From sequence record PQ613263: DNA of 64,000 nt; one strand, written 5' to 3'. The position numbers were made by a program, and so were the translations under genes. This DNA comes from Shigella phage Moonfish. Positions 1 through 64,000 of the stretch are shown here, in pieces. The notes beneath the pieces are model-generated. The model was given only the letters and a program-made list of their open reading frames with translations, did no database searches and was not told the origin of the DNA. Position 1 is the stretch's first letter. Each line of letters begins with the position of its first letter.

Positions 1-230
1 TAATCCTTCGCCAGTTCTGTGTGGAAGATTGTGCACGTTACGTGCAAGAGTCTGGTGACCCACTGCTTGAAGCTAACAACCGTGCAGATGCACTGAACAT
101 GGCTCAAGCTGCTGGTCACTTACGTCGTTGGCTCGACCTCGCCATTCGTATGGGCGAACGTGAAGCTGATGTTATTCTACAGGTACAAGAAGAACTCGAT
201 GTAGTTCGTGCTGAACCTGAAGACGAATAA
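1..230 (+). CDS. 3' end of an upstream late (virion) gene, partial; identity unknown (portal or neighbouring virion protein by position)
   Basis: Reading frame is open from the window edge to the stop at 228-230; same strand and codon usage as the capsid module downstream. Confidence 0.5.
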   Translation, partial: ILRQFCVEDCARYVQESGDPLLEANNRADALNMAQAAGHLRRWLDLAIRMGEREADVILQVQEELDVVRAEPEDE

Positions 231-249
231 TTAACCGGAGATATTTCCT

Positions 250-1470
250 ATGACTACGGAAGCTGCAACCACAGCTTCCGACATTCTCGCAATGTCGGAT
301 GATGAGATTCTGAATATGGAAGCCCCAGCAGTTATTGCTGAGGAAGATACTTCCACTCAGAACAACCCAGAAACCAACGGCGTACAGACTCCTGCTGAAG
401 AAGTTGACACCCCTGCTGTTGAAGACCAACCAACCGAAGAAACCTCCCCTGAAACTGAGCCAAACGAAGAAGATGCAGCAAATGCTTTAACTTCTGATAA
501 AGTTGATGATAAAGTTGTCGACACAGAAGTTGATAGTAACGGTAAGCCGATTACTAAAGCTGAACCTTCTACTGCTGAACCAGGCCAGGAACAGAAAGAA
601 GAAGGCAAACAGTCTGAAGGTCTGCCTGCTGACTTCAACTATAAGGAAGGTTATGAGAAGTTGATGGCTCCTTTTAAAGCTAACGGCAAAATGATTACTC
701 CCCGTTCACCGGAGGAGGCCATTAGCCTGATGCAGATGGGTGCTAACTATACTCGCAAGATGCAAGAACTTCAGCCGTACCGTAAGGTAATGCTGATGTT
801 ACAGAACAACGGTTTAATGGATGAGGATAAACTTTCTTACCTGATTGACCTGGATAAGAAGAATCCTGAAGCTATTAAAAAGTTGCTGAAAGACTCTGGT
901 ACAGATCCTCTGGAATTTAATCCAGATGAAGAAATTAACTACCAGGGTGGCAATCACCGTGTTACCGACACCGAAGCAGATTTTGCAACCGAAATTGACG
1001 ACTTAAAGTCTACTCAAGAAGGACAAGCTACATTAGGTGTTATCGGCTCGACGTGGGATGCTGCCAGTAAAGATGCTCTTTATCAGAATCGTGGTTTACT
1101 TCAGACTATTCACGAACAACGTGAGAATGGTATTTATGACACCATTGCTAACGAAGTGAATCGTCTTCAGATGTTAGGCCAGATTCCGGTTGGTACTCCG
1201 TTCATTCAGGCGTATAACCACGTTGGTAATCTCCTTGCACAACAGGGAGCATTTAACCAAGTGGCTAAGCCAGAACCAGTACAAGCAGTTAAGCCAGTGG
1301 TTCAGCCGGTAGTGCGTGTAGCACAACCCAAGCAGACCCTGACTAACAATGAGCAAGCTAAAGCAGCTTCCCCTAGTCGGGCTGCTACACGTAAAGCAAC
1401 ACCTATTGTAAACCCACTCGCTATGAGTGATGAAGATTTCGCTAAACTCCCAGTACCGGGTAGTCTTTAA
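250..1470 (+). CDS. virion-module protein with acidic low-complexity N-terminal third (scaffold-like?)
   Basis: 406-aa ORF with RBS-like GGAG upstream; N-terminus rich in E/D/T/P; sits immediately upstream of the major capsid gene. Confidence 0.6.
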   Translation: MTTEAATTASDILAMSDDEILNMEAPAVIAEEDTSTQNNPETNGVQTPAEEVDTPAVEDQPTEETSPETEPNEEDAANALTSDKVDDKVVDTEVDSNGKPITKAEPSTAEPGQEQKEEGKQSEGLPADFNYKEGYEKLMAPFKANGKMITPRSPEEAISLMQMGANYTRKMQELQPYRKVMLMLQNNGLMDEDKLSYLIDLDKKNPEAIKKLLKDSGTDPLEFNPDEEINYQGGNHRVTDTEADFATEIDDLKSTQEGQATLGVIGSTWDAASKDALYQNRGLLQTIHEQRENGIYDTIANEVNRLQMLGQIPVGTPFIQAYNHVGNLLAQQGAFNQVAKPEPVQAVKPVVQPVVRVAQPKQTLTNNEQAKAASPSRAATRKATPIVNPLAMSDEDFAKLPVPGSL

Positions 1471-1486
1471 ACAGGAATAAGATGAT

Positions 1487-2689
1487 ATGTTAAACTATAA
1501 CGCTCCAATTGACGGTCAGAAATCTAGTATTGATGGTGCTGGTTCCGACCAGATGAATACCTTTTACTGGCTGAAGAAGGCTATTATTCAGTCCCGTAAA
1601 GACCAGTACTTCATGCCACTGGCTAACACCATTAACATGCCGAAAAACTACGGTAAGACTGTTAAGGTGTATGAGTACGTTCCTCTGCTCGACGACAAGA
1701 ACATTAACGACCAGGGTATCGATGCTAATGGTGCTACCATCGTTAACGGTAACCTGTATGGTTCTTCTAAAGACGTTGGTAACATCACCTCTAAACTGCC
1801 TCTGCTGACAGAGAATGGTGGCCGTGTTAACCGTGTAGGCTTTACCCGCCTGTCTCGTGAAGGTTCTATTCATAAGTTCGGTTTCTTCTACGAATTTACT
1901 CAAGAGTCCCTGGACTTTGATTCTGATGACCAACTGAAAGAACACCTGTCTCGTGAACTGCTTAATGGTGCTATTCAGTTGACTGAAGCTGTTCTCCAGA
2001 AAGACTTGCTGGCTGCTGCCGGTACTGTACTGTATGCAGGTGCAGCTACCTCTGATGCTACCATCACTGGTGAAGGTGCTACCCCGTCTGTAGTTTCTTA
2101 TAAGAACCTGATGCGTCTTGACCAGATTCTTACTGAGAACCGTACCCCGACTCAGACCACTATCATCACTGGTTCCAAGCTGACTGATACCAAAGTACTT
2201 GGTGGTACTCGTGTAATGTACGTTGGTTCTGAACTGGTTCCAGAACTGAAAGCGATGAAAGACCTGTTCGGTAACAAAGCATTCATCGAAATTCAGCACT
2301 ATGCTGATGCTGGTACTCTGATGAATGGTGAAGTTGGTTGTATCGACAAGTTCCGTATTATTCAGGTTCCTGAGATGCTGCATTGGGCAGGTGCTGGTGC
2401 TGCTGCAACTACTAACCCGGGCTACCGTTCTTCTATGGTTGGTGGTGAAGAACACTACGATGTATTCCCGATGCTGGTAGTTGGTGATGACTCCTTCTCT
2501 ACCATTGGCTTCCAGACTGATGGTAAGTCTGTTAAGTTCTCCATCATGACTAAGATGCCGGGTAAAGAAACTGCTGACCGTAATGACCCATATGGTGAGA
2601 CTGGCTTCAGTTCAATCAAGTGGTACTACGGTATCCTGGTTAAACGTCCAGAGCGTCTGGCCCTGATTAAGACTGTTGCTCCTCTGTAA
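1487..2689 (+). CDS. major capsid protein (N4 gp56-like)
   Basis: 400-aa ORF with highly biased codon usage and G/T/A-rich composition typical of HK97-fold coat proteins; followed by a strong hairpin terminator; size and position match N4-like major coat protein. Confidence 0.75.
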
Positions 2690-2707
2690 TAGTCTGAAAT
2701 AAAACAA

Positions 2708-2725
2708 GGGGGACTCATGTCCCCC
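2708..2725 (+). terminator. intrinsic terminator after capsid gene
   Basis: GGGGGAC-tcat-GTCCCCC hairpin followed by T/A-rich tract. Confidence 0.6.
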
Positions 2726-2756
2726 TCTTAATAAAACTAAATGAACCACAGGAAAT

Positions 2757-3398
2757 ATGAACATGAGTATTAACGATAAACCGACCACTGACGTAGAACT
2801 GGACGTACAGGGCAACGAAGATACCGTTAACGATATTGCAATGCCTAGCGAACTTGAAGTTCTTAAGCAACGTGCAACGTTGATGAATATTAAGTTCTCT
2901 AACAACATCTCCGTTGAAAAACTCCGTGAGAAAATTGAAGCTGCACAAGCAAGCGACGAACCAGAAGTAACAGAAGCTGCTGTTAACCCACTGGGGGCTA
3001 AACAGGAAGCAGGTGCTAAGAAGATGACTCTGGGTCAGAAGATTCGTGCAGAACAGACTCGTTTGATTCGTGTACGTATCCAGAACCTTGACCCCAAGAA
3101 GAAAGACCTGCCGGGTGAGATTATCACCGTAGCTAACGAATATATGGGTACTGTACGTAAGTTTGTTCCATTCGGTGAAGTAACCGACAATGGTTATCAT
3201 ATTCCGTACTGTATTTATGAGTTCCTTAAAGAACGTAAGTTCATCAACATTACGACTCGTAAAGGTAAGAATGGCTTACCGGATATCCGTGCAACAGAAG
3301 CACGTGAGTTCTCCATTGAGGTACTGCCTCCGCTGACTGAAGCAGAATTGGCTCAACTGGCTCAAGCACAGATTGCTGCTGGTAGCCTGAACGATTAA
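2757..3398 (+). CDS. hypothetical virion protein (N4 gp55-like by synteny)
   Basis: 213-aa ORF in late operon between capsid gene and next terminator. Confidence 0.55.
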   Translation: MNMSINDKPTTDVELDVQGNEDTVNDIAMPSELEVLKQRATLMNIKFSNNISVEKLREKIEAAQASDEPEVTEAAVNPLGAKQEAGAKKMTLGQKIRAEQTRLIRVRIQNLDPKKKDLPGEIITVANEYMGTVRKFVPFGEVTDNGYHIPYCIYEFLKERKFINITTRKGKNGLPDIRATEAREFSIEVLPPLTEAELAQLAQAQIAAGSLND

Positions 3399-3419
3399 CG
3401 TATAAGCTACAGTTCAACA

Positions 3420-3456
3420 CGGCTCACTGGGGTAACTCCGTGGGCCGTTTCTTTTT
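3420..3456 (+). terminator. intrinsic terminator
   Basis: 8-bp GC-rich stem (CGGCTCAC/GTGGGCCG) followed by TTTCTTTTT. Confidence 0.5.
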
Positions 3457-3468
3457 GAACCAAGAGGA

Positions 3469-4311
3469 ATGATTATGTCTTGTTCTGCTGAGGTAGAAGC
3501 TAACCGACTCCTAGAAGAGTTAACTAAGGGTGATGACTTTACCCTTCCCGATATTGATATGTCCGGTCCTGAATGGGATATCCCAGGTGGGGATGATTCT
3601 CCAATCTTTGGTGCTATTACCAAAGTAACCAATGAATCACTTACTACCCGCGAAGTAGGTGGTAGTGGTACGTTTGATGCATTAATGGAATCTGCACACA
3701 ATCACCTTAAAGCTGAGTTTAAAGCTAATCGTATTACCGGTGGTGAGTATACCAAGGCATATATTGCTATGATGGAATCTTGCATGGGGAATGCTGTTCA
3801 GTTCTTACTTGGTCGTGACCAAGCATACTGGGCTGCTGCTATGGCACAGATTCAGGCAGTTACTGCTCGTGTTCAACTGGCAACCTCTAAAGCACAGTTT
3901 GTACTGGCTAAGATTCAGGCACTGTCCGCTAAGAGTGAATATGCTCTTACTAAGATGAAGATTGCTACTGAGTCTGAAACGTACTGTGCTGCATTGTTTA
4001 ATGCTAGTCAGATGTTACCTCAACAGCTTAAGCTGATTACAGAACAGACCGAAGCACAACGTGCACAGACTCTGGATACCCGTACTGATGGTACTGCCGT
4101 TAAAGGTTCTGTAGGTAAACAGAAAGAGTTGTACACCCAACAGATTACTTCTTACCAACGTGATGCAGAAGTTAAAGCATCTAAGCTGTTTACTGATGCA
4201 TGGATTACTCAGAAGACTATTGATGAAGGCTTGAATCCACCTAATGGTTTCACTAACGCAAGTATTGATACTATTCTGACCAAGCTGAAGTCTAACAACG
4301 GGCTGAACTAA
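3469..4311 (+). CDS. hypothetical virion protein (N4 gp54-like by synteny)
   Basis: 280-aa ORF with RBS; alpha-helical, Q/A-rich. Confidence 0.55.
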
Positions 4312-4312
4312 T

Positions 4313-6955
4313 ATGGGCTTATTCAGTGGGAAGACCAAAGTATACGTAGCATCCTCTGTCTATAACATGGCAGGGGATATACAGAAACGTCCAAACTATA
4401 TGAAGACTGTGGTCATTGGTAAGATTGTTGCTGATACAGGATTTACTATGGCAGACACTATCTCTGATAGTTATCTGAATGGACCGGGCATTCGTATGCG
4501 ACTGTTCTCCGGCTGGAGTAAGAACCACTATGACTCAGTAGTTGGTATGGCAGGTTCTTCATTAGGTGTACTAGCTAAGATTGACCCTACTGTTATAGAG
4601 GGACAAATTACCCCACCTGCTGGAGAATCTGTCTATGTTCAGGCAGCAGAGATTGGCTTTGCTGACTTTGAACAATGGTGTGACCAGTATCTTTATGAGA
4701 ATGCCCCTAGTCGAATCATGGAACGATTCGACGTAGACATTGATGAAGATACTAATGAGATTACTATGACCTCCTTAGATGGAGGTTCTACTATTACATT
4801 CACACCTACTAACTTTGAACCAGGTGCTTTGTATCTCTATGCTGATTACACATTCTATAAGTCCCCTTCTACCAATCCACCGGTAGTAGGGCCGACTACT
4901 GTCTACGATGATGAAGATGACCTACCTTCTACTTTGTTATGGACTACCGTTTCAAGTGATACTACAGCTAATACAACCAATCTTACTAAGACTATACAGA
5001 CCCATTCTGTTTACTCTGATGGCAGATCGGATGAAGATAGTACTGTTACTGAACCAAGTGTGGATAACTGGAACTCCTACGTTAAGGTTTATCGTAGAGG
5101 ATTCACTGAGAAACCCAATGATGTAACTGTAGTTGTATCTGACAGGGTAATGACCCATACAAAGTTTGGTGAGATTCAAACCAGTACTGCTGTAACTACC
5201 AATGTTGTTGATTTAGGTGGGGGTGTTACCCGTACTGACACAATCACTACAACTACAGAGACACTGGTTCGTAAGTATTCATCCCAGACTACTCGTACTG
5301 ATACTGAGATGACTGCTGTTGGTACACCTAAGCTGCTTATCTACAAGCAGAACTCCGGTAATGTTGCTCTGGATTCACTGTTTGAAACCGAGGCTACTGA
5401 TAACCGATTCTACCCATTCATCCCAATCAGGAATGATAAACAGTGGGTAGAAAATGACCCAATCTACCCGTACTGCAAGAAGGCTCTTTATAAAGCTACT
5501 GGTGGTAAACTCAATACAGTAATGACTGAGCTTAAGAAGAATGAGGACATAGGTGATATTCAATACATTTATGGCTCATTCGGTGTGTCTCTTAATACCC
5601 CAGAGGATACTGCTAAGGAATACATCTATCGTTTCTTTCAGATGGCTACTGAAGCATTCCCACCTGACCCAACCTACCCTACATTGGAAGCAGTGATTGC
5701 AGGTTATCAGGCAGCAAATGATGCAGTTGATGAATATGTAGCATGGTGGAACAGGCAGGAAGGTCAGATTGTTGGAACACCCCCTCCACTGCCAGAATAC
5801 CCAGTCATACCTAAACGAGAGTTTAGGGTACATAGTAATAAGCAGTACAAGTACGACATGACCATTGGCTGGAACTATGTATCTGAAACTACTCATTCAG
5901 GTGAAGCATGGTCTGGTGCTAAGCAGGGACAACTTCGAGCCAGATATGCAGGAGATATAACTCTTACTCGCAAGAACATACGTACAGGTGCTAACAACAA
6001 ACTGGAAGTTACTACTACGTTTTACTCTATGCAGGAGTACGAGTTACTTTGGCAGGATGGTAATGACACTTACCGTAAACTTAGAGTACTGGGTCTAAAT
6101 CACAATAACAGGGTATACAAAAATAAATCAGTAAGTATTGACGTTGCCGAAGCAATGGGTGATGCAGAAGAGAGTGGTTTCATTATTCCACTGCACACTA
6201 ACATCTACCGTTCAATGTCACTGGTTCGTAGTACCCAATTGTCTACTGCTTGCTCTTACTTAGTGATGAACTCATATAAGAAGGTTAAGCAGAAATGGTA
6301 TACATCATCTGCATTTAAGATTGTGGTTGTTGTAGTTGCTGTTGTTGTATCCGTATTCACTATGGGTGCTGGTGGTGCAGGTATTCTTGGGGCATATGGT
6401 GCAGTTGGTGCATCACTTGGTTTTGTTGGATTAGCTGCTGTAATAGTGGGTGCTGTAGCAAACGCTATTGCTGCAATGATTCTGGTATCCATCATCACTA
6501 AAGTATCCACTTCACTGTTTGGTGATAAGCTGGGCTTTATTGTTGCAGCTATTGCTTCAATGGTGGCTATGAACGTTGGTACTGCTATGTCTACTGGAAC
6601 ATCCTTATCCACCTTAGCTGGTGAGATGATGAATGCCCAAAACATCATGCAGCTTACTAGTTCAGTAGGTAATGGTATTAGTCAGTATATTAATGCATCC
6701 ACGGCTGCTACTATTCAGAAAGCAGAGAGTGTAATGCAGCAGTACAATACTGATATGATGGCAATCAATAAGCAGTATGAAGAGATGTTTGGTACTGCTG
6801 GACAGGGTGTAATTGACCCTATGCAATTTGTGTCAATGGAGTCGTTGGATTCTTTCTTATCACGTACTCTTATGACTGGTTCAGATATAGCTGACATGTC
6901 TTTAAACATGGTTGGAAGCTACTCTGATATGACTCTTAATACAGACCTTGTTTAA
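4313..6955 (+). CDS. large internal virion protein with C-terminal Gly/Ala-rich transmembrane segments (ejection/channel protein candidate)
   Basis: 880-aa ORF; residues ~660-760 are a long hydrophobic G/A/V-rich stretch (VVVVVAVVVSVFTMGAGGAGILGAYGAVGASLGFVGLAAVIVGAVANAIAAMILV...). Confidence 0.7.
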   Translation: MGLFSGKTKVYVASSVYNMAGDIQKRPNYMKTVVIGKIVADTGFTMADTISDSYLNGPGIRMRLFSGWSKNHYDSVVGMAGSSLGVLAKIDPTVIEGQITPPAGESVYVQAAEIGFADFEQWCDQYLYENAPSRIMERFDVDIDEDTNEITMTSLDGGSTITFTPTNFEPGALYLYADYTFYKSPSTNPPVVGPTTVYDDEDDLPSTLLWTTVSSDTTANTTNLTKTIQTHSVYSDGRSDEDSTVTEPSVDNWNSYVKVYRRGFTEKPNDVTVVVSDRVMTHTKFGEIQTSTAVTTNVVDLGGGVTRTDTITTTTETLVRKYSSQTTRTDTEMTAVGTPKLLIYKQNSGNVALDSLFETEATDNRFYPFIPIRNDKQWVENDPIYPYCKKALYKATGGKLNTVMTELKKNEDIGDIQYIYGSFGVSLNTPEDTAKEYIYRFFQMATEAFPPDPTYPTLEAVIAGYQAANDAVDEYVAWWNRQEGQIVGTPPPLPEYPVIPKREFRVHSNKQYKYDMTIGWNYVSETTHSGEAWSGAKQGQLRARYAGDITLTRKNIRTGANNKLEVTTTFYSMQEYELLWQDGNDTYRKLRVLGLNHNNRVYKNKSVSIDVAEAMGDAEESGFIIPLHTNIYRSMSLVRSTQLSTACSYLVMNSYKKVKQKWYTSSAFKIVVVVVAVVVSVFTMGAGGAGILGAYGAVGASLGFVGLAAVIVGAVANAIAAMILVSIITKVSTSLFGDKLGFIVAAIASMVAMNVGTAMSTGTSLSTLAGEMMNAQNIMQLTSSVGNGISQYINASTAATIQKAESVMQQYNTDMMAINKQYEEMFGTAGQGVIDPMQFVSMESLDSFLSRTLMTGSDIADMSLNMVGSYSDMTLNTDLV

Positions 6956-7412
6956 CAGGAGAATCCTCATGGATTTGTCATTCTTAACAGGCAACCAAAC
7001 CCCACAGCCAGCGGCTATGTCTTGGATGTCTAATAACAACCAGAACTTTAATACCCCAGCTATGAACTATAACCCAGGTGCTGCCATTGGTATGGGTGCA
7101 GATACAGGAGTAACCTCACCTACTTCTTTCTTGTCTGGTTCAGCTAATCAGTTGGGCATGAACGTACCTACCTTCCAACTAGGACTGGGTGCACTTGGTT
7201 CATTAGCTAATATCTATGGTGGTTTCCAGGCTAATAAGTTAGCCAAAGACCAGTTGAACTTTACTAAGAGTGTTACTAACACTAACCTGAATAACCAGAT
7301 TAAGTCTTATAACACTGCATTAGAAGACCGTGCTCGTAGTCGTGCTACAGCAGAGAACCGTGACCAGTCTTCAGCCGATGCTTACATTGCAGCTAATAAA
7401 CTAACTCGTTAA
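6948..7412 (+). CDS. small virion protein (N4 gp52-like by synteny)
   Basis: 154-aa ORF overlapping upstream stop; N/G/S-rich. Confidence 0.5.
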   Translation: MFNRRILMDLSFLTGNQTPQPAAMSWMSNNNQNFNTPAMNYNPGAAIGMGADTGVTSPTSFLSGSANQLGMNVPTFQLGLGALGSLANIYGGFQANKLAKDQLNFTKSVTNTNLNNQIKSYNTALEDRARSRATAENRDQSSADAYIAANKLTR

Positions 7413-7424
7413 TAGGAAACCATC

Positions 7425-9380
7425 ATGGCTCAAATTACATGGCGAAATGTTGACGCACCTAACTTCTCTGGAGTTGGTGACAGCATTCGCACATTTGGCA
7501 GCATGATTGGTAACGCTACCTCCGGCTTAAGTGATGCACTGGGTAATTTCCAGAACGCTGCTAAGCAGGAGGCTGGCAATGCCGTCATGATGAATGCTAT
7601 GCAATACCAAGACCCTACTGAGTATCGTAATGCTTTGGCATCTGGTGCACTGTTTCAGGGGGTTGACCCTTCTCTGGTAAACCAACGTACTCTCCAGAAT
7701 CTGGATGAGCGAGCAGGTACATTACTGGCTCAGCAAGGTCAACAGGGAACCAACGACTACAATGCTTATCGTTTTGGTCGTTTACAAGATACCAATACTG
7801 CATTGGATAATGCTTCCCCTGCTGTACGTTTACTGTCTGAGGCTTACCAGTCTGGGGACCAGAACCGTATTAATGCTGCACTGAGTCAGACTCGTGATGC
7901 ACTGTCTGCACTACCTGCCGACCAGCAACTTGAGATGATGAGTCGTCTACAGGGACAAGGTGGTCAGGCTATTAATCAAGCACAGAACCGTTTTGATTTG
8001 GGTGTGGCTCAACGTAATGATGCTGATAGTCAGGCAGCACAGGGTGTTATGGCCCAGATTACTCGTGGTGCAGAAAACCCCAATGATGCTCGTCTGTTGG
8101 CAGAAGCATATAGCAAGAATCTGTCTCCGGTTGCACAGGCACTTTTGCAGGGATTACTGGCTAATGCTTACCCAGGTGTATATGGTAATGGTGTAGGTGC
8201 TGCTTCTGCTCCGGGTACTGCTGGTACTCGTCAGGGTTCTCCTTATGATGTTACTTACCAGTTTGCTGGTACATCTACTCCTATTACTCAAATGAGTATT
8301 GGTGATGTAATTAAACACCAGGATGGTATGAAGTCTAACCAGGGTGCTTCACCTGTTGGGGCATTCCAGATTAACCAAGCTACCCTAAAAGACTTTGCTC
8401 CCAAAGTACTTGGTTCAGATTGGCAGAGCCAGCCACTTTCTCCTGAGAACCAGGATAAGATTGGTAAGGCTATCTTCGAACAGCGTAAGAATGGCAACCT
8501 TAAAGATACTTGGGCTGCACTTCCTAATGCTGGTGTCGGTGCTTATAAGGACATGTCATGGGAAGAGATTAAGCCAATCATTGCACAGGCTGAGGTTGGT
8601 GCTAATCCATTAGCTATGCGACAGACTGCACAAGGTAACCAAGCCGTATCTACTCTGGCTCAGGGTATGATTGGTACTCGTTCTATGCAGGACAATACCG
8701 GTAGCCTTAACACTGACTTCCTCGGTACTGTTACCGACAATACTCCAGTAGGTGAGATTGCTAACCGTTTGTTGGAAGGCGACTTTAAGGGTGCTGACCG
8801 AAACTGGGTACTTAACCGACTGACCGATATTTCTCAACGTGGGAATATGTCACCAGCTATGGCTGCTGCTGTTATGCAACGTTCACAGACTGGTGTTCCA
8901 GAAGGTTACATTAGTCGTGCTATTGATGCAGTTAACCCATTTATTACCAATGAAGCTGGTAATGGTATGCGTCTTAATGACCGTCAGGTAGACCAGCTAA
9001 TTGAGGGTGTACGTCGAGGTGAACCACTGGAAGGTAGTGTACGTAATCTTGGGCGTGCACAGGCAGCACAGAACATTCAGGCAGCACAGACTGCTTATGA
9101 TGCTGCTGTAGCTGCACTGACAAATACTCAGAACAAGATTAACACCGGACAAACTGGTCTTACTGCATTGTTACCTGCTCGACGGGAAGCTGTTACCAGA
9201 GCTGCTGCAATGCTCCAAGCTGCACAAGGGCAAGTTCAAGCAGACCCAGCTAACCTGGCTCCAAGAGGTTTCCAGTCACAGTCTAGTGTGGACCGGGCAC
9301 GAGCCAAGGAAGATGAAGAACGTGCTGCACGGTACTTACGTCAGGCGCAAGGTTTACCTGAGTATATGCAACCTCGCTAA
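7425..9380 (+). CDS. virion protein (N4 gp51-like by synteny), Q/A/N-rich; possible glycosidase-like central segment
   Basis: 651-aa ORF directly upstream of vRNAP; central segment GASPVGAFQINQATL weakly resembles transglycosylase motifs (unverified). Confidence 0.6.
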   Translation: MAQITWRNVDAPNFSGVGDSIRTFGSMIGNATSGLSDALGNFQNAAKQEAGNAVMMNAMQYQDPTEYRNALASGALFQGVDPSLVNQRTLQNLDERAGTLLAQQGQQGTNDYNAYRFGRLQDTNTALDNASPAVRLLSEAYQSGDQNRINAALSQTRDALSALPADQQLEMMSRLQGQGGQAINQAQNRFDLGVAQRNDADSQAAQGVMAQITRGAENPNDARLLAEAYSKNLSPVAQALLQGLLANAYPGVYGNGVGAASAPGTAGTRQGSPYDVTYQFAGTSTPITQMSIGDVIKHQDGMKSNQGASPVGAFQINQATLKDFAPKVLGSDWQSQPLSPENQDKIGKAIFEQRKNGNLKDTWAALPNAGVGAYKDMSWEEIKPIIAQAEVGANPLAMRQTAQGNQAVSTLAQGMIGTRSMQDNTGSLNTDFLGTVTDNTPVGEIANRLLEGDFKGADRNWVLNRLTDISQRGNMSPAMAAAVMQRSQTGVPEGYISRAIDAVNPFITNEAGNGMRLNDRQVDQLIEGVRRGEPLEGSVRNLGRAQAAQNIQAAQTAYDAAVAALTNTQNKINTGQTGLTALLPARREAVTRAAAMLQAAQGQVQADPANLAPRGFQSQSSVDRARAKEDEERAARYLRQAQGLPEYMQPR

Positions 9381-9398
9381 AATACTTCATACTAATAA

Positions 9399-9419
9399 AA
9401 GCCCTCCGGGGCTTTTTTC
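9399..9419 (+). terminator. intrinsic terminator
   Basis: AGCCC-tccg-GGGCT hairpin followed by TTTTTT. Confidence 0.6.
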
Positions 9420-9465
9420 TTACACTGGCTTACTGTAGAGTAGGCTTCCTATATACGATATAAGT

Positions 9466-12400
9466 TTGAACAGGAAACATGCTATGTCAACATTTGACCG
9501 TCTGGCAGGTTTCGCAGACAGCATCACTAATGCCAAGCAAGTCGATGTCTCTACTGCAACCTCTCAGAAGCAAGCTGCACAAGGGCAAAGCCCTTTCCAA
9601 TTAACCCCAGAGAATGCTTACAATCTCCAGACTGGACGTGTAGGTAATCTTGGAACTGGTGCATTCGAACCAGGTTCACTTCAGGCTGACTTCACTCAAG
9701 CCTCCCCATTAGAAATCATTAATAAGTACGGTAATGAGAAAGGTTTACAGATTCTTAATAGCCGAGCTAATGCTGCTGATGTTGTACGTCAGGACTTATC
9801 TAAACAGCGTACTAACGCAGAAGCATTTGGCGATACTCTTTCTGGTGTTGGTCTTGGTGTTGCTAATACCCTTGGGGGCATTGCTGCTCTTGGCACAGGT
9901 CTGGTCAATGATAATGCCGGGGCATCCATTGCTTCCGGGATGGATTGGCTGAATGAAGGTGTACGCAATCTCCAGTCTGATGCACTGAATGCTACCCGTA
10001 AAGTTGTTCAGAATCAGAACCAGATTTCTGCTCAAAAGAACCAGAAACTTTACGAGCAAGATATTAAGAATGGGGAGAACGATTTGGTTGCCTCCCTGTC
10101 TCGCATTGGTCGTGACGCTTTTGATTCTGTTGCTAATACACTTGATAATGGTATGGCTGCTACCGATGGACTGAGCGAAGGTGTTGGTTCCCTCTTTACT
10201 GCTGGTCCACTTATCCGTGGTGTGTCTGCATTAGGTAAAGTAATGGTTGGTGGTGATAAAGCTGTTAGGGGTATTACCTTAGCTGCTGAGTTGGGTTCAC
10301 GTCCTGCACAGGTTGCACTGTCTGCTGGTCGCGTTGCTGCACCTGCTATTGCAATCGGTGGCATGGAAGCAGGTGGTGCATACCAACAGACTGCATCTGA
10401 AATCATGAAGATGTCCCACCAAGAATTGGCAAGTAAGTCTCCTGTTTACCAACAACATATTGCTGATGGTTTACCTCCTGATGAAGCACGTCGTCAGACT
10501 GCATCTGAAACAGGTATCACTGCTGCTGGCTTAACTGCTCCAGTTGCTGCTGCTACTGGTCCACTGGTATCTCGCTTTGAACTTAACCCACTTAGAGTAG
10601 GTTCACTGGCTGGTGCTGGTTCTAATATGTTACGTGAGACTGTAGAAGAAGGTATTCAATCCGGCTTTGGTCAGTTCGCACAGAATACTGCAATCAAGGA
10701 AAATGTTGATGCATCCCGTGACACCCTCAAAGGGGTCGGTGAGCAAGCAGGGCTTGGTGCACTCTACGGCTTCGGTAGTGCTGGAGTTGCTCAAGCTCCT
10801 GGTGCAACTGTTAAAGCTGCTGGTGCTGCCACTGCTCCTGTTGTACGTACTACCCTGGCTGGTGCTTCTCTGGTTGGTAATGCATTAGCTAAAGCTGCTT
10901 CCCCTATTACTAACATTCTGGTTCAACGTGGTGAAGAAGTTGCTAAGCGTAATGAACAAGCATCCCCTGTAGCTGATGCTACGGTTAATGCTGCTGCACA
11001 AGAAGCTACTGCTCAGGCAGAACAAGCACAAGCGACTGTACAGGAAGCAGTAGATGCAATGGATATCTCTCCTGAGGAGAAGGCTGCTGCTACTCAGTAT
11101 GCTGCTGACTTAACTCAGGCAATGAACTTTGACCCTGTAGAATTGGAACAAGCTAACCCGGTAATTCGTGAAGCTGTTTCTGGTTCCACTAACCGTGTTG
11201 AAGCTATTCAGAAGATGGCTGACTTGGTTAATACAGCAGAAGACCCTAACGTTCAAATGGAAGCTGCTATCCAGATGTATGACAACATCATGTCTATGGA
11301 TAGCTTCATTAACCGTGACCCAGGTGCACTGGCTAATCTGGAACAGGGTTCACCTGCTGCTACAATCGTAGACCAGTTCTCTGGTCTGATGGCTAACGTA
11401 CAGAATACACCGAAGGTACTTCGTGCATTCCGTGCTATCCATTCCATGATTCAGGAACAGGCTGAAGCAGGTAAGCTGAAAGCTACTGAAGAAGCTAACC
11501 AAGCTCAAGCAAACAACATTGCCATGGCTGCTGACGTGTCTCCAGAAGTATTGGATGCAGATTCAGTGAACATGGTTCTGAAACATGCAAGTGAAGGTAA
11601 GATTACACTGGGGAATCGTCAACGTGCTGCCCTGCAATCTGCTGCTGCCTTGTTACAGGGTGCACGAGAGTTTGACGCTAAAGCAGAAGAACTAGGCTTA
11701 CGTCCTCAAGACATTGTTAGTAAACAAATTAAAACCGACGAGTCTCGTTCTAACGAAGGACAGTACTCTGCGTTGCAACATGCGAAACGCATTCGTTCTG
11801 CGTATAACTCTGGTAACTTCGATTTGGCTTACGCTTATCTGAGCGACTTTATGAAGTTCGCCCAGCACATGCAGAATAAGGTCGGAGCGTTGAATGAGCA
11901 TCTGATTTCTGGGAATGCGGATAAGAATAAGTCTGTTCATTATCAGGCTCTCTCGCCTTCCCGTGAATGGGTACGTAGTCGTACTGGCCTCGGTGTCAAT
12001 CCTTACGATACCAAGTCTGTTAAGTTTGCCCAGCAAGTAGGACTGGAGGCCAAAACCGTAGCTGATATTGCTAACGCACTTGCTACGGCTTACCCGGAGC
12101 TTAATGTTTCTCATGTGAAAGTTACCTCGTTGGATTCACGTCTGAACAAGCCAGCTGCCCAGGTAGTTAAAGAGTTCCGTCAAGGTGGTCTTGATGCCAC
12201 TCAGTCTCAACAGACCAATGAACCAGTGAATCAGGTTGATGAATCTCCTGCACCAGTGCAAGAGGACACTACTACTGTACAGCCTAAAGCTAAACCTGTG
12301 GTAGAAAATAAGACTGCTCCTACTAAGGAGACTAGCCCAAAAACAGAAGAAGTCTCTACTACCAAGTCTGAAACAGTAGAAGCTACCCTCACTAATGAGG

Positions 12401-15400
12401 ATACCATCCAGGAAGTAGCTGAAACCAAAACAGAAATGGAAACAGTGTTCCCCGTCTATAACAATGAAAAGACACCGAACCAGTTCCTGAAAGCATTTAC
12501 CCTACCAGAAGAACCTAAGTCTCGTACCATTGGTTCTGAGTCTCCGTTGACTGATGTTAAGCAAGCACTGTCTTCTGTTGCTCGCTTTGAAGCATTCACT
12601 CAAAAAGAAAATAACGCTCTCACAGGTGATGTGATTAAGCGTTATCAGGACTTAATGGACTTTGGTGAAACTCTGAAGACTACTTTGTCTGAACGACTGG
12701 CTAAGTTCCTTGCTAACAAAAATGTCGGTAAACGTTTTGCAGAAGGTACGGAAGCTAACCGTTGGGTAGGTGGCAAACTACTGAATATCGTTGAACAAGA
12801 TGGTGACACCTTTAAGTTCAATGACCAGTTGTTAGAGACTGCTGTGCTTGCTGGTCTGCAATGGCGACTAACTGCTACACAGAATGCTGCTGTTAAAGAC
12901 ATGAAAGACGTAGCTGCTATTACGGGTGTAGAAGCATCTCTGTTACCAGAAGGTATTCTGGCTGAGTTCGAGAATGCTCAGACTCTGGTTGAAGCTACTA
13001 ACTCACTGGCTCAGAAGATCGAATCCTACTGGGGTTTGAACCGTAACCCTAATGCACCACTGGGTTATACCAAGGGTATCCCAATGGCAATGGCTACAGA
13101 GATTCTGTCTTCCCTCATTGAGATGGGTGAAGTTAAAGAGTCTATGCTGGATGTGTCTGAGATTGACCCAGATTCCAATAAGACTGTCGGCCTGTATACC
13201 ATTGAGAAGCTGGATGACAATGATGCCATTAACAAATTCCCTACTGCTATTGAGGAAGCTGTCCTCTTAGAACCAGAAGAGAAAATGTATTTCGGTGACG
13301 ACATTCCTTCCGTGGCTCAAACTCAATTACGTAATCCTGCTGTTAAGAATACCCCGGAACAGAAAGCTGCTCTGAAAGTAGAACAGGCTACTGAGTTCCG
13401 TGTACACATGCCGATGGTTAACTTCTATGAAGCTATGGGCCGTGACAACATACTGGAATTGATGGGTGCTGGTTCTCTTAATCCTGAACTGTTGAACGTG
13501 AACACTGCTAAGTCACTGGAGGGTAAAAACCTGTCCGTGTCCATGGCATATGATTCCTTGTTTGGTGTAATCAATCAGATTAAGGAACAGGAGAATGGAC
13601 TAGATACACCTATCCACTATGGCTACAACATGACCCGTGTAGGTCGTATGCAGATGCTTGGTAAGAACAACCCACAGTCCAGCAAACTGGTACGTGAAGC
13701 AATCCTGCCAACCTTCTCTACTATTGACTTGAGTAATGAAAACAGCCAAACGTTCTCTGACTTCCAGTTAGGTCTGGCTCAGGCATTGGGTATCAAGGTT
13801 CATAATATGTCCCGTGAAGCTATGTCTGAAAAGCTGACCAAAGCTTTGGAAGGTAATCTGAAACCTGCTGTTGATATGATGGTTGAGTTTGATAAGTCTG
13901 GTCACTTACCTGCTGATGCAGTTGATATTCTGAAGACATCTCTGGGTGGCGATAAATCATTCGTAGCTCTCATGGCTCTTATGGAATATGCCCGTTACCT
14001 GAACAGTGATGACCGTGCCAACTTTAATACCCCTCTGTACGTTGAAGCCGATGGTGTAACCAACGGTCCGATTAACGCAATGGTATTAATGACTGGTGGT
14101 AAGTTCACTCCAGACTGGATTAAGAATACTGCTAAAGGTGGTTTGTTCTTCGGTAAAGCTGGTAAGACTATGAACGAACATCGTTCACAGGATGACAGTG
14201 TTGACTTGTATGAAGCATCCACCAATGGTCTGCAACAAGCATTGGGTGAATTGCGTAGTACTTACCGTAACAACGTTCCTGTTATGAGCCAGATGAACCA
14301 TCTCCAGAAGTTAATGGACCTGTTCATCAAAGACTTTAACTTGAATGAAGACGGTACTTTGGACCTGAAACGTGGTATCGCTAAAAACCCACTGACTATT
14401 ACCATCTATGGTTCTGGTGCACGTGGTATTGCTGGCAAGATGGTTAGTGCAATTACTGACACCATCTATGAACGCTTCAGTGACGTTCTGCAAGCACGTG
14501 CTGCTGACCCTAGCATTTCCCCAGCTATGGCGATGTTTGGTAAGGAGGCTGCGTCTGAGGCTGATGCTCAGGCTATGCTGGATACTTTCCTTACTTCTAT
14601 GGAAGCACTGACTGGTAATGTTCCAGTTATGCGTAAAGGCGAACTGTCTATTCAACAGGCAGAAGGTGCTCTGACTGGTAAGTTAGACCCTCAGAAGTTT
14701 ACTGTATCTGGTAATGCCTTGAAGAACCTACAAGAGAACATGCTTCACTTGTTCGTTGAACCAATGCGTACAGGTATCCGTAATACTGTTGGTGAAGGTC
14801 TGATGCACTCTACTGAGAACTTGCAGAAGGCTACTCAGATTCAGTCTCTGGTATTGCAGGATATGTTCCAACAAGCAGTACAGGCTAAACTGGCAGAAAA
14901 AGAAAATGACCCAACGTGGAAGAAGGGTGATTTCTTAACACAGAAAGAACTGAATGAAATTCAGGAATCATTATCTCCACTGGCTCCAATGATTGAGACT
15001 GGCGCACAGACTTTCTACATTGCTGGCAGTGAGAATACTGATGTTGCTAACCAAGTACTGGCTACCAACTTAGATGACCGTATGCGTGTGCCAATGAGCA
15101 TCTATGCCCCGTCACAAGCAGGTGTTGCTGGTATTCCATTTATGACCATCGGTACTGGTGATGGCATGATGATGCAGACCCTTTCTACTATGAAAGGTGC
15201 TCCGAAGAATACCCTGAAAATCTTTGATGGCATGAACATTGGTATCAATGACATCACTGATGCAAGCCGTAAAGCTAATGAGGCTGTATACACTTCCTGG
15301 CAGGGTAACCCTATCAAGAATGTTTATGACTCCTTCGCTAAGTTCATGAAGAATGTAGACTTCAGTAAACTGTCTGATGAAACCAAACAGGCTATCGCTA

Positions 15401-18400
15401 AGTCTGCTCTGGAATACGACCAGCGTGAAGGTGCTACTGATGACCTGTTACGTGTTGGTGCTGAACAGATTGAACGTAATCTGCGTAACATTGCTCTGGG
15501 TGTAGATATTCGCCATAAAGTAATGAACCAGGTACAGACTACTGTTGACCAGATGGCTGCTGTAGGTGCTCCTTATGTGAACAACGGTAAAATTTCTCTG
15601 GAAGGTCTGACTGTAGACCAGCAAGTAGCTAAGCTGAACGAACTGTTTGATGCTGAATTAATCAAGCGTCGTGATGCAGTACGTGCTGCTAAAGCAGAAC
15701 CAGTGAAAGAAGTACCGGCGATGGAGCAGGTTGGTCGTGTGCTGAAGTCTGGTGTACGTCTGCTGTCTAACACTGCTATTACTAAGCTGGCTAAAGAGAT
15801 GTCTCCTGAACAGCAAGCAGTATTGAAAGAAGTACAGAACTCCCTTGCTGCTAAAGACTACAAGGTTGTTTATGGTACTCCTGCTCAACTGGATGCTTAC
15901 GCTATTGAGAAGAACATTACTCGCCCAGCACCGGAAGATATTGAAGCTGCTGAAGCTGGTAATGCATACGGCTGGACTAACTTTGATGATAAGACCATCT
16001 ACTTAGTTACTCCTTCCTTAGAGACTCTGGTTCATGAATTGGTACATGCTTCTACTTTCGAATCTGTACTGGCTCACTATGAAGGTACTCCTAATGAAGC
16101 AGTCCAGAATATTGAAGACCTGATGAACCAGTTCCGTGCTCTGGATGTTAAGGATGAATCTCCGGCAGTACGTGAAGCATATGCTGATGCTCTCAATACC
16201 ATTAATGGTCACTTGTCTAATGGCTTTATTGAGCCAGCAATGGCTAAAGCTGCTGCACTTAATGAGTACATGGCATGGGGTTTAACCAACCGTGAACTGA
16301 TTGGTAAGCAGAAGAAAACCACTGCACTTAAGGCCATGGTTCAGTCTGTATATGAAGCAATTAAACGTCTGGTATTTGGGCGTAAGAAAGCTCCTGCTAA
16401 TGCAGATGATATGTTCTCTGGCTTACTGTTTAACTCCTCCGTAGTTATGCGTGGGCAAGCTCCTACTGCTGCTGTGGCTAAGGACACTACCTTGTTCCAT
16501 AGCAAAGCATATGGAGATAACACTCGTCTGGAAGAGTTAGGACAGACCTTCGATAAGCTGATTACTAACTACATTGGTTCAGAACCAGTACAGCAAGTAA
16601 TCCGTAAAGGTAAATTCTCTGATGCAGTAGTGAATGCAACAAAAGTAACTCGTGATGTTCAGGCTCATGGTTTCACTATGAATATGCAGGAACAGCGTCT
16701 CTTTACTAACATTGTTGCTGCACTGGCTACTGAAGCTGCTATTAGCCCAGCTGCTCTGGCTCGTGCACAGGAATACTATGCACACGTTACTAAGAACCTG
16801 ACCGTTGAAGCATTCATGGCTGACCCGGAAAGTACTAACCCTGCTGACCGTTACTACGCACAGCAGAAGTTCGATACCATCATGGGTGCTAACAATATTG
16901 AGTTTGATGCACAGGGTCGTTCTTCCTTACTGCCTACCTTCGTGGCTCTGGCAATGGTAAGTGAAGATGTACGTAACGTACTGGCTGGCATTCCTGTTAT
17001 GAAAGCAGATAAGCAATCTGGTAATACTGTTGATGCAATGCTGACTAACATTGGTACTGCTGCAATGGCTAGCCTGAATGCTCGTGTAGCAGGAGACACT
17101 AAAGCTACCAACGTGCAAGAAGGTATGGATGCACTGGCTCAGACAATCATGCAGACTAGCCTCAATGCACAGTCTTTCTACGATTCCGTTGCTACTCCTA
17201 GTGGTAATGCTATTGACCGTGCTAACCAGTATCTGGTGGACTCTATTGATGTACTGTCTACTCGTGCTTTAGATGGTGCACGTAATGTTGCAGCTAATAC
17301 CAAGAACCCATTGGTTAAAGGTGCTGCTCATGCTGCACAACTGGTAGCTGCTATTGCTACGGAGAAGAATGGTGCAATCGTAGCCGAAGGTGTTATGGCT
17401 GCAATGAACCAGGGTAAGGTATGGCAACCCTTCCATGACTTAGTTAATGACTTAACTGGTCGTACTAAGAGCAATGCTTCTGTATACGATTTAATTAAAG
17501 CAGTACGTGCACAGGTACAAGCTGACCGTCAGCAATTCCGTGAACATCTGCCTACCACTATCGCATCTAAGTTCAGCCGTAAGCTGACTAATGATGAGTG
17601 GAAAGCAATGCATACCGGCATGGGTAAAACTGATTTAGCTGTACTGCGTGACACTATGTCACTGGCTGAAATCCGTGACCTGTTGTCTGACCAGAAGATT
17701 GTTGACCGTGAAGTGAACAAGCTGGAAGCAGATTTGCAGAAACAAGCTGGGCGTAACTGGCCACTGATTAACCGTAAATCTAAGCAACTGGCTCAGTACA
17801 TGATTAACGGCACAGTTGGTAATAATCTGCTGCGTAATGCTACTGCAATCTCTCGTATGCTGGGCGAACGTCAGTCTGCACGTTCTACTGTAGATGTAGC
17901 TCAACTGGATAAACTTATTACCCTGTATGCACTGGAAGCAATGAGCAAAGCTGACCGTGAGCTGTTATCTTCCCTGGCTCAATCAGAAGTTGATGGAATG
18001 GATTTTGCTACTTCTTATCTGGTTGGACAGCGTAAAGATGAAATGGCTAAAGCTAAAACTGATAGCCGTGCAACATTGAACCAGTATAAAGGGCATATCC
18101 CTAGCGAGACTAAGCAGGGTGTTAACCTGATTGTTGCTGAAGATAGCCAGTTTGCTGATTTGATTGAGAAATCCTATGTACGTCTGGGTACTTATCAGGG
18201 TAGTTCTGCTAACCGTGGGCCAGCACGTAGCTACTACTTCGCACCAGTACAGGCACAGGCTCCATTCTCACAGGGCATCTTACAGAACGTTCGTAATACT
18301 GCTGGTGGTGTAGATCTTGGTACAGGCTTTACGATGGGTTCTATGGTAGCAGGTCGTATCACAGACAAGCCTTCAGTAGACCGTATCACTAAAGCTCTGG

Positions 18401-19836
18401 CCCGTGGTGAACGCGGTAATGAACCACTGCTGCCTGTATACGATGACAAAGGTAATGTAGTTGCATATGAGCAGTCTATAGACCCTAACATGCTGAAGCA
18501 CATTGAGGGTGAGAACCATCTTGCACGTGCAATCGGTGTATGGCGTGGTCGTCAGGTGGAAGAAGCTAAGGCTCAGCGTTTTAATGACATGCTGATAGAG
18601 AACCTGCATAGCATGTATGAGAACGACATTAAGATGTCTGCCTCCAATAAGTCCCAGTACGTGAACCTTCTTGGTTCTAAACTGGACCCAGTAACTGCTG
18701 ATGCTCTTAAGCTGATGAACAGTGAGACACGTCAGAAAGCAGAAAGCCTGTTTGGTAATGGTGAACTGTGGGTACGTCGTGACATGCTTAATGATGCTCT
18801 TGGTTATCGTGCAGCTTCTGTAGGTGATGCCTGGTCTGGTAATTCTCGTTGGTCCCCAGAAACGCTGGATACCTTCAAGAAAGCTATGTTAGGTGTGTTC
18901 GGCAATCGTGCTTATAAGTACACAATGGGAGGTGAGAACCTGGTACAGAACTTAGTTAAAGAAGCTAAGACCCTGATTGTAATTAAGTCAGTAGTCGTAC
19001 CTGCTGTTAACTTCTTGGCTAACCTTTACCAGATGGTTGCTCGTGGTGTACCAGTTAAGAACATTGCTAAGAGCATTCCACAGAAAACTGCTGAGATTAA
19101 CCAGTACCTGAAATCTCGTCTGCGTCAGGTAGATGCAGAAGCAGAATTACGTGCAGCTACCAACCCGAACCAGATTCGTAAGCTTAAGGCTGAGATTCAA
19201 TCCATCTCTGATAGCCATAAGCGTATGAGTATCTGGCCTCTGCTGGAAGCTGGTGAGTTCTCTTCAATTGCAGATGCTGGTATTGGGCGTGATGACATCC
19301 TGATTACCGAAGGTAAACTTCAGGAATATATGGATAAACTGGCTGATAAGTTGCCTAAGTCTGTACGTACTGCTGGGCGGTATGCACTCATCACTAAGGA
19401 TACTGCTCTTTTCCAGGGTATCCAGAAAACCGTTGAGTACTCTGACTTTATCGCTAAAGCAATCATCTATGATGAATTGACTCAGCGTAAAGGCAAGACT
19501 CGTGAAGAAGCACTTGGACGTGTAACTGAAGAGTTTGTTAACTATGACCGTCTGCCTGGTCGCTTCCGTGGATATATGGAAAGCGTTGGTTTAATGTGGT
19601 TCTACAACTTTAAGATTCGTTCTGCAAAAGTTGCAGTATCCATGATTCGTAATAACCCAGTACATGCAGCAATGGCTATGTTGGCTCCAGCTCCTACCAT
19701 GTTTGGTAACGTTGGTCTGCCTATTCAGGACAACGTATTTAGTATTGCTGCTAAGGGTGGGCTGGATTCTTCTTGGGGCTTTGGTCAGGGGCTGCGTGCT
19801 CACAACCTGAACCCTTGGTTGAACCTGGTAAACTAA
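9466..19836 (+). CDS. virion-encapsidated giant RNA polymerase (vRNAP, N4 gp50-like)
   Basis: Single uninterrupted 3456-aa ORF (10.4 kb) at the end of the virion gene module; a protein of this size in this position is the hallmark of N4-like phages. All antisense ORFs inside it are short. Confidence 0.9.
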   Translation: MNRKHAMSTFDRLAGFADSITNAKQVDVSTATSQKQAAQGQSPFQLTPENAYNLQTGRVGNLGTGAFEPGSLQADFTQASPLEIINKYGNEKGLQILNSRANAADVVRQDLSKQRTNAEAFGDTLSGVGLGVANTLGGIAALGTGLVNDNAGASIASGMDWLNEGVRNLQSDALNATRKVVQNQNQISAQKNQKLYEQDIKNGENDLVASLSRIGRDAFDSVANTLDNGMAATDGLSEGVGSLFTAGPLIRGVSALGKVMVGGDKAVRGITLAAELGSRPAQVALSAGRVAAPAIAIGGMEAGGAYQQTASEIMKMSHQELASKSPVYQQHIADGLPPDEARRQTASETGITAAGLTAPVAAATGPLVSRFELNPLRVGSLAGAGSNMLRETVEEGIQSGFGQFAQNTAIKENVDASRDTLKGVGEQAGLGALYGFGSAGVAQAPGATVKAAGAATAPVVRTTLAGASLVGNALAKAASPITNILVQRGEEVAKRNEQASPVADATVNAAAQEATAQAEQAQATVQEAVDAMDISPEEKAAATQYAADLTQAMNFDPVELEQANPVIREAVSGSTNRVEAIQKMADLVNTAEDPNVQMEAAIQMYDNIMSMDSFINRDPGALANLEQGSPAATIVDQFSGLMANVQNTPKVLRAFRAIHSMIQEQAEAGKLKATEEANQAQANNIAMAADVSPEVLDADSVNMVLKHASEGKITLGNRQRAALQSAAALLQGAREFDAKAEELGLRPQDIVSKQIKTDESRSNEGQYSALQHAKRIRSAYNSGNFDLAYAYLSDFMKFAQHMQNKVGALNEHLISGNADKNKSVHYQALSPSREWVRSRTGLGVNPYDTKSVKFAQQVGLEAKTVADIANALATAYPELNVSHVKVTSLDSRLNKPAAQVVKEFRQGGLDATQSQQTNEPVNQVDESPAPVQEDTTTVQPKAKPVVENKTAPTKETSPKTEEVSTTKSETVEATLTNEDTIQEVAETKTEMETVFPVYNNEKTPNQFLKAFTLPEEPKSRTIGSESPLTDVKQALSSVARFEAFTQKENNALTGDVIKRYQDLMDFGETLKTTLSERLAKFLANKNVGKRFAEGTEANRWVGGKLLNIVEQDGDTFKFNDQLLETAVLAGLQWRLTATQNAAVKDMKDVAAITGVEASLLPEGILAEFENAQTLVEATNSLAQKIESYWGLNRNPNAPLGYTKGIPMAMATEILSSLIEMGEVKESMLDVSEIDPDSNKTVGLYTIEKLDDNDAINKFPTAIEEAVLLEPEEKMYFGDDIPSVAQTQLRNPAVKNTPEQKAALKVEQATEFRVHMPMVNFYEAMGRDNILELMGAGSLNPELLNVNTAKSLEGKNLSVSMAYDSLFGVINQIKEQENGLDTPIHYGYNMTRVGRMQMLGKNNPQSSKLVREAILPTFSTIDLSNENSQTFSDFQLGLAQALGIKVHNMSREAMSEKLTKALEGNLKPAVDMMVEFDKSGHLPADAVDILKTSLGGDKSFVALMALMEYARYLNSDDRANFNTPLYVEADGVTNGPINAMVLMTGGKFTPDWIKNTAKGGLFFGKAGKTMNEHRSQDDSVDLYEASTNGLQQALGELRSTYRNNVPVMSQMNHLQKLMDLFIKDFNLNEDGTLDLKRGIAKNPLTITIYGSGARGIAGKMVSAITDTIYERFSDVLQARAADPSISPAMAMFGKEAASEADAQAMLDTFLTSMEALTGNVPVMRKGELSIQQAEGALTGKLDPQKFTVSGNALKNLQENMLHLFVEPMRTGIRNTVGEGLMHSTENLQKATQIQSLVLQDMFQQAVQAKLAEKENDPTWKKGDFLTQKELNEIQESLSPLAPMIETGAQTFYIAGSENTDVANQVLATNLDDRMRVPMSIYAPSQAGVAGIPFMTIGTGDGMMMQTLSTMKGAPKNTLKIFDGMNIGINDITDASRKANEAVYTSWQGNPIKNVYDSFAKFMKNVDFSKLSDETKQAIAKSALEYDQREGATDDLLRVGAEQIERNLRNIALGVDIRHKVMNQVQTTVDQMAAVGAPYVNNGKISLEGLTVDQQVAKLNELFDAELIKRRDAVRAAKAEPVKEVPAMEQVGRVLKSGVRLLSNTAITKLAKEMSPEQQAVLKEVQNSLAAKDYKVVYGTPAQLDAYAIEKNITRPAPEDIEAAEAGNAYGWTNFDDKTIYLVTPSLETLVHELVHASTFESVLAHYEGTPNEAVQNIEDLMNQFRALDVKDESPAVREAYADALNTINGHLSNGFIEPAMAKAAALNEYMAWGLTNRELIGKQKKTTALKAMVQSVYEAIKRLVFGRKKAPANADDMFSGLLFNSSVVMRGQAPTAAVAKDTTLFHSKAYGDNTRLEELGQTFDKLITNYIGSEPVQQVIRKGKFSDAVVNATKVTRDVQAHGFTMNMQEQRLFTNIVAALATEAAISPAALARAQEYYAHVTKNLTVEAFMADPESTNPADRYYAQQKFDTIMGANNIEFDAQGRSSLLPTFVALAMVSEDVRNVLAGIPVMKADKQSGNTVDAMLTNIGTAAMASLNARVAGDTKATNVQEGMDALAQTIMQTSLNAQSFYDSVATPSGNAIDRANQYLVDSIDVLSTRALDGARNVAANTKNPLVKGAAHAAQLVAAIATEKNGAIVAEGVMAAMNQGKVWQPFHDLVNDLTGRTKSNASVYDLIKAVRAQVQADRQQFREHLPTTIASKFSRKLTNDEWKAMHTGMGKTDLAVLRDTMSLAEIRDLLSDQKIVDREVNKLEADLQKQAGRNWPLINRKSKQLAQYMINGTVGNNLLRNATAISRMLGERQSARSTVDVAQLDKLITLYALEAMSKADRELLSSLAQSEVDGMDFATSYLVGQRKDEMAKAKTDSRATLNQYKGHIPSETKQGVNLIVAEDSQFADLIEKSYVRLGTYQGSSANRGPARSYYFAPVQAQAPFSQGILQNVRNTAGGVDLGTGFTMGSMVAGRITDKPSVDRITKALARGERGNEPLLPVYDDKGNVVAYEQSIDPNMLKHIEGENHLARAIGVWRGRQVEEAKAQRFNDMLIENLHSMYENDIKMSASNKSQYVNLLGSKLDPVTADALKLMNSETRQKAESLFGNGELWVRRDMLNDALGYRAASVGDAWSGNSRWSPETLDTFKKAMLGVFGNRAYKYTMGGENLVQNLVKEAKTLIVIKSVVVPAVNFLANLYQMVARGVPVKNIAKSIPQKTAEINQYLKSRLRQVDAEAELRAATNPNQIRKLKAEIQSISDSHKRMSIWPLLEAGEFSSIADAGIGRDDILITEGKLQEYMDKLADKLPKSVRTAGRYALITKDTALFQGIQKTVEYSDFIAKAIIYDELTQRKGKTREEALGRVTEEFVNYDRLPGRFRGYMESVGLMWFYNFKIRSAKVAVSMIRNNPVHAAMAMLAPAPTMFGNVGLPIQDNVFSIAAKGGLDSSWGFGQGLRAHNLNPWLNLVN

Positions 19837-19846
19837 AATAAAAAAA

Positions 19847-19864
19847 GCCCCTCATTAGAGGGGC
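19847..19864. terminator. bidirectional intrinsic terminator between convergent vRNAP and minus-strand genes
   Basis: GCCCCTC-atta-GAGGGGC hairpin flanked by A-run upstream and T-run downstream. Confidence 0.65.
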
Positions 19865-19871
19865 TTTACTT

Positions 19872-20108
19872 TCAGAATCTTTCAATTCGCTTATTGAGTA
19901 TGTATAGGTAGGAACCCATAGCTTGGTGTTGTAAACCGAGCAGATACTTATCCTCTGGCTCAATTTCGCGAGATTTTGGGCTGAGTAAGAAATTACCCAG
20001 AGTTTCATACTTCTCTTTGAGATTATCTCGCTCTACCAGTACACGTACTTGATGTTCTGCAAAAGATTTAGTCATGTGTTCCTCACATTTTAGGCTTACG
20101 CCCCTCAC
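19872..20108 (-). CDS. hypothetical protein
   Basis: 78-aa ORF on minus strand. Confidence 0.4.
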   Translation of the reverse strand: MRGVSLKCEEHMTKSFAEHQVRVLVERDNLKEKYETLGNFLLSPKSREIEPEDKYLLGLQHQAMGSYLYILNKRIERF

Positions 20109-20301
20109 TTGGTAATTTACCAGTCTCTTTAATCTTCTGTAGTGTTTCTTCCGTTGGGAACCACAGGAATGCGAAGTAAAGCTCTTTAGCTACGTAACGA
20201 GTTACTCCTAGTTTCTCTGCGATTTCATCGAATGAATACGTACGAACAGTATTGTTGAGAATGGCTTCACGAACAACAGAGGTAATAGATACTTGCGTCA
20301 T
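20083..20301 (-). CDS. hypothetical protein
   Basis: 72-aa ORF; overlaps the neighbouring ORF by 26 nt. Confidence 0.4.
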   Translation of the reverse strand: MTQVSITSVVREAILNNTVRTYSFDEIAEKLGVTRYVAKELYFAFLWFPTEETLQKIKETGKLPSEGRKPKM

Positions 20302-20310
20302 AATAGTTTC

Positions 20311-20826
20311 CTACATGATTATCCAGTCTTCGGCTAATATATCTGATTGTGAGGGAACCCAGGGCATAAACTCATTATCAACCGTTTTAATTCCCAACCA
20401 ATGTCGTTTCCTGCAAGTGGAATTCTCATGTTTATCCATGGACCAATATTTACTTGATACCAAGGTGATATACATTCCTTTTCCATTCCAGGCTTTACGG
20501 CTCATTCTAGAGCCAGTCTTCACAAGTTCAATTGCGCAACCAAAGGTGCAGCCTTTATCCACATTAAAGTAAGTGGACTCAAATACAGGTGCCGGTGACC
20601 AGCTAATATAGCCACGGAATTGGGGATGGTTGGGCAGGGAATCTGTATACTCGACTAAGTAACCATTCTCTGATGGGTCTTCATCTGCTGGTACATCCCA
20701 GCCACGAAGTTTGCAGTATGTTCCCTTATTCATCGGGAAACCATTTACATGCTTGGTTCCAATATAGTTAGAGAACTGAACTTTAATTTCTTCTGTCATA
20801 TCTACCTCAAACGAGAAAGCCCTCAC
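20311..20826 (-). CDS. hypothetical protein (Cys/Trp-rich)
   Basis: 171-aa ORF, coding-like composition. Confidence 0.55.
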   Translation of the reverse strand: MRAFSFEVDMTEEIKVQFSNYIGTKHVNGFPMNKGTYCKLRGWDVPADEDPSENGYLVEYTDSLPNHPQFRGYISWSPAPVFESTYFNVDKGCTFGCAIELVKTGSRMSRKAWNGKGMYITLVSSKYWSMDKHENSTCRKRHWLGIKTVDNEFMPWVPSQSDILAEDWIIM

Positions 20827-20917
20827 TAGGAGGGATTGTTTTGTTTTGGCTTCTAGAGCCTTACCACATGTCGGGTAGTTCAGTACCTTTCGGTAAAAAC
20901 TACCTTACACCTGTTTG

Positions 20918-21310
20918 TTAAATTGTGCAACCACCACCGTCACATGTGTTGTTTTCTGCAAAGGAAGCCAGTGCCTTAGCAGTCTCCTCTTTCTCATGCA
21001 GTACCTGTCGTAGCAGGTAACCTTCTAATTCCCAAATCTTATTGAATGCATTTTCATATGCATACCGACGACCTACCCACTCATCATAGATAGCTGGGTC
21101 AACACAGGCAGATACGCCTTCAACTTTGAAGCCATTTTCCAGGATGATAGTGCAATAGGTTACTAGGCTCAGATTAGCCAAATCATCTTCCGGGATTGCA
21201 GAAGGGTTAGCGAACCCAGACTTCACTGCATCAGCACCATTGAAATAGTAGACACTTTTGATTTTAGCTTCGATTGATTCTTTACTTACTGTTGCCATTA
21301 TTAGCCTCAT
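20918..21310 (-). CDS. hypothetical protein
   Basis: 130-aa ORF; true start may be the internal Met at MATVSK. Confidence 0.5.
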   Translation of the reverse strand: MRLIMATVSKESIEAKIKSVYYFNGADAVKSGFANPSAIPEDDLANLSLVTYCTIILENGFKVEGVSACVDPAIYDEWVGRRYAYENAFNKIWELEGYLLRQVLHEKEETAKALASFAENNTCDGGGCTI

Positions 21311-21467
21311 AGAGTGGTTTGAGTTTGTACTTAAACATGACTGCGTTGTTATAGGCTACGCTACCTGCAAACACCAAGGAATTACGTCCACGGTTATCCG
21401 TTACCTCATAGGCATACGGGGTTAAGATTAGGTCAATCATCTTGAATGTCCAACTAGTAATATTCAA
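21282..21467 (-). CDS. hypothetical small protein
   Basis: 61-aa ORF downstream of a hairpin. Confidence 0.35.
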   Translation of the reverse strand: MNITSWTFKMIDLILTPYAYEVTDNRGRNSLVFAGSVAYNNAVMFKYKLKPLYEANNGNSK

Positions 21468-21474
21468 ATAAAAA

Positions 21475-21494
21475 AGTCCATCCGAAGAGGGACT
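21475..21494 (-). terminator. putative terminator downstream of tRNA-like region
   Basis: AGTCC...GGACT hairpin with A/T runs on both sides. Confidence 0.4.
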
Positions 21495-21654
21495 TAGTAG
21501 CTTTTAATAGATAGCTGTATTTGAGCATTATAGTCTGCTCATACTCACACTCTTCTGTCGAAGAATATGTTTACAATACCTAGAGTGCCGGACTGTCTTA
21601 CCGGCATTGTCTTTAGAGTGCTAAGCAATCAGGACTATGTTCTCTATTAATGGG

Positions 21655-21728
21655 TGCCCACTACTGGATTTGAACCAGTGACTTTCCGATTATTAGTCGG
21701 TTGCTTTCCCCGTCTAAGCTAAGCGGGC
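21655..21728 (-). tRNA. tRNA gene (manual fold); anticodon loop CUAAUAA, anticodon AAU if numbering is canonical (Ile-type; A34 is unusual)
   Basis: Folded by hand on minus strand: acceptor GCCCGCT/AGTGGGC (one G.U), D-stem GCTT/AAGC with GG in D-loop, anticodon stem CCGA/UCGG, perfect T-arm ACTGG-TTCAAAT-CCAGT, discriminator A. Confidence 0.6.
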
Positions 21729-21929
21729 ATTGATAGGTGAGTCCTGCCAGGCTTTAACTGGCTCCTTCTTCGCAATCCTTACATACCCCTACATAATTAT
21801 TGCGTTAAGCTTTTTTGTTTAAGTTTAAGTGAAGGCGTTCTTGCTGACTCATAATTAGGTGAGGCGTTTGACGAATGACTAGTTCGTTACTACCTCGTTG
21901 TTTGCCATAAGTACCTGGCGACTTCAGGT

Positions 21930-22260
21930 AACGGGGGATGGAATCGAACCACCAGTACTAAGTCTTATTCGTGCACCAAGCACGCTAGTGGATTACTCCA
22001 CCGGAGGGAATCGAACCCCATCTACTTCACCAGACCCGTCTTAATTCTTACAATTAGTGAGAACACTTACCCTGGTTTAGGAGTTGAACCTAATTGGGGA
22101 GTAGTTTACGAACATTTTTCACTCCTTTCCCGGTAGCCAAGATAAGAGTTCTCACGAATTGGTTCCGGCGTCTGGACTCGAACCAACGAGAGAAGTAGCG
22201 ACCAACTGCACATGCCTACGTGCTACCCCGACCATTATAATAGGAGGGAGGGGACGAGTC
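21930..22260 (-). other. cluster of four additional tRNA T-arm-like motifs (GGTTCGAnTCC) at ~70-95 nt spacing; canonical cloverleaves not confirmed by hand
   Basis: Minus-strand T-arm-like stems/loops centred near 21945, 22012, 22085, 22179; one is followed by ...CGCCGGA-A-CCA; I could not pair acceptor stems or find 7-nt anticodon loops. Confidence 0.3.
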
Positions 22261-22632
22261 CTCCCTTCATACCCTATGTTACATGTAAGACCTAACATCT
22301 CGATGCTGGATGAATAGCTTAATAAACTATCCGACATTATTGGTTAATGTTGTGCTCAACACGAGCGTTAGTTGATAAGGGATCTGAAGCCTTATCCCAA
22401 AGAAACCAACCTTTGGGATATAGCCTAAGATTCAGAAATGGCCCCCATAGGAGAGGCCATTGATTAACCCGAATGTTGCTTTACATTTTCTGAGATAACC
22501 CATTCTTAAAATAGTCTGTCTGACGGATGGGGAGCTACCCCTAGCGTCAGTGCCATACGGCAAAGATTAAGTTAAGAAAGGTTATGATAGGAGTTCCTAT
22601 CTCAAAGGATTCTGACAGAACCCTTCACGATA

Positions 22633-22803
22633 TTAACTACTCTTTTTCAGTGCTTCTACTTCACCATCTTTATACCAAGCGTATGGTACTAAGACTTTGC
22701 AGCCTTCTGAATCAATGTGGAATGCTTTGTTTCCTTCAACAGGTTCTCCACCCACGAAAGAACTAACCTTTCCATTGAGCCAGTGAATAGTAAATTTGTT
22801 CAT
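22633..22803 (-). CDS. hypothetical small protein (56 aa, below track cutoff)
   Basis: ATG with weak GAGG RBS; ORF MNKFTIHWLNGKVSSFVGGEPVEGNKAFHIDSEGCKVLVPYAWYKDGEVEALKKSS read from the sequence. Confidence 0.3.
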   Translation of the reverse strand: MNKFTIHWLNGKVSSFVGGEPVEGNKAFHIDSEGCKVLVPYAWYKDGEVEALKKSS

Positions 22804-23034
22804 ATTAACCTCGTTTGAGCCAATCCCCTTCGGAGAGTATTAAAGGGGACTGGCTCGGTTGTTGTTATTCTGGCGGCTTGTCACCACCGTGTTTACCACT
22901 GCATTTCCACAGGATAATGACAGTGATGATAAAAGCTATGTATGGAGCCGACACGTCTATAATCCTGACTAGTAGTAACATCAGGACTATAAACACTACC
23001 ACACCTAGCAGCAGCTTCTGAGCCACCTACCAGA

Positions 23035-23511
23035 TTAACTACGTTTCAGGCCAGCGAACAGTGAAGGTTTCGCAGCAGGTTTCTCTGCTGGTTCTTCAAC
23101 CTTAACTTCTTCCTGCACAACTTCTTCTTGTGCTTCTGGTTCAGCTACTGCTTCTTCTTCTACAGCAACTTCTACTTCAGGTTCCGGCGTAGAACTCTCG
23201 TTCTGACCACCAGTAGAGGTCTGGGTTTCCTCTTCCTTTACCTCTTCAGCCTGAGCTTCTTCTTCTTCCTCTACAACTTCCGGTTCTACCGGACGATGTT
23301 TGGCTTCCTGAGGGTTCTTACGAGGACGACGTGTCTTCTTACCTACCAAGGGTGGAGTATCATCGTTATGATTTACCTCTTCGTTGATACCAACGGAGGC
23401 TGTACCATCTGCATTGATGACAATACTAATGTCACCAGCAAGATTGATTTGATCATCTACATAAGCCTGTACAGCAGCTTCTACTTCGGACTGGTTCAAA
23501 ATGATTTGCAT
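23035..23511 (-). CDS. acidic Glu/Pro-rich protein of unknown function
   Basis: 158-aa ORF; C-terminal two-thirds dominated by E, V, P, A repeats (…EEEEEAQAEEVKEEETQ…PEPEVEVAVEEEAVAEPEAQEE…). Confidence 0.6.
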   Translation of the reverse strand: MQIILNQSEVEAAVQAYVDDQINLAGDISIVINADGTASVGINEEVNHNDDTPPLVGKKTRRPRKNPQEAKHRPVEPEVVEEEEEAQAEEVKEEETQTSTGGQNESSTPEPEVEVAVEEEAVAEPEAQEEVVQEEVKVEEPAEKPAAKPSLFAGLKRS

Positions 23512-23512
23512 G

Positions 23513-24067
23513 TTACGCCTTTAATAATTTAATGAGGTTCTGGAAAGATGGGAGATTTACACCAGCGTGGATTGCACCGATTGCATCAGCCAAGTGCTCA
23601 TTCTTATTTAGAAGTTTGCCTTTCTTATCAGTGAGCCAGTTGGCTTCAGGATAAATGGCATGAGCAGCACGAATCATCGTGTCTTTGGATGCAGTCTTAT
23701 CACCGACCAGTGCAAGTTTGTTTTCAATTGGGGATACTTCAAAGATTGGACAACCCAATGCACGAAATGCACCGATTAATCCTACGCATACACCATAGGA
23801 CTTCATACCGTTAGCGGACTGAGAGCCTACTGGTACTTCTACGAATACTGCTTTAGCAGACCGTAACCATTCCTCACAACCAAGAAACAAATCATGAGAG
23901 GCTTGTATATCTTTGGAGTTGGTTCGAACTTGTTTGTTGTGGTCAACTTCAGTTTGAACCAGTTTAAGTTCGACCTGCTCGAAGACGCCGGACTCAATGT
24001 CCAGCATCCCACGAGCTAAACCCCAATTGCGGAGACTAATATCTGCACCAACAATTGGGATTTTCAT
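23513..24067 (-). CDS. RuvC-like Holliday junction resolvase
   Basis: 184 aa; N-terminal IVGADISLRNWGLA resembles the RuvC ILGIDPG motif; C-terminal HLADAIGAIHAG resembles the RuvC D-A-x-D-A-x-A-I signature. Confidence 0.6.
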   Translation of the reverse strand: MKIPIVGADISLRNWGLARGMLDIESGVFEQVELKLVQTEVDHNKQVRTNSKDIQASHDLFLGCEEWLRSAKAVFVEVPVGSQSANGMKSYGVCVGLIGAFRALGCPIFEVSPIENKLALVGDKTASKDTMIRAAHAIYPEANWLTDKKGKLLNKNEHLADAIGAIHAGVNLPSFQNLIKLLKA

Positions 24068-24864
24068 TATTTCTTACCGAACAGTGATTTACCACCTGCC
24101 GGAGCAGGACCAGTGTTAGCACCCGGTTTAGGAGGCAAGCCACCTTTACCATTACCACCAGCAGAACCCTTGGTCTTATCACGGGTTTTACCTTTGTTCT
24201 TTTCCAACCATGCTGTATGGAATACAGCCAGTTCTGGGGTCAGTTCTTTCTCAGCCTTCTCTGCTTCCTGAGCCTCGATGACTGTGACCAGCAGTTCCGG
24301 GTGAAACACTTTCTGAATCTCGTTTACTTCACGAGTTTCACCAGAGTCAACGTAACCGTTGTCACCTTTAACCTGCTTAGCTTCCAGAACCTTTTCCAGA
24401 GCAAAGGTAACAGTCTGACCTACCAGTTCAACTGGAACCATGACAGACTTGTTGGTTTCTGCTTTCAGGTCAAAGTCATAGACTTTAACAATCTTCTCTT
24501 CGAAGTCAGCATCCGGCAGTTCATTACCAGTAGCCATCAGCATCATGTCATTAATGACAGTGTAACCAGGCAGGAAGTATTCTTTACCGTTCTTCTCGTA
24601 AGTCGGCTTGTTGCCTTTAGCATTACCAGAAGTGAAGTACACCTGGGCACGGAACTCACCAGCATCATTTCCATCGGAACCTTTCAGGTTTTCGATGATT
24701 AACTGCATCCAGTCTGCACCGGAGTCAGCTTTACCTACGTAAGCTACTTTTACAGTACCGGTATAGATATCAGTTTCTTTGGCACCGAAGCCACCACCAC
24801 CAAGGGAGTCTTTTGCAGCTTCAACGTTTTTGGTTTTTTCTTTCAAGTTACCGAACAGTGACAT
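24067..24864 (-). CDS. single-stranded DNA-binding protein (N4-type SSB candidate)
   Basis: 265-aa ORF with Gly-rich basic C-terminus, located between resolvase and ATPase genes; size and position match N4 SSB (inference, not motif-based). Confidence 0.5.
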   Translation of the reverse strand: MSLFGNLKEKTKNVEAAKDSLGGGGFGAKETDIYTGTVKVAYVGKADSGADWMQLIIENLKGSDGNDAGEFRAQVYFTSGNAKGNKPTYEKNGKEYFLPGYTVINDMMLMATGNELPDADFEEKIVKVYDFDLKAETNKSVMVPVELVGQTVTFALEKVLEAKQVKGDNGYVDSGETREVNEIQKVFHPELLVTVIEAQEAEKAEKELTPELAVFHTAWLEKNKGKTRDKTKGSAGGNGKGGLPPKPGANTGPAPAGGKSLFGKK

Positions 24865-24905
24865 AGTATTTTTTCCTATTAAGTGATTAACAACCAGGCA
24901 AACGC

Positions 24906-25658
24906 TTAAGCGTAGTATTCAGCCAGATGGTCTAAGAGTTTTTGAGCGTCATTATCAATGTACGTCTCTGATTTATCGAACATACCCATTGGGGAACGTA
25001 AGCGTTTACCAACAGACTTCTTGGTTGGGCGAGTCTGGAATACGTGCTTATAGCCTAAGTCACGTTCTTCTTCGGTAATTTCAAGCATCTTGTTGCCATA
25101 CTTCTCCAGTTCTTTAATGTCTACACGTTCTGCGTAAACCACTGTAGAGAAGTATGCCTCAAGGCCATTATTCTTCAGGGAGCCTTTCACTGGGATGAAG
25201 GTTTTCATCACACCAGCTGCCTCGTCGAGTTCATCTTTGGCATGAGCAGTAATGATTACAGGCTTACCAAACTTAACAACTTTCTGTTGCAGCAGTACTT
25301 TAAAGAACTGTGCAAAGTCTCCCCAGGCTTTCTGGGTATTAGCAGATGGCAATACATATTGTGATTCCAACATGTCCATCATGAAGGTAGCAGAGTCGAT
25401 AATGATACCATCAACATCGTCTGCCATTTCCCCACCCGGAGATGCAACATCAAATGCTTCCCAAATCTGATATGGGTCTTCAATGTTGTAGGTGTTGAAC
25501 TTATTACGGAAAGGTAGGCGTTTACCTGCTTCAGTATTCAGATACAACCAGCGTTCCTGGTTACGAATATTACGCAGTGATGCTGATTTACCACTCGCTG
25601 AAAATCCTGCAATCAGGATTAGCTGAGTGTTCATATCATTGGAAATTTCTTCGGACAT
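24906..25658 (-). CDS. P-loop ATPase, Sak4/AAA_24-like recombination ATPase candidate
   Basis: 250 aa; Walker A GFSASGKS near N-terminus; compact RecA-like size; adjacent to SSB and nuclease genes. Confidence 0.5.
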   Translation of the reverse strand: MSEEISNDMNTQLILIAGFSASGKSASLRNIRNQERWLYLNTEAGKRLPFRNKFNTYNIEDPYQIWEAFDVASPGGEMADDVDGIIIDSATFMMDMLESQYVLPSANTQKAWGDFAQFFKVLLQQKVVKFGKPVIITAHAKDELDEAAGVMKTFIPVKGSLKNNGLEAYFSTVVYAERVDIKELEKYGNKMLEITEEERDLGYKHVFQTRPTKKSVGKRLRSPMGMFDKSETYIDNDAQKLLDHLAEYYA

Positions 25659-25714
25659 TATTTTTCCTCGTTTAGTTTAGGAGTCCTTCAAACCAAAGAA
25701 AGACTCCTGTTTGC

Positions 25715-27868
25715 TTATTTGCCAGCGTAGCGTTTAGCCACAGTGACCATTACGGTTGCATTCAATTCATCATCTGGTAATGGATTAGCCAGTTTCTTAT
25801 TGAATGAGTAGACGGATTGTTGTACTTGAGCAAAGTCCCAACCACTGTCTACTAATGCCAGTGCGTACTTAATCATTTGATTATTACGATTACCGGAGGC
25901 AATGCGATCAGCGAACCAACGCTCCAGATTGTCTAACGACTGAACTTCCTTCATCTGGTTCTGGAACTGCTCGTTCTTACTGGTACGAGGAATAAAGTCA
26001 CGCACGTCCAACAGATTCGCATCAAGGTTGTAATGATAGGAACCAGTTTCACAGGACATCCACTTCTTGGCTCGTTGGTTAGCAGACTCATCCGTTTCGA
26101 ATGGTAGCCAAGCCATAACGTTATTCATGAACTCTTTATACTCCTCAGTATCGAGGTGTAACTCATAGTTCATTGGAATAATCAGACGGAAGCGGTTCTC
26201 TTCATCAGTATGACGCTTAGTGGTATAGGTCATGAACTTATAATCCTTCATTAGTTCATGGCACGTATGCAGTGGTACTCCACCATCACAATCAATAACA
26301 ATCATGTTAAATCCTGGAATCACGTTCTCATCAGAACGATGTCCATTCTTCATGTGATGGTTCACCCAGTGCATACCGGGAGCTTGGGTTAATACATGTA
26401 GCTGGTCGAACGGTACGCGTTCACCAACATAGTCATAAGCAAAGCTTTCACTATAAGCCACCAGCATCTCATTGGTGTCAGTCTCTTTCAGAGTTTCACC
26501 ACGGAAGAACTCAATACCTTCATTGAATGTCTTCTTAATAATGATGTGCTGTTTGTAACCCCATGCTGTAGCAAGAGTCATCATCTCATTGCGAGCTGCA
26601 TTACCACTCTTATAGAACGGTAAGGACTCCAGCAAGTCAGCATGGGTTACTTCTTTCCCTACTGAAGCAATATACTTAGCCAGCTTCACATAGGCTTTTT
26701 CACGATTGAGGATTGTCTGGAATGCTGCCCCGGATTCCTCTACAAGCAGGATTGCTTGTTTGAGGTGAGCCATCTCAATGAATGAACTCTGGTCAACAAA
26801 CGCCAGTGCACCTGCTAGCTTAAGAGCTTTGAAGTAACGATGGGATATTTCAGCCTTACGAATTTCTTCGTGGTCAGCCATAGCTTCTGCTTGTTTCTCA
26901 CAATCAATTTTGTAAGTAATCAGAGCAATACCCACTGCATCTTCCACAATCATCTTAAAGCCAAACAAGTTTGGGTCAGCCAGACTATGGAAGTGGTTAG
27001 CCCACTTACCAAGAGACTGAACGTTATCCTGCTTAATCAGGTTACGGTAGATTTCTTCAGGAGTCAGTGTTGCATGTGCTCGCTTGTCTAAGTGCCCGAT
27101 GGCAAACAGGCAACGACGAGCATACCCTGTATCAAGGAAGTCATAGAACTGGTCTTCAGTTTGCCCACCATCCAGCAGCTTACTCGGAGTACCGAACAGC
27201 AGTAGGTTAGCAGGAGTTTTACCATCCAGTTCTTCGCCACGAACACTTTCAGCAGTGTTCTTGGTTAACTTCTGTTTTACTTTCCCCTGGTCATATAACT
27301 CAAGGAACAGGTTAAGTACTTCAACGTTGGCAATAAGGTTGGAACCAATCTCGTCAATCTGTAGGTTAATGCCACCACAACCAGCCATAAGCAGTTTGTG
27401 ACGGAGTTGTTTTACAGCAGGTGCTGTACCAGAGTCGAATGTGAATGGGAATGCCCCAGCACGTTTATACTCTGCTTCAACTTTATCGAACTCTTCCTGC
27501 TGGTCAGTACCCTGACGTGCAGAACGTTCGTTAGCAATCTTCCATAGACGGTCATTTGCAATGACGGGCATGGTGTCTTCCATAAAACGTTTACGGAAGC
27601 CAGTCATGAACCCGTCTTCAATGATATTTACTGAGTGACCTTTACCGAAACCAGATGTAGCCAACGCCATAGCGTAGATGTTTACTGGCAGGTCACCACG
27701 GTCTTTAGTTACGATGGTTGCACCCATGCAGGATGCCATTTTAGCCAAGAAGTAGGCTACTTCGACACGGAAGAATCCCCGGTCGTTATTCTGGGTTTTA
27801 TTGCAGAGCACATCTACGATTTCTTCAATCGCCGGATGATGCACTACTCCGGTAAGGTCAATACTCAT
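25715..27868 (-). CDS. DNA primase-like replication protein (N4 gp43-like by synteny)
   Basis: ~717-aa ORF; start probably the Met at 27868, whose ATG overlaps the upstream stop (ATGA); track ORF extends to 27925. Confidence 0.5.
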   Translation of the reverse strand: MSIDLTGVVHHPAIEEIVDVLCNKTQNNDRGFFRVEVAYFLAKMASCMGATIVTKDRGDLPVNIYAMALATSGFGKGHSVNIIEDGFMTGFRKRFMEDTMPVIANDRLWKIANERSARQGTDQQEEFDKVEAEYKRAGAFPFTFDSGTAPAVKQLRHKLLMAGCGGINLQIDEIGSNLIANVEVLNLFLELYDQGKVKQKLTKNTAESVRGEELDGKTPANLLLFGTPSKLLDGGQTEDQFYDFLDTGYARRCLFAIGHLDKRAHATLTPEEIYRNLIKQDNVQSLGKWANHFHSLADPNLFGFKMIVEDAVGIALITYKIDCEKQAEAMADHEEIRKAEISHRYFKALKLAGALAFVDQSSFIEMAHLKQAILLVEESGAAFQTILNREKAYVKLAKYIASVGKEVTHADLLESLPFYKSGNAARNEMMTLATAWGYKQHIIIKKTFNEGIEFFRGETLKETDTNEMLVAYSESFAYDYVGERVPFDQLHVLTQAPGMHWVNHHMKNGHRSDENVIPGFNMIVIDCDGGVPLHTCHELMKDYKFMTYTTKRHTDEENRFRLIIPMNYELHLDTEEYKEFMNNVMAWLPFETDESANQRAKKWMSCETGSYHYNLDANLLDVRDFIPRTSKNEQFQNQMKEVQSLDNLERWFADRIASGNRNNQMIKYALALVDSGWDFAQVQQSVYSFNKKLANPLPDDELNATVMVTVAKRYAGK

Positions 27869-28845
27869 GATGGAAAATATCTCTCTCTTTGTTTGCAAAT
27901 GGACGCGACAGGGCAATATAAACAACGTTTAACCTGCCCCTCCACGACCTTGATAGCACCCTTGCCACCTTTTTCAGCCATGAAGATACGGGCAGATGCC
28001 ATATCATCAAAGTTTTTGGTACTTCTGGCTCCAGGTACATCTACCCTAGAAGCATCAGAGAAGTATTTGAACTGTGGCTCTGTTCGCCACAACTCCTCGT
28101 CAGTACATTCGGGGATTTCCTCTTCAGGTGCATCCCAGTACTTCTCGATTAAGTGAATTTTCTCTTCCACCCAACGTTCAGTCTTCTCGGCAGACAGCAA
28201 CGGAATATCCTTATGCATAATACGATTAGCAGGATAGTTAGGATTACTGTTAGCCATGTGTTTCATGAAGTCGGTGAAGATGTAGTTAATACGGATTACA
28301 TCCTCGGTAATGATGTCGTTGTGAATCCAACGATACAAGCTGCCCTGCATCTTGTGTTCATCATCACGGGAACCAGCAACCCAAGAATAGGTTGAGGTAG
28401 ACTTGAAGTCTTGCAACAGACCTTCTGTTACGATGTCGAACTTACCACCGATAGTCCAACCCTTAACTACCTTGGTTCCACGTTGTTCAATGTAGATTGG
28501 GATAAGGTCAGGGTTAGCAGCAAAGTCTGCTTTGGTTGGGTTAATGACTACTGCATCAATGACTCGCTGAGGATAACCCAGCTTCTTCAATGCAGTCTTG
28601 TGGCCTAGCTTCCAGGCTTTCTCGATAGAATCATGTAAGCCAGTGCCCATTGATGTGGCGACGAAATCCATAACATCAATAGACTGGTCACTAAAATCTA
28701 CACGATGCTTCATGACGATTTGCTTAATAGGCTTAAGCAATGTAGTAGCAGACAGATACTTAGGATTGTCTACGTAATCATACTCGTCATGCAATAGCCA
28801 TACAGCCAGAGCCAGTGAGACATCATGATTGTTGGTTATCCTCAT
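27865..28845 (-). CDS. PD-(D/E)XK nuclease with C-terminal Cys cluster (Cas4/RecB-like exonuclease)
   Basis: 326 aa; GKFDIV...QDFKS (D...Q-x-K nuclease motifs) and C-terminal CLYCPVASIC cysteine cluster. Confidence 0.6.
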   Translation of the reverse strand: MRITNNHDVSLALAVWLLHDEYDYVDNPKYLSATTLLKPIKQIVMKHRVDFSDQSIDVMDFVATSMGTGLHDSIEKAWKLGHKTALKKLGYPQRVIDAVVINPTKADFAANPDLIPIYIEQRGTKVVKGWTIGGKFDIVTEGLLQDFKSTSTYSWVAGSRDDEHKMQGSLYRWIHNDIITEDVIRINYIFTDFMKHMANSNPNYPANRIMHKDIPLLSAEKTERWVEEKIHLIEKYWDAPEEEIPECTDEELWRTEPQFKYFSDASRVDVPGARSTKNFDDMASARIFMAEKGGKGAIKVVEGQVKRCLYCPVASICKQRERYFPS

Positions 28846-29107
28846 TGTAAGCCTTTTTTAATATGCGGTTGGCATAGTGCACAATCTTCTCTGAGTCATA
28901 CACCGAAGAGTTTCCGGGTTTACCATTACCCATACGGGCAGCAGCATTTCGCCATAGAGCTTTAAAGGCACAACCTTCATCGAAGGTCATGCCCAGTGCT
29001 TGGATAATATCCTCACACTCTGCTTGATATGGTTTTTGCTCTATCCGTTGAGGGTTCTTAACTGACACTACATAGTAGTTATTAAGACCGCCGGAGAGCT
29101 TAGTCAT
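28823..29107 (-). CDS. hypothetical protein
   Basis: 94-aa ORF. Confidence 0.45.
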   Translation of the reverse strand: MTKLSGGLNNYYVVSVKNPQRIEQKPYQAECEDIIQALGMTFDEGCAFKALWRNAAARMGNGKPGNSSVYDSEKIVHYANRILKKAYNEDNQQS

Positions 29108-29412
29108 TATTCCCCCTTAGGAACCATGTTTGCTTGGAACTCTGGTTCAGACATTAGACCCAGATTGTTAATAGACAGATAAACAATGTCTTTTAAATCA
29201 ACTGAGGTGTCGAAACGCTGGTCCAGACTAATCTTCAAGGAATGGTTGGCACGGGCCAAATCTTTGTAGGTCACATGAGGTTCGTCAGTGAGCAGCATTG
29301 TGTTCATGGTAAGCAGGGAACCATCATCAGCTTTAGGAAGCTGGAAGATTACCTGTGCTGCTACCATCCAATGATATTTTCTGACAACGGTTTCTTTAGT
29401 ACTTTTAGTCAT
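29107..29412 (-). CDS. hypothetical protein
   Basis: 101-aa ORF, start/stop overlaps with neighbours. Confidence 0.45.
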   Translation of the reverse strand: MTKSTKETVVRKYHWMVAAQVIFQLPKADDGSLLTMNTMLLTDEPHVTYKDLARANHSLKISLDQRFDTSVDLKDIVYLSINNLGLMSEPEFQANMVPKGE

Positions 29413-30317
29413 GCGAATGCCTTTTGAATTATTTGATGAACTTCTTCAGGGGTAGCGTGATTTGGAATCTCAATCTCGTTAGCCCACGTTGGGTAGAACA
29501 AGGACAGTTCCCCACCCAAACCAACTTCTGGATGAGCAATATCAGGATGGTCTTGCCAGTTAACGGCTTCAACCAAATGCTTGTTCGTGTACTGCAAGGT
29601 ATCCATGTTGTCACGAATCATGAAGTACTGAGCATCATGAATGTGAATACTAGGACGAATATCTAACCTGAACTCACTGGCTCTAACTTTACGCATAAAC
29701 TCCGAGCCAGCACGGTTATTCAGTAGGCACCAGCTTTGCCCTAAGGCATTACCAGCAGTTCTACCTTCAGCTTCTGCTTCATATGGAGTCTTACATGTCC
29801 CACGTAAAACCTGAGCCAGTAAAGGAGTACGCACTCTCAAACCAAATGCAGCAGTTACATAACCAGTCTTGGCAGCTTCGTCTAGCTTAGCCTGAACCCA
29901 AGCATCACTAACTACATAAAGGTCGTGATAACGTTTCTCTGTGAGCTTTGCTTTCTCTTCCGAGAAGCCACAGTTCTTCATTAAGCCCATATACGTACCA
30001 CCATAGGTAAGCAGGAAGGTTGGAGCCTTCGAGTCACCTCGTAATGATTTGTATTTGTGCTGGATGGAGTTGATGGATTCAACCGTATCTACAATGTCTG
30101 GCATCTGCTCACCGAAGTAAGCATACGCACGAAGACTGTGCCCATCATAACCATCGGTATATACCTTAAGTTTCTGGGGGTCTTTCGTAGTCAATGCAGA
30201 GATACGGTCTTCAAGGCTTGCAAAGTCCAGTCCACAAAATATCCAACCTGGGGGTGCTTCGAAGCATTTCTTAATCTTCTTGGCATATTTGGAACCACTA
30301 GGGATGGTCTGTAGATT
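29409..30317 (-). CDS. DNA polymerase (family A) 3' exon: polymerase palm/fingers part
   Basis: Begins in-frame with NLQTIP..., contains GLDFASLEDRI (motif A, DYSQIELR-like), KAPTFLLTYGGTYMG (motif B) and IHIHDAQY (motif C HD); joins exon 1 to restore RLSASEP-NLQTIP. Confidence 0.8.
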   Translation of the reverse strand, partial: NLQTIPSGSKYAKKIKKCFEAPPGWIFCGLDFASLEDRISALTTKDPQKLKVYTDGYDGHSLRAYAYFGEQMPDIVDTVESINSIQHKYKSLRGDSKAPTFLLTYGGTYMGLMKNCGFSEEKAKLTEKRYHDLYVVSDAWVQAKLDEAAKTGYVTAAFGLRVRTPLLAQVLRGTCKTPYEAEAEGRTAGNALGQSWCLLNNRAGSEFMRKVRASEFRLDIRPSIHIHDAQYFMIRDNMDTLQYTNKHLVEAVNWQDHPDIAHPEVGLGGELSLFYPTWANEIEIPNHATPEEVHQIIQKAFA

Positions 30318-31023
30318 CCTGATGTTCAGCATGGGTCGTTAATCCATGCCCGTCTTTCGACTGCTGCATATTCCTATGCAGAGCAGACTATATCATCACG
30401 CCAGATAGTAAGGCGTGCCATGCGCTTCCACCCACTTGAGTGTACTCTCTTTCGAGATAGTCGTTGCACCTTTCAATGCTGCGTGTAACCGAGCGTGGTC
30501 AGGAACACTTAGCAATACAAGATTATCAAAGTCGTTGTTATACGGATTCTCATCACAATGATGCACACACCAGCCTTTTGGTATTTCACTGATATTAAGT
30601 GCCTCACATACTACCACATGGTGAGCAAAAACGTGTTTACTGCCTTTGCGTGCAGTATACCAATCCGGTTTAAGTACCATTAAGTAACCTTTACTGTCGG
30701 ATACTAAACCTTTGTAGTTATGATGGTCTTTCCCAAATTTACCTAGCATGGGGTTATTTTCCCCCAGCTTGGAGCGTCGGTAAGACTTTGCATTTCTGTT
30801 TTGACGGTATTCTTTACTGTAGTTCTCCATAATATATTTAGAGACTTTTTTGTAATTAATACCTAAACGCTTTGATATTTCTGCTTGAGATAGGTCAGTA
30901 TTCTCGTACAGAGTCTTGATATCCATCATGTGCCTCCTAAGGCAGGTATGGTTGATTTGGCTCAGGATTGCCCGGTCTGGGTTTCCCCTGAATTCACATG
31001 GTTTAAATAGCCCAATTTATTTT
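30318..31023 (-). mobile_element. probable group I intron (706 nt) inside DNA polymerase gene, carrying an HNH homing endonuclease ORF
   Basis: Interrupts a conserved Pol A motif; 5' exon ends in U, intron ends in G; GGGCU 10 nt into the intron can pair with exon-end AGCCU (P1 with U.G); frame is preserved across the junction. Confidence 0.7.
30396..30929 (-). CDS. HNH homing endonuclease (intron-encoded)
   Basis: 177 aa; own RBS TAGGAGG; N-terminal HTH-like segment; C-terminal HNH motif CVHHCDENPYNNDFDNLVLLSVPDHARLH. Confidence 0.8.
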   Translation of the reverse strand: MMDIKTLYENTDLSQAEISKRLGINYKKVSKYIMENYSKEYRQNRNAKSYRRSKLGENNPMLGKFGKDHHNYKGLVSDSKGYLMVLKPDWYTARKGSKHVFAHHVVVCEALNISEIPKGWCVHHCDENPYNNDFDNLVLLSVPDHARLHAALKGATTISKESTLKWVEAHGTPYYLA

Positions 31024-32694
31024 AGGCTCTGAAGCCGATAACCTGCCGGAGACCGTGCCTCCCAAATTGAGATTACCGAACAGATAGTGCCAGCCATCCG
31101 GTCCCGGTTGGGCGTTCCTGAAAGCTGGTATAAAGCTAGTAATAATCTTATCCACGAGCTTATAGTCGATAAGAGCATTGAGCAGTTCCTTAACATCTTC
31201 ACTCTGCGTATGTGTACGCAGTGCTTTAATAGTGTCACCATCAGTAGCTGGTTGCTTGCTCTTAGTAAGACCAAGAACTGGTAAGCCAATAAAATCAAAT
31301 AACAATTTCTGTAACTGTGGACCGGAGTTAGGATTGAACTCGATGTCACAATCAGCCAATGTTACCTGCTTCTTCTTAAGCTTGGTATTCTTATCGTCTA
31401 CCCATTCCTGACGAAGCATCAGGGTGAAATTCTTCATGAGCTTAGACTCACGAATAGTTTTCAGAGCCTGGTTCCTGTCAGTTTCCATTTCCTCAGCTAC
31501 TTGGTTAACGGTTTCCATATTCATTGGCATACCGGTTAACTGCATCTGAATAATGTCTTCACAGGCAGGTTTAAAGATGTTGTTATAAACATCCAGTTGG
31601 TCATCAGCAATGAGAGTATCCCAGTGCTTCTCGTAGGTGTACCACGTACACAGTCCATCGATTAGGTTGTAGCGTAACAATTGCTCATTAGGAATAAGAC
31701 AAATGTCTTTGATATCGTCTTGAGCATAGTTACCGGCATACTCCTGAGCCTGGTCTTTCAGACTAAGGTGATTACCAGCACAACTGTTAGTAGCCAGATA
31801 AGTGATTAACTTAGTGCAGTCCCAGTTACGTAGCATGACGTTCATGCCATACAGTAGACCTTCTGTATCAATCAGGTTATCCATGAATAACTGATAGATA
31901 AGTACATACACGTCATAGCTAATGTTGTGATACATCTGCCGTTGGGTGTACTTAATGAAGAACTCACGTAACAGGTTACGGACAATATCATTTCTGTTGA
32001 TACGCCCATAAGGTGCTTCAGTAGCTCCCTTAATTGGCTCGTAGTCCACATTAAAAGCTATGCCTTGTGTCTTACTCCAACAGAATGTAATCGTTCCTAT
32101 ACCGGCGTTATAGTGCTTTAAACCGAATGATTCGATGTCTATAGCCAATGGCTTATTCATCTCCAGCAACTGGTCTAGCCAGGCTTTAATCTCTTCGGGG
32201 GTATCTGGGTAGGCCTCAAACTCAATGATTCCCTGACCTGGTTCAGCATACTGTCCACGTATGTGGTTAAGTAGTGCATCCATACCCTGAGCAATTTTAG
32301 CTCTCACTACAGGTGGGTCATAAAAGACCTGTCTGTAGTTAGGCGTATAGATAACCTTCTGCTTACCCCATACTGAGTCACAAACGTAGCCGAGGTTGGC
32401 CTCTGCTTTAGCTTCTTTAGTCAGTATTTTAAAGTAATCAGAATCGGTACAGATGACGTACTGAGTTTCTGCATCATCCAGTACTTGTTGCAGTTCCTGC
32501 TGTATGAACTCCTTAATCTCCTTTGCAGGAGTCTTCTTTTTGCCGGGGGCAGAGTGAAGTTCAAGGAAGATAAAATCTTCCATGCTTAGGTCATATGGCA
32601 GCAGGTAGGTTTTAATCATCTCCTCCCTTCGGATTTGATGACCGAGGATAGCAATAGGATATTTACCCGTATCCTGAGAGGTGATGTAACGCAT
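31024..32694 (-). CDS. DNA polymerase (family A) 5' exon: 3'-5' exonuclease and N-terminal polymerase part
   Basis: Contains Exo I LAIDIESF; ends ...TVSGRLSASEP (then KINWAI* if unspliced), i.e. truncated in the middle of the conserved RLSSSDPNLQNIP motif. Confidence 0.8.
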
Positions 32695-32703
32695 GGCTTT
32701 ACC

Positions 32704-33234
32704 TTAGAAAATCAGATGGGAAGCTGCATAGTACTCAATGGAAGGTAGAATCTTCTCATACTGCTTGATTGCTAAATCATCACCAGCAAGAGTCCAAGCT
32801 GCTTCACGAGTACGCTGTAGTCCTTTGTACTGACCAGTCTGGTCTTGAGCTACCAGACATTCAGGTAGAGCATCACGTACATCCTGATAGGACATACAAC
32901 CACGAACCAGACGATATACAGTCTGGTTCACAAGGTGTACTTCCATAATCAGACTACTGGAGGCTTTCAGATACTTGTCCATTGCTGGCCATAGTTCTGG
33001 ATTAAGTGTTAATCGTTCGCCGTAGGTTGGGGGTCTAGAAGCATTAGAACGTTGATAGAACTCCCCCTGATAAAGGAATCCAGCCGATATATCTACACCG
33101 TTGATACGGTCATTCTTATCAATGATACTGTTTAGCACACCATCAAGACGAACCAGTTCTGCTAAGAACAGGTGTTTGACTATCTCACTACTATTGGCAA
33201 CCTGACCAATAGTCGTTGAACCAATCTGAGGCAT
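32704..33234 (-). CDS. hypothetical protein
   Basis: 176-aa ORF between helicase and polymerase genes. Confidence 0.5.
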   Translation of the reverse strand: MPQIGSTTIGQVANSSEIVKHLFLAELVRLDGVLNSIIDKNDRINGVDISAGFLYQGEFYQRSNASRPPTYGERLTLNPELWPAMDKYLKASSSLIMEVHLVNQTVYRLVRGCMSYQDVRDALPECLVAQDQTGQYKGLQRTREAAWTLAGDDLAIKQYEKILPSIEYYAASHLIF

Positions 33235-33244
33235 ACACCCTCCC

Positions 33245-34555
33245 TTAAAAAGTTAGACCACCGTACTTGCTAGCAAGATTGCCATAGAACACTACACGCT
33301 TACGTGCACGGGACACAGCGACGTAAAGCAGACGGGCAACCATATCTGGTTGGCGACAGCTTGAGAGGTCATCTGCATCAATGAAGATTGTGTCGTAAGT
33401 GGAGCCTTGTGATTTATGGACGGTACATGCATGAGTAGCACGTAGGTCTGGAATGTTTTCTTTAAGACGGAAGTAAGGTTCCCAGTTCTTTTCTTTACCC
33501 AACCATTTAACCAAACGGTTAAAATAGTCTGGGTCAGTAGGAACAGGAACTTCACTTACGATACCACCATAACCAAGGTCAAGAGTACTATCACGGACTT
33601 CCAGTTCCAGGTCACCTGTAACTTTAATCATGCGAGTACTGCTATCCTGGTCGATGAGTTTAACGTCTTGCTCAATAGACAGACGGTCTTCCGCACCTAA
33701 GCGAACAGCAGAGTTAGAAACTAACTGTTCCCCGATGGAGTACTCACCCACGTAGCCTTTAGCTTCACGAATGTAGTTATTGTAATTAATAACTTGGTCA
33801 TTGGTGTAAGCAACAATACGGCTATTAGTAGGTTGAGTGAAGTGACTGAGAACCAGTTTCTCCATCTCTTCCCCCTGTACCCAGTCAATGATGCCTGGAA
33901 TACATTTAATAGGAAGGAAGCCTGTCTTACCTTCCACCGTATCACGCAATTGCTGGTGCAATGCTTTGAGTTCTGGTGTATCGGTACGCATCTGTTCAGT
34001 CAGATAGTGTGTTGGTATATTACCTGCATACACCGGAGACTTATTCTCTTTAACAGGTAGAAGCTGAGAAGCATCACCTACGAATACCAGTTTGCACTGG
34101 TGAGTACCTTCACGAGCATACTTAAGTAACTGACGGTCAATCATGGATGCTTCATCTACGAAGATGATTTTATTCTTCTTAATATTGAATGATTTGGATG
34201 GTACGACATTAGCCTCACCAGTCTTAAAATCATTCTTAACAATCAGACCCTGAAAGGAGTGATAGGTAGAGGTTGGACGTCCAGTAGCTTGAGCTAGAAC
34301 TTCAGCAGCTTTGTTCGTGGTCGCTGTCATGACAACTTCGTTATACAGAGGCTTGGTCCCCATCAGAGAACAGGTTTCCATATATGCAGGCATAGTGTCA
34401 TCAATTAGGTGCGACATCAGGAATGTCTTACCAGTTCCTCCAGGTCCACTGATCCCGAACTCTGTGGCATTAGGGTCGAGCAGGAAGTCGAAGAACTCCT
34501 TCGCAACCGCTTCTTGCCCCTGGTTCAATGGGGCTTTGGTAGGTTTGGAAAACAT
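33245..34555 (-). CDS. SF1 DNA helicase (Dda/RecD-like)
   Basis: 436 aa; Walker A GPGGTGKTF, DEAS Walker B (IFVDEASM), C-terminal HKSQGSTYD helicase motif. Confidence 0.75.
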   Translation of the reverse strand: MFSKPTKAPLNQGQEAVAKEFFDFLLDPNATEFGISGPGGTGKTFLMSHLIDDTMPAYMETCSLMGTKPLYNEVVMTATTNKAAEVLAQATGRPTSTYHSFQGLIVKNDFKTGEANVVPSKSFNIKKNKIIFVDEASMIDRQLLKYAREGTHQCKLVFVGDASQLLPVKENKSPVYAGNIPTHYLTEQMRTDTPELKALHQQLRDTVEGKTGFLPIKCIPGIIDWVQGEEMEKLVLSHFTQPTNSRIVAYTNDQVINYNNYIREAKGYVGEYSIGEQLVSNSAVRLGAEDRLSIEQDVKLIDQDSSTRMIKVTGDLELEVRDSTLDLGYGGIVSEVPVPTDPDYFNRLVKWLGKEKNWEPYFRLKENIPDLRATHACTVHKSQGSTYDTIFIDADDLSSCRQPDMVARLLYVAVSRARKRVVFYGNLASKYGGLTF

Positions 34556-34571
34556 TTAAATCTCCAGTAAA

Positions 34572-34589
34572 AAACCCTCCGTAGAGGGT
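34572..34589 (-). terminator. putative intrinsic terminator
   Basis: ACCCTC-cgta-GAGGGT hairpin with T-run on the minus strand. Confidence 0.4.
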
Positions 34590-35050
34590 TAGACGTATGG
34601 TTTGAGGTTAGGCTTGGTGTAATGTGGGCCTTTCATTACTTTCATATTTTCATTGAAGATGGGATTACCGTCTTCGCCGAACTTAGAATAGTTTGAGCGA
34701 TTGACTTCAGCTAATGCTCCAGGGACATTCATCCCAAGGAAAGTACCGACGCCAGTTGCTGTAACAATCTGGTCAGCCAGAGCGTCCAGCAGTTCCACTC
34801 GGTCTTTAACCATAATACCCCCATCCTTTTTGATGAGGTTACCTACGTGGTCAATGGCTTCACTTAAGAAGCCCATCTTAGTAGCTAACTCTGGGTCAGC
34901 GTTAGTGAGAGCATTAAGCATCTCTGCTACTTCTTCCAGGTGACAGCCCACCTGGGTACTAATGTTCTTACTCGTCGGATTCTCCACTGCCTTCTTGAAC
35001 CAGGCTTCGGTTCTTGCCAGCGTACAAACGGATGAACTTGTCATGCTCAC
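34589..35050 (-). CDS. MazG-like all-alpha NTP pyrophosphohydrolase candidate
   Basis: 153 aa; HLEEVAEM and ELLDALADQ acidic helix motifs typical of MazG/HisE-like NTP-PPases (pattern-based). Confidence 0.45.
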   Translation of the reverse strand: MSMTSSSVCTLARTEAWFKKAVENPTSKNISTQVGCHLEEVAEMLNALTNADPELATKMGFLSEAIDHVGNLIKKDGGIMVKDRVELLDALADQIVTATGVGTFLGMNVPGALAEVNRSNYSKFGEDGNPIFNENMKVMKGPHYTKPNLKPYV

Positions 35051-35393
35051 TCTCTTGGTTAAGGTGGCGATTATTATATGCCTCCAGAATCAAGTCTCTT
35101 ATGTATGAGCGAATCTCATACTTAGGACCAACTTGTTCTGAAAGCCAATCAGCCACATGGGTTGGTAATGGACGGAGTACATTCTCCATGAACGTCCGAC
35201 GTGTGTCGGCTGGTTCAATGTTTAAAGAACGCAATCGCAAAGTAACCGTAGTGGGGTGAACCCCCAACGTCTTAGCGATAGTTGCGAGGGACAGTCCAAC
35301 AGCATTCATACGAATGATGTCTTCATCAGTTGCTTTGCGATTAACTCTGTAAACTTTACTCATAGTACATTTCCTCTTCAAATTTACCCTCAC
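34968..35393 (-). CDS. HTH DNA-binding protein
   Basis: 141 aa (likely start at MSKVYRV); helix-turn-helix-like LSLATIAKTLGVHPTTV. Confidence 0.45.
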   Translation of the reverse strand: MRVNLKRKCTMSKVYRVNRKATDEDIIRMNAVGLSLATIAKTLGVHPTTVTLRLRSLNIEPADTRRTFMENVLRPLPTHVADWLSEQVGPKYEIRSYIRDLILEAYNNRHLNQESEHDKFIRLYAGKNRSLVQEGSGESDE

Positions 35394-35425
35394 TTTATTA
35401 TAAGTGAGGGCATTTGAACAGGCTA

Positions 35426-37459
35426 TTACTTAACGGCTTTGACCAGTTTGGTAGCTAACTTAGCTTCTTCTTCAGTCAGTCCCATTGCAGTGAATGACTT
35501 CTTAGCATGGCGCTTATAGTCTTGCAGAGCATGGCCTTTCTGATAGTCAGGATATGACTCATCATTCAGGATACTACGCAGGTTATCAGCGTGTTTGCTA
35601 TTGGCAGGTGCTTTAGCCACTGGAGCTTTAGCAACCTTAATCGGTTTGCCAACAGGCTTACAGGAGCAGGTTGCACGTACATCAGCAATCTTAGCAACAA
35701 CATCATTGCCAACATCGAATGCAGCCCAAGGCTTACGAGCTTTTCCACGTAACTCTACCAGCAGGTCAGCAGCAGCTAACTTATCTTCCGGGGTAGTTGC
35801 ATTAAGGAACTCTTTAACCAGTTCCTGGATTTGTTCTTTCACAGTCGGAGCCTTCTTAATAACAGGTTTAAGGTCAGTAGCCTTCACTGGTTCAGAAGCT
35901 ACAGCTTCATTCAGTGACTCTTCCATATTCAGTGCTTCTTTATTAGCAACAGTACGGAATTGTTCTACGGAACCAGATGATAGATTGGTGTATTTGAGGT
36001 TAGTACCATAATGACCACCAACCATAACAAGTGTGGTAGGTGAGCTGTGGTTCCCAACGATAGCATCGTTAAGCAATTTCTTGCCTACTTCTGTTTTAGA
36101 CAGGTAGATACCTTTATTAACGTTACTACGTTCCTCTTCTGGCAGTTCAGCAATAATGTGATACGCAGCTACACGCATCTTATTGGTGTTGTATTCAGGA
36201 ACAGCAAATACATCTTCCGGTGCTACTTTACCGAGGATAGTTACATCACCGCCGAAGGTGCGGATATAGCTCATGGATGCTACATGCAGACCATTGGAGC
36301 AGTCCTGACGGCGGTCAGGGTCTACCAGGTCTTCACGTATCTGTACTTTACATCCTACCCATTGACGGATGTTGCCTGAGTGACAGTCAACGAATACACG
36401 TTTACCGTCTTCTGTACCTTTATACTTAAGGCGTTTCAGGAACAGGATTGAACCATCATCAGCAATAGGTAGTTCAGCAGTTTCCATGAACTTCATCAGG
36501 TCTTCCACTGAATGCAGACGGTCTTTAATAACTGGAGCCAGACGTTCAAGGAACTTAGTAAATCCCTTGTAGTCTTTCAACTTGGCAGACTGACGCAGGT
36601 GACGTTGTAGGTTCTCAACTCCAGGGATAACCCCATCGTTGGTAACAGCAACAACCACTTCATCTTCCTTCACATCAGTGTGGAAGTTGGCGTCATCGGT
36701 ACAAATAGCCCCCAATGCAGTTAGCTTCTCAGAAGCAGCAGCCAGTTTATCCTGGTTCGTAACTTTATCCTCTTCTACGTAAGGTAGAGGGGTTTCCTCA
36801 CGATTGGTAAATACAATTTGTACGCCTTTGATGTTCCGGGCTTGTTTAGCAAACTCACCCATTTCATCATCAGATACCCCACGAATTGCAATAGGCCATT
36901 CCTGTGCAAGAATGTTGTTGGTGTGGTAATAACCCCAACCCAACACATCGTTAATAAAACGAACCAGTGCAGTATGGTTATGGTCTTTATCCCAGCCGGT
37001 AACCCACATCAGATTGTCGCGTTTGTCACGCCAACCCTCTGATACAGTTACTACTGGTTCATTAGCCTGTACAGCCAGGAAGGTATCCATAGCTTTTGAC
37101 ACCAACGTCTTGGTAGGACTGCCCAGCTTAATATCTGAAATGATACGAGTAGGTGGAACACCTGTACCATCTTCGAAGAACTCTTTGAGTTTAGCTTTTG
37201 CTACCTTGAAGAAACGGACGAATCCGTTAGTATTCTTCTCTGCTTCCAGATACTCGATACGTAGGCTTACTTCTGGTGCAATGTTTACTTCTATTTGGTC
37301 CAGGATAGTACCCAGACCTTTGGTTTGTGCTTCGGATACAATGCGAGCAACCCGAGGGTCGCTCTGGGGATATACAACCGTGGAGCCATCAGGCTTCCAC
37401 AATGTGAGGTTACGACTGTCAACTGCCAGTGCGATGATAGAAATCAGCTCGATTTTCAT
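35426..37459 (-). CDS. rIIB-like protein (by position next to rIIA-like gene)
   Basis: 677-aa ORF immediately downstream of the rIIA-like gene; call rests on synteny only. Confidence 0.4.
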   Translation of the reverse strand: MKIELISIIALAVDSRNLTLWKPDGSTVVYPQSDPRVARIVSEAQTKGLGTILDQIEVNIAPEVSLRIEYLEAEKNTNGFVRFFKVAKAKLKEFFEDGTGVPPTRIISDIKLGSPTKTLVSKAMDTFLAVQANEPVVTVSEGWRDKRDNLMWVTGWDKDHNHTALVRFINDVLGWGYYHTNNILAQEWPIAIRGVSDDEMGEFAKQARNIKGVQIVFTNREETPLPYVEEDKVTNQDKLAAASEKLTALGAICTDDANFHTDVKEDEVVVAVTNDGVIPGVENLQRHLRQSAKLKDYKGFTKFLERLAPVIKDRLHSVEDLMKFMETAELPIADDGSILFLKRLKYKGTEDGKRVFVDCHSGNIRQWVGCKVQIREDLVDPDRRQDCSNGLHVASMSYIRTFGGDVTILGKVAPEDVFAVPEYNTNKMRVAAYHIIAELPEEERSNVNKGIYLSKTEVGKKLLNDAIVGNHSSPTTLVMVGGHYGTNLKYTNLSSGSVEQFRTVANKEALNMEESLNEAVASEPVKATDLKPVIKKAPTVKEQIQELVKEFLNATTPEDKLAAADLLVELRGKARKPWAAFDVGNDVVAKIADVRATCSCKPVGKPIKVAKAPVAKAPANSKHADNLRSILNDESYPDYQKGHALQDYKRHAKKSFTAMGLTEEEAKLATKLVKAVK

Positions 37460-37463
37460 CAGA

Positions 37464-40127
37464 TTAATTACCTTTCAGTTTATTTAGACGATTACGGTAG
37501 AGGGACTTAAACCCAGGAATATCATCTGGATGTTTCTTGAGATACCTGACTAAGCTAGTCAAGTCCAGGTTTTGCAGGATGTCATCCTTATTCCAGCTAT
37601 AACAAAATAAAGCTTTGTACTTGCTGAGTATTTCGTAATGTTTATGATTACGTGGGTTAGTCATTGTCATGTATGGCACTAAGTCTTCCTCTGACTTAAT
37701 GTAACCCATTTCAATGAGCTTCCTCTCTTTACTCCGATGATTTCTTAGGAAATCATACGCCCATTCATACTCTGGATTAAAAATCAGATTTTGTAGTGGT
37801 TTGAATGTTAGACCAAGAATACCGAGGATTTCCCAATACTCTCTGTCATCCAATCCTATGTACTCAGTAATACCAATACGCTGTTCAGTGACATACTTCT
37901 TGAATCCCTTACTGGAAATAACAGACATCAATTCACTGAGTCGAATATCGTCAATGTGAATAGCACCACGTCGTTTAGCCTTGTTAACTTCGATTTGATT
38001 GCGACAGACAACAGTTTCTGCTTTCATCTCATCGGACAACTCATACCATTTCCACATGGTTCCAATCCGGGCATTATCTGGTCTACCAGAACTAACCTGA
38101 TTGGCTAGTACGTAGTACTTAGGCTGTTCCACTTCAACGAAACCAGATTTCTCATGGTAGATTGGGTCAGCAAACTCCTTCTGGATATACGGTTTATATA
38201 TCCGATCTCCATTTTCATCTCGTACAAGAGTAGTACCTAGTACTGCATTCAATGAAATTAGAGCATTGGTTTTACCCCCTGCTTTGGTTTTATTGTCAGC
38301 TAGTGTCTTAGCTCGATTCTCGGCAGCTATCCTAGCTTGCTCCTTACGGAAGTTAGTTGGTTTGTCCCACTCATTGTATTGAGTAAGGTCAATTACCCGA
38401 TAACCCATAGCAGTGAATTTAGCTACAGCCTCCTCTGCTGCACCCTTCTTAGAACTAACGTTGTCCCACTCATTGTATTGAGTAAGGTCAATTACCCGAT
38501 AACCCATAGCAGTGAATTTAGCTACAGCCTCCTCTGCTGCACCCTTCTTAGAACTAACGACGTGAACAAAAGCTGTACGCTCCAGGTCACCTCGGTTGTA
38601 CTCAGGGAAGTATGAGAAAGAGTCTGCACAATCAGATAAACGGCGAGTAACTACAACGTTCTTGGTAGTGAATATACCAATACCTAGATGGGAGTGATAA
38701 TCCACCTTAAAGTAATCAGTAAGTTTACCTTTCACCAGTTTGGTACAGCTACCCTGGTTCATTATGTAACCTGACCACTTAATACCAGTAGCTTTTAAAG
38801 CAGCAATCTGAGGTAAGTGCAGATGGCGATATACGAATCCCTGGAATGGATAGCGTGTACCATTTGCACGAGTATGCTTAAGAGCACTTATAGCCTTACT
38901 ATACAGTTTTTTAAGACCTGCATATTCAGGACGAGCTAGTAATGCTTTATTGGATAAATTACGCCAGTGTTTGATGTGGTGCTTGCGTTGCTTAGCCCAT
39001 AAACTAGAGGACATATAGCGTTGAACAATAGGGTCTGTAACAGCAAGTAGGAAAGGTGGATACCTCCAGAAGCAGGAAGAAGCTTTAGAAGCATATTCTT
39101 CAATCTGCTTAATAGCTTCAGGAATCTTAGCCTTAATCTCTTTCTCCATACGGTCTACTAAATCTACACATAGAGCAGTAATACCATCGTCGGTTAACTT
39201 CTGGTTAGACAGGGTTTCTCGACTAGGAGCAATAGCTAAGGTATCCGGTGCAGCCTGAACTACTAAATTAGAAGCACCAATGATGTTCATAAAGTTGAGA
39301 ATAAGACCTACAGCTTCTTCACTAGCTGGGCTGGATACTATTGGGTACATTACATTACCGTAACGAATAAAGATGTTACTGCTACCCATATAGTTTTGAT
39401 ACCAGCTATCAGACATATCATATGAACCAGGTTTAAATGACATACCTAACGTAGGTAATAAAGTGTAGTCACCTTGTAGAATACTATTACCCGTTTCTTC
39501 ACGAGTGAGTTTGGGGGTACTAAGCTCAGCCTTAATTTCACCGTTAAACACAATAGATTTGATGTAGTGAATAAAGGTACTTACGTCGTGTTTACCTAGC
39601 TGGAATTTAACTTCCAGACCGGATTCCTCAGTAGGAATACCAGTAACGATAGGAACAATACCTGGTTTACCATCATTCTCTATTGCAGCTTTAGCTACGT
39701 TATATACCGACATCTTTCCTTGGTTCCACGAAGTAACCTGGAAGCTATCTGTATAAGCGAATGGGGACTTACATCCCAGACCAAATCCACCAGTAACACT
39801 ACTGTTGGACTTCTTGGTAGATGCACCATAGACACCATAAATGGAACCAATGAGTTCATCTGGGATACCGTTACCAAAGTCACGGAAGGTAATAAAGTTG
39901 TCTGTATCAATAGTAATACGGATAGGAGTATCAGTCTTACCTGCTTCAATATGAGCATCCCAACTGTTACAGATAGTCTCACGGACTACTGCCAGAGTAG
40001 GATTGTTATATAGGGAAGTACTTAATACGTGAAAGAATGCCGGGTCATCAGAGATGCCAAAGGCGATTGCTTCTTTACCACCCAGTGTCGCTGAAGTGGC
40101 TGATTGATTAGTATCTGCAACTAACAT
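37464..40127 (-). CDS. rIIA: rIIA-like protein with N-terminal GHKL (histidine-kinase-like) ATPase fold
   Basis: 887 aa; N-box ETICNSWDA, G1 box FRDFGNGIPDE, G2 box GGFGLG; contains an in-frame 33-aa tandem duplication. Confidence 0.7.
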   Translation of the reverse strand: MLVADTNQSATSATLGGKEAIAFGISDDPAFFHVLSTSLYNNPTLAVVRETICNSWDAHIEAGKTDTPIRITIDTDNFITFRDFGNGIPDELIGSIYGVYGASTKKSNSSVTGGFGLGCKSPFAYTDSFQVTSWNQGKMSVYNVAKAAIENDGKPGIVPIVTGIPTEESGLEVKFQLGKHDVSTFIHYIKSIVFNGEIKAELSTPKLTREETGNSILQGDYTLLPTLGMSFKPGSYDMSDSWYQNYMGSSNIFIRYGNVMYPIVSSPASEEAVGLILNFMNIIGASNLVVQAAPDTLAIAPSRETLSNQKLTDDGITALCVDLVDRMEKEIKAKIPEAIKQIEEYASKASSCFWRYPPFLLAVTDPIVQRYMSSSLWAKQRKHHIKHWRNLSNKALLARPEYAGLKKLYSKAISALKHTRANGTRYPFQGFVYRHLHLPQIAALKATGIKWSGYIMNQGSCTKLVKGKLTDYFKVDYHSHLGIGIFTTKNVVVTRRLSDCADSFSYFPEYNRGDLERTAFVHVVSSKKGAAEEAVAKFTAMGYRVIDLTQYNEWDNVSSKKGAAEEAVAKFTAMGYRVIDLTQYNEWDKPTNFRKEQARIAAENRAKTLADNKTKAGGKTNALISLNAVLGTTLVRDENGDRIYKPYIQKEFADPIYHEKSGFVEVEQPKYYVLANQVSSGRPDNARIGTMWKWYELSDEMKAETVVCRNQIEVNKAKRRGAIHIDDIRLSELMSVISSKGFKKYVTEQRIGITEYIGLDDREYWEILGILGLTFKPLQNLIFNPEYEWAYDFLRNHRSKERKLIEMGYIKSEEDLVPYMTMTNPRNHKHYEILSKYKALFCYSWNKDDILQNLDLTSLVRYLKKHPDDIPGFKSLYRNRLNKLKGN
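38362..38559. repeat. perfect 2 x 99-bp tandem duplication inside the rIIA-like gene
   Basis: 38362-38460 and 38461-38559 are identical base for base; encodes duplicated NVSSKKGAAEEAVAKFTAMGYRVIDLTQYNEWD. Confidence 0.9.
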
Positions 40128-40154
40128 TTATTTACTCTCCAGTTTAAATGTTGC

Positions 40155-40346
40155 TTAAAGTAGTACTTGTTTACACTTATCAAAAATAGCTTTACGTAGT
40201 TCAGCTTCTTCCAGCGGTTCATCATTGGGGTGATGACCCAATGGACTGTTTTGAAAAGCATTCATTAGGAATAAGACTTGATATTCTGTTAAGCCATTGA
40301 TCTGAATGCTATACGTTTTCTCTGAGGCGATATTTACATTAACCAT
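40155..40346 (-). CDS. hypothetical small protein
   Basis: 63-aa ORF. Confidence 0.35.
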   Translation of the reverse strand: MVNVNIASEKTYSIQINGLTEYQVLFLMNAFQNSPLGHHPNDEPLEEAELRKAIFDKCKQVLL

Positions 40347-40671
40347 TACGTTTACTTGCCATTGCTTGTAGGACGAATACAGCTATATCACTTGCAGTGT
40401 CATCAGTAAGTTCCTCCACTGAATAGTGACTTTCACCATCAAGTTCACCATTTTGCCATTCATCCAGCATACGCTGCACTTCAGCTAATCCAGCCTGTAT
40501 CATTTTCTTGCTTGGTTCCAGCCATAATTTACGTTCCTCTGCCAGTGCAGCAATGCACATACACAGTGAAGCGATGTTAGCCGGACAAGCAGCAATATCA
40601 CCAGTGAGAGCTATCTCACTTAAAGGTTTAGCTTCCCCAGTTTGGGCCAGTATAACTTCAGGATTAATCAC
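40339..40671 (-). CDS. hypothetical protein
   Basis: 110-aa ORF. Confidence 0.45.
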   Translation of the reverse strand: MINPEVILAQTGEAKPLSEIALTGDIAACPANIASLCMCIAALAEERKLWLEPSKKMIQAGLAEVQRMLDEWQNGELDGESHYSVEELTDDTASDIAVFVLQAMASKRNG

Positions 40672-40909
40672 GGATTTGCTCCAGGTTATGAGTAGGAATA
40701 GGGAAGAACGGATAGTCCCCAGTAGGGTCTAAGGTTACGGACACATGATGAATACCAGTAATCTGGGACATGCTGAGAGCAGTGTCGAAATCATCCTGTG
40801 TACAGGCATAAACAACATCACCTTTATTGACTTGTGGATCCATTACAGGTGTGTCTTTGATACGGTATTTAGCAGGCATATGCCCCCCTAAAAGGGTTAA
40901 TAGAATCAA
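40664..40909 (-). CDS. hypothetical protein
   Basis: 81-aa ORF. Confidence 0.45.
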   Translation of the reverse strand: MILLTLLGGHMPAKYRIKDTPVMDPQVNKGDVVYACTQDDFDTALSMSQITGIHHVSVTLDPTGDYPFFPIPTHNLEQIRD

Positions 40910-40913
40910 AAAA

Positions 40914-40933
40914 AGACCTCCCGGAGGAGGTCT
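40914..40933 (-). terminator. intrinsic terminator (minus strand)
   Basis: AGACCTCC-cgga-GGAGGTCT 8-bp hairpin with T7 run on the minus strand. Confidence 0.55.
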
Positions 40934-40938
40934 TAGGT

Positions 40939-41175
40939 TTACTTACTATTTCTCCCAAAGAAGCGTATTACACGTTCCTTTGCTTCATCCTGCTCCTTAA
41001 TGGCTACATAATCTCGTGCATAGTAATACACACACCATAAGCCAAGAACACATGCAGAAAAACGGGCTACTACGAAGAACATCTCTTCCAGGCTCTGTGC
41101 ACCATGTAGTGCAAATACAAATTCCAGAACCAGGATGATACTTATAATCATTGCTTGGATAGCTAAACGTTTCAT
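40939..41175 (-). CDS. small membrane protein
   Basis: 78 aa with two hydrophobic helices. Confidence 0.5.
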   Translation of the reverse strand: MKRLAIQAMIISIILVLEFVFALHGAQSLEEMFFVVARFSACVLGLWCVYYYARDYVAIKEQDEAKERVIRFFGRNSK

Positions 41176-42116
41176 TCTGTAATTGTTTCTCCTGGGATTA
41201 ACTTACGGAATTGGATGAAATCTAGCAGGTTGCCTGAATACAGATTACCTTCACGGTCCATAGAGGTAACACCCTGTTCCCAGGTTAATGGGTTCTGGTT
41301 GTTAATGAACTTATCACCGAATAGCATAGGAGTTGCTTGGTGTTCAGTAGGGGATGCATGAATAGGTTGGTCTTCGACTAACTTAGCAAACAATCCCAAG
41401 TCCTCTTCAATAGTAGAAGGGCGGCCTTCGAAATTGTTGTAAGAAGCACGAGCACAACGAGCAGCACTTACTTTAAGAAGTAAGCCATACACTTCTTCAC
41501 GACTTGGCTCATCACGAGTAATTCGTTGATGTTTGCAGTAATTATAAGCCCCGACACGATCAATATGAGCAATATACGGTAAATGCCATTCCCCTTGTGG
41601 GAGTGCTCTTGGAGTGCTTTCATTATGAGCCTTACGCATTGCTTGAGCCAGTTCACGAATCTCCGGTTGGGCATCTTCATGGTCACGCAGTCCATAGAAG
41701 TTAGTCCAGCTAGTTGAAGTTACCACTACACGAATATGTGTGAATGGTTCCAGAATACGGTTAACAATCTGCTTATGTACTTGCCCACGACGCAGCATTT
41801 CTGCATAGGTAGCAGCACTGGACGCAGCCTGGTTCCAGATAAAGATTGCATCACTACGTTGGTCTTCGGACAATTCTTCAAATGCCTGCATCCCTTTCTG
41901 GTTCTTACCCCAGTGACTTGGCATCACTGGTTCATTACGAACCTGTTCGATGAACTTAGAAGTAGGGATAGCACGACTACTTGAAGCGTTGCGGTTAAAC
42001 ACACGGTGGGTCATAAACTCACTGTGAATGAATCGGGGATAGACCAATTCAAAGGTAGTAATACGAGTACCCGTTGCATGATGAACGGAATCTGCAATGA
42101 CAGTTGCCTTAATCAT
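41172..42116 (-). CDS. thyX: flavin-dependent thymidylate synthase ThyX
   Basis: 314 aa; ThyX signature THRVFNRNASSSRAIP (RHR...S....S.R). Confidence 0.75.
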   Translation of the reverse strand: MIKATVIADSVHHATGTRITTFELVYPRFIHSEFMTHRVFNRNASSSRAIPTSKFIEQVRNEPVMPSHWGKNQKGMQAFEELSEDQRSDAIFIWNQAASSAATYAEMLRRGQVHKQIVNRILEPFTHIRVVVTSTSWTNFYGLRDHEDAQPEIRELAQAMRKAHNESTPRALPQGEWHLPYIAHIDRVGAYNYCKHQRITRDEPSREEVYGLLLKVSAARCARASYNNFEGRPSTIEEDLGLFAKLVEDQPIHASPTEHQATPMLFGDKFINNQNPLTWEQGVTSMDREGNLYSGNLLDFIQFRKLIPGETITE

Positions 42117-42559
42117 TAGAATGACCTTAGATAGTTGGTAATACCACTACGGTTTTCTGTAATCTTCTTGGCCTGAACATATACCAGCTTAAACTCACTA
42201 CGGGGTAGTTCCTGTAATACTGCTATACCTTCAGTAAGAGCCACAGAACACGCTACAGCGGTTTCTTTTTTAAAGGAGTACAAGTCTTCATACAAGAGGG
42301 CTTCATACTCTTTACGGAGCATACAGAGAGCATCTCTTGCCTTATCACTTACTTCTTTTGAACCAGCAGACATAGCTAAACTGTATATGATAAAGACTTG
42401 TTCAAAAACAAAGTCCAGTAATCTATCAGGGTTGTTAGTACCCATGAATAATTTTGTTGTGTAGGAACGGGCTTTACGGTTGAGTACATACTCATCCTCT
42501 ATACCTTTCTTATAAAGAACGGGGCTTCGTTCCCTTTTCCGTAGGAATGGAATACGCAT
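42116..42559 (-). CDS. hypothetical protein
   Basis: 147-aa ORF. Confidence 0.5.
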   Translation of the reverse strand: MRIPFLRKRERSPVLYKKGIEDEYVLNRKARSYTTKLFMGTNNPDRLLDFVFEQVFIIYSLAMSAGSKEVSDKARDALCMLRKEYEALLYEDLYSFKKETAVACSVALTEGIAVLQELPRSEFKLVYVQAKKITENRSGITNYLRSF

Positions 42560-42586
42560 TAGTAAATCTTTCTTAGTAAATAAAAA

Positions 42587-42607
42587 AGCCCACGGGTTAG
42601 GTGGGCT
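42587..42607 (-). terminator. intrinsic terminator (minus strand)
   Basis: AGCCCAC...GTGGGCT hairpin with T-run on the minus strand. Confidence 0.5.
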
Positions 42608-42687
42608 TGGGTTAGGAGAAGGATAAGCAATGATCTGGAAGTAACTTCCACAAATAGCCCTACTAGAGGGCTATACAGGTAAGTTGC

Positions 42688-42894
42688 TTATTCAGCTTCT
42701 GCTTCAGGCTTAGCTCCAGACAGTGCTTTAGCTACATTACGACGAACAGAGTCGTAACCTACTTCAGTTCGTAGAAGAGAGCCGTCAACAAAAGCAATAT
42801 CTGCTTTTCCGTCATCGCTGCATTGTACTGTTACTACGTTTGCTGCAACTACTGTAAACTTACGACCATTTGCTTTGGTAGTGAATACTGACAT
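42688..42894 (-). CDS. hypothetical small protein
   Basis: 68-aa ORF. Confidence 0.45.
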   Translation of the reverse strand: MSVFTTKANGRKFTVVAANVVTVQCSDDGKADIAFVDGSLLRTEVGYDSVRRNVAKALSGAKPEAEAE

Positions 42895-42903
42895 GTTGTT
42901 TCC

Positions 42904-43410
42904 TTATTTACTGCTTCTCGCAGCTACTGGTTTGTTTTCCTGGTTATTGTACTTGCCTGTGTATGTGGCAGGTTCTTGAACCAGATGAAATAATACTTGA
43001 GCTATCCCGGAACCAGCCGGGATATGTAATTTCTTACGTCCGTGATAGACCAGTTCAAGGGTAAGATACCCTTTCCATCCTGGTTCAATCACGGTATTGA
43101 ACACTGATAATGCACGTCTTGCCCATGTAGACTTATCGTGAACGATTGCTACACAGGATGGGGACATGTTGAACTTCTCAATGGCTGAAGCCAATGCGAA
43201 CTTACCGAGATGGTGTGATACCTGTTTTCCATCAATGATTTTCACCATTGGAATCAACCCAAATAAGCGATAGAAGGTAATATCTTGTTTGATACGAATA
43301 TCATAACCAGCTTCACCCAACCCATAGCTTACACCATGCTCGGATACCTTACGGTCTGGGACATCCAGTAATTGAGAGGAACGATATAGGGAATTACCGT
43401 TAACAACCAT
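42904..43410 (-). CDS. dCTP deaminase / dUTPase-superfamily enzyme
   Basis: 168 aa; IEPGWKGYLTLELVYHG...IPAGSGIAQVLF matches the Dcd/dUTPase beta-jellyroll signature. Confidence 0.6.
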   Translation of the reverse strand: MVVNGNSLYRSSQLLDVPDRKVSEHGVSYGLGEAGYDIRIKQDITFYRLFGLIPMVKIIDGKQVSHHLGKFALASAIEKFNMSPSCVAIVHDKSTWARRALSVFNTVIEPGWKGYLTLELVYHGRKKLHIPAGSGIAQVLFHLVQEPATYTGKYNNQENKPVAARSSK

Positions 43411-44585
43411 TATTTCATTCCTTTAGGGATATGAACTACCTCCCCAAAAGGTACGGTAGCACTAGGATTATTCAGAACACACCATATGATAGGGATATCA
43501 AATGGTAATTCCTCCATTGGATGAACATACATATCGGAGAATATGATTGCAGCGGTTGGCTTATTCTTAATAATCCAATCCCGTACTGGCACAAGACTTG
43601 TACCACCACGGCCCGTAATCTTAATCTCTTCAAAAGTATCTTCTTCAGTGATGTCTATTTCTTCTTGGATAATATCGTCGAAGGTAATTAAGGACATCTT
43701 CTTAGGATTGAACTGGCTCTTAACGTAGGCAACCTCAGAGTTAAAACGCAGAGAGTCAGCACTACTAATAGAACCAGATACATCCTCAAAGTAAGCTAAG
43801 TGTCGTAAGCGTCCTTCATCATCTTCCAGGGATGGTAGATAGATGTCAGTGAAACGACGGTTAGGTCTGGCCCACGTATAACGTGAGTCATCAATGTCAG
43901 TGAAGAAATCCATCAAGACTTCCTGCCATGGAACTACTGGCTTAAGGAATTGGGTAATAACCTCTTCCATATGACCAGCACCCTTACCAGGCATTGTTCC
44001 ACCAGCCATCTTCTGGCTTTGCATCGCACGTACTACGTTGTTGACAACAGCACCCTGGGACTGCCCCGGAGTGGGAGCTTTCATGTCGCCAGCAAGACCT
44101 GCTCCAGCACCCCCTGACGGCTGCTGCCTTTTCTGAGGGTTCTTCATCAGGTCATCGTAGATGTCTTCTTCAACCCATCCTTTGTATTGAGGGTCTTTGC
44201 AAATACCTTCGTCGATACCAGTGAACTTGTAACCATCTTCCTCTAACTGAAGATTAATGAAGTGGTCACATGCCTGGTTCCAGACTTCTGGGTCACGGCT
44301 TCCACATCGGATGCCATGCAGATATGCCACATGCCAGAGTTCGTGCATTAATACGGTTTCTCTGGCATCTGGACACATCCAGACAAAGAAATCGGGATTG
44401 AAATGGAGTTCTATCCCATCAGTACATGCAGTGGGACAATCCTCACGTCTCCATGAGAATTTAAGGCTACACAGCAATGAACCAAAAAACGCTGCGCTGC
44501 GTCCAAGAAATGCGTTGGCTTGTATTCTATCGTACTCCCTCATTAACTGTTCATCAGTGAGGGTATGTGAAGGTATGTTATTCAT
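43410..44585 (-). CDS. VWA-domain protein with N-terminal HExxH metallopeptidase-like domain (MoxR partner)
   Basis: 391 aa; HELWH zinc-binding-like motif; MIDAS-like D-x-S-G-S (EDVSGSIS). Confidence 0.55.
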   Translation of the reverse strand: MNNIPSHTLTDEQLMREYDRIQANAFLGRSAAFFGSLLCSLKFSWRREDCPTACTDGIELHFNPDFFVWMCPDARETVLMHELWHVAYLHGIRCGSRDPEVWNQACDHFINLQLEEDGYKFTGIDEGICKDPQYKGWVEEDIYDDLMKNPQKRQQPSGGAGAGLAGDMKAPTPGQSQGAVVNNVVRAMQSQKMAGGTMPGKGAGHMEEVITQFLKPVVPWQEVLMDFFTDIDDSRYTWARPNRRFTDIYLPSLEDDEGRLRHLAYFEDVSGSISSADSLRFNSEVAYVKSQFNPKKMSLITFDDIIQEEIDITEEDTFEEIKITGRGGTSLVPVRDWIIKNKPTAAIIFSDMYVHPMEELPFDIPIIWCVLNNPSATVPFGEVVHIPKGMK

Positions 44586-44679
44586 TAAGATGCTCCATGA
44601 TTAGGGTGATAGCCATACAGTTTTTCAGCTGCTTTTCTAGCGTCTATGGCATCCTGCTTTTCAGCAAAAGTGCCTAAAC

Positions 44680-45033
44680 TTACCAGATGGAATCTCGTTT
44701 ATGCCAGTACACCCCAGTTACTCCACTGGAATTAGTTACACGTTTCTTTTGGTTTCTACTGTTAGTTTTGCTGTCCACCAACCTAAAGTTACTTAATAGA
44801 TTGTTAACCCTATTATGGTCTATGTGGTCAACCTGCATTCCCTTTGGTATAGGTCCATTGTGCATTTCCCATATGACACGATGCACTTTGTAGCTTTTGC
44901 ACTTATAGTTAAAACACAGATACCCATCACCATTTAAAGAGCCAACCCTGCCCCCAGCAATGGCCCTTGAGGACAATGTAACTTTCCAGAATAGCTCACC
45001 ATTTTCATAAACGAGTATGTCATTCCAGTTCAT
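44680..45033 (-). CDS. free-standing HNH endonuclease (HNH_3-like) with truncated AP2-like tail
   Basis: 117 aa; GYLCF...HRVIWEMHNGPIPKGMQVDHIDHNRVNNLLSNFRLV; C-terminal GVTGVYWHKR AP2-like start then stop. Confidence 0.7.
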   Translation of the reverse strand: MNWNDILVYENGELFWKVTLSSRAIAGGRVGSLNGDGYLCFNYKCKSYKVHRVIWEMHNGPIPKGMQVDHIDHNRVNNLLSNFRLVDSKTNSRNQKKRVTNSSGVTGVYWHKRDSIW

Positions 45034-45036
45034 AGA

Positions 45037-46089
45037 TTATCCGTGAATGTAACGAGAGATATTGGCAGCAGCCTTACGCCATTCAGGGGTAGCCTGAATT
45101 TCTGGTAATGCTCTACCTACTGTACGGAAGTACAGAATCTTATGAGTGAACGTTTTAAAGCGTTCAATGTACTGAAGAACATCAGCGAAGTTTTCTTCAG
45201 TAGTTTTGTTAGCCAGATGGTTAACGGTAGCCCAACACAGGTTGTTATCTTCCGGTAGTGCACAGCCCATAGGGTCTTTGACTACTTTCTCAATCGTAAT
45301 CATACGATTGTATACCTGAGTGAACTGAACAAATTCTGTAGCCTTACCAGCAGTAACGTGGCCTGCATAATAGATAGAATCTTCATCAGGCAGAGCACCT
45401 TCTGGTCGGTTCTTGAGGTCTTTATTAACAAAGTCCCAGGTACGAGGGCAACAGAATGTTTTGTTCTTGTGGGCAGGATCGAAGTCATGCAGATAACCAG
45501 GGTTAGCATGTAAGAATGCAACCAGACGCTCGTCCCATTCCTGTGGAATCATTACGTCTTCAACAAAGATGTCGAAGTTAAGTTCCATTTCGAAGTGGAC
45601 AACTCGAGACTGCATTGCAGTACCTAGTGGGTTAACAATGGCACGGTCAGTAGCTTTGTTACCAGCACAGACAATCATCACATTAGGGTGAAGTTTTTTC
45701 TGACCAGTCATGCGGTCAAGAATTAGTTTGTATGCAGCAGCTACTACTTCTTTCTTAGCTGAGTTGAACTCATCAAGGAACAGGAGCCATCCATTGTAAC
45801 CTTCAGGGATTTCATCCCCTTCAATTGGGAACAAGTCAGCGAATGGAATAAACTCTGCACGGTCACCATTACGGAATGGTAGACCTGATAGGTCTTCTGG
45901 GGCAGAAGTAGACAGACGATGGTCAATCAGCTTCATACCAAATTCATCTGCAACAGAACGAATAATTGCAGATTTACCCATGCCTGGTGATGAAGTCAGG
46001 AACGGTACGTTACCTGCTTGTAAGGCACGGATAATAAAGTTACGGGCTTGACGTGTGTTACATACAGTCAAGGAGTCAATGCTTGCCAT
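45037..46089 (-). CDS. MoxR-like AAA+ ATPase
   Basis: 350 aa; Walker A SPGMGKS, Walker B LLFLDEFN. Confidence 0.7.
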   Translation of the reverse strand: MASIDSLTVCNTRQARNFIIRALQAGNVPFLTSSPGMGKSAIIRSVADEFGMKLIDHRLSTSAPEDLSGLPFRNGDRAEFIPFADLFPIEGDEIPEGYNGWLLFLDEFNSAKKEVVAAAYKLILDRMTGQKKLHPNVMIVCAGNKATDRAIVNPLGTAMQSRVVHFEMELNFDIFVEDVMIPQEWDERLVAFLHANPGYLHDFDPAHKNKTFCCPRTWDFVNKDLKNRPEGALPDEDSIYYAGHVTAGKATEFVQFTQVYNRMITIEKVVKDPMGCALPEDNNLCWATVNHLANKTTEENFADVLQYIERFKTFTHKILYFRTVGRALPEIQATPEWRKAAANISRYIHG

Positions 46090-46123
46090 TTACTTACTCT
46101 CCTAAAGGTAATGGAATTACTAA

Positions 46124-46453
46124 TTAAGATTTAACACAAGGGTATGCTTTATTAACGGCGTAGCTCATGATTGCGAATGAGGACTGCATCGATAATACTT
46201 CAGGGTCATACACAATTACTCGCGCTACACGATCGGTGATGCTTCCGTACTTCATTCCTTCCGGGATACAGTTTTCAGTACTATCCCCATACAATTGAAC
46301 CATGCCAGAGAAGTAACCTTGTAGGAAATGCCTACCAGCGTCATTGTGGTAAGCTTGTGCAGCCTTAATAAGGTTATCTGCTGAGCCAGATGCCTTAGCA
46401 GAAAAGGACAGAGCTGACAAAGCTACTACAGCAACAGCAATTAAAGTTTTCAT
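46124..46453 (-). CDS. secreted/periplasmic protein with signal peptide
   Basis: 109 aa; N-terminal MKTLIAVAVVALSALSFSAKASG. Confidence 0.5.
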   Translation of the reverse strand: MKTLIAVAVVALSALSFSAKASGSADNLIKAAQAYHNDAGRHFLQGYFSGMVQLYGDSTENCIPEGMKYGSITDRVARVIVYDPEVLSMQSSFAIMSYAVNKAYPCVKS

Positions 46454-46639
46454 TTAGTTACCTTTTAACTCGTTGAGTTGAAGTACTCCGGTAGGGGTTA
46501 ATGACCACCCAAGACCAGCATTGAACTGTACTAAGCCCAGTTTCTTAAGAGACTGTGCGGTTTTGTTATTACGGTTGCTGGTGGCAGAACCACCTTGAAC
46601 CATGCGAAGGAATATTACTTGGGACTGGGTAAGTTTCAT
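46454..46639 (-). CDS. hypothetical small protein
   Basis: 61-aa ORF with start/stop overlap to neighbours. Confidence 0.4.
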   Translation of the reverse strand: MKLTQSQVIFLRMVQGGSATSNRNNKTAQSLKKLGLVQFNAGLGWSLTPTGVLQLNELKGN

Positions 46640-46824
46640 TTCTTCTCCGGTACGAACTGTATTACACAGCTTTGGTTACGAGGGATATTCAATTCACATT
46701 CATGCTTGAGGGTTTGTGTTACAGAAATTGGAATAGAACCAAAGTAGGTATTAGAAATAGCTACAATTCCTGCACCAATTAACCCTCCTAACATGAACGA
46801 GAATAATGAAAGCTCTTTATACAT
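46636..46824 (-). CDS. small membrane protein
   Basis: 62 aa; hydrophobic helix FSFMLGGLIGAGIVAISNTYF. Confidence 0.45.
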   Translation of the reverse strand: MYKELSLFSFMLGGLIGAGIVAISNTYFGSIPISVTQTLKHECELNIPRNQSCVIQFVPEKK

Positions 46825-46856
46825 TTCCTGGCTCCAGTTTGTTTAAGTCAAAAAAA

Positions 46857-46879
46857 GACCTCCCTTCAATAGGGAGGCC
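46857..46879 (-). terminator. intrinsic terminator (minus strand)
   Basis: CCTCCC...GGGAGG hairpin with T7 run on the minus strand. Confidence 0.5.
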
Positions 46880-46929
46880 AAACTTGAGGGTTTCATGTCA
46901 GGGTTTGTAACCCCAAATAAGGGATACCC

Positions 46930-47511
46930 TTACTCTTCAACAGTATCAGCGTAGTAGCCTACAGCCAGCAATGAGGTATCTTCTACCGTGGTTCCATTAG
47001 CATCAGTAACAATCACTTTATAAGTACCAGCAGAAGCAGCTGTTACGTTACTAAGGGTCAATGTTGCAGTAGCAGCAGATGCGTTATCGCCAGAATCAAT
47101 ATCAGCGAATACTGCACCATCAGTGTCTGCTTTGAATTGCCACTTATAAGTAAATGGTGCTTTACCACCTGCTACATCAATATGCCAGTTAATATCTTCA
47201 CCTTCGATGGCAGAGATTACACGAGGCAGTTTGGTAGCAATAGTCAGTCGTGGAGTAGCTTTCATATCAATAGAGATAGACTGCATATCCACGATGTTGT
47301 CAGGCCAGAAGCCTTCTTCAGCAGGGTTTTTAGCAGATCGTTTATACAACAGGTCACGTACACCGTGATAAATAACCAAGCTATCAGGGTAAGTGGCATC
47401 TGGATGTTCAAAAGTACCTACTTCCACGGAACCACCTGGAACACTGCCACCTGAATCAAGCACGGTAGCAACGTTGGTAGTTTTATTAAACGCAATCTTT
47501 AGGGTTGGCAT
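46930..47511 (-). CDS. Ig-like domain protein, capsid decoration protein candidate (N4 gp17-like position)
   Basis: 193 aa; C-terminal Ig-like signature (FTYKWQFK...GTYKVIVTDANG); gene sits right after the RNAP II genes. Confidence 0.5.
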   Translation of the reverse strand: MPTLKIAFNKTTNVATVLDSGGSVPGGSVEVGTFEHPDATYPDSLVIYHGVRDLLYKRSAKNPAEEGFWPDNIVDMQSISIDMKATPRLTIATKLPRVISAIEGEDINWHIDVAGGKAPFTYKWQFKADTDGAVFADIDSGDNASAATATLTLSNVTAASAGTYKVIVTDANGTTVEDTSLLAVGYYADTVEE

Positions 47512-47567
47512 GTATGTATCCTCTTGAGTAAATATGCCTAATCATTATGAAGGCTGATAAAAAAGAA

Positions 47568-47587
47568 AGCCACCCTTGAGGGTGGCT
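47568..47587 (-). terminator. intrinsic terminator (minus strand)
   Basis: AGCCACCC-ttga-GGGTGGCT hairpin with T-run on the minus strand. Confidence 0.55.
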
Positions 47588-47804
47588 AGTTGTTGATGTG
47601 GTAAATCCAGTAAGCTATCCAACCGGCTAATACAAAGCATCCGGCAGAGTACGCCCCATAGTAGCAATAGGCAAACTTGGATTTATGAGCGTTAACCATA
47701 GTGAGTATTACAATAGCAGATAAAACTATCAGTACGGTTTTAGTAATAACATCATAGATGTCTGGCATGTTGACTACCTCCAAGCAAAAAATAAAAGGCC
47801 TCAC
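47586..47804 (-). CDS. small membrane protein
   Basis: 72 aa with two hydrophobic segments. Confidence 0.45.
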   Translation of the reverse strand: MRPFIFCLEVVNMPDIYDVITKTVLIVLSAIVILTMVNAHKSKFAYCYYGAYSAGCFVLAGWIAYWIYHINN

Positions 47805-47822
47805 ACCCGAAGGTATGAGGCC
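47797..47822 (-). terminator. intrinsic terminator after RNAP II 3' exon
   Basis: GGCCTCA...TGAGGCC hairpin with TTTTATTTTTT on the minus strand. Confidence 0.5.
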
Positions 47823-47828
47823 AGTTTA

Positions 47829-47861
47829 TTAACTTAATGCATAATCCGTTTCAAGAATGTC
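47829..47861 (-). CDS. RNAP II large subunit, 3' mini-exon encoding the C-terminal foot (D)ILETDYALS
   Basis: Closely resembles the T7 RNAP C-terminus RDILESDFAFA; exact 3' junction inferred. Confidence 0.55.
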   Translation of the reverse strand, partial: DILETDYALS

Positions 47862-48988
47862 CTGCCAGAGGCTGTCATCCAGCTTACCCGCAGAGAACTC
47901 TTGTCCCAGTACCTGAGATAGGATGAAGCCCAGCAAGTCACTCTTAGCAATGTCAGATAGAATCTGATTGTACTGACGACGTAGGTCATTACCATAGTTA
48001 GGATGACAACGAAAACCATTAGTTAAACGAGTCGTTAGCTCGCCCTTACCTTCCATGATTAACATGAAAGCCATATGTAGCATCTGCTTGTTTACGAGCA
48101 AGCATTGCCTCCTCAAGTGTGTCGTACGTACCCAGACCGATCTGTTTGCGATTGACTGTGATGTGTGCCTGAAATCTACCAGAAGGCAGTATTCTCACAC
48201 CGTTCACTTTGCTTGAAGTATTACTAGATAAACTCATATTCATCTGGTTCTGTCTGCTGGTTACATTTCTCAAATTAGACCAACGATTGTCGTTTCTAGT
48301 ATGATTGATGTGGTCCACCTGGTTAGGTGTTTCCCCAGTTTCCATTATCCAGATTATTCGATGTAGTAAGTACTCTTTGCGGCCCAGGCTAACGGATAGA
48401 TACCCTTCTTTGTGAGGATACCCCACAATTGTTCCGGCTAACCCACTGGCAGAGTCATAACGATGAGTCACTAGCCCACTATCCCTGTCATACCTTAAAA
48501 CCTTCTGCAAAGATTCTTGGGTAATATTACCCAAGTTTATTATTAGGTTTTTACAGGTAGAGCATAGATGACCTATTGGACTCTTTCTAGCATCATAGAA
48601 GTTACAAACAAACTCATTAGAGCATTGCTTGCAACTACAGATAGCTGTGTACTTACCAGTTTTACGTAATATTTGAGAGTTATCTAACATATGGATTCCT
48701 TAGTAATTTTGCATACAATTTCAGATTGTATCCTAACCAAGGAAGTAAGTCTCCAATTTTCACTGGAGTATCGGACTATATCATCACCCACTAATCAGTG
48801 GGGCAAGGCGCTTGGGTGGTCACTTGACTCACCTACTCTACTCACATACGAAATGCTTTCGATAGTCTCTGAACCTTCCCTCATAGAGGGCTTGGCTGCT
48901 GATTGGCATATCCATAGGACTTAGCTTTCCAGCAATTCACCTTGTTTTCGACACGGATTACTCCGTGAAGGATCATTTATGTTTAATC
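47862..48988 (-). mobile_element. probable group I intron (~1.1 kb) in RNAP II large-subunit gene, carrying an HNH-AP2 endonuclease ORF
   Basis: Upstream ORF stops right after ...VLTVHD, 9-10 codons short of a T7-like C-terminus that is encoded 1.1 kb downstream in frame-compatible position; splice after caU with intron ending caG satisfies U/G group I rules. Confidence 0.55.
48046..48690 (-). CDS. HNH endonuclease with AP2 DNA-binding domain (intron-encoded)
   Basis: 214 aa; own AAGGAA RBS; HNH_3-like GYLSVSL...HRIIWIMETGETPNQVDHINHTRNDNRWSNLR; C-terminal AP2-like GVRILPSGRFQAHI...GTYDTLEEA. Confidence 0.8.
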   Translation of the reverse strand: MLDNSQILRKTGKYTAICSCKQCSNEFVCNFYDARKSPIGHLCSTCKNLIINLGNITQESLQKVLRYDRDSGLVTHRYDSASGLAGTIVGYPHKEGYLSVSLGRKEYLLHRIIWIMETGETPNQVDHINHTRNDNRWSNLRNVTSRQNQMNMSLSSNTSSKVNGVRILPSGRFQAHITVNRKQIGLGTYDTLEEAMLARKQADATYGFHVNHGR

Positions 48989-50014
48989 ATGTACAGTCAA
49001 TACAGGGAATGGCTTCTTAGGTAAAGTGTCCAGCATGTCTGCTACTACCTGACGGTCAACCATAGCAATAGTGCCTGGGTCGAGATAGTCGATAATAGAC
49101 ATAGATAAGAATCCAGACTTCTCGTAGTGTTCCCACAAGGTCTGTACCATTTCCATGTTACCTTCAATCTCCCCATACTCTGCTGGGCCTGTGTCGCAGA
49201 GTTCACGAACAGCAGCAACCAGGTTAGCATCGAAGTTACAACGACGCAGCATCTCGCGTACCACCATCCCATCAATAGAGTGGGTGATGTTAGCAGAGAG
49301 CATACGAGTCTTCTCTTCAGTACCCTGAACCATGCGGGTAATGTCGAATGGTTTACCTAAGAAGTTAACAGTCTGTACTTCTGGAACCATGACCTTAATG
49401 ACGGCATGGAAGTTGTCAGACAATACCCATACGTAACGGTTAGCATCCGGGTTACCACATTGCAGTAAGAACTTGTTCAATGCCCAAGGCCCACTAGCAA
49501 CAGTTTCCATTACATTCTCAAAAGTCTTGAGACGGATACCCTCACCGAATACTTCTTTAGGCTTAGCTTCTGAACCGTAGAATGCAGTCATAACTGCCTG
49601 CTTAGTGTCACTACGCTTAATACGAGATGCTTCACCAAGGATGTCCAACATCTTGTGATAGATAACTGTATAAGCATCACGACGTAATGGCTTACCGTTT
49701 TCACCCATGTAGTTAACTACGTTACACAGTTCAGCAGCAGAACGGTCACCAGTCAGGCAAGCCAGTAACTGCAAGCCTGATGATGTAGCATCCAGAGCTA
49801 CGGCATAGCCAATAGGCTTACCGGCTTTCATATCTTTCCATGCGTTTACACCTGCATAGAACAATGCGGATTCTTCAGCTTCATCTACCAGATTAAGCAG
49901 GTTAGCTTCGTTTTCATCGAACCAGCTAATACGTTCATCCCATGTTTTCTTATCCAGACCCATGTTATTCGCAATATCAATCTTTAAATATTCTTTCGCT
50001 GTGAAAAGCTGCAT
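48989..50014 (-). CDS. phage RNAP II large subunit (N4 gp16-like, T7-like catalytic half), 5' exon
   Basis: LDATSSGLQLLA (T7 motif A FDGSCSGIQHFSA), KQAVMTAFYGS (motif B), ITHSIDG (T7 H784 region), RELCDTG (motif C). Confidence 0.8.
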
Positions 50015-50015
50015 C

Positions 50016-50597
50016 TTAAGCTCCTAGTTTCCACGTATAGCCATATGCTTGTGCATATGTACCAATAATTGATTGTTTAATGTTTGATGGTATTCCATTT
50101 ACACTGCGTGCTGCTGCACTCAGTGAATGGAATGTCTGGATGTAAATACCATCCAGTGTGTATTGCTCTACAGGGATAGCAGATTTGGTATTAATACCGT
50201 TGATTGCATCAGAGTAATACCTTCTTACATTGGCGTTTACCGTAACAACACGAATGTTATCCAGTGAGTAACCTTTATAGTCATCCAGCCTGTCAAGGCT
50301 TGGCTTCAGGTTGGTTGGGTAATCCTCTATTACCCATTTATCATACAGAGTGTGAAACTCTTTCTTTGATAACACCCATTGTTCTAGTTCCTCTTTAGTA
50401 AAAGTAACAGGATTAAACCCTTTCTTCTTGGTTCTGCTTACGCAACCGGAGTACATTTGATTAATGACTCCTTGTTTGGAATGGATAAAACGTTTCACAC
50501 AGTCTTTACAGTCTGCTCTTACACCCTGTTTACCTGTGGACTGTTTATTGAACATGTCCAGAGGCAAGTTCTGCTTACATACTGAACATGTCTTCAT
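50016..50597 (-). CDS. homing-endonuclease-like protein (Cys4 zinc ribbon + C-terminal NUMOD1-like DNA-binding motif), free-standing between RNAP II subunit genes
   Basis: 193 aa; CSVCK...CKDC; C-terminal FHSLSAAARSVNGIPSNIKQSI...GYTWK resembles DNA-binding tails of GIY-YIG/HNH homing endonucleases; no catalytic motif identified. Confidence 0.45.
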   Translation of the reverse strand: MKTCSVCKQNLPLDMFNKQSTGKQGVRADCKDCVKRFIHSKQGVINQMYSGCVSRTKKKGFNPVTFTKEELEQWVLSKKEFHTLYDKWVIEDYPTNLKPSLDRLDDYKGYSLDNIRVVTVNANVRRYYSDAINGINTKSAIPVEQYTLDGIYIQTFHSLSAAARSVNGIPSNIKQSIIGTYAQAYGYTWKLGA

Positions 50598-50598
50598 A

Positions 50599-51417
50599 TT
50601 AATCCTCGTTTACTAACTCTTTATCTGCGAACTCTATAACTGCCTTATTGTAAGAGGTTCCCGCATAGTTAATATGGTATCCACATGCATATGTTCTTCC
50701 CCTCTTATCAAATTTATGTGCTAGTGAGAAGTTATTACCTTCTTTGGTCACTAACTCCATTACTTCCTTAGCTGTACGGCTGTACTTCTCAAAGGCTTTA
50801 ACTCGTTTCTCATAGTCCTGACGGGTTTCACCCTCTTTGGGTTTATCCATGTTAGGACGAGAGTCTTTTACATAGTTGGCAACGTCCCAGTTAATACAGA
50901 GTCGTTGGTTGTTCATACGGTTAATGTGGTCAAGGCAGACGTCCATCTCATGATGGTTCTTCTTGAGGATGATTGAGCCTTTAGATTCATAGTAGCCAGT
51001 GTCCCGATTAGTCAGGACTGGCTTAGGCTTACTGACGATAGGTAATGGATACTGGAATGCCTCCAGTTCCATCTGAACATCTTCACTAATCTCATAAATA
51101 ACACCGAACTTGTCGATGGTAGGGTCATAGTTGAAGCAGTCATTCTCTGCCATCTTATACAGACAGTCAGCGATATACTGAGCGTCATCTGAGTGACTCA
51201 TGAGAGAGCCAATCATAGTCTGAATGTCAGCACGTTTATGTAGGGCAATCTGCACCATTGCATCAATGAGCAGCTTATAATCAATTTCTAAATAGGCGGC
51301 GAATGCCTTAAAGTCAATTTCTTTGGAGTCCTCAAATTCCTTCCTCATGCGAGGGAGTAATTGGTTTTTGTTGAAAAGGATTTCAAGTTGCTTCTGATGT
51401 TCAATAGATGAGTACAT
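50599..51417 (-). CDS. phage RNAP II small subunit (N4 gp15-like, T7-like N-terminal half)
   Basis: 272 aa; KFDKRGRTYA matches the T7 RNAP DWRGRVYA motif; RBS AGGAG; directly upstream of the large subunit. Confidence 0.7.
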   Translation of the reverse strand: MYSSIEHQKQLEILFNKNQLLPRMRKEFEDSKEIDFKAFAAYLEIDYKLLIDAMVQIALHKRADIQTMIGSLMSHSDDAQYIADCLYKMAENDCFNYDPTIDKFGVIYEISEDVQMELEAFQYPLPIVSKPKPVLTNRDTGYYESKGSIILKKNHHEMDVCLDHINRMNNQRLCINWDVANYVKDSRPNMDKPKEGETRQDYEKRVKAFEKYSRTAKEVMELVTKEGNNFSLAHKFDKRGRTYACGYHINYAGTSYNKAVIEFADKELVNED

Positions 51418-51450
51418 CGCATATTCTCCTAAATGTTATTAATAACCAAA

Positions 51451-51465
51451 AGCTGCGGAGCAGCT
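51451..51465 (-). promoter_or_regulatory. conserved GGA-triloop hairpin, candidate vRNAP-type early promoter
   Basis: AGCTGC-GGA-GCAGCT (6-bp stem, 3-nt loop) ~40 nt upstream of the RNAP II small-subunit start; identical 17-mer recurs at 54508-54524. Confidence 0.45.
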
Positions 51466-51470
51466 ATTAC

Positions 51471-51851
51471 CTAAAAGGTTCCCCAGTAGATATAGTCATC
51501 TCCCAGGATAGGTTTCCAGGCTTCGTCAAACATGACGTTGCCTGTAGCATTTGCAAACATAGGGGCAATGTCCTTGTCTTCATAACCAGCCAGTCCACAA
51601 CCAATGCGTGTTACTTTAAAGTCCCACTCTGGGTGTGCTGCTGCATACAGGATGAATGCTGCTACAAATTTCTCAATATCCTCTAAGGACATAGTCTTGA
51701 TTGACTGGTTTTTGGTTGGGATTGCATAGCTGCAACCATAATGGCCTACGCCCATACCCCAACGAGCACCGTGCTTCTTATATGCAACTTTCGCTGCACC
51801 AGCACCGTGACGGCCTGCTAAATTACTACCGAATACTAATATCTCTTTCAT
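51471..51851 (-). CDS. hypothetical protein with Gly-rich loop after first beta-strand (Rossmann/SLOG- or macro-like?)
   Basis: 126 aa; ILVFGSNLAGRHGAGAAKVA motif. Confidence 0.45.
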   Translation of the reverse strand: MKEILVFGSNLAGRHGAGAAKVAYKKHGARWGMGVGHYGCSYAIPTKNQSIKTMSLEDIEKFVAAFILYAAAHPEWDFKVTRIGCGLAGYEDKDIAPMFANATGNVMFDEAWKPILGDDYIYWGTF

Positions 51852-51855
51852 GCTA

Positions 51856-52176
51856 TTAATCCTTTGGTTTAAGAACTTGGAATGCGAACACAGGACGTTT
51901 ACTACGCCACTGGTTCATAGCTAGTTCACTAGCAGGAGAGCCATCATGTAAGTCATATATGAATGTAATCATATACTCTGGTTCCTCTGGGAAGTTCTCT
52001 GTAGAGAACGGTAGACCTGCTTCTTTTAATACAGGAACCAGTGGTGATTCAGCTGCACAATAAATAATGAACTTTTCGCTGAATGCTTTACTGGTCTGAG
52101 ATACGTAATCAATATTACGCATCATCTTATCGACATCAGTAAATGTATTATCATGTACTACTACGATGTTATTCAC
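51856..52176 (-). CDS. hypothetical protein
   Basis: 106-aa ORF. Confidence 0.45.
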   Translation of the reverse strand: MNNIVVVHDNTFTDVDKMMRNIDYVSQTSKAFSEKFIIYCAAESPLVPVLKEAGLPFSTENFPEEPEYMITFIYDLHDGSPASELAMNQWRSKRPVFAFQVLKPKD

Positions 52177-52430
52177 TCTACTTTCTCCAGGGTTAGATAT
52201 ACTGTATTCATTTGAGGCACATAATCACAAAAACCAATTTCCTCTTGTCTGCCACTAGACTTCCAAATACAGTTTTCAGTTAGTTTAGGCTTTCTACTAA
52301 ATCCAATTAGTGAGGCATTCTTACTCTTCTGAGGACGAGGTAATAAGGCTACATATTTAACCCATAATGGGACTTCAATAGTTTGTCCCATATAGTTAAA
52401 TGATTTAGTTACAGGGAATGTAATAATCAC
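52173..52430 (-). CDS. hypothetical protein
   Basis: 85-aa ORF. Confidence 0.4.
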   Translation of the reverse strand: MIITFPVTKSFNYMGQTIEVPLWVKYVALLPRPQKSKNASLIGFSRKPKLTENCIWKSSGRQEEIGFCDYVPQMNTVYLTLEKVE

Positions 52431-52790
52431 TTAGTACCTCACCACTATTACTTTCTTATTATTTAACCGAGTCATGATATCAATCATGTGTTTGGTTCCT
52501 TTTGACTTACCATCCCAGAATGCTACAAGAGTATCTGCGAAATTAGCCATTTCAGTATTACGTACATAACCTGCACGCTTACCTAATCTGTCCCAGTCAG
52601 CAGGAAATTCATGTATTATCATCCCTGCCTCTTTCCAGAGATTATATGCTGTAATGTCTGCTCCTCTAGCCATACCACATACAAGTTCAGGTGAATCAGT
52701 TATTTCACCAGATTCTACTAGCTTCTGTAATTCAGCAATCATGCGATTAGTGTCAATGAAGTCACGTCCACCAGCTACAATTAGTCTCAT
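52431..52790 (-). CDS. SLOG-superfamily (DUF2493-like) nucleotide-binding protein
   Basis: 119 aa; IVAGGRDF ... GMARGAD ... FWDGKSKGT pattern characteristic of DUF2493/SLOG proteins (pattern-based). Confidence 0.5.
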   Translation of the reverse strand: MRLIVAGGRDFIDTNRMIAELQKLVESGEITDSPELVCGMARGADITAYNLWKEAGMIIHEFPADWDRLGKRAGYVRNTEMANFADTLVAFWDGKSKGTKHMIDIMTRLNNKKVIVVRY

Positions 52791-53008
52791 TTCTGATACC
52801 CCTGAATATAGTTAATACGGCGAATACGTTGAGTAGATGCCTTAACAGCCATCTGATGATTTTCTTCTTTGTGCTGATTTTCCAGCACCTTAGCCCATTC
52901 TTCCTGGTTCCGTTGTTTCTGTAATATACGACTACAACGTTTATGATTGGCAACTCCACGTCCTTTCTTACAGACTGGGCATATACCATAATCGTTTGAG
53001 TACATCAT
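52787..53008 (-). CDS. small Cys/His-containing basic protein (zinc-ribbon-like)
   Basis: 73 aa; CPVCKK...HKRC. Confidence 0.4.
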   Translation of the reverse strand: MMYSNDYGICPVCKKGRGVANHKRCSRILQKQRNQEEWAKVLENQHKEENHQMAVKASTQRIRRINYIQGYQK

Positions 53009-53313
53009 TGGCTTAAAGCCTCCATTAATATTTTACGAATAACGTTAACATCAGATTCAGTACCAATTAAACCAACAGGTTTCTTTGTACTATCTGTGAC
53101 AAAGGATGCAATCCTTTCCATCTCTGCTGTAATTAATTTGTCACCACTAATAAGACGATTACGAAGGTAAGCCTCATAAGCTACCTCTATATCTTCTACT
53201 GTGGTTCTTTCATTACGAGTGAATGGATTACTTAATGGGAAGGGTAAATGTACCCGTATATTCCTGTCAGCTACCTTAGCTAAGTGAGGGAGTATACATA
53301 CTATTTCATTCAA
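53005..53313 (-). CDS. hypothetical protein
   Basis: 102-aa ORF. Confidence 0.45.
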   Translation of the reverse strand: MNEIVCILPHLAKVADRNIRVHLPFPLSNPFTRNERTTVEDIEVAYEAYLRNRLISGDKLITAEMERIASFVTDSTKKPVGLIGTESDVNVIRKILMEALSQ

Positions 53314-53512
53314 GATTCTTTCTCCTATTTAAATACATATCTAAACTATTCAAGAATAAAAAATAGGAGCCTCCTATTGGAGGACTCCTTACTATTTGAT
53401 ACATGGGTGATTGAAGGTAACAATCTTACGTACTGGTTCAGATGTCTGTTGCTTAGCAGCCAGACGCCCTTTCATCTTTTGTACGTCAGCTTTGGTTCCC
53501 ATGATTAATGAC

Positions 53513-53686
53513 TTACGCATGTTTAGTACTCCACATAAAGTTATAAGGTTTACCGTTACGTACAATTCTTACAGCCATTTGATAACCATTGATTTGTACA
53601 ACACCATAGTGTCTCTTTTGGTCACCAGTCTGGTTCCGTCTGAAGATACACTCTTCAATAGCATCATTGATATTAGTGAACATCAT
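53513..53686 (-). CDS. hypothetical small protein (57 aa, below track cutoff)
   Basis: AGAGGA RBS then ATGATG; its stop overlaps the start of a further 41-aa ORF (53395-53520). Confidence 0.3.
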   Translation of the reverse strand: MMFTNINDAIEECIFRRNQTGDQKRHYGVVQINGYQMAVRIVRNGKPYNFMWSTKHA

Positions 53687-53871
53687 TGGTTCCTCTTTGC
53701 AAACTCTTCTGCTTGTTGCTTGTAGTACTGAGTCATTGCTTTCTTGTGTTTAACACTAGCAATGAGACACTCGATAGTAACGAATGGCAGCTTAGCAATA
53801 AGCAGCCACTTTTGACGTAACTTCCAGCCTAGAAAGTAGAAGATTACACAGAAAGCGATGAAGTCTAACAT
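53683..53871 (-). CDS. small membrane protein
   Basis: 62 aa; hydrophobic N-terminus FIAFCVIFYFLGW. Confidence 0.35.
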   Translation of the reverse strand: MLDFIAFCVIFYFLGWKLRQKWLLIAKLPFVTIECLIASVKHKKAMTQYYKQQAEEFAKRNQ

Positions 53872-53982
53872 GGTTATTTCCTCTTCTAAGATAGCTCTAA
53901 TGGGATAGGTTTTAATTTTAGACCCCCTTCGTCGAAAGAGGCGTAAAAGTTAAACTTAGCTTATCGCATAGTTAAAATAAAA

Positions 53983-54002
53983 GGACTCCCCGAAGGGAGT
54001 CC
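53983..54002 (-). terminator. intrinsic terminator (minus strand)
   Basis: GGACTCCC-cgaa-GGGAGTCC hairpin with T-run on the minus strand. Confidence 0.55.
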
Positions 54003-54011
54003 AGTTGTTGA

Positions 54012-54398
54012 TTAGAAAGTCAGTTTACGAGCATATTTATTCTCATCGGCAGGAATAGATTCTTCCTGAGCCTTCACGCGTCTTAACTGAACTTGCAGGT
54101 TAATGATACCTTCTTCACCTGGTTCCAGGTTCTGAGCATATTCGATTAACTGTTCCAGCAAATCGTTCTGTGCACAACGCATAGCACGGAAGTCAGCATT
54201 GCTGCTATTAGTAGGCAGTGCTTCCTGAGTATCCAGTGGAATACCAGTAGGCAGAGAGATGAATTTCTCATCATCAGAGCCTTCATTAGCAACATAACCA
54301 ATGTTCAGCCAGAACTGAGCCTTAGGCTTAGCAGCTTTAGTTTCAGCAGTGGTAGCAGCAACGTTAGATTGACCGAAAGTGAATTTTTGAATAGACAT
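54012..54398 (-). CDS. hypothetical early protein
   Basis: Likely start at MSIQKF (GGAG RBS 8 nt upstream); the longer track ORF (to 54497) would begin inside the promoter-proximal leader. Confidence 0.5.
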
Positions 54399-54508
54399 TT
54401 TGTACTCTCCAGATAAATGATTGTTTGATTGATGGGTTTGTCTGTCGGTGACTAAACCCAAGAAAAGACTTAGGATTTCAATGATTAGTGGATGCATTTA
54501 CGTCCTCA

Positions 54509-54523
54509 AGCTGCGGAGCAGCT
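54509..54523 (-). promoter_or_regulatory. conserved GGA-triloop hairpin, candidate vRNAP-type early promoter
   Basis: AGCTGC-GGA-GCAGCT, identical to the element at 51451-51465 including one flanking A on each side. Confidence 0.45.
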
Positions 54524-54527
54524 ACTT

Positions 54528-54731
54528 TCAGACCGACTGCAATACTGACTTATCGTGAGGTAAGTCCTCAAGGGAGTTGAATACTTCTTCTGTGCTATCC
54601 AATCGGATACCAATGGATGGATCTTCAACCATTACACAGTTGTAATCAGTTGATTCATTTACTTTTTGTAACTCAAATCCACCATGTACAAAGAACTTTT
54701 CACCATCTTTAACGTCAACAAATGTAGCCAT
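54528..54731 (-). CDS. hypothetical small protein
   Basis: 67-aa ORF. Confidence 0.4.
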   Translation of the reverse strand: MATFVDVKDGEKFFVHGGFELQKVNESTDYNCVMVEDPSIGIRLDSTEEVFNSLEDLPHDKSVLQSV

Positions 54732-54785
54732 TTTATTACTCCAGTAGTTATAGGGATACCCAATAGAAGCGGAGCTTCTTGGTTT

Positions 54786-55139
54786 TTAAGACAAGCGTTT
54801 AAGTAATTCTGCCTTAGCAGACTCATACTCTTGTTTAGCTTTAGTGAGGTCAATGGTTGACTCACCCCAGTGAAGGATATCTATTGTATAGGTTGTAAGA
54901 ACATCGACTGCATCTTCGAAGCGAGCCAGTAGTTCTTCCTTATCAGGACCATCGAATTGTTCCCATTGCCATACATAACCGGATAACTTAACTGTTTCCC
55001 CTTTCTCAAAGTAAGGTTCTTCTCCAAATAGGAAAGTAGAATCTTCAGTTAATCGGATATGTTCTCCTTCCAATTCTCCTACGATAATTGTTCCAATAGG
55101 GATGTCAGAATTACCCCTGATACAACGGAATTTAGTCAT
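54786..55139 (-). CDS. hypothetical early protein
   Basis: 117-aa ORF. Confidence 0.5.
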   Translation of the reverse strand: MTKFRCIRGNSDIPIGTIIVGELEGEHIRLTEDSTFLFGEEPYFEKGETVKLSGYVWQWEQFDGPDKEELLARFEDAVDVLTTYTIDILHWGESTIDLTKAKQEYESAKAELLKRLS

Positions 55140-55200
55140 GATTTTCTATCCTAGAAGTAGATAGTTATCTACTTAGTCTATCTATCTAATGTTTATAAAA

Positions 55201-55220
55201 GGAGACTCCGAAGAGCCTCC
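55201..55220 (-). terminator. putative terminator/attenuator hairpin
   Basis: GGAGACTC-cgaa-GAGCCTCC imperfect hairpin; weak T-run. Confidence 0.35.
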
Positions 55221-55232
55221 ATATTTGATTTA

Positions 55233-55553
55233 CTATTTAGTCAGGATGTCGATTACTTTTGAATATTCTGCGTTATAGATACGAGCGTTCTCTGAATCTT
55301 TGCAGAATTCTTCGATACTTTTCTTACGCATAGTCTCGTTCATAGCTGTTTCTTCAGCTAATTTGTTTACGAATGTATGCATTTCTAATTTAGTACGGAT
55401 GGCTTGTTTCTCTGCCATAGTAGATACATATGAATTAAGCATACCTACTGCTTTAGTAGCTGTGCCGAATGTATCTGCAACAGTAGTAGCAGCTGAGTTA
55501 ACAGTACCCAGTAAAGTTCCTGCGGTCATACGTACAGTAGCGGTAGTAGTCAT
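55233..55553 (-). CDS. hypothetical early protein
   Basis: 106-aa ORF downstream of the hairpin at 55596-55610. Confidence 0.5.
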   Translation of the reverse strand: MTTTATVRMTAGTLLGTVNSAATTVADTFGTATKAVGMLNSYVSTMAEKQAIRTKLEMHTFVNKLAEETAMNETMRKKSIEEFCKDSENARIYNAEYSKVIDILTK

Positions 55554-55595
55554 GATGATAGCTCCAATAGTTGATGATAGGACGACATGTCCATA

Positions 55596-55610
55596 ACATG
55601 CGGAGCATGT
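55596..55610 (-). promoter_or_regulatory. GGA-triloop hairpin, candidate vRNAP-type early promoter
   Basis: ACATGC-GGA-GCATGT (6-bp stem, 3-nt loop, same C-GGA-G core) ~45 nt upstream of the 55553 start. Confidence 0.45.
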
Positions 55611-55711
55611 GTAACGTGTAAGGTGGGGTAGGGTAGTGGCTACAGGGTCAACATACCGGGGGGGATGGTTGAGTGTAAGGGTGTAGCCCCAGCCACACCA
55701 CTAAAGCTGAA

Positions 55712-55820
55712 CATAGCTATGATGAAATCCCTAAGAAAAAATATGAGAAGTACTTTCCCTATGCGACTACTGCTAGACATAGCTATCAACATTTTGACAT
55801 GCAAAAATATCATAGCTATC
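55712..55820. repeat. three copies of palindrome CATAGCTAT(G/C) phased 66 and 33 bp apart
   Basis: Copies at 55712-55721, 55778-55787, 55811-55820 in a 267-bp intergenic region upstream of the 55596 hairpin. Confidence 0.5.
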
Positions 55821-56147
55821 TCACTTATAAGCAGCTAAATAGGAGGGAGCATACACCAGGAATATGGATTGAAGGGTATCGCTCGATGTGAAGGTAAGGG
55901 TGTACTTATCAGTGTTCACATGCCAGGGGGAATGTACATATGTAGACCAGGGTAATTCCTTTCCTGGTTCCTGAAGTTTTACAATAACTTTCCTGCCTAG
56001 TATTAGAGCCAGACCTTTCACTTCATGAAGGGTTTGCTCATCTGGTACTAGGATAATAGGAGTGAGTCTACCTGGTTCGAGGTCTTGTAAGGTTGTATGG
56101 GCAGTGGGATTGGGTCCACCAGCATAACCTATCTTAGTGAGTTTCAT
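55821..56147 (-). CDS. small early protein, member of paralogous family (ILVPDEQ..HE..GL motif)
   Basis: 108 aa; core IILVPDEQTLHEVKGLALILG shared with 56848, 57456, 57736, 58336 ORFs. Confidence 0.5.
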   Translation of the reverse strand: MKLTKIGYAGGPNPTAHTTLQDLEPGRLTPIILVPDEQTLHEVKGLALILGRKVIVKLQEPGKELPWSTYVHSPWHVNTDKYTLTFTSSDTLQSIFLVYAPSYLAAYK

Positions 56148-56150
56148 TTG

Positions 56151-56528
56151 TTATACCCCGTAATCTATCTTAACCAGTCTACCTTTGTAGTAACCAAAGT
56201 TCTTAGGGAAGGCATCATACTCAAAGAACTCTTTACCGAGTGGCTGTGGTTCATTGGCTGCATCTAAGTATAGCTTCTCTAACTCTACCCAGAATAAACC
56301 AGTATGTTTCACAGGCTTAGCCCTGTGCATGATTAGAACCAGACCAAATCTATTAGAGTACTTGATTGGGCATAGGAACTTATTGTTGTAATCCTTCCAC
56401 TGTCCTTCAGTTAGATTGCTTAACATACCTTGTACGAAGTGTTTCCATGTAGAGAGGATAGGGAACTTAATTGCGTAATGACGAGTGAGTATTACCCATC
56501 TGGTTCCACCGGAGCGTATTAGTTTCAT
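56151..56528 (-). CDS. hypothetical early protein with kinase-like Gly-loop/AIK and C-terminal DYG motifs (speculative)
   Basis: 125 aa; SGGTRWVILTRHYAIKFP ... HRAKP ... KIDYGV. Confidence 0.45.
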   Translation of the reverse strand: MKLIRSGGTRWVILTRHYAIKFPILSTWKHFVQGMLSNLTEGQWKDYNNKFLCPIKYSNRFGLVLIMHRAKPVKHTGLFWVELEKLYLDAANEPQPLGKEFFEYDAFPKNFGYYKGRLVKIDYGV

Positions 56529-56851
56529 TTGGTAGCCTTGAATTGTGGTAACTGATTAAGAAGACTATCCATGTAGTAGCAGTATGCCTCGGAGGATTCG
56601 TCATTAATTGGAAGACCAATGAATCCAAAGGTATAAATGCAGAAGTGATTAAGCTCATGAACCAAGGTTATCTTACTATCATCAAATATACCCATAAGCA
56701 CAAAGTTGTCCGCTATGTAGCAGGTTTTTCCTTTAAGGGTTGTTTCCTTTTCTGGTTCAGTACCACGGTATGCTTTATGCTTCTTAGAGAATGTAGCCCA
56801 GTCATATACTACTTCTAACTGTACTGGATAGGGGGATGTGTTTAGTTTCAT
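56525..56851 (-). CDS. small HExxH-motif protein (mini-zincin candidate)
   Basis: 108 aa; VHELNHF followed by acidic ESSEAY. Confidence 0.45.
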   Translation of the reverse strand: MKLNTSPYPVQLEVVYDWATFSKKHKAYRGTEPEKETTLKGKTCYIADNFVLMGIFDDSKITLVHELNHFCIYTFGFIGLPINDESSEAYCYYMDSLLNQLPQFKATK

Positions 56852-57132
56852 TGTCTTTCCTTATAGATTAGGGTGTTATCCTCGAAGGATAGAATGTACT
56901 TGTCTGTATTGAGATACCAAGGACTGAAGCTCCCCTGCCAGGACATAGGTGCACTTGGTTCAAGTAGATGTACTTCTGCTTTCTTATTGTATAAGAAAAG
57001 TAATCCTTGTAGTTCATACAAGGACTGTTCGTCTGGAACCAGGATAAGTATATCAGCATCCATGCGAGCTACTTCTTTATGGTGGGAGCAAACATTTCCG
57101 AATTCTCCTGAATAATTTTTATAGATAACCAT
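56848..57132 (-). CDS. small early protein, paralogous family member
   Basis: 94 aa; ILILVPDEQSLYELQGLLFLY ... SPWYLNTDKYILSF parallels the 55821 ORF. Confidence 0.5.
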   Translation of the reverse strand: MVIYKNYSGEFGNVCSHHKEVARMDADILILVPDEQSLYELQGLLFLYNKKAEVHLLEPSAPMSWQGSFSPWYLNTDKYILSFEDNTLIYKERQ

Positions 57133-57452
57133 TAGCAGCTCCCGTCGCTAGATAAATATGAGGTAGAAGGATAGAGGGTAATGAGTCTACCAGTAAGAGT
57201 AGTAGCTACCATAGGTTCGCTGGAGGAGTAGATGTATACCCTCTTACCTTCTGGTATCTCAATAGAGGTATCTATCTTAACAAAGTTAATAGGTACACCT
57301 AACATTAGACAAGAACCAATGAACTCATCTGCTTCCTCACTGGGTTCATAATAGACAGTGACACCATCCAGTTTACCTTCGAAGAAATCCCTCTTAGTTA
57401 GACCAGGCCATCTAATGTTAGAACTGTATGCAGCTAATGTGTAGAAGTGCAT
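57132..57452 (-). CDS. hypothetical early protein (possibly distant member of same family)
   Basis: 106-aa ORF. Confidence 0.45.
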   Translation of the reverse strand: MHFYTLAAYSSNIRWPGLTKRDFFEGKLDGVTVYYEPSEEADEFIGSCLMLGVPINFVKIDTSIEIPEGKRVYIYSSSEPMVATTLTGRLITLYPSTSYLSSDGSC

Positions 57453-57455
57453 AGC

Positions 57456-57770
57456 TTACTTCCTTACATAGTAATAACGGTATTCGTCATTCTCATAACG
57501 ACTAACCCATTGGTAGTCATCAGACACCAACATATATGGGATAGGGTCACCTGCACTGTAGTCGGTATAGACAGAAGGAGGAACAATGCATACAACCTTA
57601 CGGGCATTACCTGCTAAGAAGAGTTGACCCCTTACTTCGTGATAATCTTCTAAAGTAGGAACCAGGATTACTTGGTGAGGATTACTGTTCATGACTTCTT
57701 CTAAAGTGAAGTCAGTTGTGTACAGTAACTTCTCTTTAGTAAAACTGAGGACGGTCATTATGAATTTCAT
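57456..57770 (-). CDS. small early protein, paralogous family member
   Basis: 104 aa; VILVPTLEDYHEVRGQLFLAG. Confidence 0.5.
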   Translation of the reverse strand: MKFIMTVLSFTKEKLLYTTDFTLEEVMNSNPHQVILVPTLEDYHEVRGQLFLAGNARKVVCIVPPSVYTDYSAGDPIPYMLVSDDYQWVSRYENDEYRYYYVRK

Positions 57771-58134
57771 GATGGATTCTCCTTCCTTTGGGAAGAGGTC
57801 TGAAGTAAATGGAAAGTGTTTTATTAAATACGTTATGGTCAGCTATCAATTCCCAACCATCAATCTTATAGAAGCGTACACCGGGAAAGAATGTAGTGAA
57901 GTCACTATACTTAGTGAGGTCATACACCCTTGGTTCAGTAAGTATCTCGGTATTGAGTTGCAGGTTGGATAAGAAAAAAGAACCAATAACTTCATGGGAC
58001 TCTTCACAATCAGGTAAGAAGACTTGCTGCCATGGAGCAATGAACTTACTTACTGCTTCTGGTTCTCCTAAGAGATAAGGCTCCTGCCCTCGTAGTACTC
58101 CGGTAATATCAAAATCAAAACAGTAGATGCTCAT
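57736..58134 (-). CDS. small early protein, paralogous family member
   Basis: 132 aa; VFLPDCEESHEVIGSFFLSN; GGAGG RBS. Confidence 0.5.
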   Translation of the reverse strand: MSIYCFDFDITGVLRGQEPYLLGEPEAVSKFIAPWQQVFLPDCEESHEVIGSFFLSNLQLNTEILTEPRVYDLTKYSDFTTFFPGVRFYKIDGWELIADHNVFNKTLSIYFRPLPKGRRIHHEIHNDRPQFY

Positions 58135-58160
58135 AATTGCATACCTCCAGAAAAAGAAAT

Positions 58161-58186
58161 GGGGTAGAGCCTCTCGACTCTACCCC
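58161..58186 (-). terminator. hairpin plus T-run (terminator/attenuator) in early region
   Basis: GGGGTAGAG...CTCTACCCC 9-bp stem followed on the minus strand by ATTTCTTTTT, immediately before the RBS of the 58134 gene. Confidence 0.5.
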
Positions 58187-58242
58187 TTACCGTTTTCAAT
58201 CACGGGTCAGTTCATCCCCCTAGGTACTTATGTACCATTAGA

Positions 58243-58255
58243 CCTACGGAGTAGG
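58243..58255 (-). promoter_or_regulatory. GGA-triloop hairpin (fourth copy of the C-GGA-G hairpin class)
   Basis: CCTAC-GGA-GTAGG 5-bp stem, 3-nt loop. Confidence 0.35.
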
Positions 58256-58335
58256 AAAGGAGCCGGGGAACCCTGACTGTAGAAGTTATTAACTCTTTAC
58301 GAGTACCGCCACTGTCTACTAGGCGGTATGACTAA

Positions 58336-58626
58336 TCACATCATCTCCGTCATCCGAACGCTATCTTTGCTTCGTTTGATGGAGACACTATGAGGTAATT
58401 TTGTGAAGAACACAATAGCAGAAATAGCTTTTTCTAAAGAGTAACTTTTTGCAGGTTCTTTGACGGTAACCCCTGAAACGTTTTCAAGGAGGAGTATACC
58501 GGACAACTCGTGGTATTCCTGCTCGGTCGTGGTAATGATGATATCTCCTGGCAGGAACCCAGCCTTCTTGTGGTCAAGTTCTACATATCCGTCAAAGGTA
58601 TCATCGCTTTTGGTAAATAGTCTCAA
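58336..58626 (-). CDS. small early protein, paralogous family member (TTG start)
   Basis: 96 aa; IIITTTEQEYHELSGILLLEN; AGGAG RBS 9 nt upstream of a TTG start. Confidence 0.45.
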   Translation of the reverse strand: MRLFTKSDDTFDGYVELDHKKAGFLPGDIIITTTEQEYHELSGILLLENVSGVTVKEPAKSYSLEKAISAIVFFTKLPHSVSIKRSKDSVRMTEMM

Positions 58627-58797
58627 GGTAGTACTCCTTGGGGAATAAGGTCATCGGAACATTACATACTATTTAGTATCATGAACTTTTTCTATATCAT
58701 GACTAAAGTGTAACTGTATGGTATGGTTTCTTCAAGGGGTATCTCACCCCAAGAAAAGAATCTTCGTTAATAGACATAACTTTGTAGAGAGATAAGT

Positions 58798-59487
58798 ATG
58801 AGTGAGCTAACTAAGCAGCAGATCATTAATGCCTTACCTGCTAACTTCAAAAACAGTGTGACCCAGGAGTTAGTAGATACAATTAACAACATAACCCAAG
58901 ACCAACTGGTTGCTGAGTCCTTCCGTGAAAACTTCATCTCTTACTCTGGTGTTATGAAAGAGGGTAAGTTTAAGACACAGGACTACATGAATGCAGTTCA
59001 GTATGTGACTTACAAGCACATGGGCTACTCAAATAAAGAAGCCTACTTTAAAACATTCCCCAACCGACAAGCAGAACTTGTAGCACGGGGAACCAGTGAG
59101 AAAGATATTAGTGCTTATGTATCTGCTTATCACAGGGGTAAGTTAGTTAACCTCATCATGGAACAAAGTTTGGTTCCAGTGTGGATTGTGAACCAGGACA
59201 ATTATCAGAAGGCAATCAATGTTCAGGTTGAACTGATGACTACAGCAGCAAGTGAGAAAGTAAGATGTGATGCAGCTAACTCTATCCTTACTCACTTAGC
59301 TAAACCAAAAGACCAGGTGACTAATATCAACCTGGACTTGAGGGAGAACTCTGGGTTGACTGACCTCAAGGCAACACTTGCTGCATTAGCTGAACAACAA
59401 ATTAATGCAATCAATAGTGGTGTACCTACTAAAGAGATTGCTGGTTCTAAACTAGTACGTGCAGATGAGGACATTACAGATGTCTGA
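58798..59487 (+). CDS. first gene of late operon; terminase small-subunit candidate (positional)
   Basis: 229-aa ORF immediately upstream of and overlapping the terminase large-subunit gene. Confidence 0.4.
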   Translation: MSELTKQQIINALPANFKNSVTQELVDTINNITQDQLVAESFRENFISYSGVMKEGKFKTQDYMNAVQYVTYKHMGYSNKEAYFKTFPNRQAELVARGTSEKDISAYVSAYHRGKLVNLIMEQSLVPVWIVNQDNYQKAINVQVELMTTAASEKVRCDAANSILTHLAKPKDQVTNINLDLRENSGLTDLKATLAALAEQQINAINSGVPTKEIAGSKLVRADEDITDV

Positions 59488-61069
59488 GTTAATTAAACAG
59501 GAACTAGATGAATGGCTAGACCAGGTGGACTACTCCCACCTTAATTCTTCTAACTATGTTCCCAGTCAGTTCGCTCTTACCTTTGCCAACTTTATTAAGT
59601 TGGTTAATGGCAAAGAAGGGGAATCCAACAAAACACCTCCGGTTCACCTGAAGATGCTGGATAAGATGATTAGTCCGAACCAGTATGTAGTTAACCTATG
59701 CTTCCGTGGTGCTGGTAAGACTGCTGTGTTCATGGAATACTTTACCTTGTTCTTAGCAGTGTTTGGTCACTTGCCAAGTCTAGGTAAGGTAGAAGGAATG
59801 ATTTACGTATCTGACTCAATGGATAACGGTGCTAAGTCTGCACGTAAGAACATTGAGTTTCGATACAAGAACAGTGAGTTCCTTCAGCAATGGATACCTG
59901 AAGCTACCTTTACGGATAACCTATTAGAGTTCCGTAATGCAGAGGGTCATCGACTGGGTGTTAAGTTGTTTGGTGCTAAGACTGGTCTTCGCGGTACGAA
60001 GATATATGGTAAGCGTCCTACACTCTGTGTACTGGATGACTTGATTAGTGATGGTGATGCTAACTCTAAGACAAGCATGGAAGCTATTAAGGATACTGTT
60101 TATAAAGGTGTGAACCATGCCCTTGACCCGACACGTCGTAAAGTAATCTTCAATGGTACTCCCTTTAATAAGGAAGACATTATCATTGAGGCAGTTGAGT
60201 CTGGTGCATGGGATGTCAACGTATGGCCTGTGTGTGAGAAGTTCCCCTGTAGTGAGGAGGAGTTCCAGGGTGCATGGGATGATCGTTTCTCTTACGACTA
60301 CATCAAAGCCCAGTACGATATGGCAGTTAAGACCGGTAAGCTGGCTGGCTTCTATCAGGAACTCATGCTTCGCATTAGTTCTGAGGATGAACGTCTTGTA
60401 CAAGATAGCGAAATTAAATGGTACAGCAGACAGCAACTATTAAAGATGAAGTCTTGCTACAACTATTACATTACAACTGACTTTGCTACTTCGGAGAAAC
60501 AGACCAGTGACTACAGTGTCATATCAGTTTGGGCTTATAGTTCTAATGGAGATTGGTTCTGGGTTGATGGTGTGGCTAATCGTCAGCTTATGGATAAAAA
60601 CTTTGACGACTTGTTCCGTCTGGTTCAAGAGTACCGACCACAAAACGTTGGTGTTGAAGTCACGGGACAACAAGGTGGATTCATTTCCCTTCTTCAAAAA
60701 GAAATGATTAACCGTAACGTCTTCTTTAACTTTGCATCCTCTGAGGGTGGTAAGCCGGGCATACGTCCTGTAACCTCTAAGCTGTCACGCTTTAACCTGG
60801 TAGTTCCATGGTTCAAGGTTGGTAAGATGTACTTCCCGGAAGAGTTGAGAGATACAACTATTATGGGTCTGTTCATGGGCCAGCTTAAACTAGCTACCAT
60901 TAATGGAATCAAAGGTAAGGATGACTGTATTGATACTATCTCCATGCTGGGTTATCTAAATCCCTGGAAACCACAAGCCGGTATGACTATGGTGGATAAC
61001 AAGGGCGACCCGATGTGGGACGAGGAAGAAGAAGATAGTGTTAACCCACTACGTTCATACATTGTGTGA
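59459..61069 (+). CDS. terminase large subunit
   Basis: 536 aa; N-terminal ATPase with Walker A CFRGAGKTAV and Walker B-like CVLDDLISDGD; C-terminal nuclease-like region. Confidence 0.75.
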   Translation: MQMRTLQMSELIKQELDEWLDQVDYSHLNSSNYVPSQFALTFANFIKLVNGKEGESNKTPPVHLKMLDKMISPNQYVVNLCFRGAGKTAVFMEYFTLFLAVFGHLPSLGKVEGMIYVSDSMDNGAKSARKNIEFRYKNSEFLQQWIPEATFTDNLLEFRNAEGHRLGVKLFGAKTGLRGTKIYGKRPTLCVLDDLISDGDANSKTSMEAIKDTVYKGVNHALDPTRRKVIFNGTPFNKEDIIIEAVESGAWDVNVWPVCEKFPCSEEEFQGAWDDRFSYDYIKAQYDMAVKTGKLAGFYQELMLRISSEDERLVQDSEIKWYSRQQLLKMKSCYNYYITTDFATSEKQTSDYSVISVWAYSSNGDWFWVDGVANRQLMDKNFDDLFRLVQEYRPQNVGVEVTGQQGGFISLLQKEMINRNVFFNFASSEGGKPGIRPVTSKLSRFNLVVPWFKVGKMYFPEELRDTTIMGLFMGQLKLATINGIKGKDDCIDTISMLGYLNPWKPQAGMTMVDNKGDPMWDEEEEDSVNPLRSYIV

Positions 61070-61075
61070 GGAACC

Positions 61076-61786
61076 ATGCAGAAATTATCGGAAGTATACC
61101 GTGGCTTGGCACTAAGTACATTGAAGGGTACTGGCTCAGTCACGGATGATAGATTAGGTATTGAACCAGATAGTAAGCCGGAGATACTGGCAGCTATTAA
61201 TGAAGGACTGGTACGACTGCATAGTCGTTTCCCCCTTAAGACTAATAGCTGCATTGTGGAGATGAAGGAAGGACGTACTGATTATCCCTTACAATCAAAG
61301 TATGCTTACTCCAAGTTTACTAAGCCTACTCTTGAGATTCAGTATCCCTACATCATGGATGGGTTCATGAAACCTTTCCAGGATGATGTTATTAAAATCT
61401 TAAATGTGTTTGATAACTCTGGGAATCGACGTAGACTGAACGACGATTCAGACCCCCGTGCTATCTTCACCCCACGGCCGGATACTATTCAGTGTATGCG
61501 ACCTCGACACTTCGAGGCACTTAATGTAACGTATCAAGCTAAGCACCCAGTGCTTACGGGTGATGAAGAACAGGAAGTTGATTTAGCTGATACGCTGATG
61601 ACAGCACTTCATAACTGGGTGGGTTATCGTTACCACACTGGTTTGAATACTCCTGAAGCTAACGCTAAGGCAGCTGAGTATCTGCAAACGTATGAAAGCA
61701 TCTGTGGTGAGGTTGTTGATTACGACCTGGCTAATGGAAGTATTTCAATTACCGAAACTAAATTTGAACAACGAGGATGGCGATGA
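61076..61786 (+). CDS. virion structural protein (N4 gp67-like by synteny)
   Basis: 236-aa ORF following terminase. Confidence 0.5.
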   Translation: MQKLSEVYRGLALSTLKGTGSVTDDRLGIEPDSKPEILAAINEGLVRLHSRFPLKTNSCIVEMKEGRTDYPLQSKYAYSKFTKPTLEIQYPYIMDGFMKPFQDDVIKILNVFDNSGNRRRLNDDSDPRAIFTPRPDTIQCMRPRHFEALNVTYQAKHPVLTGDEEQEVDLADTLMTALHNWVGYRYHTGLNTPEANAKAAEYLQTYESICGEVVDYDLANGSISITETKFEQRGWR

Positions 61787-62913
61787 ACGCACATACCCCC
61801 TTTGATGCAAACCAGGATTGGACCAATCCTTACTGCCAGAACAGTTCTAATGACCCAATGGTAGATGCATTACTAGGTAATGCTTATCACGTGGTTCGTA
61901 CTGTCTACTGTAACTTGGGTAATCTGAAACTTATCTATGATTTACTGAACCAGTATGGAATGGTTCTGGGTGTACAGTCTGAAGCAGAACTTAAGGCTTT
62001 AACTACTAAGGCTACCTTCGCCCGTATCTATGACAAGACCCCTGCTGGTGACCGTCGGGTTACGGACTACTTGTACGTGGAGGATGATCGTACTGGTATC
62101 ATCCCTGACGATACTGCTGCTACTGGGTCGTGGATTAAAGTAGCAACATCTAGCCGGGAGGATGGTAATAACGGTAATGCGTCTACATATGTAGTTTGGG
62201 GATACACTGCTACCGGTGGTGAAAATACCATTACAGTCCCAACTGATACGGTAGGTGTAGCCTTCATAACCGTGGATGGATTTACTCAAACAAATGGCAA
62301 GGGTTACAGCTTTAATGCTGAGTCTGGTGTAGTTACTCTAGCCCAATCATTGGAAGCCGGCGAAGAAGTTCTAATGTTTCTTACAGGTATGCCTGCTGTA
62401 CCGGATACCCTTAGTATTGATAACTGGCATGTAGTCAACTGGCTCTACAATCAGGGTGCTGCTGTTGGTGGTGAGCAGGTTATTAATATCCCGTTCATAT
62501 TTGCTGATGTATCAGCAGTCTACGTAAATGGTTCACGTTTATATAAGAATCTCGCCAGTAAGTCTTACGAAGTTGATGTACCTAACCAAAGGATTTTCCT
62601 AACAGAACCATTGGTAACAGATGACAGGGTTATTCTTACTATTGGTGGTACAGAAGAAACTATTCAGTTATCTGACAGAACTTTGCAAGAAGTTGCTCGT
62701 GGATTTAACCTGAAGGATTCAGAGGTTATTCTGGATAGTGACCATACAACTTTTCTTAATGACAAGAAAGTTGTGTATGTTAGTAATCAGCAGAAGTCCT
62801 ATAAGTTACCGACCCTCCCTCCTAATGTAAGTATTGCTGGTATAGTTGGTGACCAACTAACCTATGTTCCTGGGAACATTACTGTTACCTTGCTCCCTAT
62901 TACTATCATCTAG
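61777..62913 (+). CDS. virion/tail structural protein (N4 gp66-like by synteny)
   Basis: 378-aa ORF, T/V/G-rich beta-like composition. Confidence 0.5.
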   Translation: MAMNAHTPFDANQDWTNPYCQNSSNDPMVDALLGNAYHVVRTVYCNLGNLKLIYDLLNQYGMVLGVQSEAELKALTTKATFARIYDKTPAGDRRVTDYLYVEDDRTGIIPDDTAATGSWIKVATSSREDGNNGNASTYVVWGYTATGGENTITVPTDTVGVAFITVDGFTQTNGKGYSFNAESGVVTLAQSLEAGEEVLMFLTGMPAVPDTLSIDNWHVVNWLYNQGAAVGGEQVINIPFIFADVSAVYVNGSRLYKNLASKSYEVDVPNQRIFLTEPLVTDDRVILTIGGTEETIQLSDRTLQEVARGFNLKDSEVILDSDHTTFLNDKKVVYVSNQQKSYKLPTLPPNVSIAGIVGDQLTYVPGNITVTLLPITII

Positions 62914-62973
62914 TAACTCATCCCCCTTTCTCACAATTGAAAAGGGGCTTCCTAGAAAAACAATGAGGTTTAT

Positions 62974-64000
62974 ATGAACGAAATGTTCTCACAAGGTGGT
63001 AAAGGTTCAACCGGAATCTTAACCAATAAACAAGCAGTAGCCCGACACTTTGGGGTTAAGCAATCAGAGGTTGTTTACTTCTCAGTAGGTGCTGTGCTTA
63101 CTGGTTACAAAGTCATTTATGACAAAGAGACGCAGCGTGCTTACTCATTACCTGCTAATATTGGTTCAGGGGTTACTGCTGTAAGCCTTAGTCCTGCCGG
63201 GGTATTAGTACACTCTGCTGGTAACGTGGATTTGGGTGCACTAGCTGTTGTCCGTGAAGAATATGTAACCTTACCCGGTTCATTTGATACCGGTGTAACT
63301 GTTAATGCTAAGAATGAACTAGTTGTCTTTACTGATGGTAAATACCGTTGGGATGGTGCATTACCTAAAGATGTTTCTGCTGGTTCAACGCCTGAATCAT
63401 CTGGGGATGTTGGTATTGGTGCGTGGTTACCCGTATATCAAAAAGGGCTGTTACATCTCCTTAGCAGTGATGAAGGGTTTGATGCCGTTTCTGGTAAAAT
63501 CGATTTACCAGGGGCTGTCAAACAGTCATTAAAAAAAGCTCTCTCTGTAAGGGTAAATATTATTAGTTTTGGTGCAGATCCTACTGGCATTACGGATAGT
63601 TCCGACGCAATACAGGCGGCTATTGATGCTGTTTACGCACTTGGGGGTGGTGAGGTATTTATACCTAAATCTACCGGAAGTGCAGGTAATCAGGGCATAG
63701 GCTACCTGGTAACAAAATCTATAATGCTCAAGCCATTTGTTAATCTAAGAGGTGAGGGTATCAACTCGTGTCTTAAAGCCAACACTGATCTCGGTAAAGG
63801 TCTGTTGGTTCTGATGCATGGCGGCGGGATATCTGGTCGTTATTTATATAATTTCCGCTTGCAGGGAAACGGCACTGGTATAGGTATTGGTACAGATATT
63901 GAATCCACTGCTGAGGCAGAACAGCAAATTTACGGTTTCGATATCCAGGGTGTTTGTGCTGAGTTGTTTGAAATAGGAATGCAGTTACAGGGGTTGTGGC
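62974..64000 (+). CDS. tail spike/fibre protein with pectate-lyase-like beta-helix domain, 5' partial (runs off window)
   Basis: ATG at 62974 with GAGG RBS; frame open for 342 codons to the window end (absent from track because it has no stop); ISFGADPTGITDSSDAIQAAIDAVYALGGGEVFIP is the classic N-terminal signature of pectate-lyase-fold phage depolymerases. Confidence 0.65.
   Translation, partial: MNEMFSQGGKGSTGILTNKQAVARHFGVKQSEVVYFSVGAVLTGYKVIYDKETQRAYSLPANIGSGVTAVSLSPAGVLVHSAGNVDLGALAVVREEYVTLPGSFDTGVTVNAKNELVVFTDGKYRWDGALPKDVSAGSTPESSGDVGIGAWLPVYQKGLLHLLSSDEGFDAVSGKIDLPGAVKQSLKKALSVRVNIISFGADPTGITDSSDAIQAAIDAVYALGGGEVFIPKSTGSAGNQGIGYLVTKSIMLKPFVNLRGEGINSCLKANTDLGKGLLVLMHGGGISGRYLYNFRLQGNGTGIGIGTDIESTAEAEQQIYGFDIQGVCAELFEIGMQLQGLW

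Follow-up and report, generated by a model that had tools for sequence, protein, structure and literature searches.

The second copy of a perfect 99-bp tandem repeat found within the rIIA gene of this phage is very probably not biological but the untrimmed k = 99 end overlap of a circular contig, and the true rIIA product is almost certainly a protein of 854 aa, as encoded in an independent assembly of the same phage (SRR32252115), instead of the 887 aa that can be read from the sequence as written. The repeat itself, its exact length, its occurrence as a single copy in the relatives and in this independent assembly, as well as the circularised state of the sequence, are direct observations. 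Throughout the text, the window refers to the whole 64-kb stretch of DNA that was analysed, in which the rII genes and the two repeat units are located as follows:

37464-40127, minus strand: rIIA gene, an ORF of 887 aa as written and of 854 aa minus the extra copy.
35426-37459, minus strand: rIIB gene, PHROG 2886 (E 3.4e-210), 4 bp downstream of rIIA on the same strand.
38461-38559, minus strand: 99-bp unit read first in the protein, residues 524-556, 100% identical to 38362-38460.
38362-38460, minus strand: 99-bp unit read second in the protein, residues 557-589.

By direct reading of the sequence, two base-identical 99-bp units stand in tandem at 38362-38460 and 38461-38559. Tandem Repeats Finder delimited the same interval (38362-38559), with a period of 99, 2.0 copies, 100% matches, 0 indels and a score of 396, and a separate repeat search, which also gave 100% identity between the two units, reported them as the sole long direct repeat in the window. 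These three approaches agree on the perfect 99-bp tandem duplication that an earlier note on this DNA had placed at 38362-38559, and a perfect match of this length cannot have originated by chance. Considering the arrangement as X-U|U-Y, where U is the unit and X and Y its flanks, the unit length is exactly 99 bp, since extension and microhomology amount to 0 bp on both sides (suffix(X,U) = 0 and prefix(U,Y) = 0). A junction devoid of microhomology is weak evidence per se, as about 56% of random junctions show none and many real events show none either. Microhomology-mediated slippage was considered as a candidate mechanism and rejected, the microhomology at the boundaries being 0 bp.

At the protein level, residues 524-556 (VSSKKGAAEEAVAKFTAMGYRVIDLTQYNEWDN) recur as residues 557-589 (ending in EWDK) within one single ORF of 887 aa, which confirms the earlier claim of 33 extra residues with the reading frame kept. 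Besides these residues, the segment 38461-38559 covers the last base of codon 523 and the first two bases of codon 556. The unit boundary falls between codon positions 2 and 3, and as a consequence the sole new residue is N556, which replaces a K.

Regarding the gene itself, its description as rIIA-like in the earlier note is well founded. The protein matches the profile PHROG 2979 'RIIA lysis inhibitor' (E 1.6e-297) as well as four more rIIA PHROGs, it exhibits an N-terminal GHKL-type ATPase domain (Pfam HATPase_c_3 at residues 47-155, with 37.1 bits for a cut-off of 25), and the gene adjoins rIIB in an rIIA-rIIB order that is syntenic with phi G17 and G7C, to the annotated rIIA of which it is 84-86% identical. 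The gene lies on the minus strand, a point missing from the earlier note.

From sequence comparison, the phage can be assigned to the genus Gamaleyavirus, i.e. the G7C-like/N4-like coliphages of the Schitoviridae. A megablast search of the rIIA gene against 50,697 phage records gave 56 matching records, nearly all of them Escherichia phages of this genus, with phi G17 as the best match at about 90% identity, and at least 80% of the gene is covered in 55 of the 56. The window as a whole is collinear with positions 5457-67609 of phi G17, on the same strand, and identity to it does not exceed about 90-94% even for the nearest phage in the database. In the 39 listed records other than CU10EC, rIIA spans 2562-2568 bp, compared with 2664 bp in the window, that is one unit more. 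Among about 5.8 billion protein clusters searched, the 49 closest rIIA representatives measure 852-855 aa, and all of them (49/49) hold the segment once when aligned. The comparison with rIIA lengths in related phages, which the earlier note had proposed as a check, therefore designates the relatives as single-copy. The segment corresponding to the unit is strongly conserved (KFTAMGYRVIDLTQYNEWDKPTNF), W554 and D555 being invariant in 65 homologues down to about 31% identity. Divergence between the two copies is zero, and no independent isolate or assembly with the duplication was found in the collections searched. The exact 887-aa protein had no match in a collection of about 15 billion protein sequences. 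By exact-pattern scan, a 50-bp junction sequence had no match in IMG/VR and the whole 99-bp unit had none in IMG/VR, JGI metagenome contigs and GTDB genomes; a third source of the strain is thus missing from these collections.

Away from the rII region, several other features of the window were recorded. A group I intron is recognised at 48751-48994 (Rfam RF00028, 91 bits, E 5e-22), within the minus-strand region 47829-50014, and is directly preceded by a 343-aa ORF (48983-50014, minus strand, ending in LTVHD). This ORF is a putative first exon of a gene for an RNA polymerase II large subunit resembling N4 gp16, the break falling at a candidate T7-like motif C, a reading that draws in part on a phi G17 neighbour annotated 'RNA polymerase'. 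An HNH-type endonuclease-like ORF of 214 aa is present at 48046-48690 and a probable second exon within 47829-48116; at this locus phi G17 has an uninterrupted 405-aa gene, devoid of the intron/endonuclease region. The family A DNA polymerase (29409-32694, minus strand; Logan locus L009) is encoded by two ORFs of 563 aa and 307 aa, both assigned to PF00476, between which lies a gene for a 176-aa HNH_3 endonuclease. The annotation of phi G17 shows the polymerase divided in this way too, and one relative in the same protein cluster is represented by a single 859-aa member, possibly an unsplit polymerase. A 117-aa HNH_3 endonuclease gene lies beside an AAA ATPase gene at about 44590-45030 (minus strand; Logan locus L010, 1487-1840), and since phi G17 has only a 7-bp junction at this site, it can be considered as a small strain-variable mobile-endonuclease insertion. 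The window also encodes a single tRNA gene at 21651-21729 (minus strand), identified by ARAGORN as tRNA-Ile with the anticodon AAT and scoring 63.8 bits with the Rfam tRNA model.

The top protein match of the rIIA product is an 854-aa protein (P0001) that is identical to it at 854/854 aligned residues, with a single 33-residue gap. This protein is encoded on the Logan contig SRR32252115_14 (5770 bp), which corresponds to window 37270-43138 with 0 mismatches but carries the 99-bp unit once. Two further contigs, namely SRR32252115_0 (3943 bp; window 29010-32952) and SRR32252115_68 (2344 bp; window 44176-46519), are 100% identical to the window, which amounts to 0 mismatches over 12,057 bp in all for the three contigs. 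Given that 6-10% of positions differ in the nearest relative, perfect identity over 12,057 bp indicates that SRR32252115 contains this very phage. In a 31-mer graph built from the window, only four branching nodes occur between 37270 and 43138, all of them at the unit boundaries, so that a true duplication would stop a k = 31 unitig there. Instead, SRR32252115_14 runs X-U-Y unbroken, and none of the 31-mers across the junction (38460|38461) is present (0/30). From the way unitigs and contigs are built, we infer that junction reads are absent or rare in SRR32252115, which could nonetheless represent a sibling stock without the duplication, even if the stock sequenced for the window truly carried it. 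In the protein look-ups, no exact record was found for rIIB and for the 880-aa and 391-aa proteins of the window, probably owing to the short Logan contigs of SRR32252115, and 8 of 10 further window proteins were absent as well.

The handling of the genome as a circle becomes apparent away from rIIA, in the following region:

55242-55849, minus strand: N4-like terminal-repeat region, as a single collapsed copy, located by mapping of the G7C ends.

The G7C record bears the annotation 'contains terminal repeat' at 1-1160 and 71758-72917, and its left end (6-456) and right end (71733-72213) are both placed at window 55242-55720, the adjacent bases reaching up to 55849. Since both ends map to one internal place, the physical termini were collapsed and the genome handled as a circle. 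The physical genome ends are therefore located within the window, near 55.2-55.8 kb, and one copy of the repeat was collapsed by the assembly. The order of the window is that of phi G17, an arbitrary permutation, and differs from the physical order of the genome. As for the phi G17 record itself (MH358458.1), a perfect 127-bp overlap is present between its ends (1-127 and 68144-68270). This is what an untrimmed circular contig from SPAdes at k = 127 usually looks like, here in a GenBank/RefSeq 'complete genome'.

The value of 99 belongs to the default k lists of both SPAdes (21, 33, 55, 77, 99, 127) and MEGAHIT (...79, 99, 119, 141), and with either program a circular path comes out as a linear contig that carries the same k bases at both ends. 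In the scenario considered here, a de Bruijn graph assembler working at k = 99 would have written the circular, or circularly collapsed, genome as a linear contig in which the last k bases repeat the first k bases. This contig would then have been closed and reopened at another position with the overlap left untrimmed, perhaps for synteny with phi G17 or by software wrapping a 'circular' contig, and the ends would meet as X-U|U-Y, in which exactly k bases stand twice in perfect tandem. As 99 = 3 x 33, the rIIA frame would be kept by arithmetic and not by selection. The assembler and the k used, the location of the original contig ends at the repeat site and the reopening step are what we infer here from the sequence at hand. 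Trimming of such repeats, after which the genome is reverse-complemented and reopened for synteny with a related one, is a described workflow (PMC8104045), the overlap of SPAdes contig ends has been reported (PMC5481147), and the Phage Annotation Guide mentions circularisation artefacts but not k-mer overlaps (PMC8785237).

AlphaFold2 models of both the 887-aa and the single-copy rIIA were generated from a 65-sequence alignment. In the single-copy model, the unit comprises a loop, a helix (530-540), a strand (544-547) and a loop with W554-D555, and is embedded in an alpha/beta element with a pLDDT of 88-94 over 511-560. In the 887-aa model, the second-read copy occupies the site of the native segment (pLDDT 86-93, blocks 561-590), and the first-read copy is modelled without its strand, with a pLDDT of 39-49 over 541-560 and below 50 at 527-531 and 544-558; elsewhere the fold does not change, the mean pLDDT being 82.5 vs. 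83.3 for the single-copy model. As modelled, the unit is not a self-contained domain, and an arbitrary cut point fits better than the duplication of a functional module. The duplication of an entire domain, cleanly delimited in the structure, was also considered and rejected, as the unit cuts a beta-alpha-beta element and one copy forms a low-confidence loop. As regards the overall fold, the best PDB matches of the rIIA model by Foldseek are members of the Hsp90 family, namely HtpG, Hsc82, GRP94 and TRAP1, with E values of about 1e-11 (6.6e-12 for Hsp90/HtpG), and the alignments of the single-copy model with this family extend over about 600-880 columns with TM values of 0.2-0.4. This likeness to Hsp90/HtpG is in line with the GHKL domain and, at the level of the models, may be read as reaching past the ATPase domain into an Hsp90-like middle region.

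The earlier note had left the choice between a very recent duplication and an assembly artefact. Of these, the artefact is the part that stands, being favoured by the single copy in the relatives and in the 100%-identical independent assembly on the contig of SRR32252115, and the recent duplication is now unlikely. Such a real in-frame tandem duplication would have occurred very recently by replication slippage or illegitimate recombination and become fixed in the sequenced stock, SRR32252115 then representing the unduplicated parent or a sibling, and would provide rIIA with a second loop-helix-strand element of 33 aa. The preserved frame and the intact ORF are what a viable mutation would need, zero divergence fits a very recent event, and the rest of the protein folds equally well in AlphaFold2, so that the phage could survive the insertion; a tandem repeat is likewise found within rIIA in one other Gamaleyavirus record, that of CU10EC. 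T4 genetics offers classical examples of tandemly duplicated rII regions, the T4 cases being large, selected and multi-gene. Against a real duplication, the repeat is missing from the one further assembly available for this phage, in spite of 100% identity to the window over 12 kb, as well as from 49/49 close homologues and about 55 phage records. Its length equals a standard assembler k, its junction has 0 bp of microhomology, which is weak evidence, and it doubles a highly conserved core element with an invariant W-D, one copy of which is predicted to be disordered. Altogether, we give this explanation a low probability.

Less probable still, the duplication could be a minority variant of a mixed population, taken up by the assembler of the window and losing its junction in the Logan clean-up. 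Graph clean-up can indeed remove low-coverage connections, and the shortness of the SRR32252115 Logan contigs (2.3-5.8 kb) could mean a heterogeneous or very deep sample. However, the three Logan contigs otherwise match the window with 0 mismatches in 12,057 bp, an assembler would normally take the majority path, and both the exact k-like length and the missing microhomology are left unexplained. The end-to-end joining of two contigs sharing a k-base overlap and left unmerged, e.g. by reference-guided ordering, would leave the same signature, i.e. a perfect duplication of exactly k bases without microhomology, and neighbouring SPAdes contigs do overlap at their ends (PMC5481147). Yet a single such duplication is found in 64 kb, and there is no local repeat or branch that would break a k = 99 graph at this place, nor any other branching even at k = 31, whereas a circular contig needs no such local reason; this last explanation is thus considered as exceedingly improbable. 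The untrimmed overlap of a circular contig is the reading retained, in keeping with copies that are base-identical, a genome that is circularised and a junction that is missing from the independent assembly.

While the biological weight of the repeat is small, the value of the case lies in quality control, as an 887-aa rIIA unmatched in any other phage would spread into protein databases. As a simple screen, any perfect internal tandem repeat of a common k length (55, 77, 99, 127 or 141) in a circle-assembled and re-oriented genome should be presumed to be an untrimmed end overlap as long as reads do not show the contrary. Were the duplication real after all, which is doubtful, it would date from the last few generations of the stock and would introduce a second helix-strand element with W-D in the alpha/beta domain of rIIA, which comes after the Hsp90-like N-terminal and middle part. 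It could then be tolerated or even selected, rIIA being implicated in escaping host exclusion systems, and the phage would offer a natural insertion within a conserved core element of rIIA, of modest use for structure-function studies, the mechanism of this protein being still little understood.

Compared with natural tandem duplications such as the classical ones of the T4 rII region, the repeat of the window is likewise head-to-tail and located in an rII gene of a lytic coliphage, where it is in frame, but the T4 duplications are large, multi-gene and selected vs. a 33-codon intragenic repeat without microhomology here. In vB_EcoP_CU10EC (PQ435408.1), a 155-bp x2 tandem repeat (99%, 3161-3470) is present inside the orthologous rIIA, but elsewhere in the gene, at the equivalent of about window 39223-39377, and it is not perfect. 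As 155 bp is not a multiple of 3, the CU10EC rIIA is annotated as two CDS, one of which is labelled 'TOP6B'. Just upstream, 221-bp x2 and 155-bp x3 repeats are found (4931-5374 and 5218-5683), and this association with further upstream repeats means that the cause is probably different; the CU10EC repeats possibly correspond to assembly errors in PQ435408.1 or to a real repeat-prone region. The terminal overlap of k-mer length left by de Bruijn graph assemblers (PMC5923482, PMC8104045, PMC5481147) has in common with the repeat of the window a perfect direct repeat, a standard-k length, a lack of microhomology and a circle-assembled genome, the difference being that an additional untrimmed closing and reopening, or wrapping, step is needed here. 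The 127-bp overlap of phi G17 is an artefact of the same type, found at the ends of the record, i.e. in the usual terminal position, whereas the repeat of the window is internal.

Follow-up and report, generated by a model that had tools for sequence, protein, structure and literature searches.

Orthologues of coliphage N4 gp24 and gp25 in Shigella phage Moonfish: an AAA+ ATPase and a VWA/zincin-like protein that may form a remodelling and cleavage pair

The window analysed here – 64,000 nucleotides of Shigella phage Moonfish (PQ613263) – belongs to Gamaleyavirus: it derives from an N4-type, G7C-like podophage and shares 91–93% nucleotide identity with its Gamaleyavirus relatives. Three open reading frames on the minus strand were confirmed, at 45037–46089 (350 amino acids), 44680–45033 (117 amino acids) and 43410–44585 (391 amino acids). 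The first and last are identified, by sequence, as orthologues of gp24 and gp25 of coliphage N4, core genes of the Schitoviridae; RefSeq notes on Bp4, G7C and PhAPEC7 support both the orthology and the synteny. The order seen in the window, gp17 … gp24, gp25, gp26 (dCTP deaminase), … gp30 (ThyX), is that of N4, G7C, Bp4 and PhAPEC7. The gene pair was already known: it is annotated and conserved, and is re-identified here. In a core-genome study of 2014, N4 gp24 and gp25, function unknown, were two of 14 genes common to all N4-like phages (PMC4193335), and both their core status and their timing as middle genes are on record (PMC4193335, PMC2784036). The initial annotation, which described a chaperone-like pair whose role in phages is unknown, agrees with this literature (PMC4193335, PMC7824862); functional or essentiality experiments on N4 gp24 or gp25 were not found in searchable sources.

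The gp24 orthologue (45037..46089, minus strand) has a Walker A motif at 45970–45987 and a Walker B motif (D106, E107) at 45769–45774, bearing out the initial reading of a Walker A/B ATPase, and it matches phrog_1297 at 449 bits. Residues G38-K39-S40, D106-E107, N144, R162 and R216 are invariant among 40 phage homologues, and the same motif residues are 98–100% conserved across 42 distant homologues (K39 and S40 being listed at 97–98%). G38, D106, E107, N144, R162 and R216 are conserved in 100% of the distant homologues. N144 is the sensor-1 asparagine; R162 and R216 may supply the arginine finger and sensor 2. An extra helical C-terminal region of about 130 amino acids is specific to the family.

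Assignment of this ATPase to the MoxR class (AAA_5; the dynein-midasin-MoxR clade), as initially proposed, holds for the family and not for the window sequence taken by itself. The latter passes only the generic AAA model PF00004 (27 bits); it falls under the cut-offs of AAA_5 (15.5 bits against 22) and bpMoxR (13.5 bits against 27), and does not reach the AAA_3 threshold either. What places it in the MoxR class is evidence from the family as a whole and, more tentatively, from structure. Among 35 family members examined for profile matches at E<0.01, 31 matched AAA_5, 17 AAA_3 and 10 bpMoxR; bacterial homologues exceed the AAA_5 cut-off (30 and 27.4 bits), and two homologues are named 'MoxR-like ATPase' by JGI. 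Compared with the PDB, the family profile matched the AAA modules of midasin (3e-23), NorQ (1.4e-5) and CbbQ (1.6e-4), with weaker matches to RavA (0.017) and CHU_0153 (0.028). At family level, then, the place of the gp24 orthologue among MoxR-class AAA+ ATPases is supported. Neither gp24 nor gp25 matched any model of NCBIfam or PADLOC, and the two consequently have no curated name and no known membership of a defence system.

The gp25 orthologue (43410..44585, minus strand) combines an N-terminal zincin-like domain (residues 17–253; 43827..44537) with a C-terminal VWA domain of Rossmann-like fold (residues 263–386; 43428..43799), so that the VWA protein with an N-terminal HELWH motif that had been read from the sequence is upheld. 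The profile assignment proposed for this protein, DUF2201/VWA, was recovered – DUF2201_N (PF13203) at 188 bits (cut-off 23.2) and the VWA-like DUF2201 at 116 bits – whereas the AAA_5 assignment proposed alongside it was not reached by the window ATPase itself. These two matches, and those to HNH_3 and phrog_1297, lie well outside what chance would give. The protein matches phrog_1314 at 475 bits, and its orthologues carry the RefSeq label 'VWA-like domain-containing protein; similar to gp25 from N4'. The HELWH motif occupies residues 81–85 (44331–44345). The VWA domain has a full MIDAS, in which a D-x-S-x-S motif at 43770–43784 is completed by T329 and D351.

Among 40 homologues no substitution occurs in the HELWH motif or at D268, S270, S272, T329 and D351. 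Among 71 distant homologues all five MIDAS residues are 100% conserved; in the zincin-like domain the same is true of H81, H85 and D107, while H90 stands at 97% and E82 at 92%, the catalytic glutamate being missing in about 8% of homologues. H90 and D107 are candidates for the third zinc ligand. Over both proteins, 14 of the 18 motif residues tested are 100% conserved in the distant homologues (42–71 sequences) and the remaining four 92–98%; gp24 and gp25 thus both look, on conservation, catalytically competent. The profile of the N-terminal domain gave marginal matches to solved zincins in the PDB (M48, E 0.039; MJ1213, E 0.084), the single gp25 sequence found nothing among PDB sequences, and the literature yielded no experimental report of peptidase activity for a domain of the DUF2201_N type. 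Two further matches were set aside: one of the N-terminal profile to MS2 coat protein (E 2.9e-4), regarded as spurious because it falls in a low-confidence linker (model pLDDT 46–64), and one to Rfam mir-44 within gp25, a chance match whose 22 bits fall short of the gathering score (54).

Between the two genes lies a free-standing HNH_3 homing endonuclease gene (44680..45033, minus strand), recognised by HNH_3 (67 bits), phrog_99 and the PADLOC HEase models. It is a true insertion, as first described. In PhAPEC7 the gene is missing and gp24 and gp25 lie 7 bases apart (annotated 4586 and 4594); it is missing too from many other records, those covering only about 80% of the query. Relative to N4, the gene stands between gp24 and gp25 in the window, G7C and Bp4; PD38 and Uz-1 are also carriers. 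The allele of the window is common only to Bp4, PD38 and Uz-1 (80% nucleotide identity), G7C having a different one.

The window copy is truncated to 117 amino acids. Alignment with Bp4 and G7C reveals a 31-bp deletion between TCTGGTA repeats that produced a frameshift and a stop codon, the latter arising at the deletion junction (repeat at 44681–44687). A remnant of the C-terminal AP2-like DNA-binding domain persists out of frame at 44586..44679 (minus strand; …LVSLGTFAEKQDAIDARKAAEKLYGYHPNHGAS*): its frame-0 translation aligns with the C-termini of the intact Bp4 orf67 and G7C gp24.1, and the old stop codon overlaps the start of gp25 (TAATG). The protein is accordingly not full-length and lacks an intact AP2-like domain. 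We read the gene as a selfish homing-endonuclease insertion in decay that takes no part in the function of the pair. Two points refine the initial annotation: its HNH insertion is a truncated gene, and the pair also occurs outside phages.

The pair appears to belong to a single transcription unit (42586..46879, minus strand), delimited from a terminator scan, the open reading frames and Pfam matches, and bounded by terminator-like hairpins at 46857–46879 and 42586–42608. Its order is two small ORFs, a Rap1a/Tai4-like ORF, gp24, the HNH gene, gp25, dCTP deaminase – whose start overlaps the gp25 stop at 43410 – and an ORF of 68 amino acids. Stem-loops or terminators are annotated at corresponding places in G7C and PhAPEC7, and we infer that the genes of the unit are co-transcribed. 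In N4, middle genes are transcribed by the phage RNAPII. A scan for sigma-70 promoters was uninformative, returning fewer sites than shuffled sequence. Pfam matches place both dCTP deaminase and ThyX among the neighbours of the pair. Association with replication genes is nonetheless weak evidence of function, because the N4 capsid decoration gene gp17 also lies in the middle region, about 1 kb upstream of the pair.

Homologues of gp25 occur in 690 phage records, and a homologue is present on 78 plasmids, of which 29 are conjugative and 20 mobilizable. A gp24-like ORF lies upstream of a gp25-like ORF, on the same strand, at 67 of 80 bacterial or metagenome-assembled loci; most of the other 13 are interrupted by a contig end. 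At these 67 loci, as in the window, its relatives, the jumbo phage phAPEC6 and the plasmid pBcp895-1, the two genes are adjacent or one inserted gene apart. Counts of other inserts are inflated where the match of the gp25 profile was split in two, and six such loci (L051, L053, L054, L062, L074 and L077) are adjacent pairs. The genes are directly adjacent in phAPEC6, and within about 4 kb of each other in phage G and an rV5-like phage.

Plasmid pBcp895-1 carries its pair (E 9e-82 and 9e-60) directly upstream of VirB/T4SS genes. In diverged phage loci a DNA polymerase A, an SF1 helicase or a dCTP deaminase follows the pair, and the bacterial islands that contain it carry RNase H, Sipho_Gp157, a DUF4942 methyltransferase, PRTRC_E and RES genes; no virion protein was present among the conserved neighbour families scanned in those islands. 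At about 36 bacterial loci a third gene, of about 310 amino acids, lies between the ATPase and VWA genes. It has no homologue in the window at E≤10 and no PHROG match, and its match to DUF3150 is sub-threshold (0.0045). The presence of the ordered pair on conjugative plasmids and mobile-element islands seems to be absent from the papers that we found.

A central issue is what such a pair might do, and here characterised MoxR-vWA systems (listed in PMC7159879) offer guidance. NorQ/NorD and CbbQ/CbbO, of the CGN subfamily, resemble gp24/gp25 in structure and profile: in each case the neighbour of the gene for a single-module MoxR ATPase encodes a VWA/MIDAS adaptor as a protein of its own. However, the adaptors NorD and CbbO contain no zincin domain, their targets being defined metabolic enzymes, and gp24 differs from NorQ and CbbQ by its helical C-terminal region. 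Midasin (Rea1/Mdn1), a eukaryotic protein, unites six AAA modules in one giant polypeptide and has no peptidase, whereas the phage system consists of two small proteins, gp24 and gp25, and its ring would have to form from identical subunits. In the group 2.2 jumbo phages a MoxR AAA+-vWA pair whose vWA protein has an N-terminal metallopeptidase – the same three-domain architecture – has been described (Iyer et al. 2021, PMC7824862); the phAPEC6 proteins gp265c ('MoxR ATPase') and gp264c ('N4 gp25-like protein') are homologues of the window pair (E 1.8e-62 and 8.3e-40), at about 24% identity and with insertions in the jumbo-phage versions.

Taken together, the explanation that we favour, with a probability of roughly 0.6, is that the gp24 and gp25 orthologues form an ATP-driven remodelling and cleavage pair whose target is a protein of replication or establishment, and that the HNH gene between them is selfish. 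The mechanism is drawn from domain content and from the workings of characterised MoxR-VWA systems. The gp24 protein would assemble as a MoxR-class AAA+ ring with gp25 as its dedicated partner; the VWA domain of gp25 would grip an acidic residue of the target through the MIDAS metal site, dock on the ATPase, or both; ATP hydrolysis by gp24 would remodel or extract the target; and the zincin-like HExxH domain would then cut it. Judging from gene context, the pair would be produced in the middle phase, alongside genes of nucleotide metabolism and replication. There is precedent for cooperation of this kind in the archaeal virus ATV, where p618 and p892 interact and p892 stimulates the ATPase (PMC4124505). 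Like gp24/gp25 this is a viral MoxR-VWA pair, but the ATV proteins are virion-associated, without a zincin domain, and only distantly similar (Foldseek E 7e-5).

The same precedent feeds a different and, to our minds, unlikely account, in which the MoxR-vWA proteins are a virion-assembly chaperone, needed to fold or assemble the structural proteins, and the zincin is a maturation protease that processes these. For the group 2.2 jumbo phages, whose pair has this architecture, such a role has been put forward explicitly (PMC7824862); ATV p618 (MoxR) and p892 (VWA) have been linked to tail development (PMC4124505), ORF892 being the source of the weak Foldseek match; and in N4-like phages the pair is core together with structural genes, with gp17 close by. 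Yet in those phages the pair sits in the middle block, among genes of replication and nucleotide metabolism, and not in the late structural block, while homologous ordered pairs adjoin T4SS genes on conjugative plasmids and occur in islands with the neighbourhood described above. A purely virion-assembly role is disfavoured for these reasons, and the plasmid and island distribution does not favour the jumbo-phage proposal. The ordered pair on conjugative plasmids and islands, combined with middle timing, makes a protein engaged in establishment or replication of incoming mobile DNA a likelier target than a part of the virion.

Establishment could also be served in another way, namely by an anti-defence or host-takeover effector that extracts and degrades a host protein, for example one of defence or of the nucleoid. 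This is consistent with conjugative and mobilizable plasmids as carriers, with islands in which the pair accompanies RES, AbiEii-like AAA_21 and methyltransferase genes, and with the Tai4/Rap1a-like immunity gene in the inferred operon of the window. Anti-defence genes are usually accessory and fast-evolving, however, and a pair that is strictly core in N4-like phages with widely differing hosts, and strongly conserved, is atypical of them; with no PADLOC match, and expression in the middle rather than the early phase, we regard this account as quite improbable. Least credible by far is a chaperone of the NorQ/NorD, CobS/CobT or BchI/BchD type that inserts a metal cofactor, the HExxH motif being a metal-handling site and not a protease: NorQ and CbbQ are the nearest solved MoxR relatives, NorD and BchD have VWA domains like that of gp25, and there is a weak Foldseek match to a phage 'cobalamin biosynthesis protein', but no conserved metalloenzyme partner is linked to the pair across phages, plasmids and islands, the HExxH and conserved glutamate pattern is typical of a hydrolytic zincin, and neither of the neighbours, ThyX and dCTP deaminase, is a metal-cluster enzyme.

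Remodelling and cleavage of a replication or establishment protein may be carried a step further, although only as a tentative and rather doubtful generalisation: that gp24-gp25 is no virion chaperone but a general machine for the establishment of mobile DNA, shared by N4-like and some jumbo phages, conjugative plasmids and integrated islands – a midasin-like AAA+/MIDAS device, divided over two proteins and equipped with its own zincin, that removes and cuts a protein on incoming or replicating DNA. Among possible targets would be a pilot or injected protein (the N4 virion RNA polymerase, for instance), a relaxase, or a DNA-binding protein conserved in hosts, and in bacteria the DUF3150-like third protein may often assist. 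To know the substrate would supply a missing piece in the biology of phages whose family is used in therapy, and might expose a step common to the establishment of mobile DNA.

The phage belongs among the G7C-like podophages of N4 type (Schitoviridae, Enquatrovirinae, Gamaleyavirus), and the 3.5 kb surrounding the genes of interest show 91-93% identity to PD38, Bp4, G7C, Mimir124, PhAPEC7 and others. Three minus-strand ORFs lie here, exactly where the initial annotation had placed them: 45037-46089 (350 aa), 44680-45033 (117 aa) and 43410-44585 (391 aa). The outer two are homologues of N4 gp24 and gp25 according to the RefSeq notes for Bp4, G7C and PhAPEC7. In those genomes the order gp17 … gp24, gp25, gp26 (dCTP deaminase), … gp30 (ThyX) is conserved, and the window neighbours match: Hoc-like gp17 at 46930-47511 (minus), dCTP deaminase at 42904-43410, its start overlapping the gp25 stop, and ThyX at 41172-42116. 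Terminator-like hairpins at 46857-46879 and 42586-42608 flank the gp24/gp25 region and suggest a single transcription unit comprising a Tai4/Rap1a-like ORF, gp24, the middle ORF, gp25 and dCTP deaminase.

Several neighbours merit comment in their own right. Immediately before gp24 in this putative operon comes a 109-aa ORF (46124-46453, minus) with a signal-peptide-like N-terminus and a match of 29.6 bits to Rap1a, a family of T6SS amidase immunity proteins; some relatives name it 'Tai4'. The Hoc-like capsid decoration protein is 193 aa long, while its counterparts in G7C, Bp4 and PhAPEC7 have 273-277 aa; one Ig-like domain was found in it. The rIIA-like gene (37464-40127, minus) carries a perfect 99-bp tandem duplication at 38362-38559 (2.0 copies, 100% match), giving an in-frame 33-aa repeat (…SSKKGAAEEAVAKFTAMGYRVIDLTQYNEWD ×2); this may reflect either recent duplication or an artefact of assembly.

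The reading of gp24 and gp25 as a MoxR-like ATPase paired with a VWA/HExxH protein is correct, and in substance it had been published: the two are annotated orthologues of a core pair already known, whose domain architecture is in the literature. In 2014 both genes were counted among the 14 core genes of N4-like phages, with function unknown, and both N4 genes are middle transcripts (PMC4193335). A Pfam metallopeptidase domain was noted in a Sinorhizobium N4-like phage (PMC6992544), and the phAPEC6 record has neighbouring genes named 'MoxR ATPase' and 'N4 gp25-like protein', which are true homologues of the pair.

The class assignment of gp24 depends on whether one sequence or the family is considered. 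On its own the window sequence passes the generic AAA model (27 bits) and no other, scoring 15.5 bits against AAA_5, below the cut-off of 22; the expected AAA_5/MoxR match thus fails for the single protein and holds for the family. A profile built from 35 phage and bacterial homologues (alignment A3) matches the AAA modules of midasin at 3e-23, NorQ at 1.4e-5, CbbQ at 1.6e-4, RavA at 0.017 and the MoxR protein CHU_0153 at 0.028. Among its members 31/35 match AAA_5, 17/35 AAA_3 and 10/35 bpMoxR. Bacterial homologues score above the AAA_5 cut-off, and the Walker A and Walker B motifs, together with N144, R162 and R216, reach 98-100% conservation among 42 distant homologues. On the strength of profile, counts and residues we accept gp24 as MoxR-class / AAA_5 clade, its nearest relatives by sequence appearing to be midasin and the CbbQ/NorQ group.

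For gp25, Pfam assigns residues 17-253 to DUF2201_N (188 bits) and 263-386 to the VWA-like DUF2201 (116 bits). H81, E82 and H85 of the HELWH motif, D107, and the metal-binding MIDAS residues of the VWA domain (D268, S270, S272, T329, D351) are invariant among 40 phage-type homologues. In a set of 71 drawn from bacterial genomes and MAGs, H81, H85, D107 and the MIDAS residues remain 100% conserved, with H90 at 97% and E82 at 92%. Since the N-terminal profile gives only marginal matches near the HExxH helix (M48, E 0.039; MJ1213, E 0.084), the description of this domain as a putative peptidase leans on Pfam family and motif. The PHROGs family of gp25, phrog_1314, is labelled 'HNH endonuclease', a name copied to homologues in many RefSeq/GenBank records (e.g. 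HK2, ShWW44, phiEaP8, C121). Because gp25 contains no HNH domain, the label appears to be an error that has spread between records and perhaps originated in neighbouring or fused HNH insertions.

A genuine HNH gene does separate the pair, as had been proposed: the 117-aa ORF encodes an endonuclease of the HNH_3 type (67 bits), and it is truly inserted, for in PhAPEC7, where it is absent, gp24 and gp25 lie 7 bases apart (annotated positions 4586 and 4594). A deletion of 31 bp between two TCTGGTA repeats, evident on alignment with Bp4, has created a stop codon at 44680-44682 in the window copy and left the rest of its AP2-like DNA-binding domain as an out-of-frame remnant (44586-44679) that terminates in TAATG, overlapping the gp25 start. 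In Bp4 the damage lies at the opposite end, and G7C gp24.1 is a diverged, intact allele of 158 aa. The window allele is common only to Bp4, PD38 and Uz-1, at 80% identity, less than the 91% of its flanks. It is a decaying homing endonuclease and no part of the ATPase/VWA system.

HNH genes enter this region repeatedly. In U1G (NC_070872.1) the annotation under the match shows three HNH genes and the ATPase in two pieces, and in pRBH2-3 (NZ_CP110465.1, locus L088), an Acinetobacter N4-like phage genome entered as a 'plasmid', ATPase and VWA gene are separated by an HNH gene plus four small ORFs. Elsewhere in the window, the N4 gp16/RNAP2 homologue (RNAPII large subunit; 47829-50014, minus) is interrupted directly after codons …TVHD by some 970 bp (intron ~48015-48986; G7C gp16 nt 1-1028 align to 50014-48987 and nt 1033-1218 to 48014-47829) containing a complete group I intron core at 48751-48994 (Rfam RF00028, 91 bits, E 7e-23) and an intact 214-aa HNH_3+AP2 homing endonuclease ORF at 48046-48690.

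Homologues of gp25 occur in 690 phage records, the majority Schitoviridae, with Asteriusvirus jumbo phages, Bacillus phage G and rV5-like phages among the rest; Foldseek adds protein matches in Bacillus phage PBS1 and cyanophage S-TIM5. When bacterial genomes were scanned, one for each species, 80 loci emerged, 67 with a gp24-like ORF upstream on the same strand, the remainder being mostly cut by contig ends. In ~36 loci (within L019-L083), mostly of Acidobacteria, a conserved ~310-aa gene lies between or just before the two (e.g. L030 3997-4935; L024 2532-3434), forming a three-gene cassette; it has a sub-threshold DUF3150 match (E 0.0045), no PHROG match and no counterpart in the window. Recurrent island neighbours are RNase H (16 loci), Sipho_Gp157-like genes (25 loci), DUF4942 methyltransferase, PRTRC_E and RES, while in diverged phage-like loci DNA polymerase A, SF1 helicase or dCTP deaminase follows immediately downstream. 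Homologues were also found on 78 plasmids, 29 conjugative and 20 mobilizable, a count that takes in one N4-like phage submitted under that heading. The plasmid pBcp895-1, a conjugative one from Burkholderia, carries the ATPase (E 9e-82) and VWA gene (E 9e-60), separated solely by an IS21 element, directly upstream of VirB/T4SS and TraI/TraD genes. Not one of these settings – phage-like loci, islands or plasmids – amounts to a virion module.

Domain content, conserved catalytic and metal-binding residues, and tight linkage across very large evolutionary distances are established features of the pair. By analogy with midasin, NorQD, CbbQO, RavA–ViaA and ATV p618/p892, gp24 would form an ATP-driven ring; the VWA/MIDAS domain of gp25 would bind an acidic residue of a client, coupling it to the ring; and the zincin domain would then cut the remodelled client. 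We place the probability of this general mechanism at roughly 60%. Iyer et al. proposed that the jumbo-phage pair serves virion assembly and peptidolytic processing, citing ATV p618/p892 as precedent (PMC7824862; PMC4124505); the spread over plasmids and islands and the replication-module surroundings argue against a role confined to assembly, and a part in assembly appears unlikely. Less likely still is anti-defence or host takeover, given the core status of the pair in phages of hosts from Roseobacter to E. coli, and a metal-insertion chaperone seems highly improbable. That same core status points to a client that is a conserved target, phage-encoded or universal in hosts, rather than a fast-evolving defence protein.

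Follow-up and report, generated by a model that had tools for sequence, protein, structure and literature searches.

A Probable Free-Standing HNH-AP2 Homing Endonuclease Gene, Probably Inactivated Recently, at the gp24/gp25 Junction of Shigella Phage Moonfish

In Shigella phage Moonfish (record PQ613263), a G7C-like N4-like coliphage of the genus Gamaleyavirus (Schitoviridae), genes 24 and 25 are separated by what is, very probably, a recently inactivated homing endonuclease gene (HEG) of the HNH-AP2 type that is free-standing, i.e., intron-less. Within the 64,000-nt stretch of DNA analyzed here (the window), the HNH-AP2 architecture of this gene is incomplete: 10 residues of the AP2 domain are deleted, and the remainder is out of frame (Table 1). 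A sequence-only reading of the window had proposed a decaying or trans-acting homing endonuclease; decay was borne out, and the trans-acting alternative found no support. First, the gene is missing in most relatives. Second, intact alleles are found at the same junction. Third, the AP2 remainder is present out of frame. Fourth, the loss is a 31-nt deletion with a 7-nt repeat. The finding is of use chiefly for annotation: the locus is better recorded as a pseudogene (44585-45033) than as a 117-aa 'HNH endonuclease'.

Table 1. Coordinates of the probable HEG pseudogene, its neighbors and the other endonuclease genes of the window.
Feature	Coordinates	Strand	Basis
Truncated ORF of the probable HEG pseudogene, 117 aa	44680..45033	-	ORF list; PHROG 99 'HNH endonuclease' 1.1e-42
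HNH_3 (beta-beta-alpha-Me, 'HNN' type) nuclease domain, residues 48-93	44755..44892	-	Full-length Pfam match
In-frame AP2-like stub, residues 103-117, SGVTGVYWHKRDSIW, beta1 and start of beta2	44683..44727	-	Alignment to intact alleles
Deletion junction, sole remaining TCTGGTA copy	44681..44687	-	Pairwise alignment to PD38; motif position
Out-of-frame 3' remnant, -1 frame, ...SLGTFAEKQDAIDARKAAEKLYGYHPNHGAS then stop, AP2 beta3 end and helix	44585..44679	-	Translation and PD38 alignment
GGAG Shine-Dalgarno-like motif, 7 nt upstream of gp25 ATG, in remnant His-Gly-Ala codons	44593..44596	-	Sequence read directly
Recoded gp25 5' tract, nt 7-48, all HEG carriers	44538..44579	-	Fixed differences, mismatch counts, BLAST
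Upstream neighbor, N4 gp24-like AAA+ ATPase, intact	45037..46089	-	Pfam AAA; PHROG 1297 ATPase
Downstream neighbor, N4 gp25-like DUF2201_N and VWA-like protein, intact	43410..44585	-	Pfam; PHROG
HNH_3 and N-terminal helix-turn-helix, free-standing endonuclease	30396-30929	-	Pfam; PHROG 7545
HNH_3 and AP2 ORF	48046-48690	-	Pfam
NUMOD1 endonuclease ORF	50016-50597	-	Pfam; PHROG 1035 'endonuclease VII'

The 117-aa ORF starts with an ATG 3 nt past the stop codon of the upstream gene and ends with a TAA at 44682..44680. Its earlier assignment to the HNH_3 type was confirmed by a full-profile Pfam match (PF13392; residues 48-93, profile 1-46/46, E = 8.8e-19) that scored 67.3 bits, with a curated cut-off of 24.8. 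The closest solved structure by sequence was the HNH nicking endonuclease I-HmuI of SPO1 (PDB 1U3E; E = 7.4e-7 for the allele of phage PD38). Identity was low and restricted to the nuclease core, where the D-H...N...N catalytic residues aligned ungapped: D69, H70, N82 and N91 of the HNH_3 domain correspond to D74, H75, N87 and N96 of I-HmuI (PD38 allele aligned to 1U3E). The four columns were invariant in the alignment of the Moonfish ORF and the intact alleles. In I-HmuI, the aligned Asp and His form the general base of catalysis, and the Asn residues have metal-binding or structural roles. I-HmuI is intron-encoded, and its C-terminal DNA-binding domain is a helix-turn-helix (IENR1-type), not AP2.

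The C-terminus of the Moonfish ORF reads ...GVTGVYWHKRDSIW up to the stop codon and represents only the initial beta-strand or strands of an AP2-like domain, which in complete form has three beta-strands plus a helix; the AP2-like tail is cut by a stop, as had been proposed. No AP2 match was obtained by Pfam for the 117-aa ORF at E <= 0.1. The very same junction is occupied by intact alleles of 158-159 aa with HNH_3 and AP2 in PD38, G7C, Mimir124 and the UE phages, and Pfam AP2 spans residues 102/103-151 of these alleles. For these alleles and the in silico repaired Moonfish sequence, AP2 was matched over profile positions 1-53/54 with E = 8e-5 to 6.5e-7, corresponding to 23-30 bits, which is below the Pfam gathering score of 33.3 even in intact alleles.

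The closest allele is that of PD38, which is intact (480 nt, 159 aa) and contains HNH_3 and AP2 (profile 1-53/54, E = 7.8e-5). Global alignment of the Moonfish gene (449 nt) to it revealed one 31-nt gap and no other indel. In PD38, two copies of the 7-nt repeat TCTGGTA lie 31 nt apart, and the segment that they bound is missing in Moonfish. This footprint is as expected for replication slippage or a microhomology-mediated deletion. The lost segment encodes YAAISDGTRL plus 1 nt and extends from the end of AP2 beta2 through the turn into the first part of beta3. The deletion of 31 nt shifts the frame so that C TGG TAA becomes a stop. When the 31 nt were restored in silico, the AP2 match was regained (E = 2.6e-5, profile 1-53/54).

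It had been suggested that the missing AP2 remainder might be encoded in another frame at 44586-44679, and translation of the other frames found it there, as LVSLGTFAEKQDAIDARKAAEKLYGYHPNHGAS followed by a stop in the -1 frame (44686..44585). The accompanying suggestion of a frameshift held in part: the AP2 tail is out of frame, but the lesion is a deletion plus frameshift and not a simple frameshift. With ten of its residues missing, the AP2 domain could not be brought back by a frameshift. That the two frames are joined to an HNH-AP2 protein by programmed -1 frameshifting of the ribosome near the stop is scarcely credible. The downstream frame is indeed open for 37 codons, reaching back past the stop and ending at the ancestral stop, but the ancestral reading frame accounts for this in full. 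Moreover, the sequence GAT TCC ATC TGG TAA contains no X XXY YYZ slippery heptamer, and the hypothetical fusion, still without the 10 residues of beta2-beta3, gave no AP2 match at E <= 1. Recoding was rejected on account of the missing slippery site and the missing AP2 match of the fusion product. Independent translation of the 3' remnant was rejected as well, since it contains no in-frame ATG, GTG or TTG.

The truncation was present only in the Moonfish genome and one identical Logan contig when the phage collection, IMG/VR and Logan were searched. The Logan assembly of SRR32252115 was 100% identical over 2344 nt (window positions 44176-46519), deletion included, and may derive from the same isolate or reads; no match to the deletion junction was found in IMG/VR contigs. 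A sequencing or assembly artefact concealing an intact gene is very unlikely. Probable sequencing errors are present in records of this gene, as those of Bp4 and Uz-1 show a 1-nt homopolymer gap and Bp4 gp24 and gp25 are split, but base-calling or homopolymer errors do not typically remove 31 nt between exact 7-nt repeats. The identity of the separately produced Logan assembly likewise argues against an assembly artefact, though it possibly stems from the same isolate.

When the phage collection was searched with the gene by BLAST, the same allele type was retrieved only from PD38, Bp4 (two records) and Uz-1, and none of these alleles has the 31-nt deletion. The dN/dS ratio relative to PD38 was 0.064 in the translated 5' part and 0.067 in the untranslated remnant, which comprises only 33 codons. 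Thus, the deletion appears to be recent, as judged by the lack of other lesions and by dN/dS values equally low in the remnant and the translated part.

Alternatively, the 117-aa HNH-only protein might still be functional and have been kept as a nickase, trans-acting or of relaxed specificity, or as a nuclease guided by a partner, e.g., excluding co-infecting HEG-less phages, with the truncation tolerated or selected. We consider this improbable. The full HNH_3 match with D69, H70, N82 and N91 conserved, the start codon close behind gp24 and the lack of further lesions would be in line with it, as would the HNN-only proteins without AP2 of other phages (group III, PMC2248197). However, the lesion-free state is equally expected of a recent deletion, the dN/dS of the remnant is as low as that of the translated part, and the truncation is confined to Moonfish and the identical Logan contig, while the AP2 tail is kept at the DNA level in nine of nine other carrier phages (seven with annotated full-length ORFs). 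If the nuclease were retained after all, gp25 nt 7-48 would mark its recognition site, and intron-less homing in N4-like phages would be directly testable.

The gene is distributed as expected of a mobile element, being present or absent at one precise site among close relatives. Over 2.7 kb, the region shows 91-93% identity to PD38, Bp4, G7C, Mimir124 and about 50 other records. Among 55 related records matching the gp24/gp25 junction region, 11 carry the HEG, always at this junction. Four records have the PD38-type gene (PD38, Bp4 (two records) and Uz-1), and seven have the G7C-type gene with 59-62% protein identity to Moonfish (G7C (two records), Mimir124, UE-S5a, UE-S5b, UE-M3 and UE-M6). 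At least 42 of the 55 lack the HEG: 40, comprising most other Gamaleyavirus records, by a span in the BLAST table that indicates an empty site, and two, PBM-3 and PW8, by direct inspection. The idea of a mobile insertion would have been contradicted by a full-length orthologue in all relatives; at least 42 empty sites were found instead. The insertion boundaries are identical in all carriers, with the HEG ATG replacing the gp25 ATG and the HEG stop overlapping the new gp25 ATG.

The two allele types are about 60% identical to each other, within backbones that are more than 90% identical. Between Moonfish and PD38, dS was 0.99 for the HEG compared to 0.31 for gp24 and 0.39 for gp25, and this higher value fits a separate evolutionary history for the insert. 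That the gene is instead a domesticated resident of the phage, e.g., a DNA-metabolism nuclease acting with gp24 and gp25, can be given hardly any credence. Its position is fixed, and it is co-oriented and tightly packed with gp24 and gp25, but it is absent from most of the records, where the gp24 stop and the gp25 ATG are only 4-7 nt apart, and both the allele divergence and the dS excess over the flanks speak against residency. In Bp4 (2673-3160) and Uz-1, the HEG copies show a gap of 1 nt within an A-run when aligned to PD38, and the Bp4 record also splits gp24 and gp25; the gap is probably a homopolymer sequencing error and not real decay.

The insertion had been described as lying between a MoxR-AAA gene and its VWA partner. 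The placement between an AAA+ ATPase and a VWA-like partner was correct, but 'MoxR' fell below the Pfam threshold: the gp24-like gene scored 27.1 bits for AAA (cut-off 21.2) and 13.5 bits for bpMoxR (cut-off 27). The gp25-like gene matched the DUF2201_N putative metallopeptidase (3e-55, 188 bits) and the DUF2201 VWA-like domain (1.2e-33, 116 bits). In many RefSeq and Pharokka-annotated records (e.g., NC_070869, NC_070873 and PQ310662) and in PHROG 1314, gp25 is labelled 'HNH endonuclease'. Pfam found no HNH domain in the DUF2201/VWA-like gp25, and the label is misleading and likely a propagated mis-annotation. In phages U1G (3357-4297) and PW8 (2356-3225), an insertion containing an HNH endonuclease, annotated 'Phage intron' in U1G, interrupts the ATPase gene gp24 itself, and the gp24/gp25 junction is empty. 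This gp24 insertion is a second, independent HEG target in the gene pair.

The 5' end of gp25 differs between genomes with and without the HEG. Over its first 60 nt, 17-23 mismatches were counted in every HEG+/HEG- pair examined, compared to 4-7 within the HEG- genomes and 4-10 between Moonfish and other HEG+ genomes. In the rest of gp25 and the last 60 nt of gp24, only background divergence was observed. Six HEG+ and eight HEG- genomes were separated by nine fixed differences, all in gp25 nt 7-48, and by none in nt 49-300. In a collection-wide BLAST, at least 80% identity to the first 100 nt of Moonfish gp25 was reached only by HEG-carrying records. Judged by these sequence patterns, gp25 nt 7-48 is likely a candidate target-site/immunity or co-conversion tract, and it could be a hitch-hiking co-conversion tract and not the recognition site. 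As a candidate target/immunity tract, it is directly testable. A mosaic is present at 44486-44585, where the 5' end of Moonfish gp25 is 95% identical to Mimir124 and 81% to PD38. Mimir124 carries a G7C-type HEG, whereas the body of the Moonfish HEG is of the PD38 type. This combination of a PD38-type HEG with a Mimir124-like gp25 5' end points to recombination at or near the HEG/gp25 boundary.

The proposed course of events begins with an intact element in which the C-terminal AP2-like DNA-binding domain would guide the HNH nuclease. HEG-less genomes would be cleaved at or near the gp24/gp25 junction, most likely within the initial ~50 nt of gp25. Repair by recombination with a co-infecting HEG+ genome would then copy in the HEG and, along with it, the adjacent recoded gp25 5' tract that resists cleavage. 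The incoming HEG would take over the initiation region of gp25 by supplying a new GGAG motif and an overlapping TAATG stop-start, and the insertion would in this way do no harm. In Moonfish, the 31 nt between the direct repeats may have been lost most simply by replication slippage or microhomology-mediated repair, and the 117-aa product would retain an intact nuclease core without the DNA-binding domain. Since the only recognizable DNA-binding module was destroyed, site-specific cleavage and homing have most likely been lost in this protein.

The remnant ends with a TAA (44587..44585) that overlaps the gp25 ATG as TAATG. Translational coupling via this original overlap is lost in Moonfish, so that the GGAG, a putative gp25 ribosome-binding site, probably keeps gp25 translated. 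CATGGAG is conserved in all HEG+ genomes, and the 3' remnant is probably kept for the ribosome-binding site that it would provide. A scan of 44300-45300 for sigma-70 promoters and terminators gave no excess over shuffled sequences and is not informative for N4-type middle promoters.

The Moonfish gene shares locus, orientation and HNH_3 plus AP2 architecture with G7C gp24.1 (YP_004782150.1), PD38 AXY81310.1 and Bp4 orf67. Protein identity to the PD38 allele is 89% over 117 aa, compared to 59-62% for G7C-type alleles. The Moonfish copy differs from those of G7C and PD38 in lacking 31 nt and ending after AP2 beta1/beta2 with the tail out of frame. Since publication of the G7C genome, gp24.1 has carried the annotation 'putative HNH homing endonuclease' with a similarity to TLS EndZ, and no paper on the function of gp24.1 or experiments on its orthologues was found. 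HEG-related indel loci and the g16 intron were noted in G7C-like phages in a 2019 preprint (bioRxiv 10.1101/542787).

Free-standing HNN/HNH-AP2 genes with a C-terminally truncated AP2 have been described as a post-invasion decay step in Xanthomonas phages and T5 (PMC2248197). The genes of the Xanthomonas oryzae phages Xp10, OP1 and Xop411 and T5 hegG/hegJ have the same domain pair as that of Moonfish but belong to another host and phage family. In the Moonfish case, the lesion can be located exactly, the ancestral allele and the empty site can be identified as well, and, unlike the X. oryzae phage genes, its HEG has a flank signature in the recoded gp25 5' end. For T4-like phages, homing of free-standing HEGs without introns is textbook knowledge, as are truncated relics of HEGs (PMC2993671). 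As at the Moonfish locus, T4 SegF/SegG and MobE are encoded by free-standing HEGs beside conserved genes, sporadic among close relatives, and the presence of such an HEG goes along with sequence polymorphism in the gene next to it, as for the gp25 5' end. The T4 nucleases are, however, GIY-YIG Seg and Mob-type HNH enzymes, and homing was demonstrated experimentally in T4, whereas it is inferred for the Moonfish locus. The finding is a clean but ordinary case of a known stage in the HEG life cycle and leaves current understanding unchallenged. It also provides a natural example of the homing cycle within one phage genus, where the unoccupied site and a newly broken copy are found alongside two lineages of intact alleles.

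The gene had been counted as the fourth endonuclease gene of the window, and the three others (30396-30929, 48046-48690 and 50016-50597) proved real by Pfam and PHROG matches. No further paralogues of the four were found among the six-frame ORFs of the window. The endonuclease at 30396-30929 is only distantly related to the ORF at 44680 (E ~1e-3). The gene for the RNAP2 large subunit (N4 g16; 47829-50014, minus strand) is split in catalytic motif C (...PVLTVHD / CFRCHPNYG...) by an insert of ~970 nt (~48015-48986), in which an Rfam group I intron (48751-48994, 91 bits) is combined with ORF 48046-48690. Megablast against the phage collection yielded no record covering this insert, the best coverage of 47560-51420 being 68%. 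The g16 intron of Sz33, which was shown to splice, is located at a different site, QAVMTAFYGSEAK, that is unoccupied in Moonfish.

ORF 50016-50597 is wedged with 1-nt gaps between the RNAP2 subunit genes g15 (50599-51417) and g16. Its equivalents are G7C ORF15.1 and, under the same match, an HNH endonuclease annotation in Bas96; most other relatives covered 57-59% of the query 47560-51420, compared to 67-68%. An Rfam scan of the whole 64,000-nt window gave no match at the 44680-45033 locus and found only the g16 group I intron and a tRNA gene at 21655-21728 on the minus strand (Rfam tRNA, 63.8 bits).

Follow-up and report, generated by a model that had tools for sequence, protein, structure and literature searches.

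Gene 16 of Shigella phage Moonfish, which encodes the large subunit of RNAP II, is very probably interrupted, one base past the His-Asp codons of motif C, by a 968-nt group I intron that is both mobile and self-splicing. The stretch of DNA analysed here, 64,000 nt in length and referred to as the window, belongs to a G7C-like (Gamaleyavirus, N4-like) coliphage. The minus strand encodes its genes and carries all features described below. The intron was assigned to positions 48017..48984 by comparison with the phages G7C and PhAPEC5, by the junctions of a copy in phage ZQ2 and by a match to the Rfam family RF00028.

Exons of gene 16 and the predicted spliced product

Exon 1 of gene 16 (48985..50014) was identified from the list of open reading frames and a Pfam RNA_pol match. 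It contains 343 complete codons and ends on U48985, the initial base of codon 344 (...VLTVHD + U), and it is colinear with gp16 of G7C and PhAPEC5 and with residues 1-343 of N4 RNAP2 (PDB 6DT7_B). As had been noted in an earlier, sequence-only reading of this DNA, the open reading frame of the catalytic subunit (minus-strand 50014..48983; 343 aa) ends with ...PFPVLTVHD followed by TAA, and the codons for DILETDYALS and a stop are found downstream, at 47861..47829. The loss had been taken to amount to about 10 codons. In fact, 62 codons are lost, as the exon 2 frame matches the C-terminus of G7C and PhAPEC5 gp16. When the DILETDYALS frame was read open upstream, it gave CFRCHPNYGNDLRRQYNQILSDIAKSDLLGFILSQVLGQEFSAGKLDDSLWQDILETDYALS, which is identical to the C-termini of gp16 from these two intron-less phages. 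Comparison with G7C and PhAPEC5 delimited exon 2 to 188 nt (47829..48016), which begin with bases 2 and 3 of codon 344 (Cys) and continue with 61 more codons and the stop codon. Its product, (C)FRCHPNYGND...DILETDYALS, counts 62 residues and aligns with residues 343-404 of N4 RNAP2, while its DNA is 90-97% identical to that of G7C and PhAPEC5 in a sliding identity profile.

Joining of 50014..48985 to 48016..47829 results in a protein of 405 aa, ...VLTVHD|CFRCHPNYGND...DILETDYALS, which displays gap-free colinearity with gp16 of G7C and PhAPEC5 (405 aa each). Residues 1-405 of this product matched residues 1-404 of N4 RNAP2 (PDB 6DT7_B) with an E value of 2.6e-186. This end-to-end match with N4 gp16 (PDB 6DT7 chain B, 404 aa), the gene for which is intron-less, includes VLTVHDCFRC as well as the C-terminal ...LETEYALS, and a published comparison attributes none of these selfish elements to N4 (Virol J 2013; PMC3670811). 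Similarity to N4 gp16 over its full length, comprising the T7-like motifs A, B and C and the C-terminal tail, was a property of the spliced product only, whereas the unspliced open reading frame lacks residues 344-405. As proposed earlier, splicing is needed for the large subunit of RNAP II to be made at full length. The predicted ligated-exon junction reads ...GTACATGATT|GTTTTCGTTGT, and the predicted junction-spanning tryptic peptide of spliced gp16 is PFPVLTVHDCFR.

With respect to the polymerase, the intron is positioned directly after the motif C His-Asp of RNAP II. Motif C had been thought to lie wholly in the first open reading frame; this frame ends on His-Asp, and the Cys-Phe side of the motif (CF...) is encoded by exon 2. 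The equivalence of this motif to H811-D812 of T7 was indicated by a weak BLAST match (E 0.079) to a T7 sequence. Directly 3' of the gene 16 stop codon, a consensus scan detected a terminator-like hairpin of 11 pairs followed by TTTTATTTTT (47797..47822), which represents a consensus match only.

Boundaries and fold of the intron

The intron extends from A48984 to G48017 (omega G). The junction is unambiguous from intron-less G7C and PhAPEC5, which read CATGATT|GTTTTCG at this point, and it places the 5' splice site after U48985 and the start of exon 2 at G48016. A group I intron and an Rfam covariance search had both been suggested by the sequence-only reading, and the search matched RF00028 (gathering score 50) with 91 bits and an E value of 3.5e-23 over model positions 1-253, untruncated. 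In the Rfam alignment, the P1 wobble is U48985·G48974, with the 5' splice site directly after U48985. The P1 wobble and the comparison with intron-less genes agree on U48985 as the last exon base. This P1 had not been found convincing by eye because it was sought 4 nt upstream of the true site.

According to the Rfam alignment (91 bits), the ribozyme core from P1 to P9 occupies 48751..48994. It is made up of P1 (48990-48984 with the internal guide at 48975-48969), P2 (48967-48952), P3 (48945-48938 with 48811-48804), P4-P5 (48935-48896), P6 (48895-48874), P7 (within 48873-48863 and 48786-48773), P7.1 (48862-48848), P7.2 (48833-48815), P8 (48802-48787) and P9 (48768-48751). P1 is short, with six pairs of which one is a U×C mismatch, and the P10 candidate that we read from the sequence, exon 2 GUUU with AAAU at 48978-48975, spans 4 bp only. 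The hairpins P7.1 and P7.2, of which P7.2 covaries, are held by a 50-nt insertion between P7 and P3'. Extra hairpins of this kind are typical of subgroup IA phage introns. By this criterion, the present intron may belong to subgroup IA. The Rfam model itself ends at 48751 with an omega-G-like ...GGAG. This position was rejected as a cryptic 3' end, since the sequence beyond it fails to resume gp16, whose true second exon begins at 48016.

Additional evidence for the fold was provided by covariation. In an alignment of six homologues, two of which are nearly identical, compensatory changes were present in 28 of the 50 consensus pairs, and two-sided changes occurred across P2, P3, P4/P5, P6, P7.2, P8 and P9. 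Furthermore, the guide was found to track the exon end among the homologues, with the combinations GAUC/AUGAUU, GGUC/AUGACU and GCGC/AUGCGU. The full-model ribozyme score and the covariation of helices across genera together indicate that there is selection for the fold.

Two further hairpins flank the endonuclease gene that is contained in the intron. Between P9 and the endonuclease start codon, RNA folding revealed a P9.1-like hairpin (48696..48744; -15 kcal/mol, z -1.85) with an identical fold in ZQ2. Its outer stem is formed by UUCCUUGGU and ACUAAGGAA, and ACUAAGGAA includes the endonuclease ribosome-binding site, which means that the hairpin may damp translation of the endonuclease by burying this site. 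The 3'-terminal domain of the intron (48017..48045) was delineated from the tail folds of family members. It comprises a P9.2-like hairpin at 48042-48028 with the loop CUAACGA, followed by UUUAACUAAUG, and closes on omega G48017. An equivalent tail hairpin was present in all 11 family members. Its stem differed among them, its (G)UARCG loop was conserved, and in each case it was followed by 8-10 nt and then the final G. For this comparison the tails were folded one by one, as MAFFT had shifted three of them by one column. The same UAACUAAUG also terminates the ORF-less intron 1 of pYD6-A.

In all likelihood, gene 16 would be transcribed into a single pre-mRNA, and a ribosome on the unspliced RNA would halt at the UAA spanning the boundary of exon 1 and the intron (GAU U|AA). 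The core would fold just downstream of this point, with the guide pairing first with the exon end AUGAUU (P1) and then with exon 2 GUUU (P10). Guanosine-initiated splicing would then excise 48984..48017 and restore the Cys codon U|GU, giving rise to a gp16 of 405 aa in which motif C and the C-terminal 'foot' are intact. That the gene 16 intron is indeed spliced in this manner we infer from its sequence.

The endonuclease, relatives of the intron and alternative readings of gene 16

The intron carries an intact open reading frame for a homing endonuclease of 214 aa (48046..48690; Pfam, PHROG 99), which is located after P9, between the P9.1-like and the terminal P9.2-like hairpins. Its N-terminus contains a zinc ribbon of the type CxC-x2-C...C-x2-C, and it matched PHROG 99 (HNH endonuclease) with an E value of 2e-56. 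This gene had previously been described as an HNH-AP2 endonuclease. The HNH part of this description was confirmed by an HNH_3 domain at residues 107-150 (55 bits versus a Pfam cut-off of 24.8), whereas the AP2-like domain at residues 160-198 (22.6 bits, E 1.3e-4) stayed under its cut-off of 33.3 bits, with AP2 matches in four of the five endonuclease homologues (best E 8.3e-6). Residues H110, D126, H127, N139, N148 and N151, together with four cysteines, are invariant across five homologues. A scan for an endonuclease-specific promoter gave nothing beyond shuffled expectation. Presumably, the endonuclease cuts the intron-less gene 16 alleles of co-infecting relatives, after which repair would copy the intron into them (homing). 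Its putative target, as found at the intron-less G7C gene 16 site, is ...ACTGTACATGACTGCTTCCGTTGT.... Accounting for activity, target and homing alike, this is what we infer from the sequence of the element.

An intron with an endonuclease gene also splits RNAP2 in phage ZQ2 (vB_EcoP-ZQ2), Erwinia phage MIF8, Pseudomonas phage ZC08 and Pseudoalteromonas phage pYD6-A, in each case with the same order as in the window, namely the ribozyme, a zinc-ribbon/HNH/AP2 open reading frame and a short hairpin tail. The ZQ2 copy shares 94.2% nucleotide identity with the window intron and has identical junctions. The endonuclease proteins of MIF8, ZC08 and pYD6-A are 45-48% identical to that of the window, and the introns of MIF8 and pYD6-A are inserted 3 nt downstream of the window's site (GCG U|UC). 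None of the four GenBank records has an annotated intron; RNAP2 appears in them as a truncated gene or a pair of CDS, and the ZC08 paper mentions only 'an HE inserted within RNAP2' (PMC5418858). Homologous full-length endonuclease genes were found in RNAP2 of nine further IMG/VR contigs. In seven of these nine, a group I match was located just 5' of the endonuclease gene, and in four of the nine exon 1 ended at or just beyond the motif C His-Asp.

The insertions at motif C occur in three phases. In the window, ZQ2, ZC08 and L012, the intron follows base 1 of the codon after His-Asp (U|GU); in L014-L016 it follows base 3 of this codon (AGU|UUC); and in MIF8, pYD6-A, L008, L009, L011 and L013 it follows base 1 of the next (Phe) codon (xxx U|UY). 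In each phase, the internal guide is re-matched to the local exon. The chances seem about even that a single lineage of intron and HNH-AP2 endonuclease colonised RNAP2 motif C in many Schitoviridae genera, being re-targeted or 'sliding' among three bonds within 4 nt, driven by an endonuclease that reads the motif rather than homing strictly to one position. If true, nature would thereby have provided a series of re-targeted group I introns at one catalytic motif.

Among 63 related phage records, the intron was present in two, both of which are of ZQ2 (one phage). Directly 5' of the intron, a sliding identity profile revealed a divergent exon 1 tract of ~240 nt (48995..49234), in which identity to G7C and PhAPEC5 is 43-70%, compared to about 90-98% in the flanks. 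The best database match of the tract was 79.6% (ECBP1), and its identity to ZQ2 was 76%. The tract is consistent with an event of recombination or co-conversion. We rejected it as proof of co-conversion, because the intron-less phages ECBP1, Bp4 and St11Ph5 have other versions that are 77-80% identical; as intron-less Gamaleyaviruses differ there too, this segment is mosaic regardless of the intron. Indirectly, the patchy occurrence of the intron and its 94% identity to ZQ2, as opposed to 76% for the adjacent tract, suggest that it is mobile.

A different explanation is that gene 16 is a 'gene in pieces', in which splicing does not take place and the 343-aa product assembles with gp15 and a C-terminal fragment that is translated from an ATG within the 3' end of the endonuclease gene. 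There is a precedent for this in the gene 39 DNA polymerase insertion of the G7C-like phage 10Gb (bioRxiv 10.1101/542787), and RNAP II is in any case a T7-like polymerase that is split by nature. In both the window and ZQ2, the exon 2 frame is open upstream into the 3' end of the endonuclease gene, where it contains three ATG codons, and the ZQ2 annotators did call a separate C-terminal CDS. However, the ATGs in the window lack a ribosome-binding site, and the exon 2 frames of MIF8, ZC08 and pYD6-A have an upstream stop and no ATG, which makes independent translation of exon 2 impossible in these three phages; in the window it is unlikely. A gene in pieces would, moreover, part His-Asp from Cys-Phe inside motif C, and it does not fit with a full-model ribozyme of 91 bits, helices that covary across genera and an internal guide sequence that follows the exon sequence. 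We therefore regard this explanation as improbable. Even less likely is a decaying element, with an inactive intron or endonuclease heading for loss and a gene 16 that is a pseudogene or marginally functional. Homing elements do go through cycles of decay and the intron is rare among sequenced Gamaleyaviruses, as judged by the 2 in 63 related records, but the endonuclease open reading frame is of full length with every invariant residue retained, the ribozyme is complete, and RNAP II is required in N4 middle transcription. Lastly, virtually no credence can be given to the junctions of the sequence-only reading (U48989 to G47862, with an insertion of ~1.1 kb and a 30-nt exon 2 encoding DILETDYALS, giving ...VLTVHDILETDYALS), which are in frame, satisfy the bare rule of 'U before, G last' and provide a tail that resembles the T7 C-terminus, but which would remove a 52-residue segment (CFRCHPNYGND...SLWQ) shared without change by gp16 of G7C and PhAPEC5 and also found in the structure of N4 RNAP2, are contradicted by the 90-97% identity of the DNA from 48016 to 47862 to the intron-less gp16 exon and by an Rfam P1 wobble on U48985 rather than U48989, and would end the intron at G47862 when every family member has the conserved tail hairpin and omega G at the equivalents of 48042-48017. 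The 1.1-kb insertion is thereby reduced to 968 nt (48984..48017), and alignments with G7C, PhAPEC5 and N4 extend the mini-exon to 188 nt.

Known introns and implications for gene 16

As judged from its sequence, the group I intron that we favour for gene 16 is an ordinary mobile one with a homing endonuclease. The introns of T4 nrdD (sunY, I-TevII), td and nrdB belong to subgroup IA, contain P7.1 and P7.2 and carry open reading frames for homing endonucleases. In sunY, the open reading frame is located downstream of the catalytic core, and the distant 3' splice site is specified by a short 3'-terminal domain. I-TevI and I-TevII are GIY-YIG enzymes, unlike the HNH-AP2 type, and the T4 host genes differ from gene 16. 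Group I introns with HNH endonucleases are found in the DNA polymerase genes of Felixounaviruses, of SPO1 and SP82 (I-HmuI/II) and of T7-like phages. Like the window intron, they interrupt conserved polymerase motifs; their target gene and endonuclease lineage differ from those of the window. Over 117-184 nt, the ribozyme core of the window intron shows 72-80% identity to sequence within Felix O1-like DNA polymerase genes. These Felixounavirus matches concern the core only, without the endonuclease gene or the 3' tail. For a homing endonuclease intron to occupy the best-conserved codons of a phage polymerase gene is a textbook situation, which leaves the knowledge of group I introns unchanged.

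In the G7C-like phages Sz33 and N4G2, splicing of a gene 16 intron has been demonstrated by RT-PCR, and a junction peptide was reported (bioRxiv 10.1101/542787). Like that of the window, this intron resides in the gene for the RNAP II large subunit of the same phage genus and carries an open reading frame for a homing nuclease, with an insertion of ~800 bp. In contrast, its insertion site is within QAVMTAFYGSEAK (motif B), which is uninterrupted in the window, and its authors report no significant Rfam match (bioRxiv 10.1101/542787), whereas the window intron scores 91 bits. Motif C would thus be a second intron site in gene 16, beside the experimentally shown site in motif B. Our literature search yielded no paper that pairs a group I intron with Schitoviridae, and none that describes an intron at RNAP2 motif C.

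For annotation, the present findings imply that an essential subunit of the middle-gene RNA polymerase is recorded as truncated or split, both for the window phage and for no fewer than four phages in GenBank (ZQ2, MIF8, ZC08 and pYD6-A), and that the true gene 16 product would be the spliced protein, which has 405 aa in the window phage. The switch from early to middle transcription in the window phage would hinge on a ribozyme reaction. In addition, the window supplies a candidate endonuclease specific to the DNA that encodes motif C, which could bias inheritance when therapeutic G7C-like phages are mixed in one infection.

Outside the intron, between genes 15 and 16, the window contains a free-standing homing endonuclease gene of 193 aa (50016..50597; Pfam NUMOD1, PHROG 1035, endonuclease VII-like), corresponding to G7C gp15.1, which is annotated as a putative HNH homing endonuclease. 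The adjoining gene 15 (50599..51417), encoding the RNAP II small subunit of 272 aa, is the counterpart of G7C gp15 (annotated as RNAP1 subunit B).

Exons and predicted splice junctions of gene 16

The open reading frame (ORF) of gene 16, encoding the RNAP II large subunit, extends from 50014 to 48983 on the minus strand and terminates in ...PFPVLTVHD-TAA, while DILETDYALS-TAA is encoded at 47861..47829 (minus strand). This arrangement, with an HNH-AP2 ORF in between, had been noted in the sequence-only reading and was recovered here, the intervening 214-aa ORF having an HNH_3 domain and a sub-threshold AP2 match. The frame of DILETDYALS is open far upstream, where it reads ...GFRCHPNYGNDLRRQYNQILSDIAKSDLLGFILSQVLGQEFSAGKLDDSLWQDILETDYALS. 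Since gp16 of the intron-less phages G7C and PhAPEC5 (405 aa each; ...PFPVMTVHDCFRCHPNYGND...DILETDYALS) continues beyond VHD, the missing part amounts to 62 residues and not to the last ~10 codons, as had been proposed.

At the 5′ side, the window agrees with the intron-less genes up to CATGAT-T (U48985) and then diverges (AAACAT...). At the 3′ side, agreement reaches back to G48016 (GTTTTCGTTGTCAT), with the preceding G48017 being mismatched. The junctions predicted by this comparison are unambiguous, giving an exon 1 of 50014..48985, an intron of 968 nt at 48984..48017 and an exon 2 of 48016..47829, all on the minus strand, and the joined exons form a 405-aa ORF. The core idea of the sequence-only reading, that full RNAP II needs splicing, was retained, whereas its junctions (U48989/G47862), the size of ~1.1 kb and the 30-nt mini-exon had to be abandoned.

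Residues 1-405 of the predicted spliced product aligned end-to-end with residues 1-404 of the solved N4 RNAP2 chain (6DT7_B; E 2.6e-186), including VLTVHDCFRC. A weak BLAST alignment with the T7 RNAP C-terminus (E 0.079) paired VHDCF with IHDSF (motif C, H811-D812), ANITHSIDG with PNFVHSQDG and DILETDYALS with DILESDFAFA. The homologue, N4 and T7 alignments thus place the predicted intron one base past the codon for the catalytic Asp in motif C, and not just before the C-terminal 'foot'.

Relatives and insertion sites

Searches with the intron sequence identified the complete element in one phage, vB_EcoP-ZQ2 (94.2% over all 968 nt), with the same junctions as in the window (CATGATT|AAACAT... 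and ...CTAATG|GTTTT). The linear ZQ2 record is cut within gene 16. The ribozyme core also matched Erwinia phage MIF8, and Felix O1-like phages in their DNA polymerase genes (72-80% identity). By tblastn with the endonuclease, 45-48% identical proteins were found in MIF8, Pseudomonas phage ZC08 and Pseudoalteromonas phage pYD6-A, which are Schitoviridae of three different genera. In each of them, a full-model group I match (82-94 bits) starts where a truncated 'RNA polymerase' CDS stops, and the endonuclease ORF and exon 2 follow. Intron annotation is absent from the records of ZQ2 (NC_070874/MW630115), MIF8 (PP700702), ZC08 (NC_048639) and pYD6-A (NC_020849), in which RNAP2 is either a truncated CDS or divided between two 'RNA polymerase' CDS.

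An IMG/VR scan with the endonuclease alignment yielded ten full-length relatives (loci L007-L016, L007 being ZC08), and in nine of them gp16-like coding sequence precedes the endonuclease; tblastn gave no such match in L010. In L007, L009, L012 and L014-L016, the upstream match runs as far as the motif C His-Asp or slightly beyond it. It ends near residue 260 in L008, L011 and L013, for which His-Asp and junction were placed by pattern search and reading-frame inspection. Of the nine loci scanned (L008-L016), seven have an Rfam group I match directly upstream of the endonuclease gene.

Insertion sites were compared in L004 (2480-3460), L006 (pYD6-A; 1677-2680) and L008, L009, L011, L013 and L014-L016 (around 2140-3200). 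The introns of this family occupy three different bonds, all in a 4-nt stretch at the motif C codons, and the guide fits the local exon end each time: GAY U|GU in the window, ZQ2, ZC08 and L012; AGU|UUC in L014-L016; and xxx U|UY in MIF8, pYD6-A intron 2, L008, L009, L011 and L013. Conceivably, this spread reflects sliding, re-targeting or separate acquisitions. The pYD6-A RNAP2 gene contains an additional, ORF-less group I intron (L006 1093-1392; 74 bits), which interrupts ...SLAA|NVIHSIDG beside the counterpart of the T7 H784 motif, and two group I matches were likewise present in the IMG/VR contig L010 (1244-1542).

Ribozyme structure and splicing

That the interruption is a group I intron, as the sequence-only reading had it, was borne out by an Rfam RF00028 match at 48994..48751 (minus strand) covering the whole model (91 bits, gathering score 50; E 3.5e-23); the Rfam scan gave no second intron match in the 64-kb window. 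In this alignment the P1 wobble is U48985·G48974, and U48985 is also the last exon base by homologue comparison. P1 had been missed previously because the splice site was set 4 nt too far upstream. The final intron base is G48017, and a P10 is possible between the exon 2 start GUUU and AAAU (48978-48975), directly 5′ of the guide G. Between P7 and P3′, an insertion of 50 nt folds into two hairpins, P7.1 and P7.2, which are a signature of subgroup IA introns of T-even phages and suggest that the window intron may belong to this subgroup.

The predicted intron structure is under selection. In a consensus fold of six ribozymes, including the ORF-less pYD6-A intron 1, compensatory double changes occurred in 28 of 50 pairs, and the guide tracks the exon end: GAUC(C)U/AUGAUU in the window, GGUC/AUGACU in ZC08 and L012, and GCGC/AUGCGU in MIF8 and pYD6-A. 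The endonuclease ORF lies outside the ribozyme core, 3′ of P9 and of a P9.1-like hairpin (48744-48696), and is followed by a 29-nt tail consisting of a hairpin (48042-48028) and UUUAACUAAUG. All 3′ tails (11/11) fold into a hairpin whose stem differs between members but whose loop, (G)UARCG, is conserved; 8-10 nt and the terminal G follow. The ORF-less pYD6-A intron 1 and the window intron have the identical ending UAACUAAUG. This shared end supports the 3′ splice site, and likewise the view that the endonuclease ORF entered the peripheral 3′ part of a ribozyme that already existed.

In the G7C-like horse phages Sz33 and N4G2, a ~800-bp insertion in gene 16 is spliced, as demonstrated by RT-PCR and a junction peptide, while a similar insertion in the 10Gb DNA polymerase gene is unspliced and results in two polypeptides (preprint, 10.1101/542787); both outcomes therefore occur in this group. 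The Sz33/N4G2 intron is located at QAVMTAFYGSEAK in motif B, which is intact in the window, so the window intron is a different one. Together with the introns at motif C and the H784 motif, this published intron brings the demonstrated and predicted RNAP2 intron sites in Schitoviridae to at least three, all within catalytic motifs. An unspliced element with gp16 produced as separate pieces is very improbable in the window: the three in-frame ATGs that precede exon 2 here and in ZQ2 lack a ribosome-binding site, the exon 2 frame in MIF8, ZC08 and pYD6-A has an upstream stop and no ATG, and motif C would be severed between His-Asp and Cys-Phe. Splicing is favoured because the ribozyme is complete and its helices covary. 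The stop codon of the unspliced ORF spans the 5′ splice site (GAU U|AA; 48983-48985, minus strand), as does U|AA or U|GA in seven inspected homologues (L003-L006, L009, L012, L013), so that ribosomes on unspliced RNA would halt before the ribozyme.

On sequence grounds, we conclude that motif C of the N4-type RNAP II large subunit gene houses a mobile group I intron, genuine and well formed, which carries an HNH-AP2 homing endonuclease. Its type is well known; the motif C site was unannotated and undescribed in the collections and literature searched, except for a remark on ZC08 (PMC5418858).

Endonuclease, mobility and neighbouring genes

The endonuclease ORF (48690..48046, minus strand; 214 aa) is intact: besides the HNH_3 domain and an AP2-like tail with a sub-threshold match, it has four conserved cysteines, and its HNH residues are invariant. 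In a hairpin between P9 and its ATG, the ribosome-binding site AAGGA is paired to UUCCUU (z -1.85). Translation of T4 intron endonucleases is damped, and this hairpin might conceivably exert similar control.

Megablast with 47500-51500 matched 63 phage records, nearly all of them Escherichia/Shigella N4-like Gamaleyavirus phages (G7C group), the closest at 90% identity and all with a query coverage of at most 69%. Only two of the 63 carry the intron, both being ZQ2, which makes it rare among the relatives sequenced. Identity to ZQ2 is 94% in the intron, 76% in the adjacent 256 nt of upstream exon and 58-81% in the genes downstream of gene 16, a contrast consistent with endonuclease-stimulated recombination and co-conversion. 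Compared with G7C/PhAPEC5, identity drops from 92-98% to 43-70% across ~240 nt directly upstream of the intron (48995-49234, minus strand), in a gene that elsewhere shows 90-98%, and recovers to at least ~90% over the final bases of exon 1 and beyond. No phage in the database was >80% identical across this whole tract, which we regard as a recombination tract. Further variants of it occur in intron-less Gamaleyaviruses, and the divergence is thus no proof of co-conversion.

On the minus strand, gene 15 (RNAP II small subunit; 51417..50599) is followed by a free-standing gene for a homing endonuclease (50597..50016; 193 aa; NUMOD1, endonuclease VII-like PHROG 1035) and then by gene 16. The G7C equivalent of this endonuclease gene, gp15.1, likewise sits between both subunit genes, whereas PhAPEC5 has merely a 53-aa ORF there. 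A third HNH_3 ORF (44680-45033, minus strand; 117 aa) adjoins the ATPase gene (45037-46089). It belongs to PHROG 99, like the intron endonuclease, to which it is 38% identical, and stops (...GVTGVYWHKRDSIW-stop) exactly at the expected AP2 domain start; possibly it represents a free-standing endonuclease that has been truncated or is decaying. The only Rfam family in the window besides RF00028 was RF00005, a tRNA gene at 21655-21728 (minus strand; 63.8 bits). The ORF 3′ of gene 16 (47586-47804, minus strand) is equivalent to G7C gp16.1 (PHROG 12530). Its family match begins at residue 13. Translation probably starts from the ATG at 47768, which has GGAGG in front of it, and not from the GTG at 47804, which overlaps a terminator-like hairpin.
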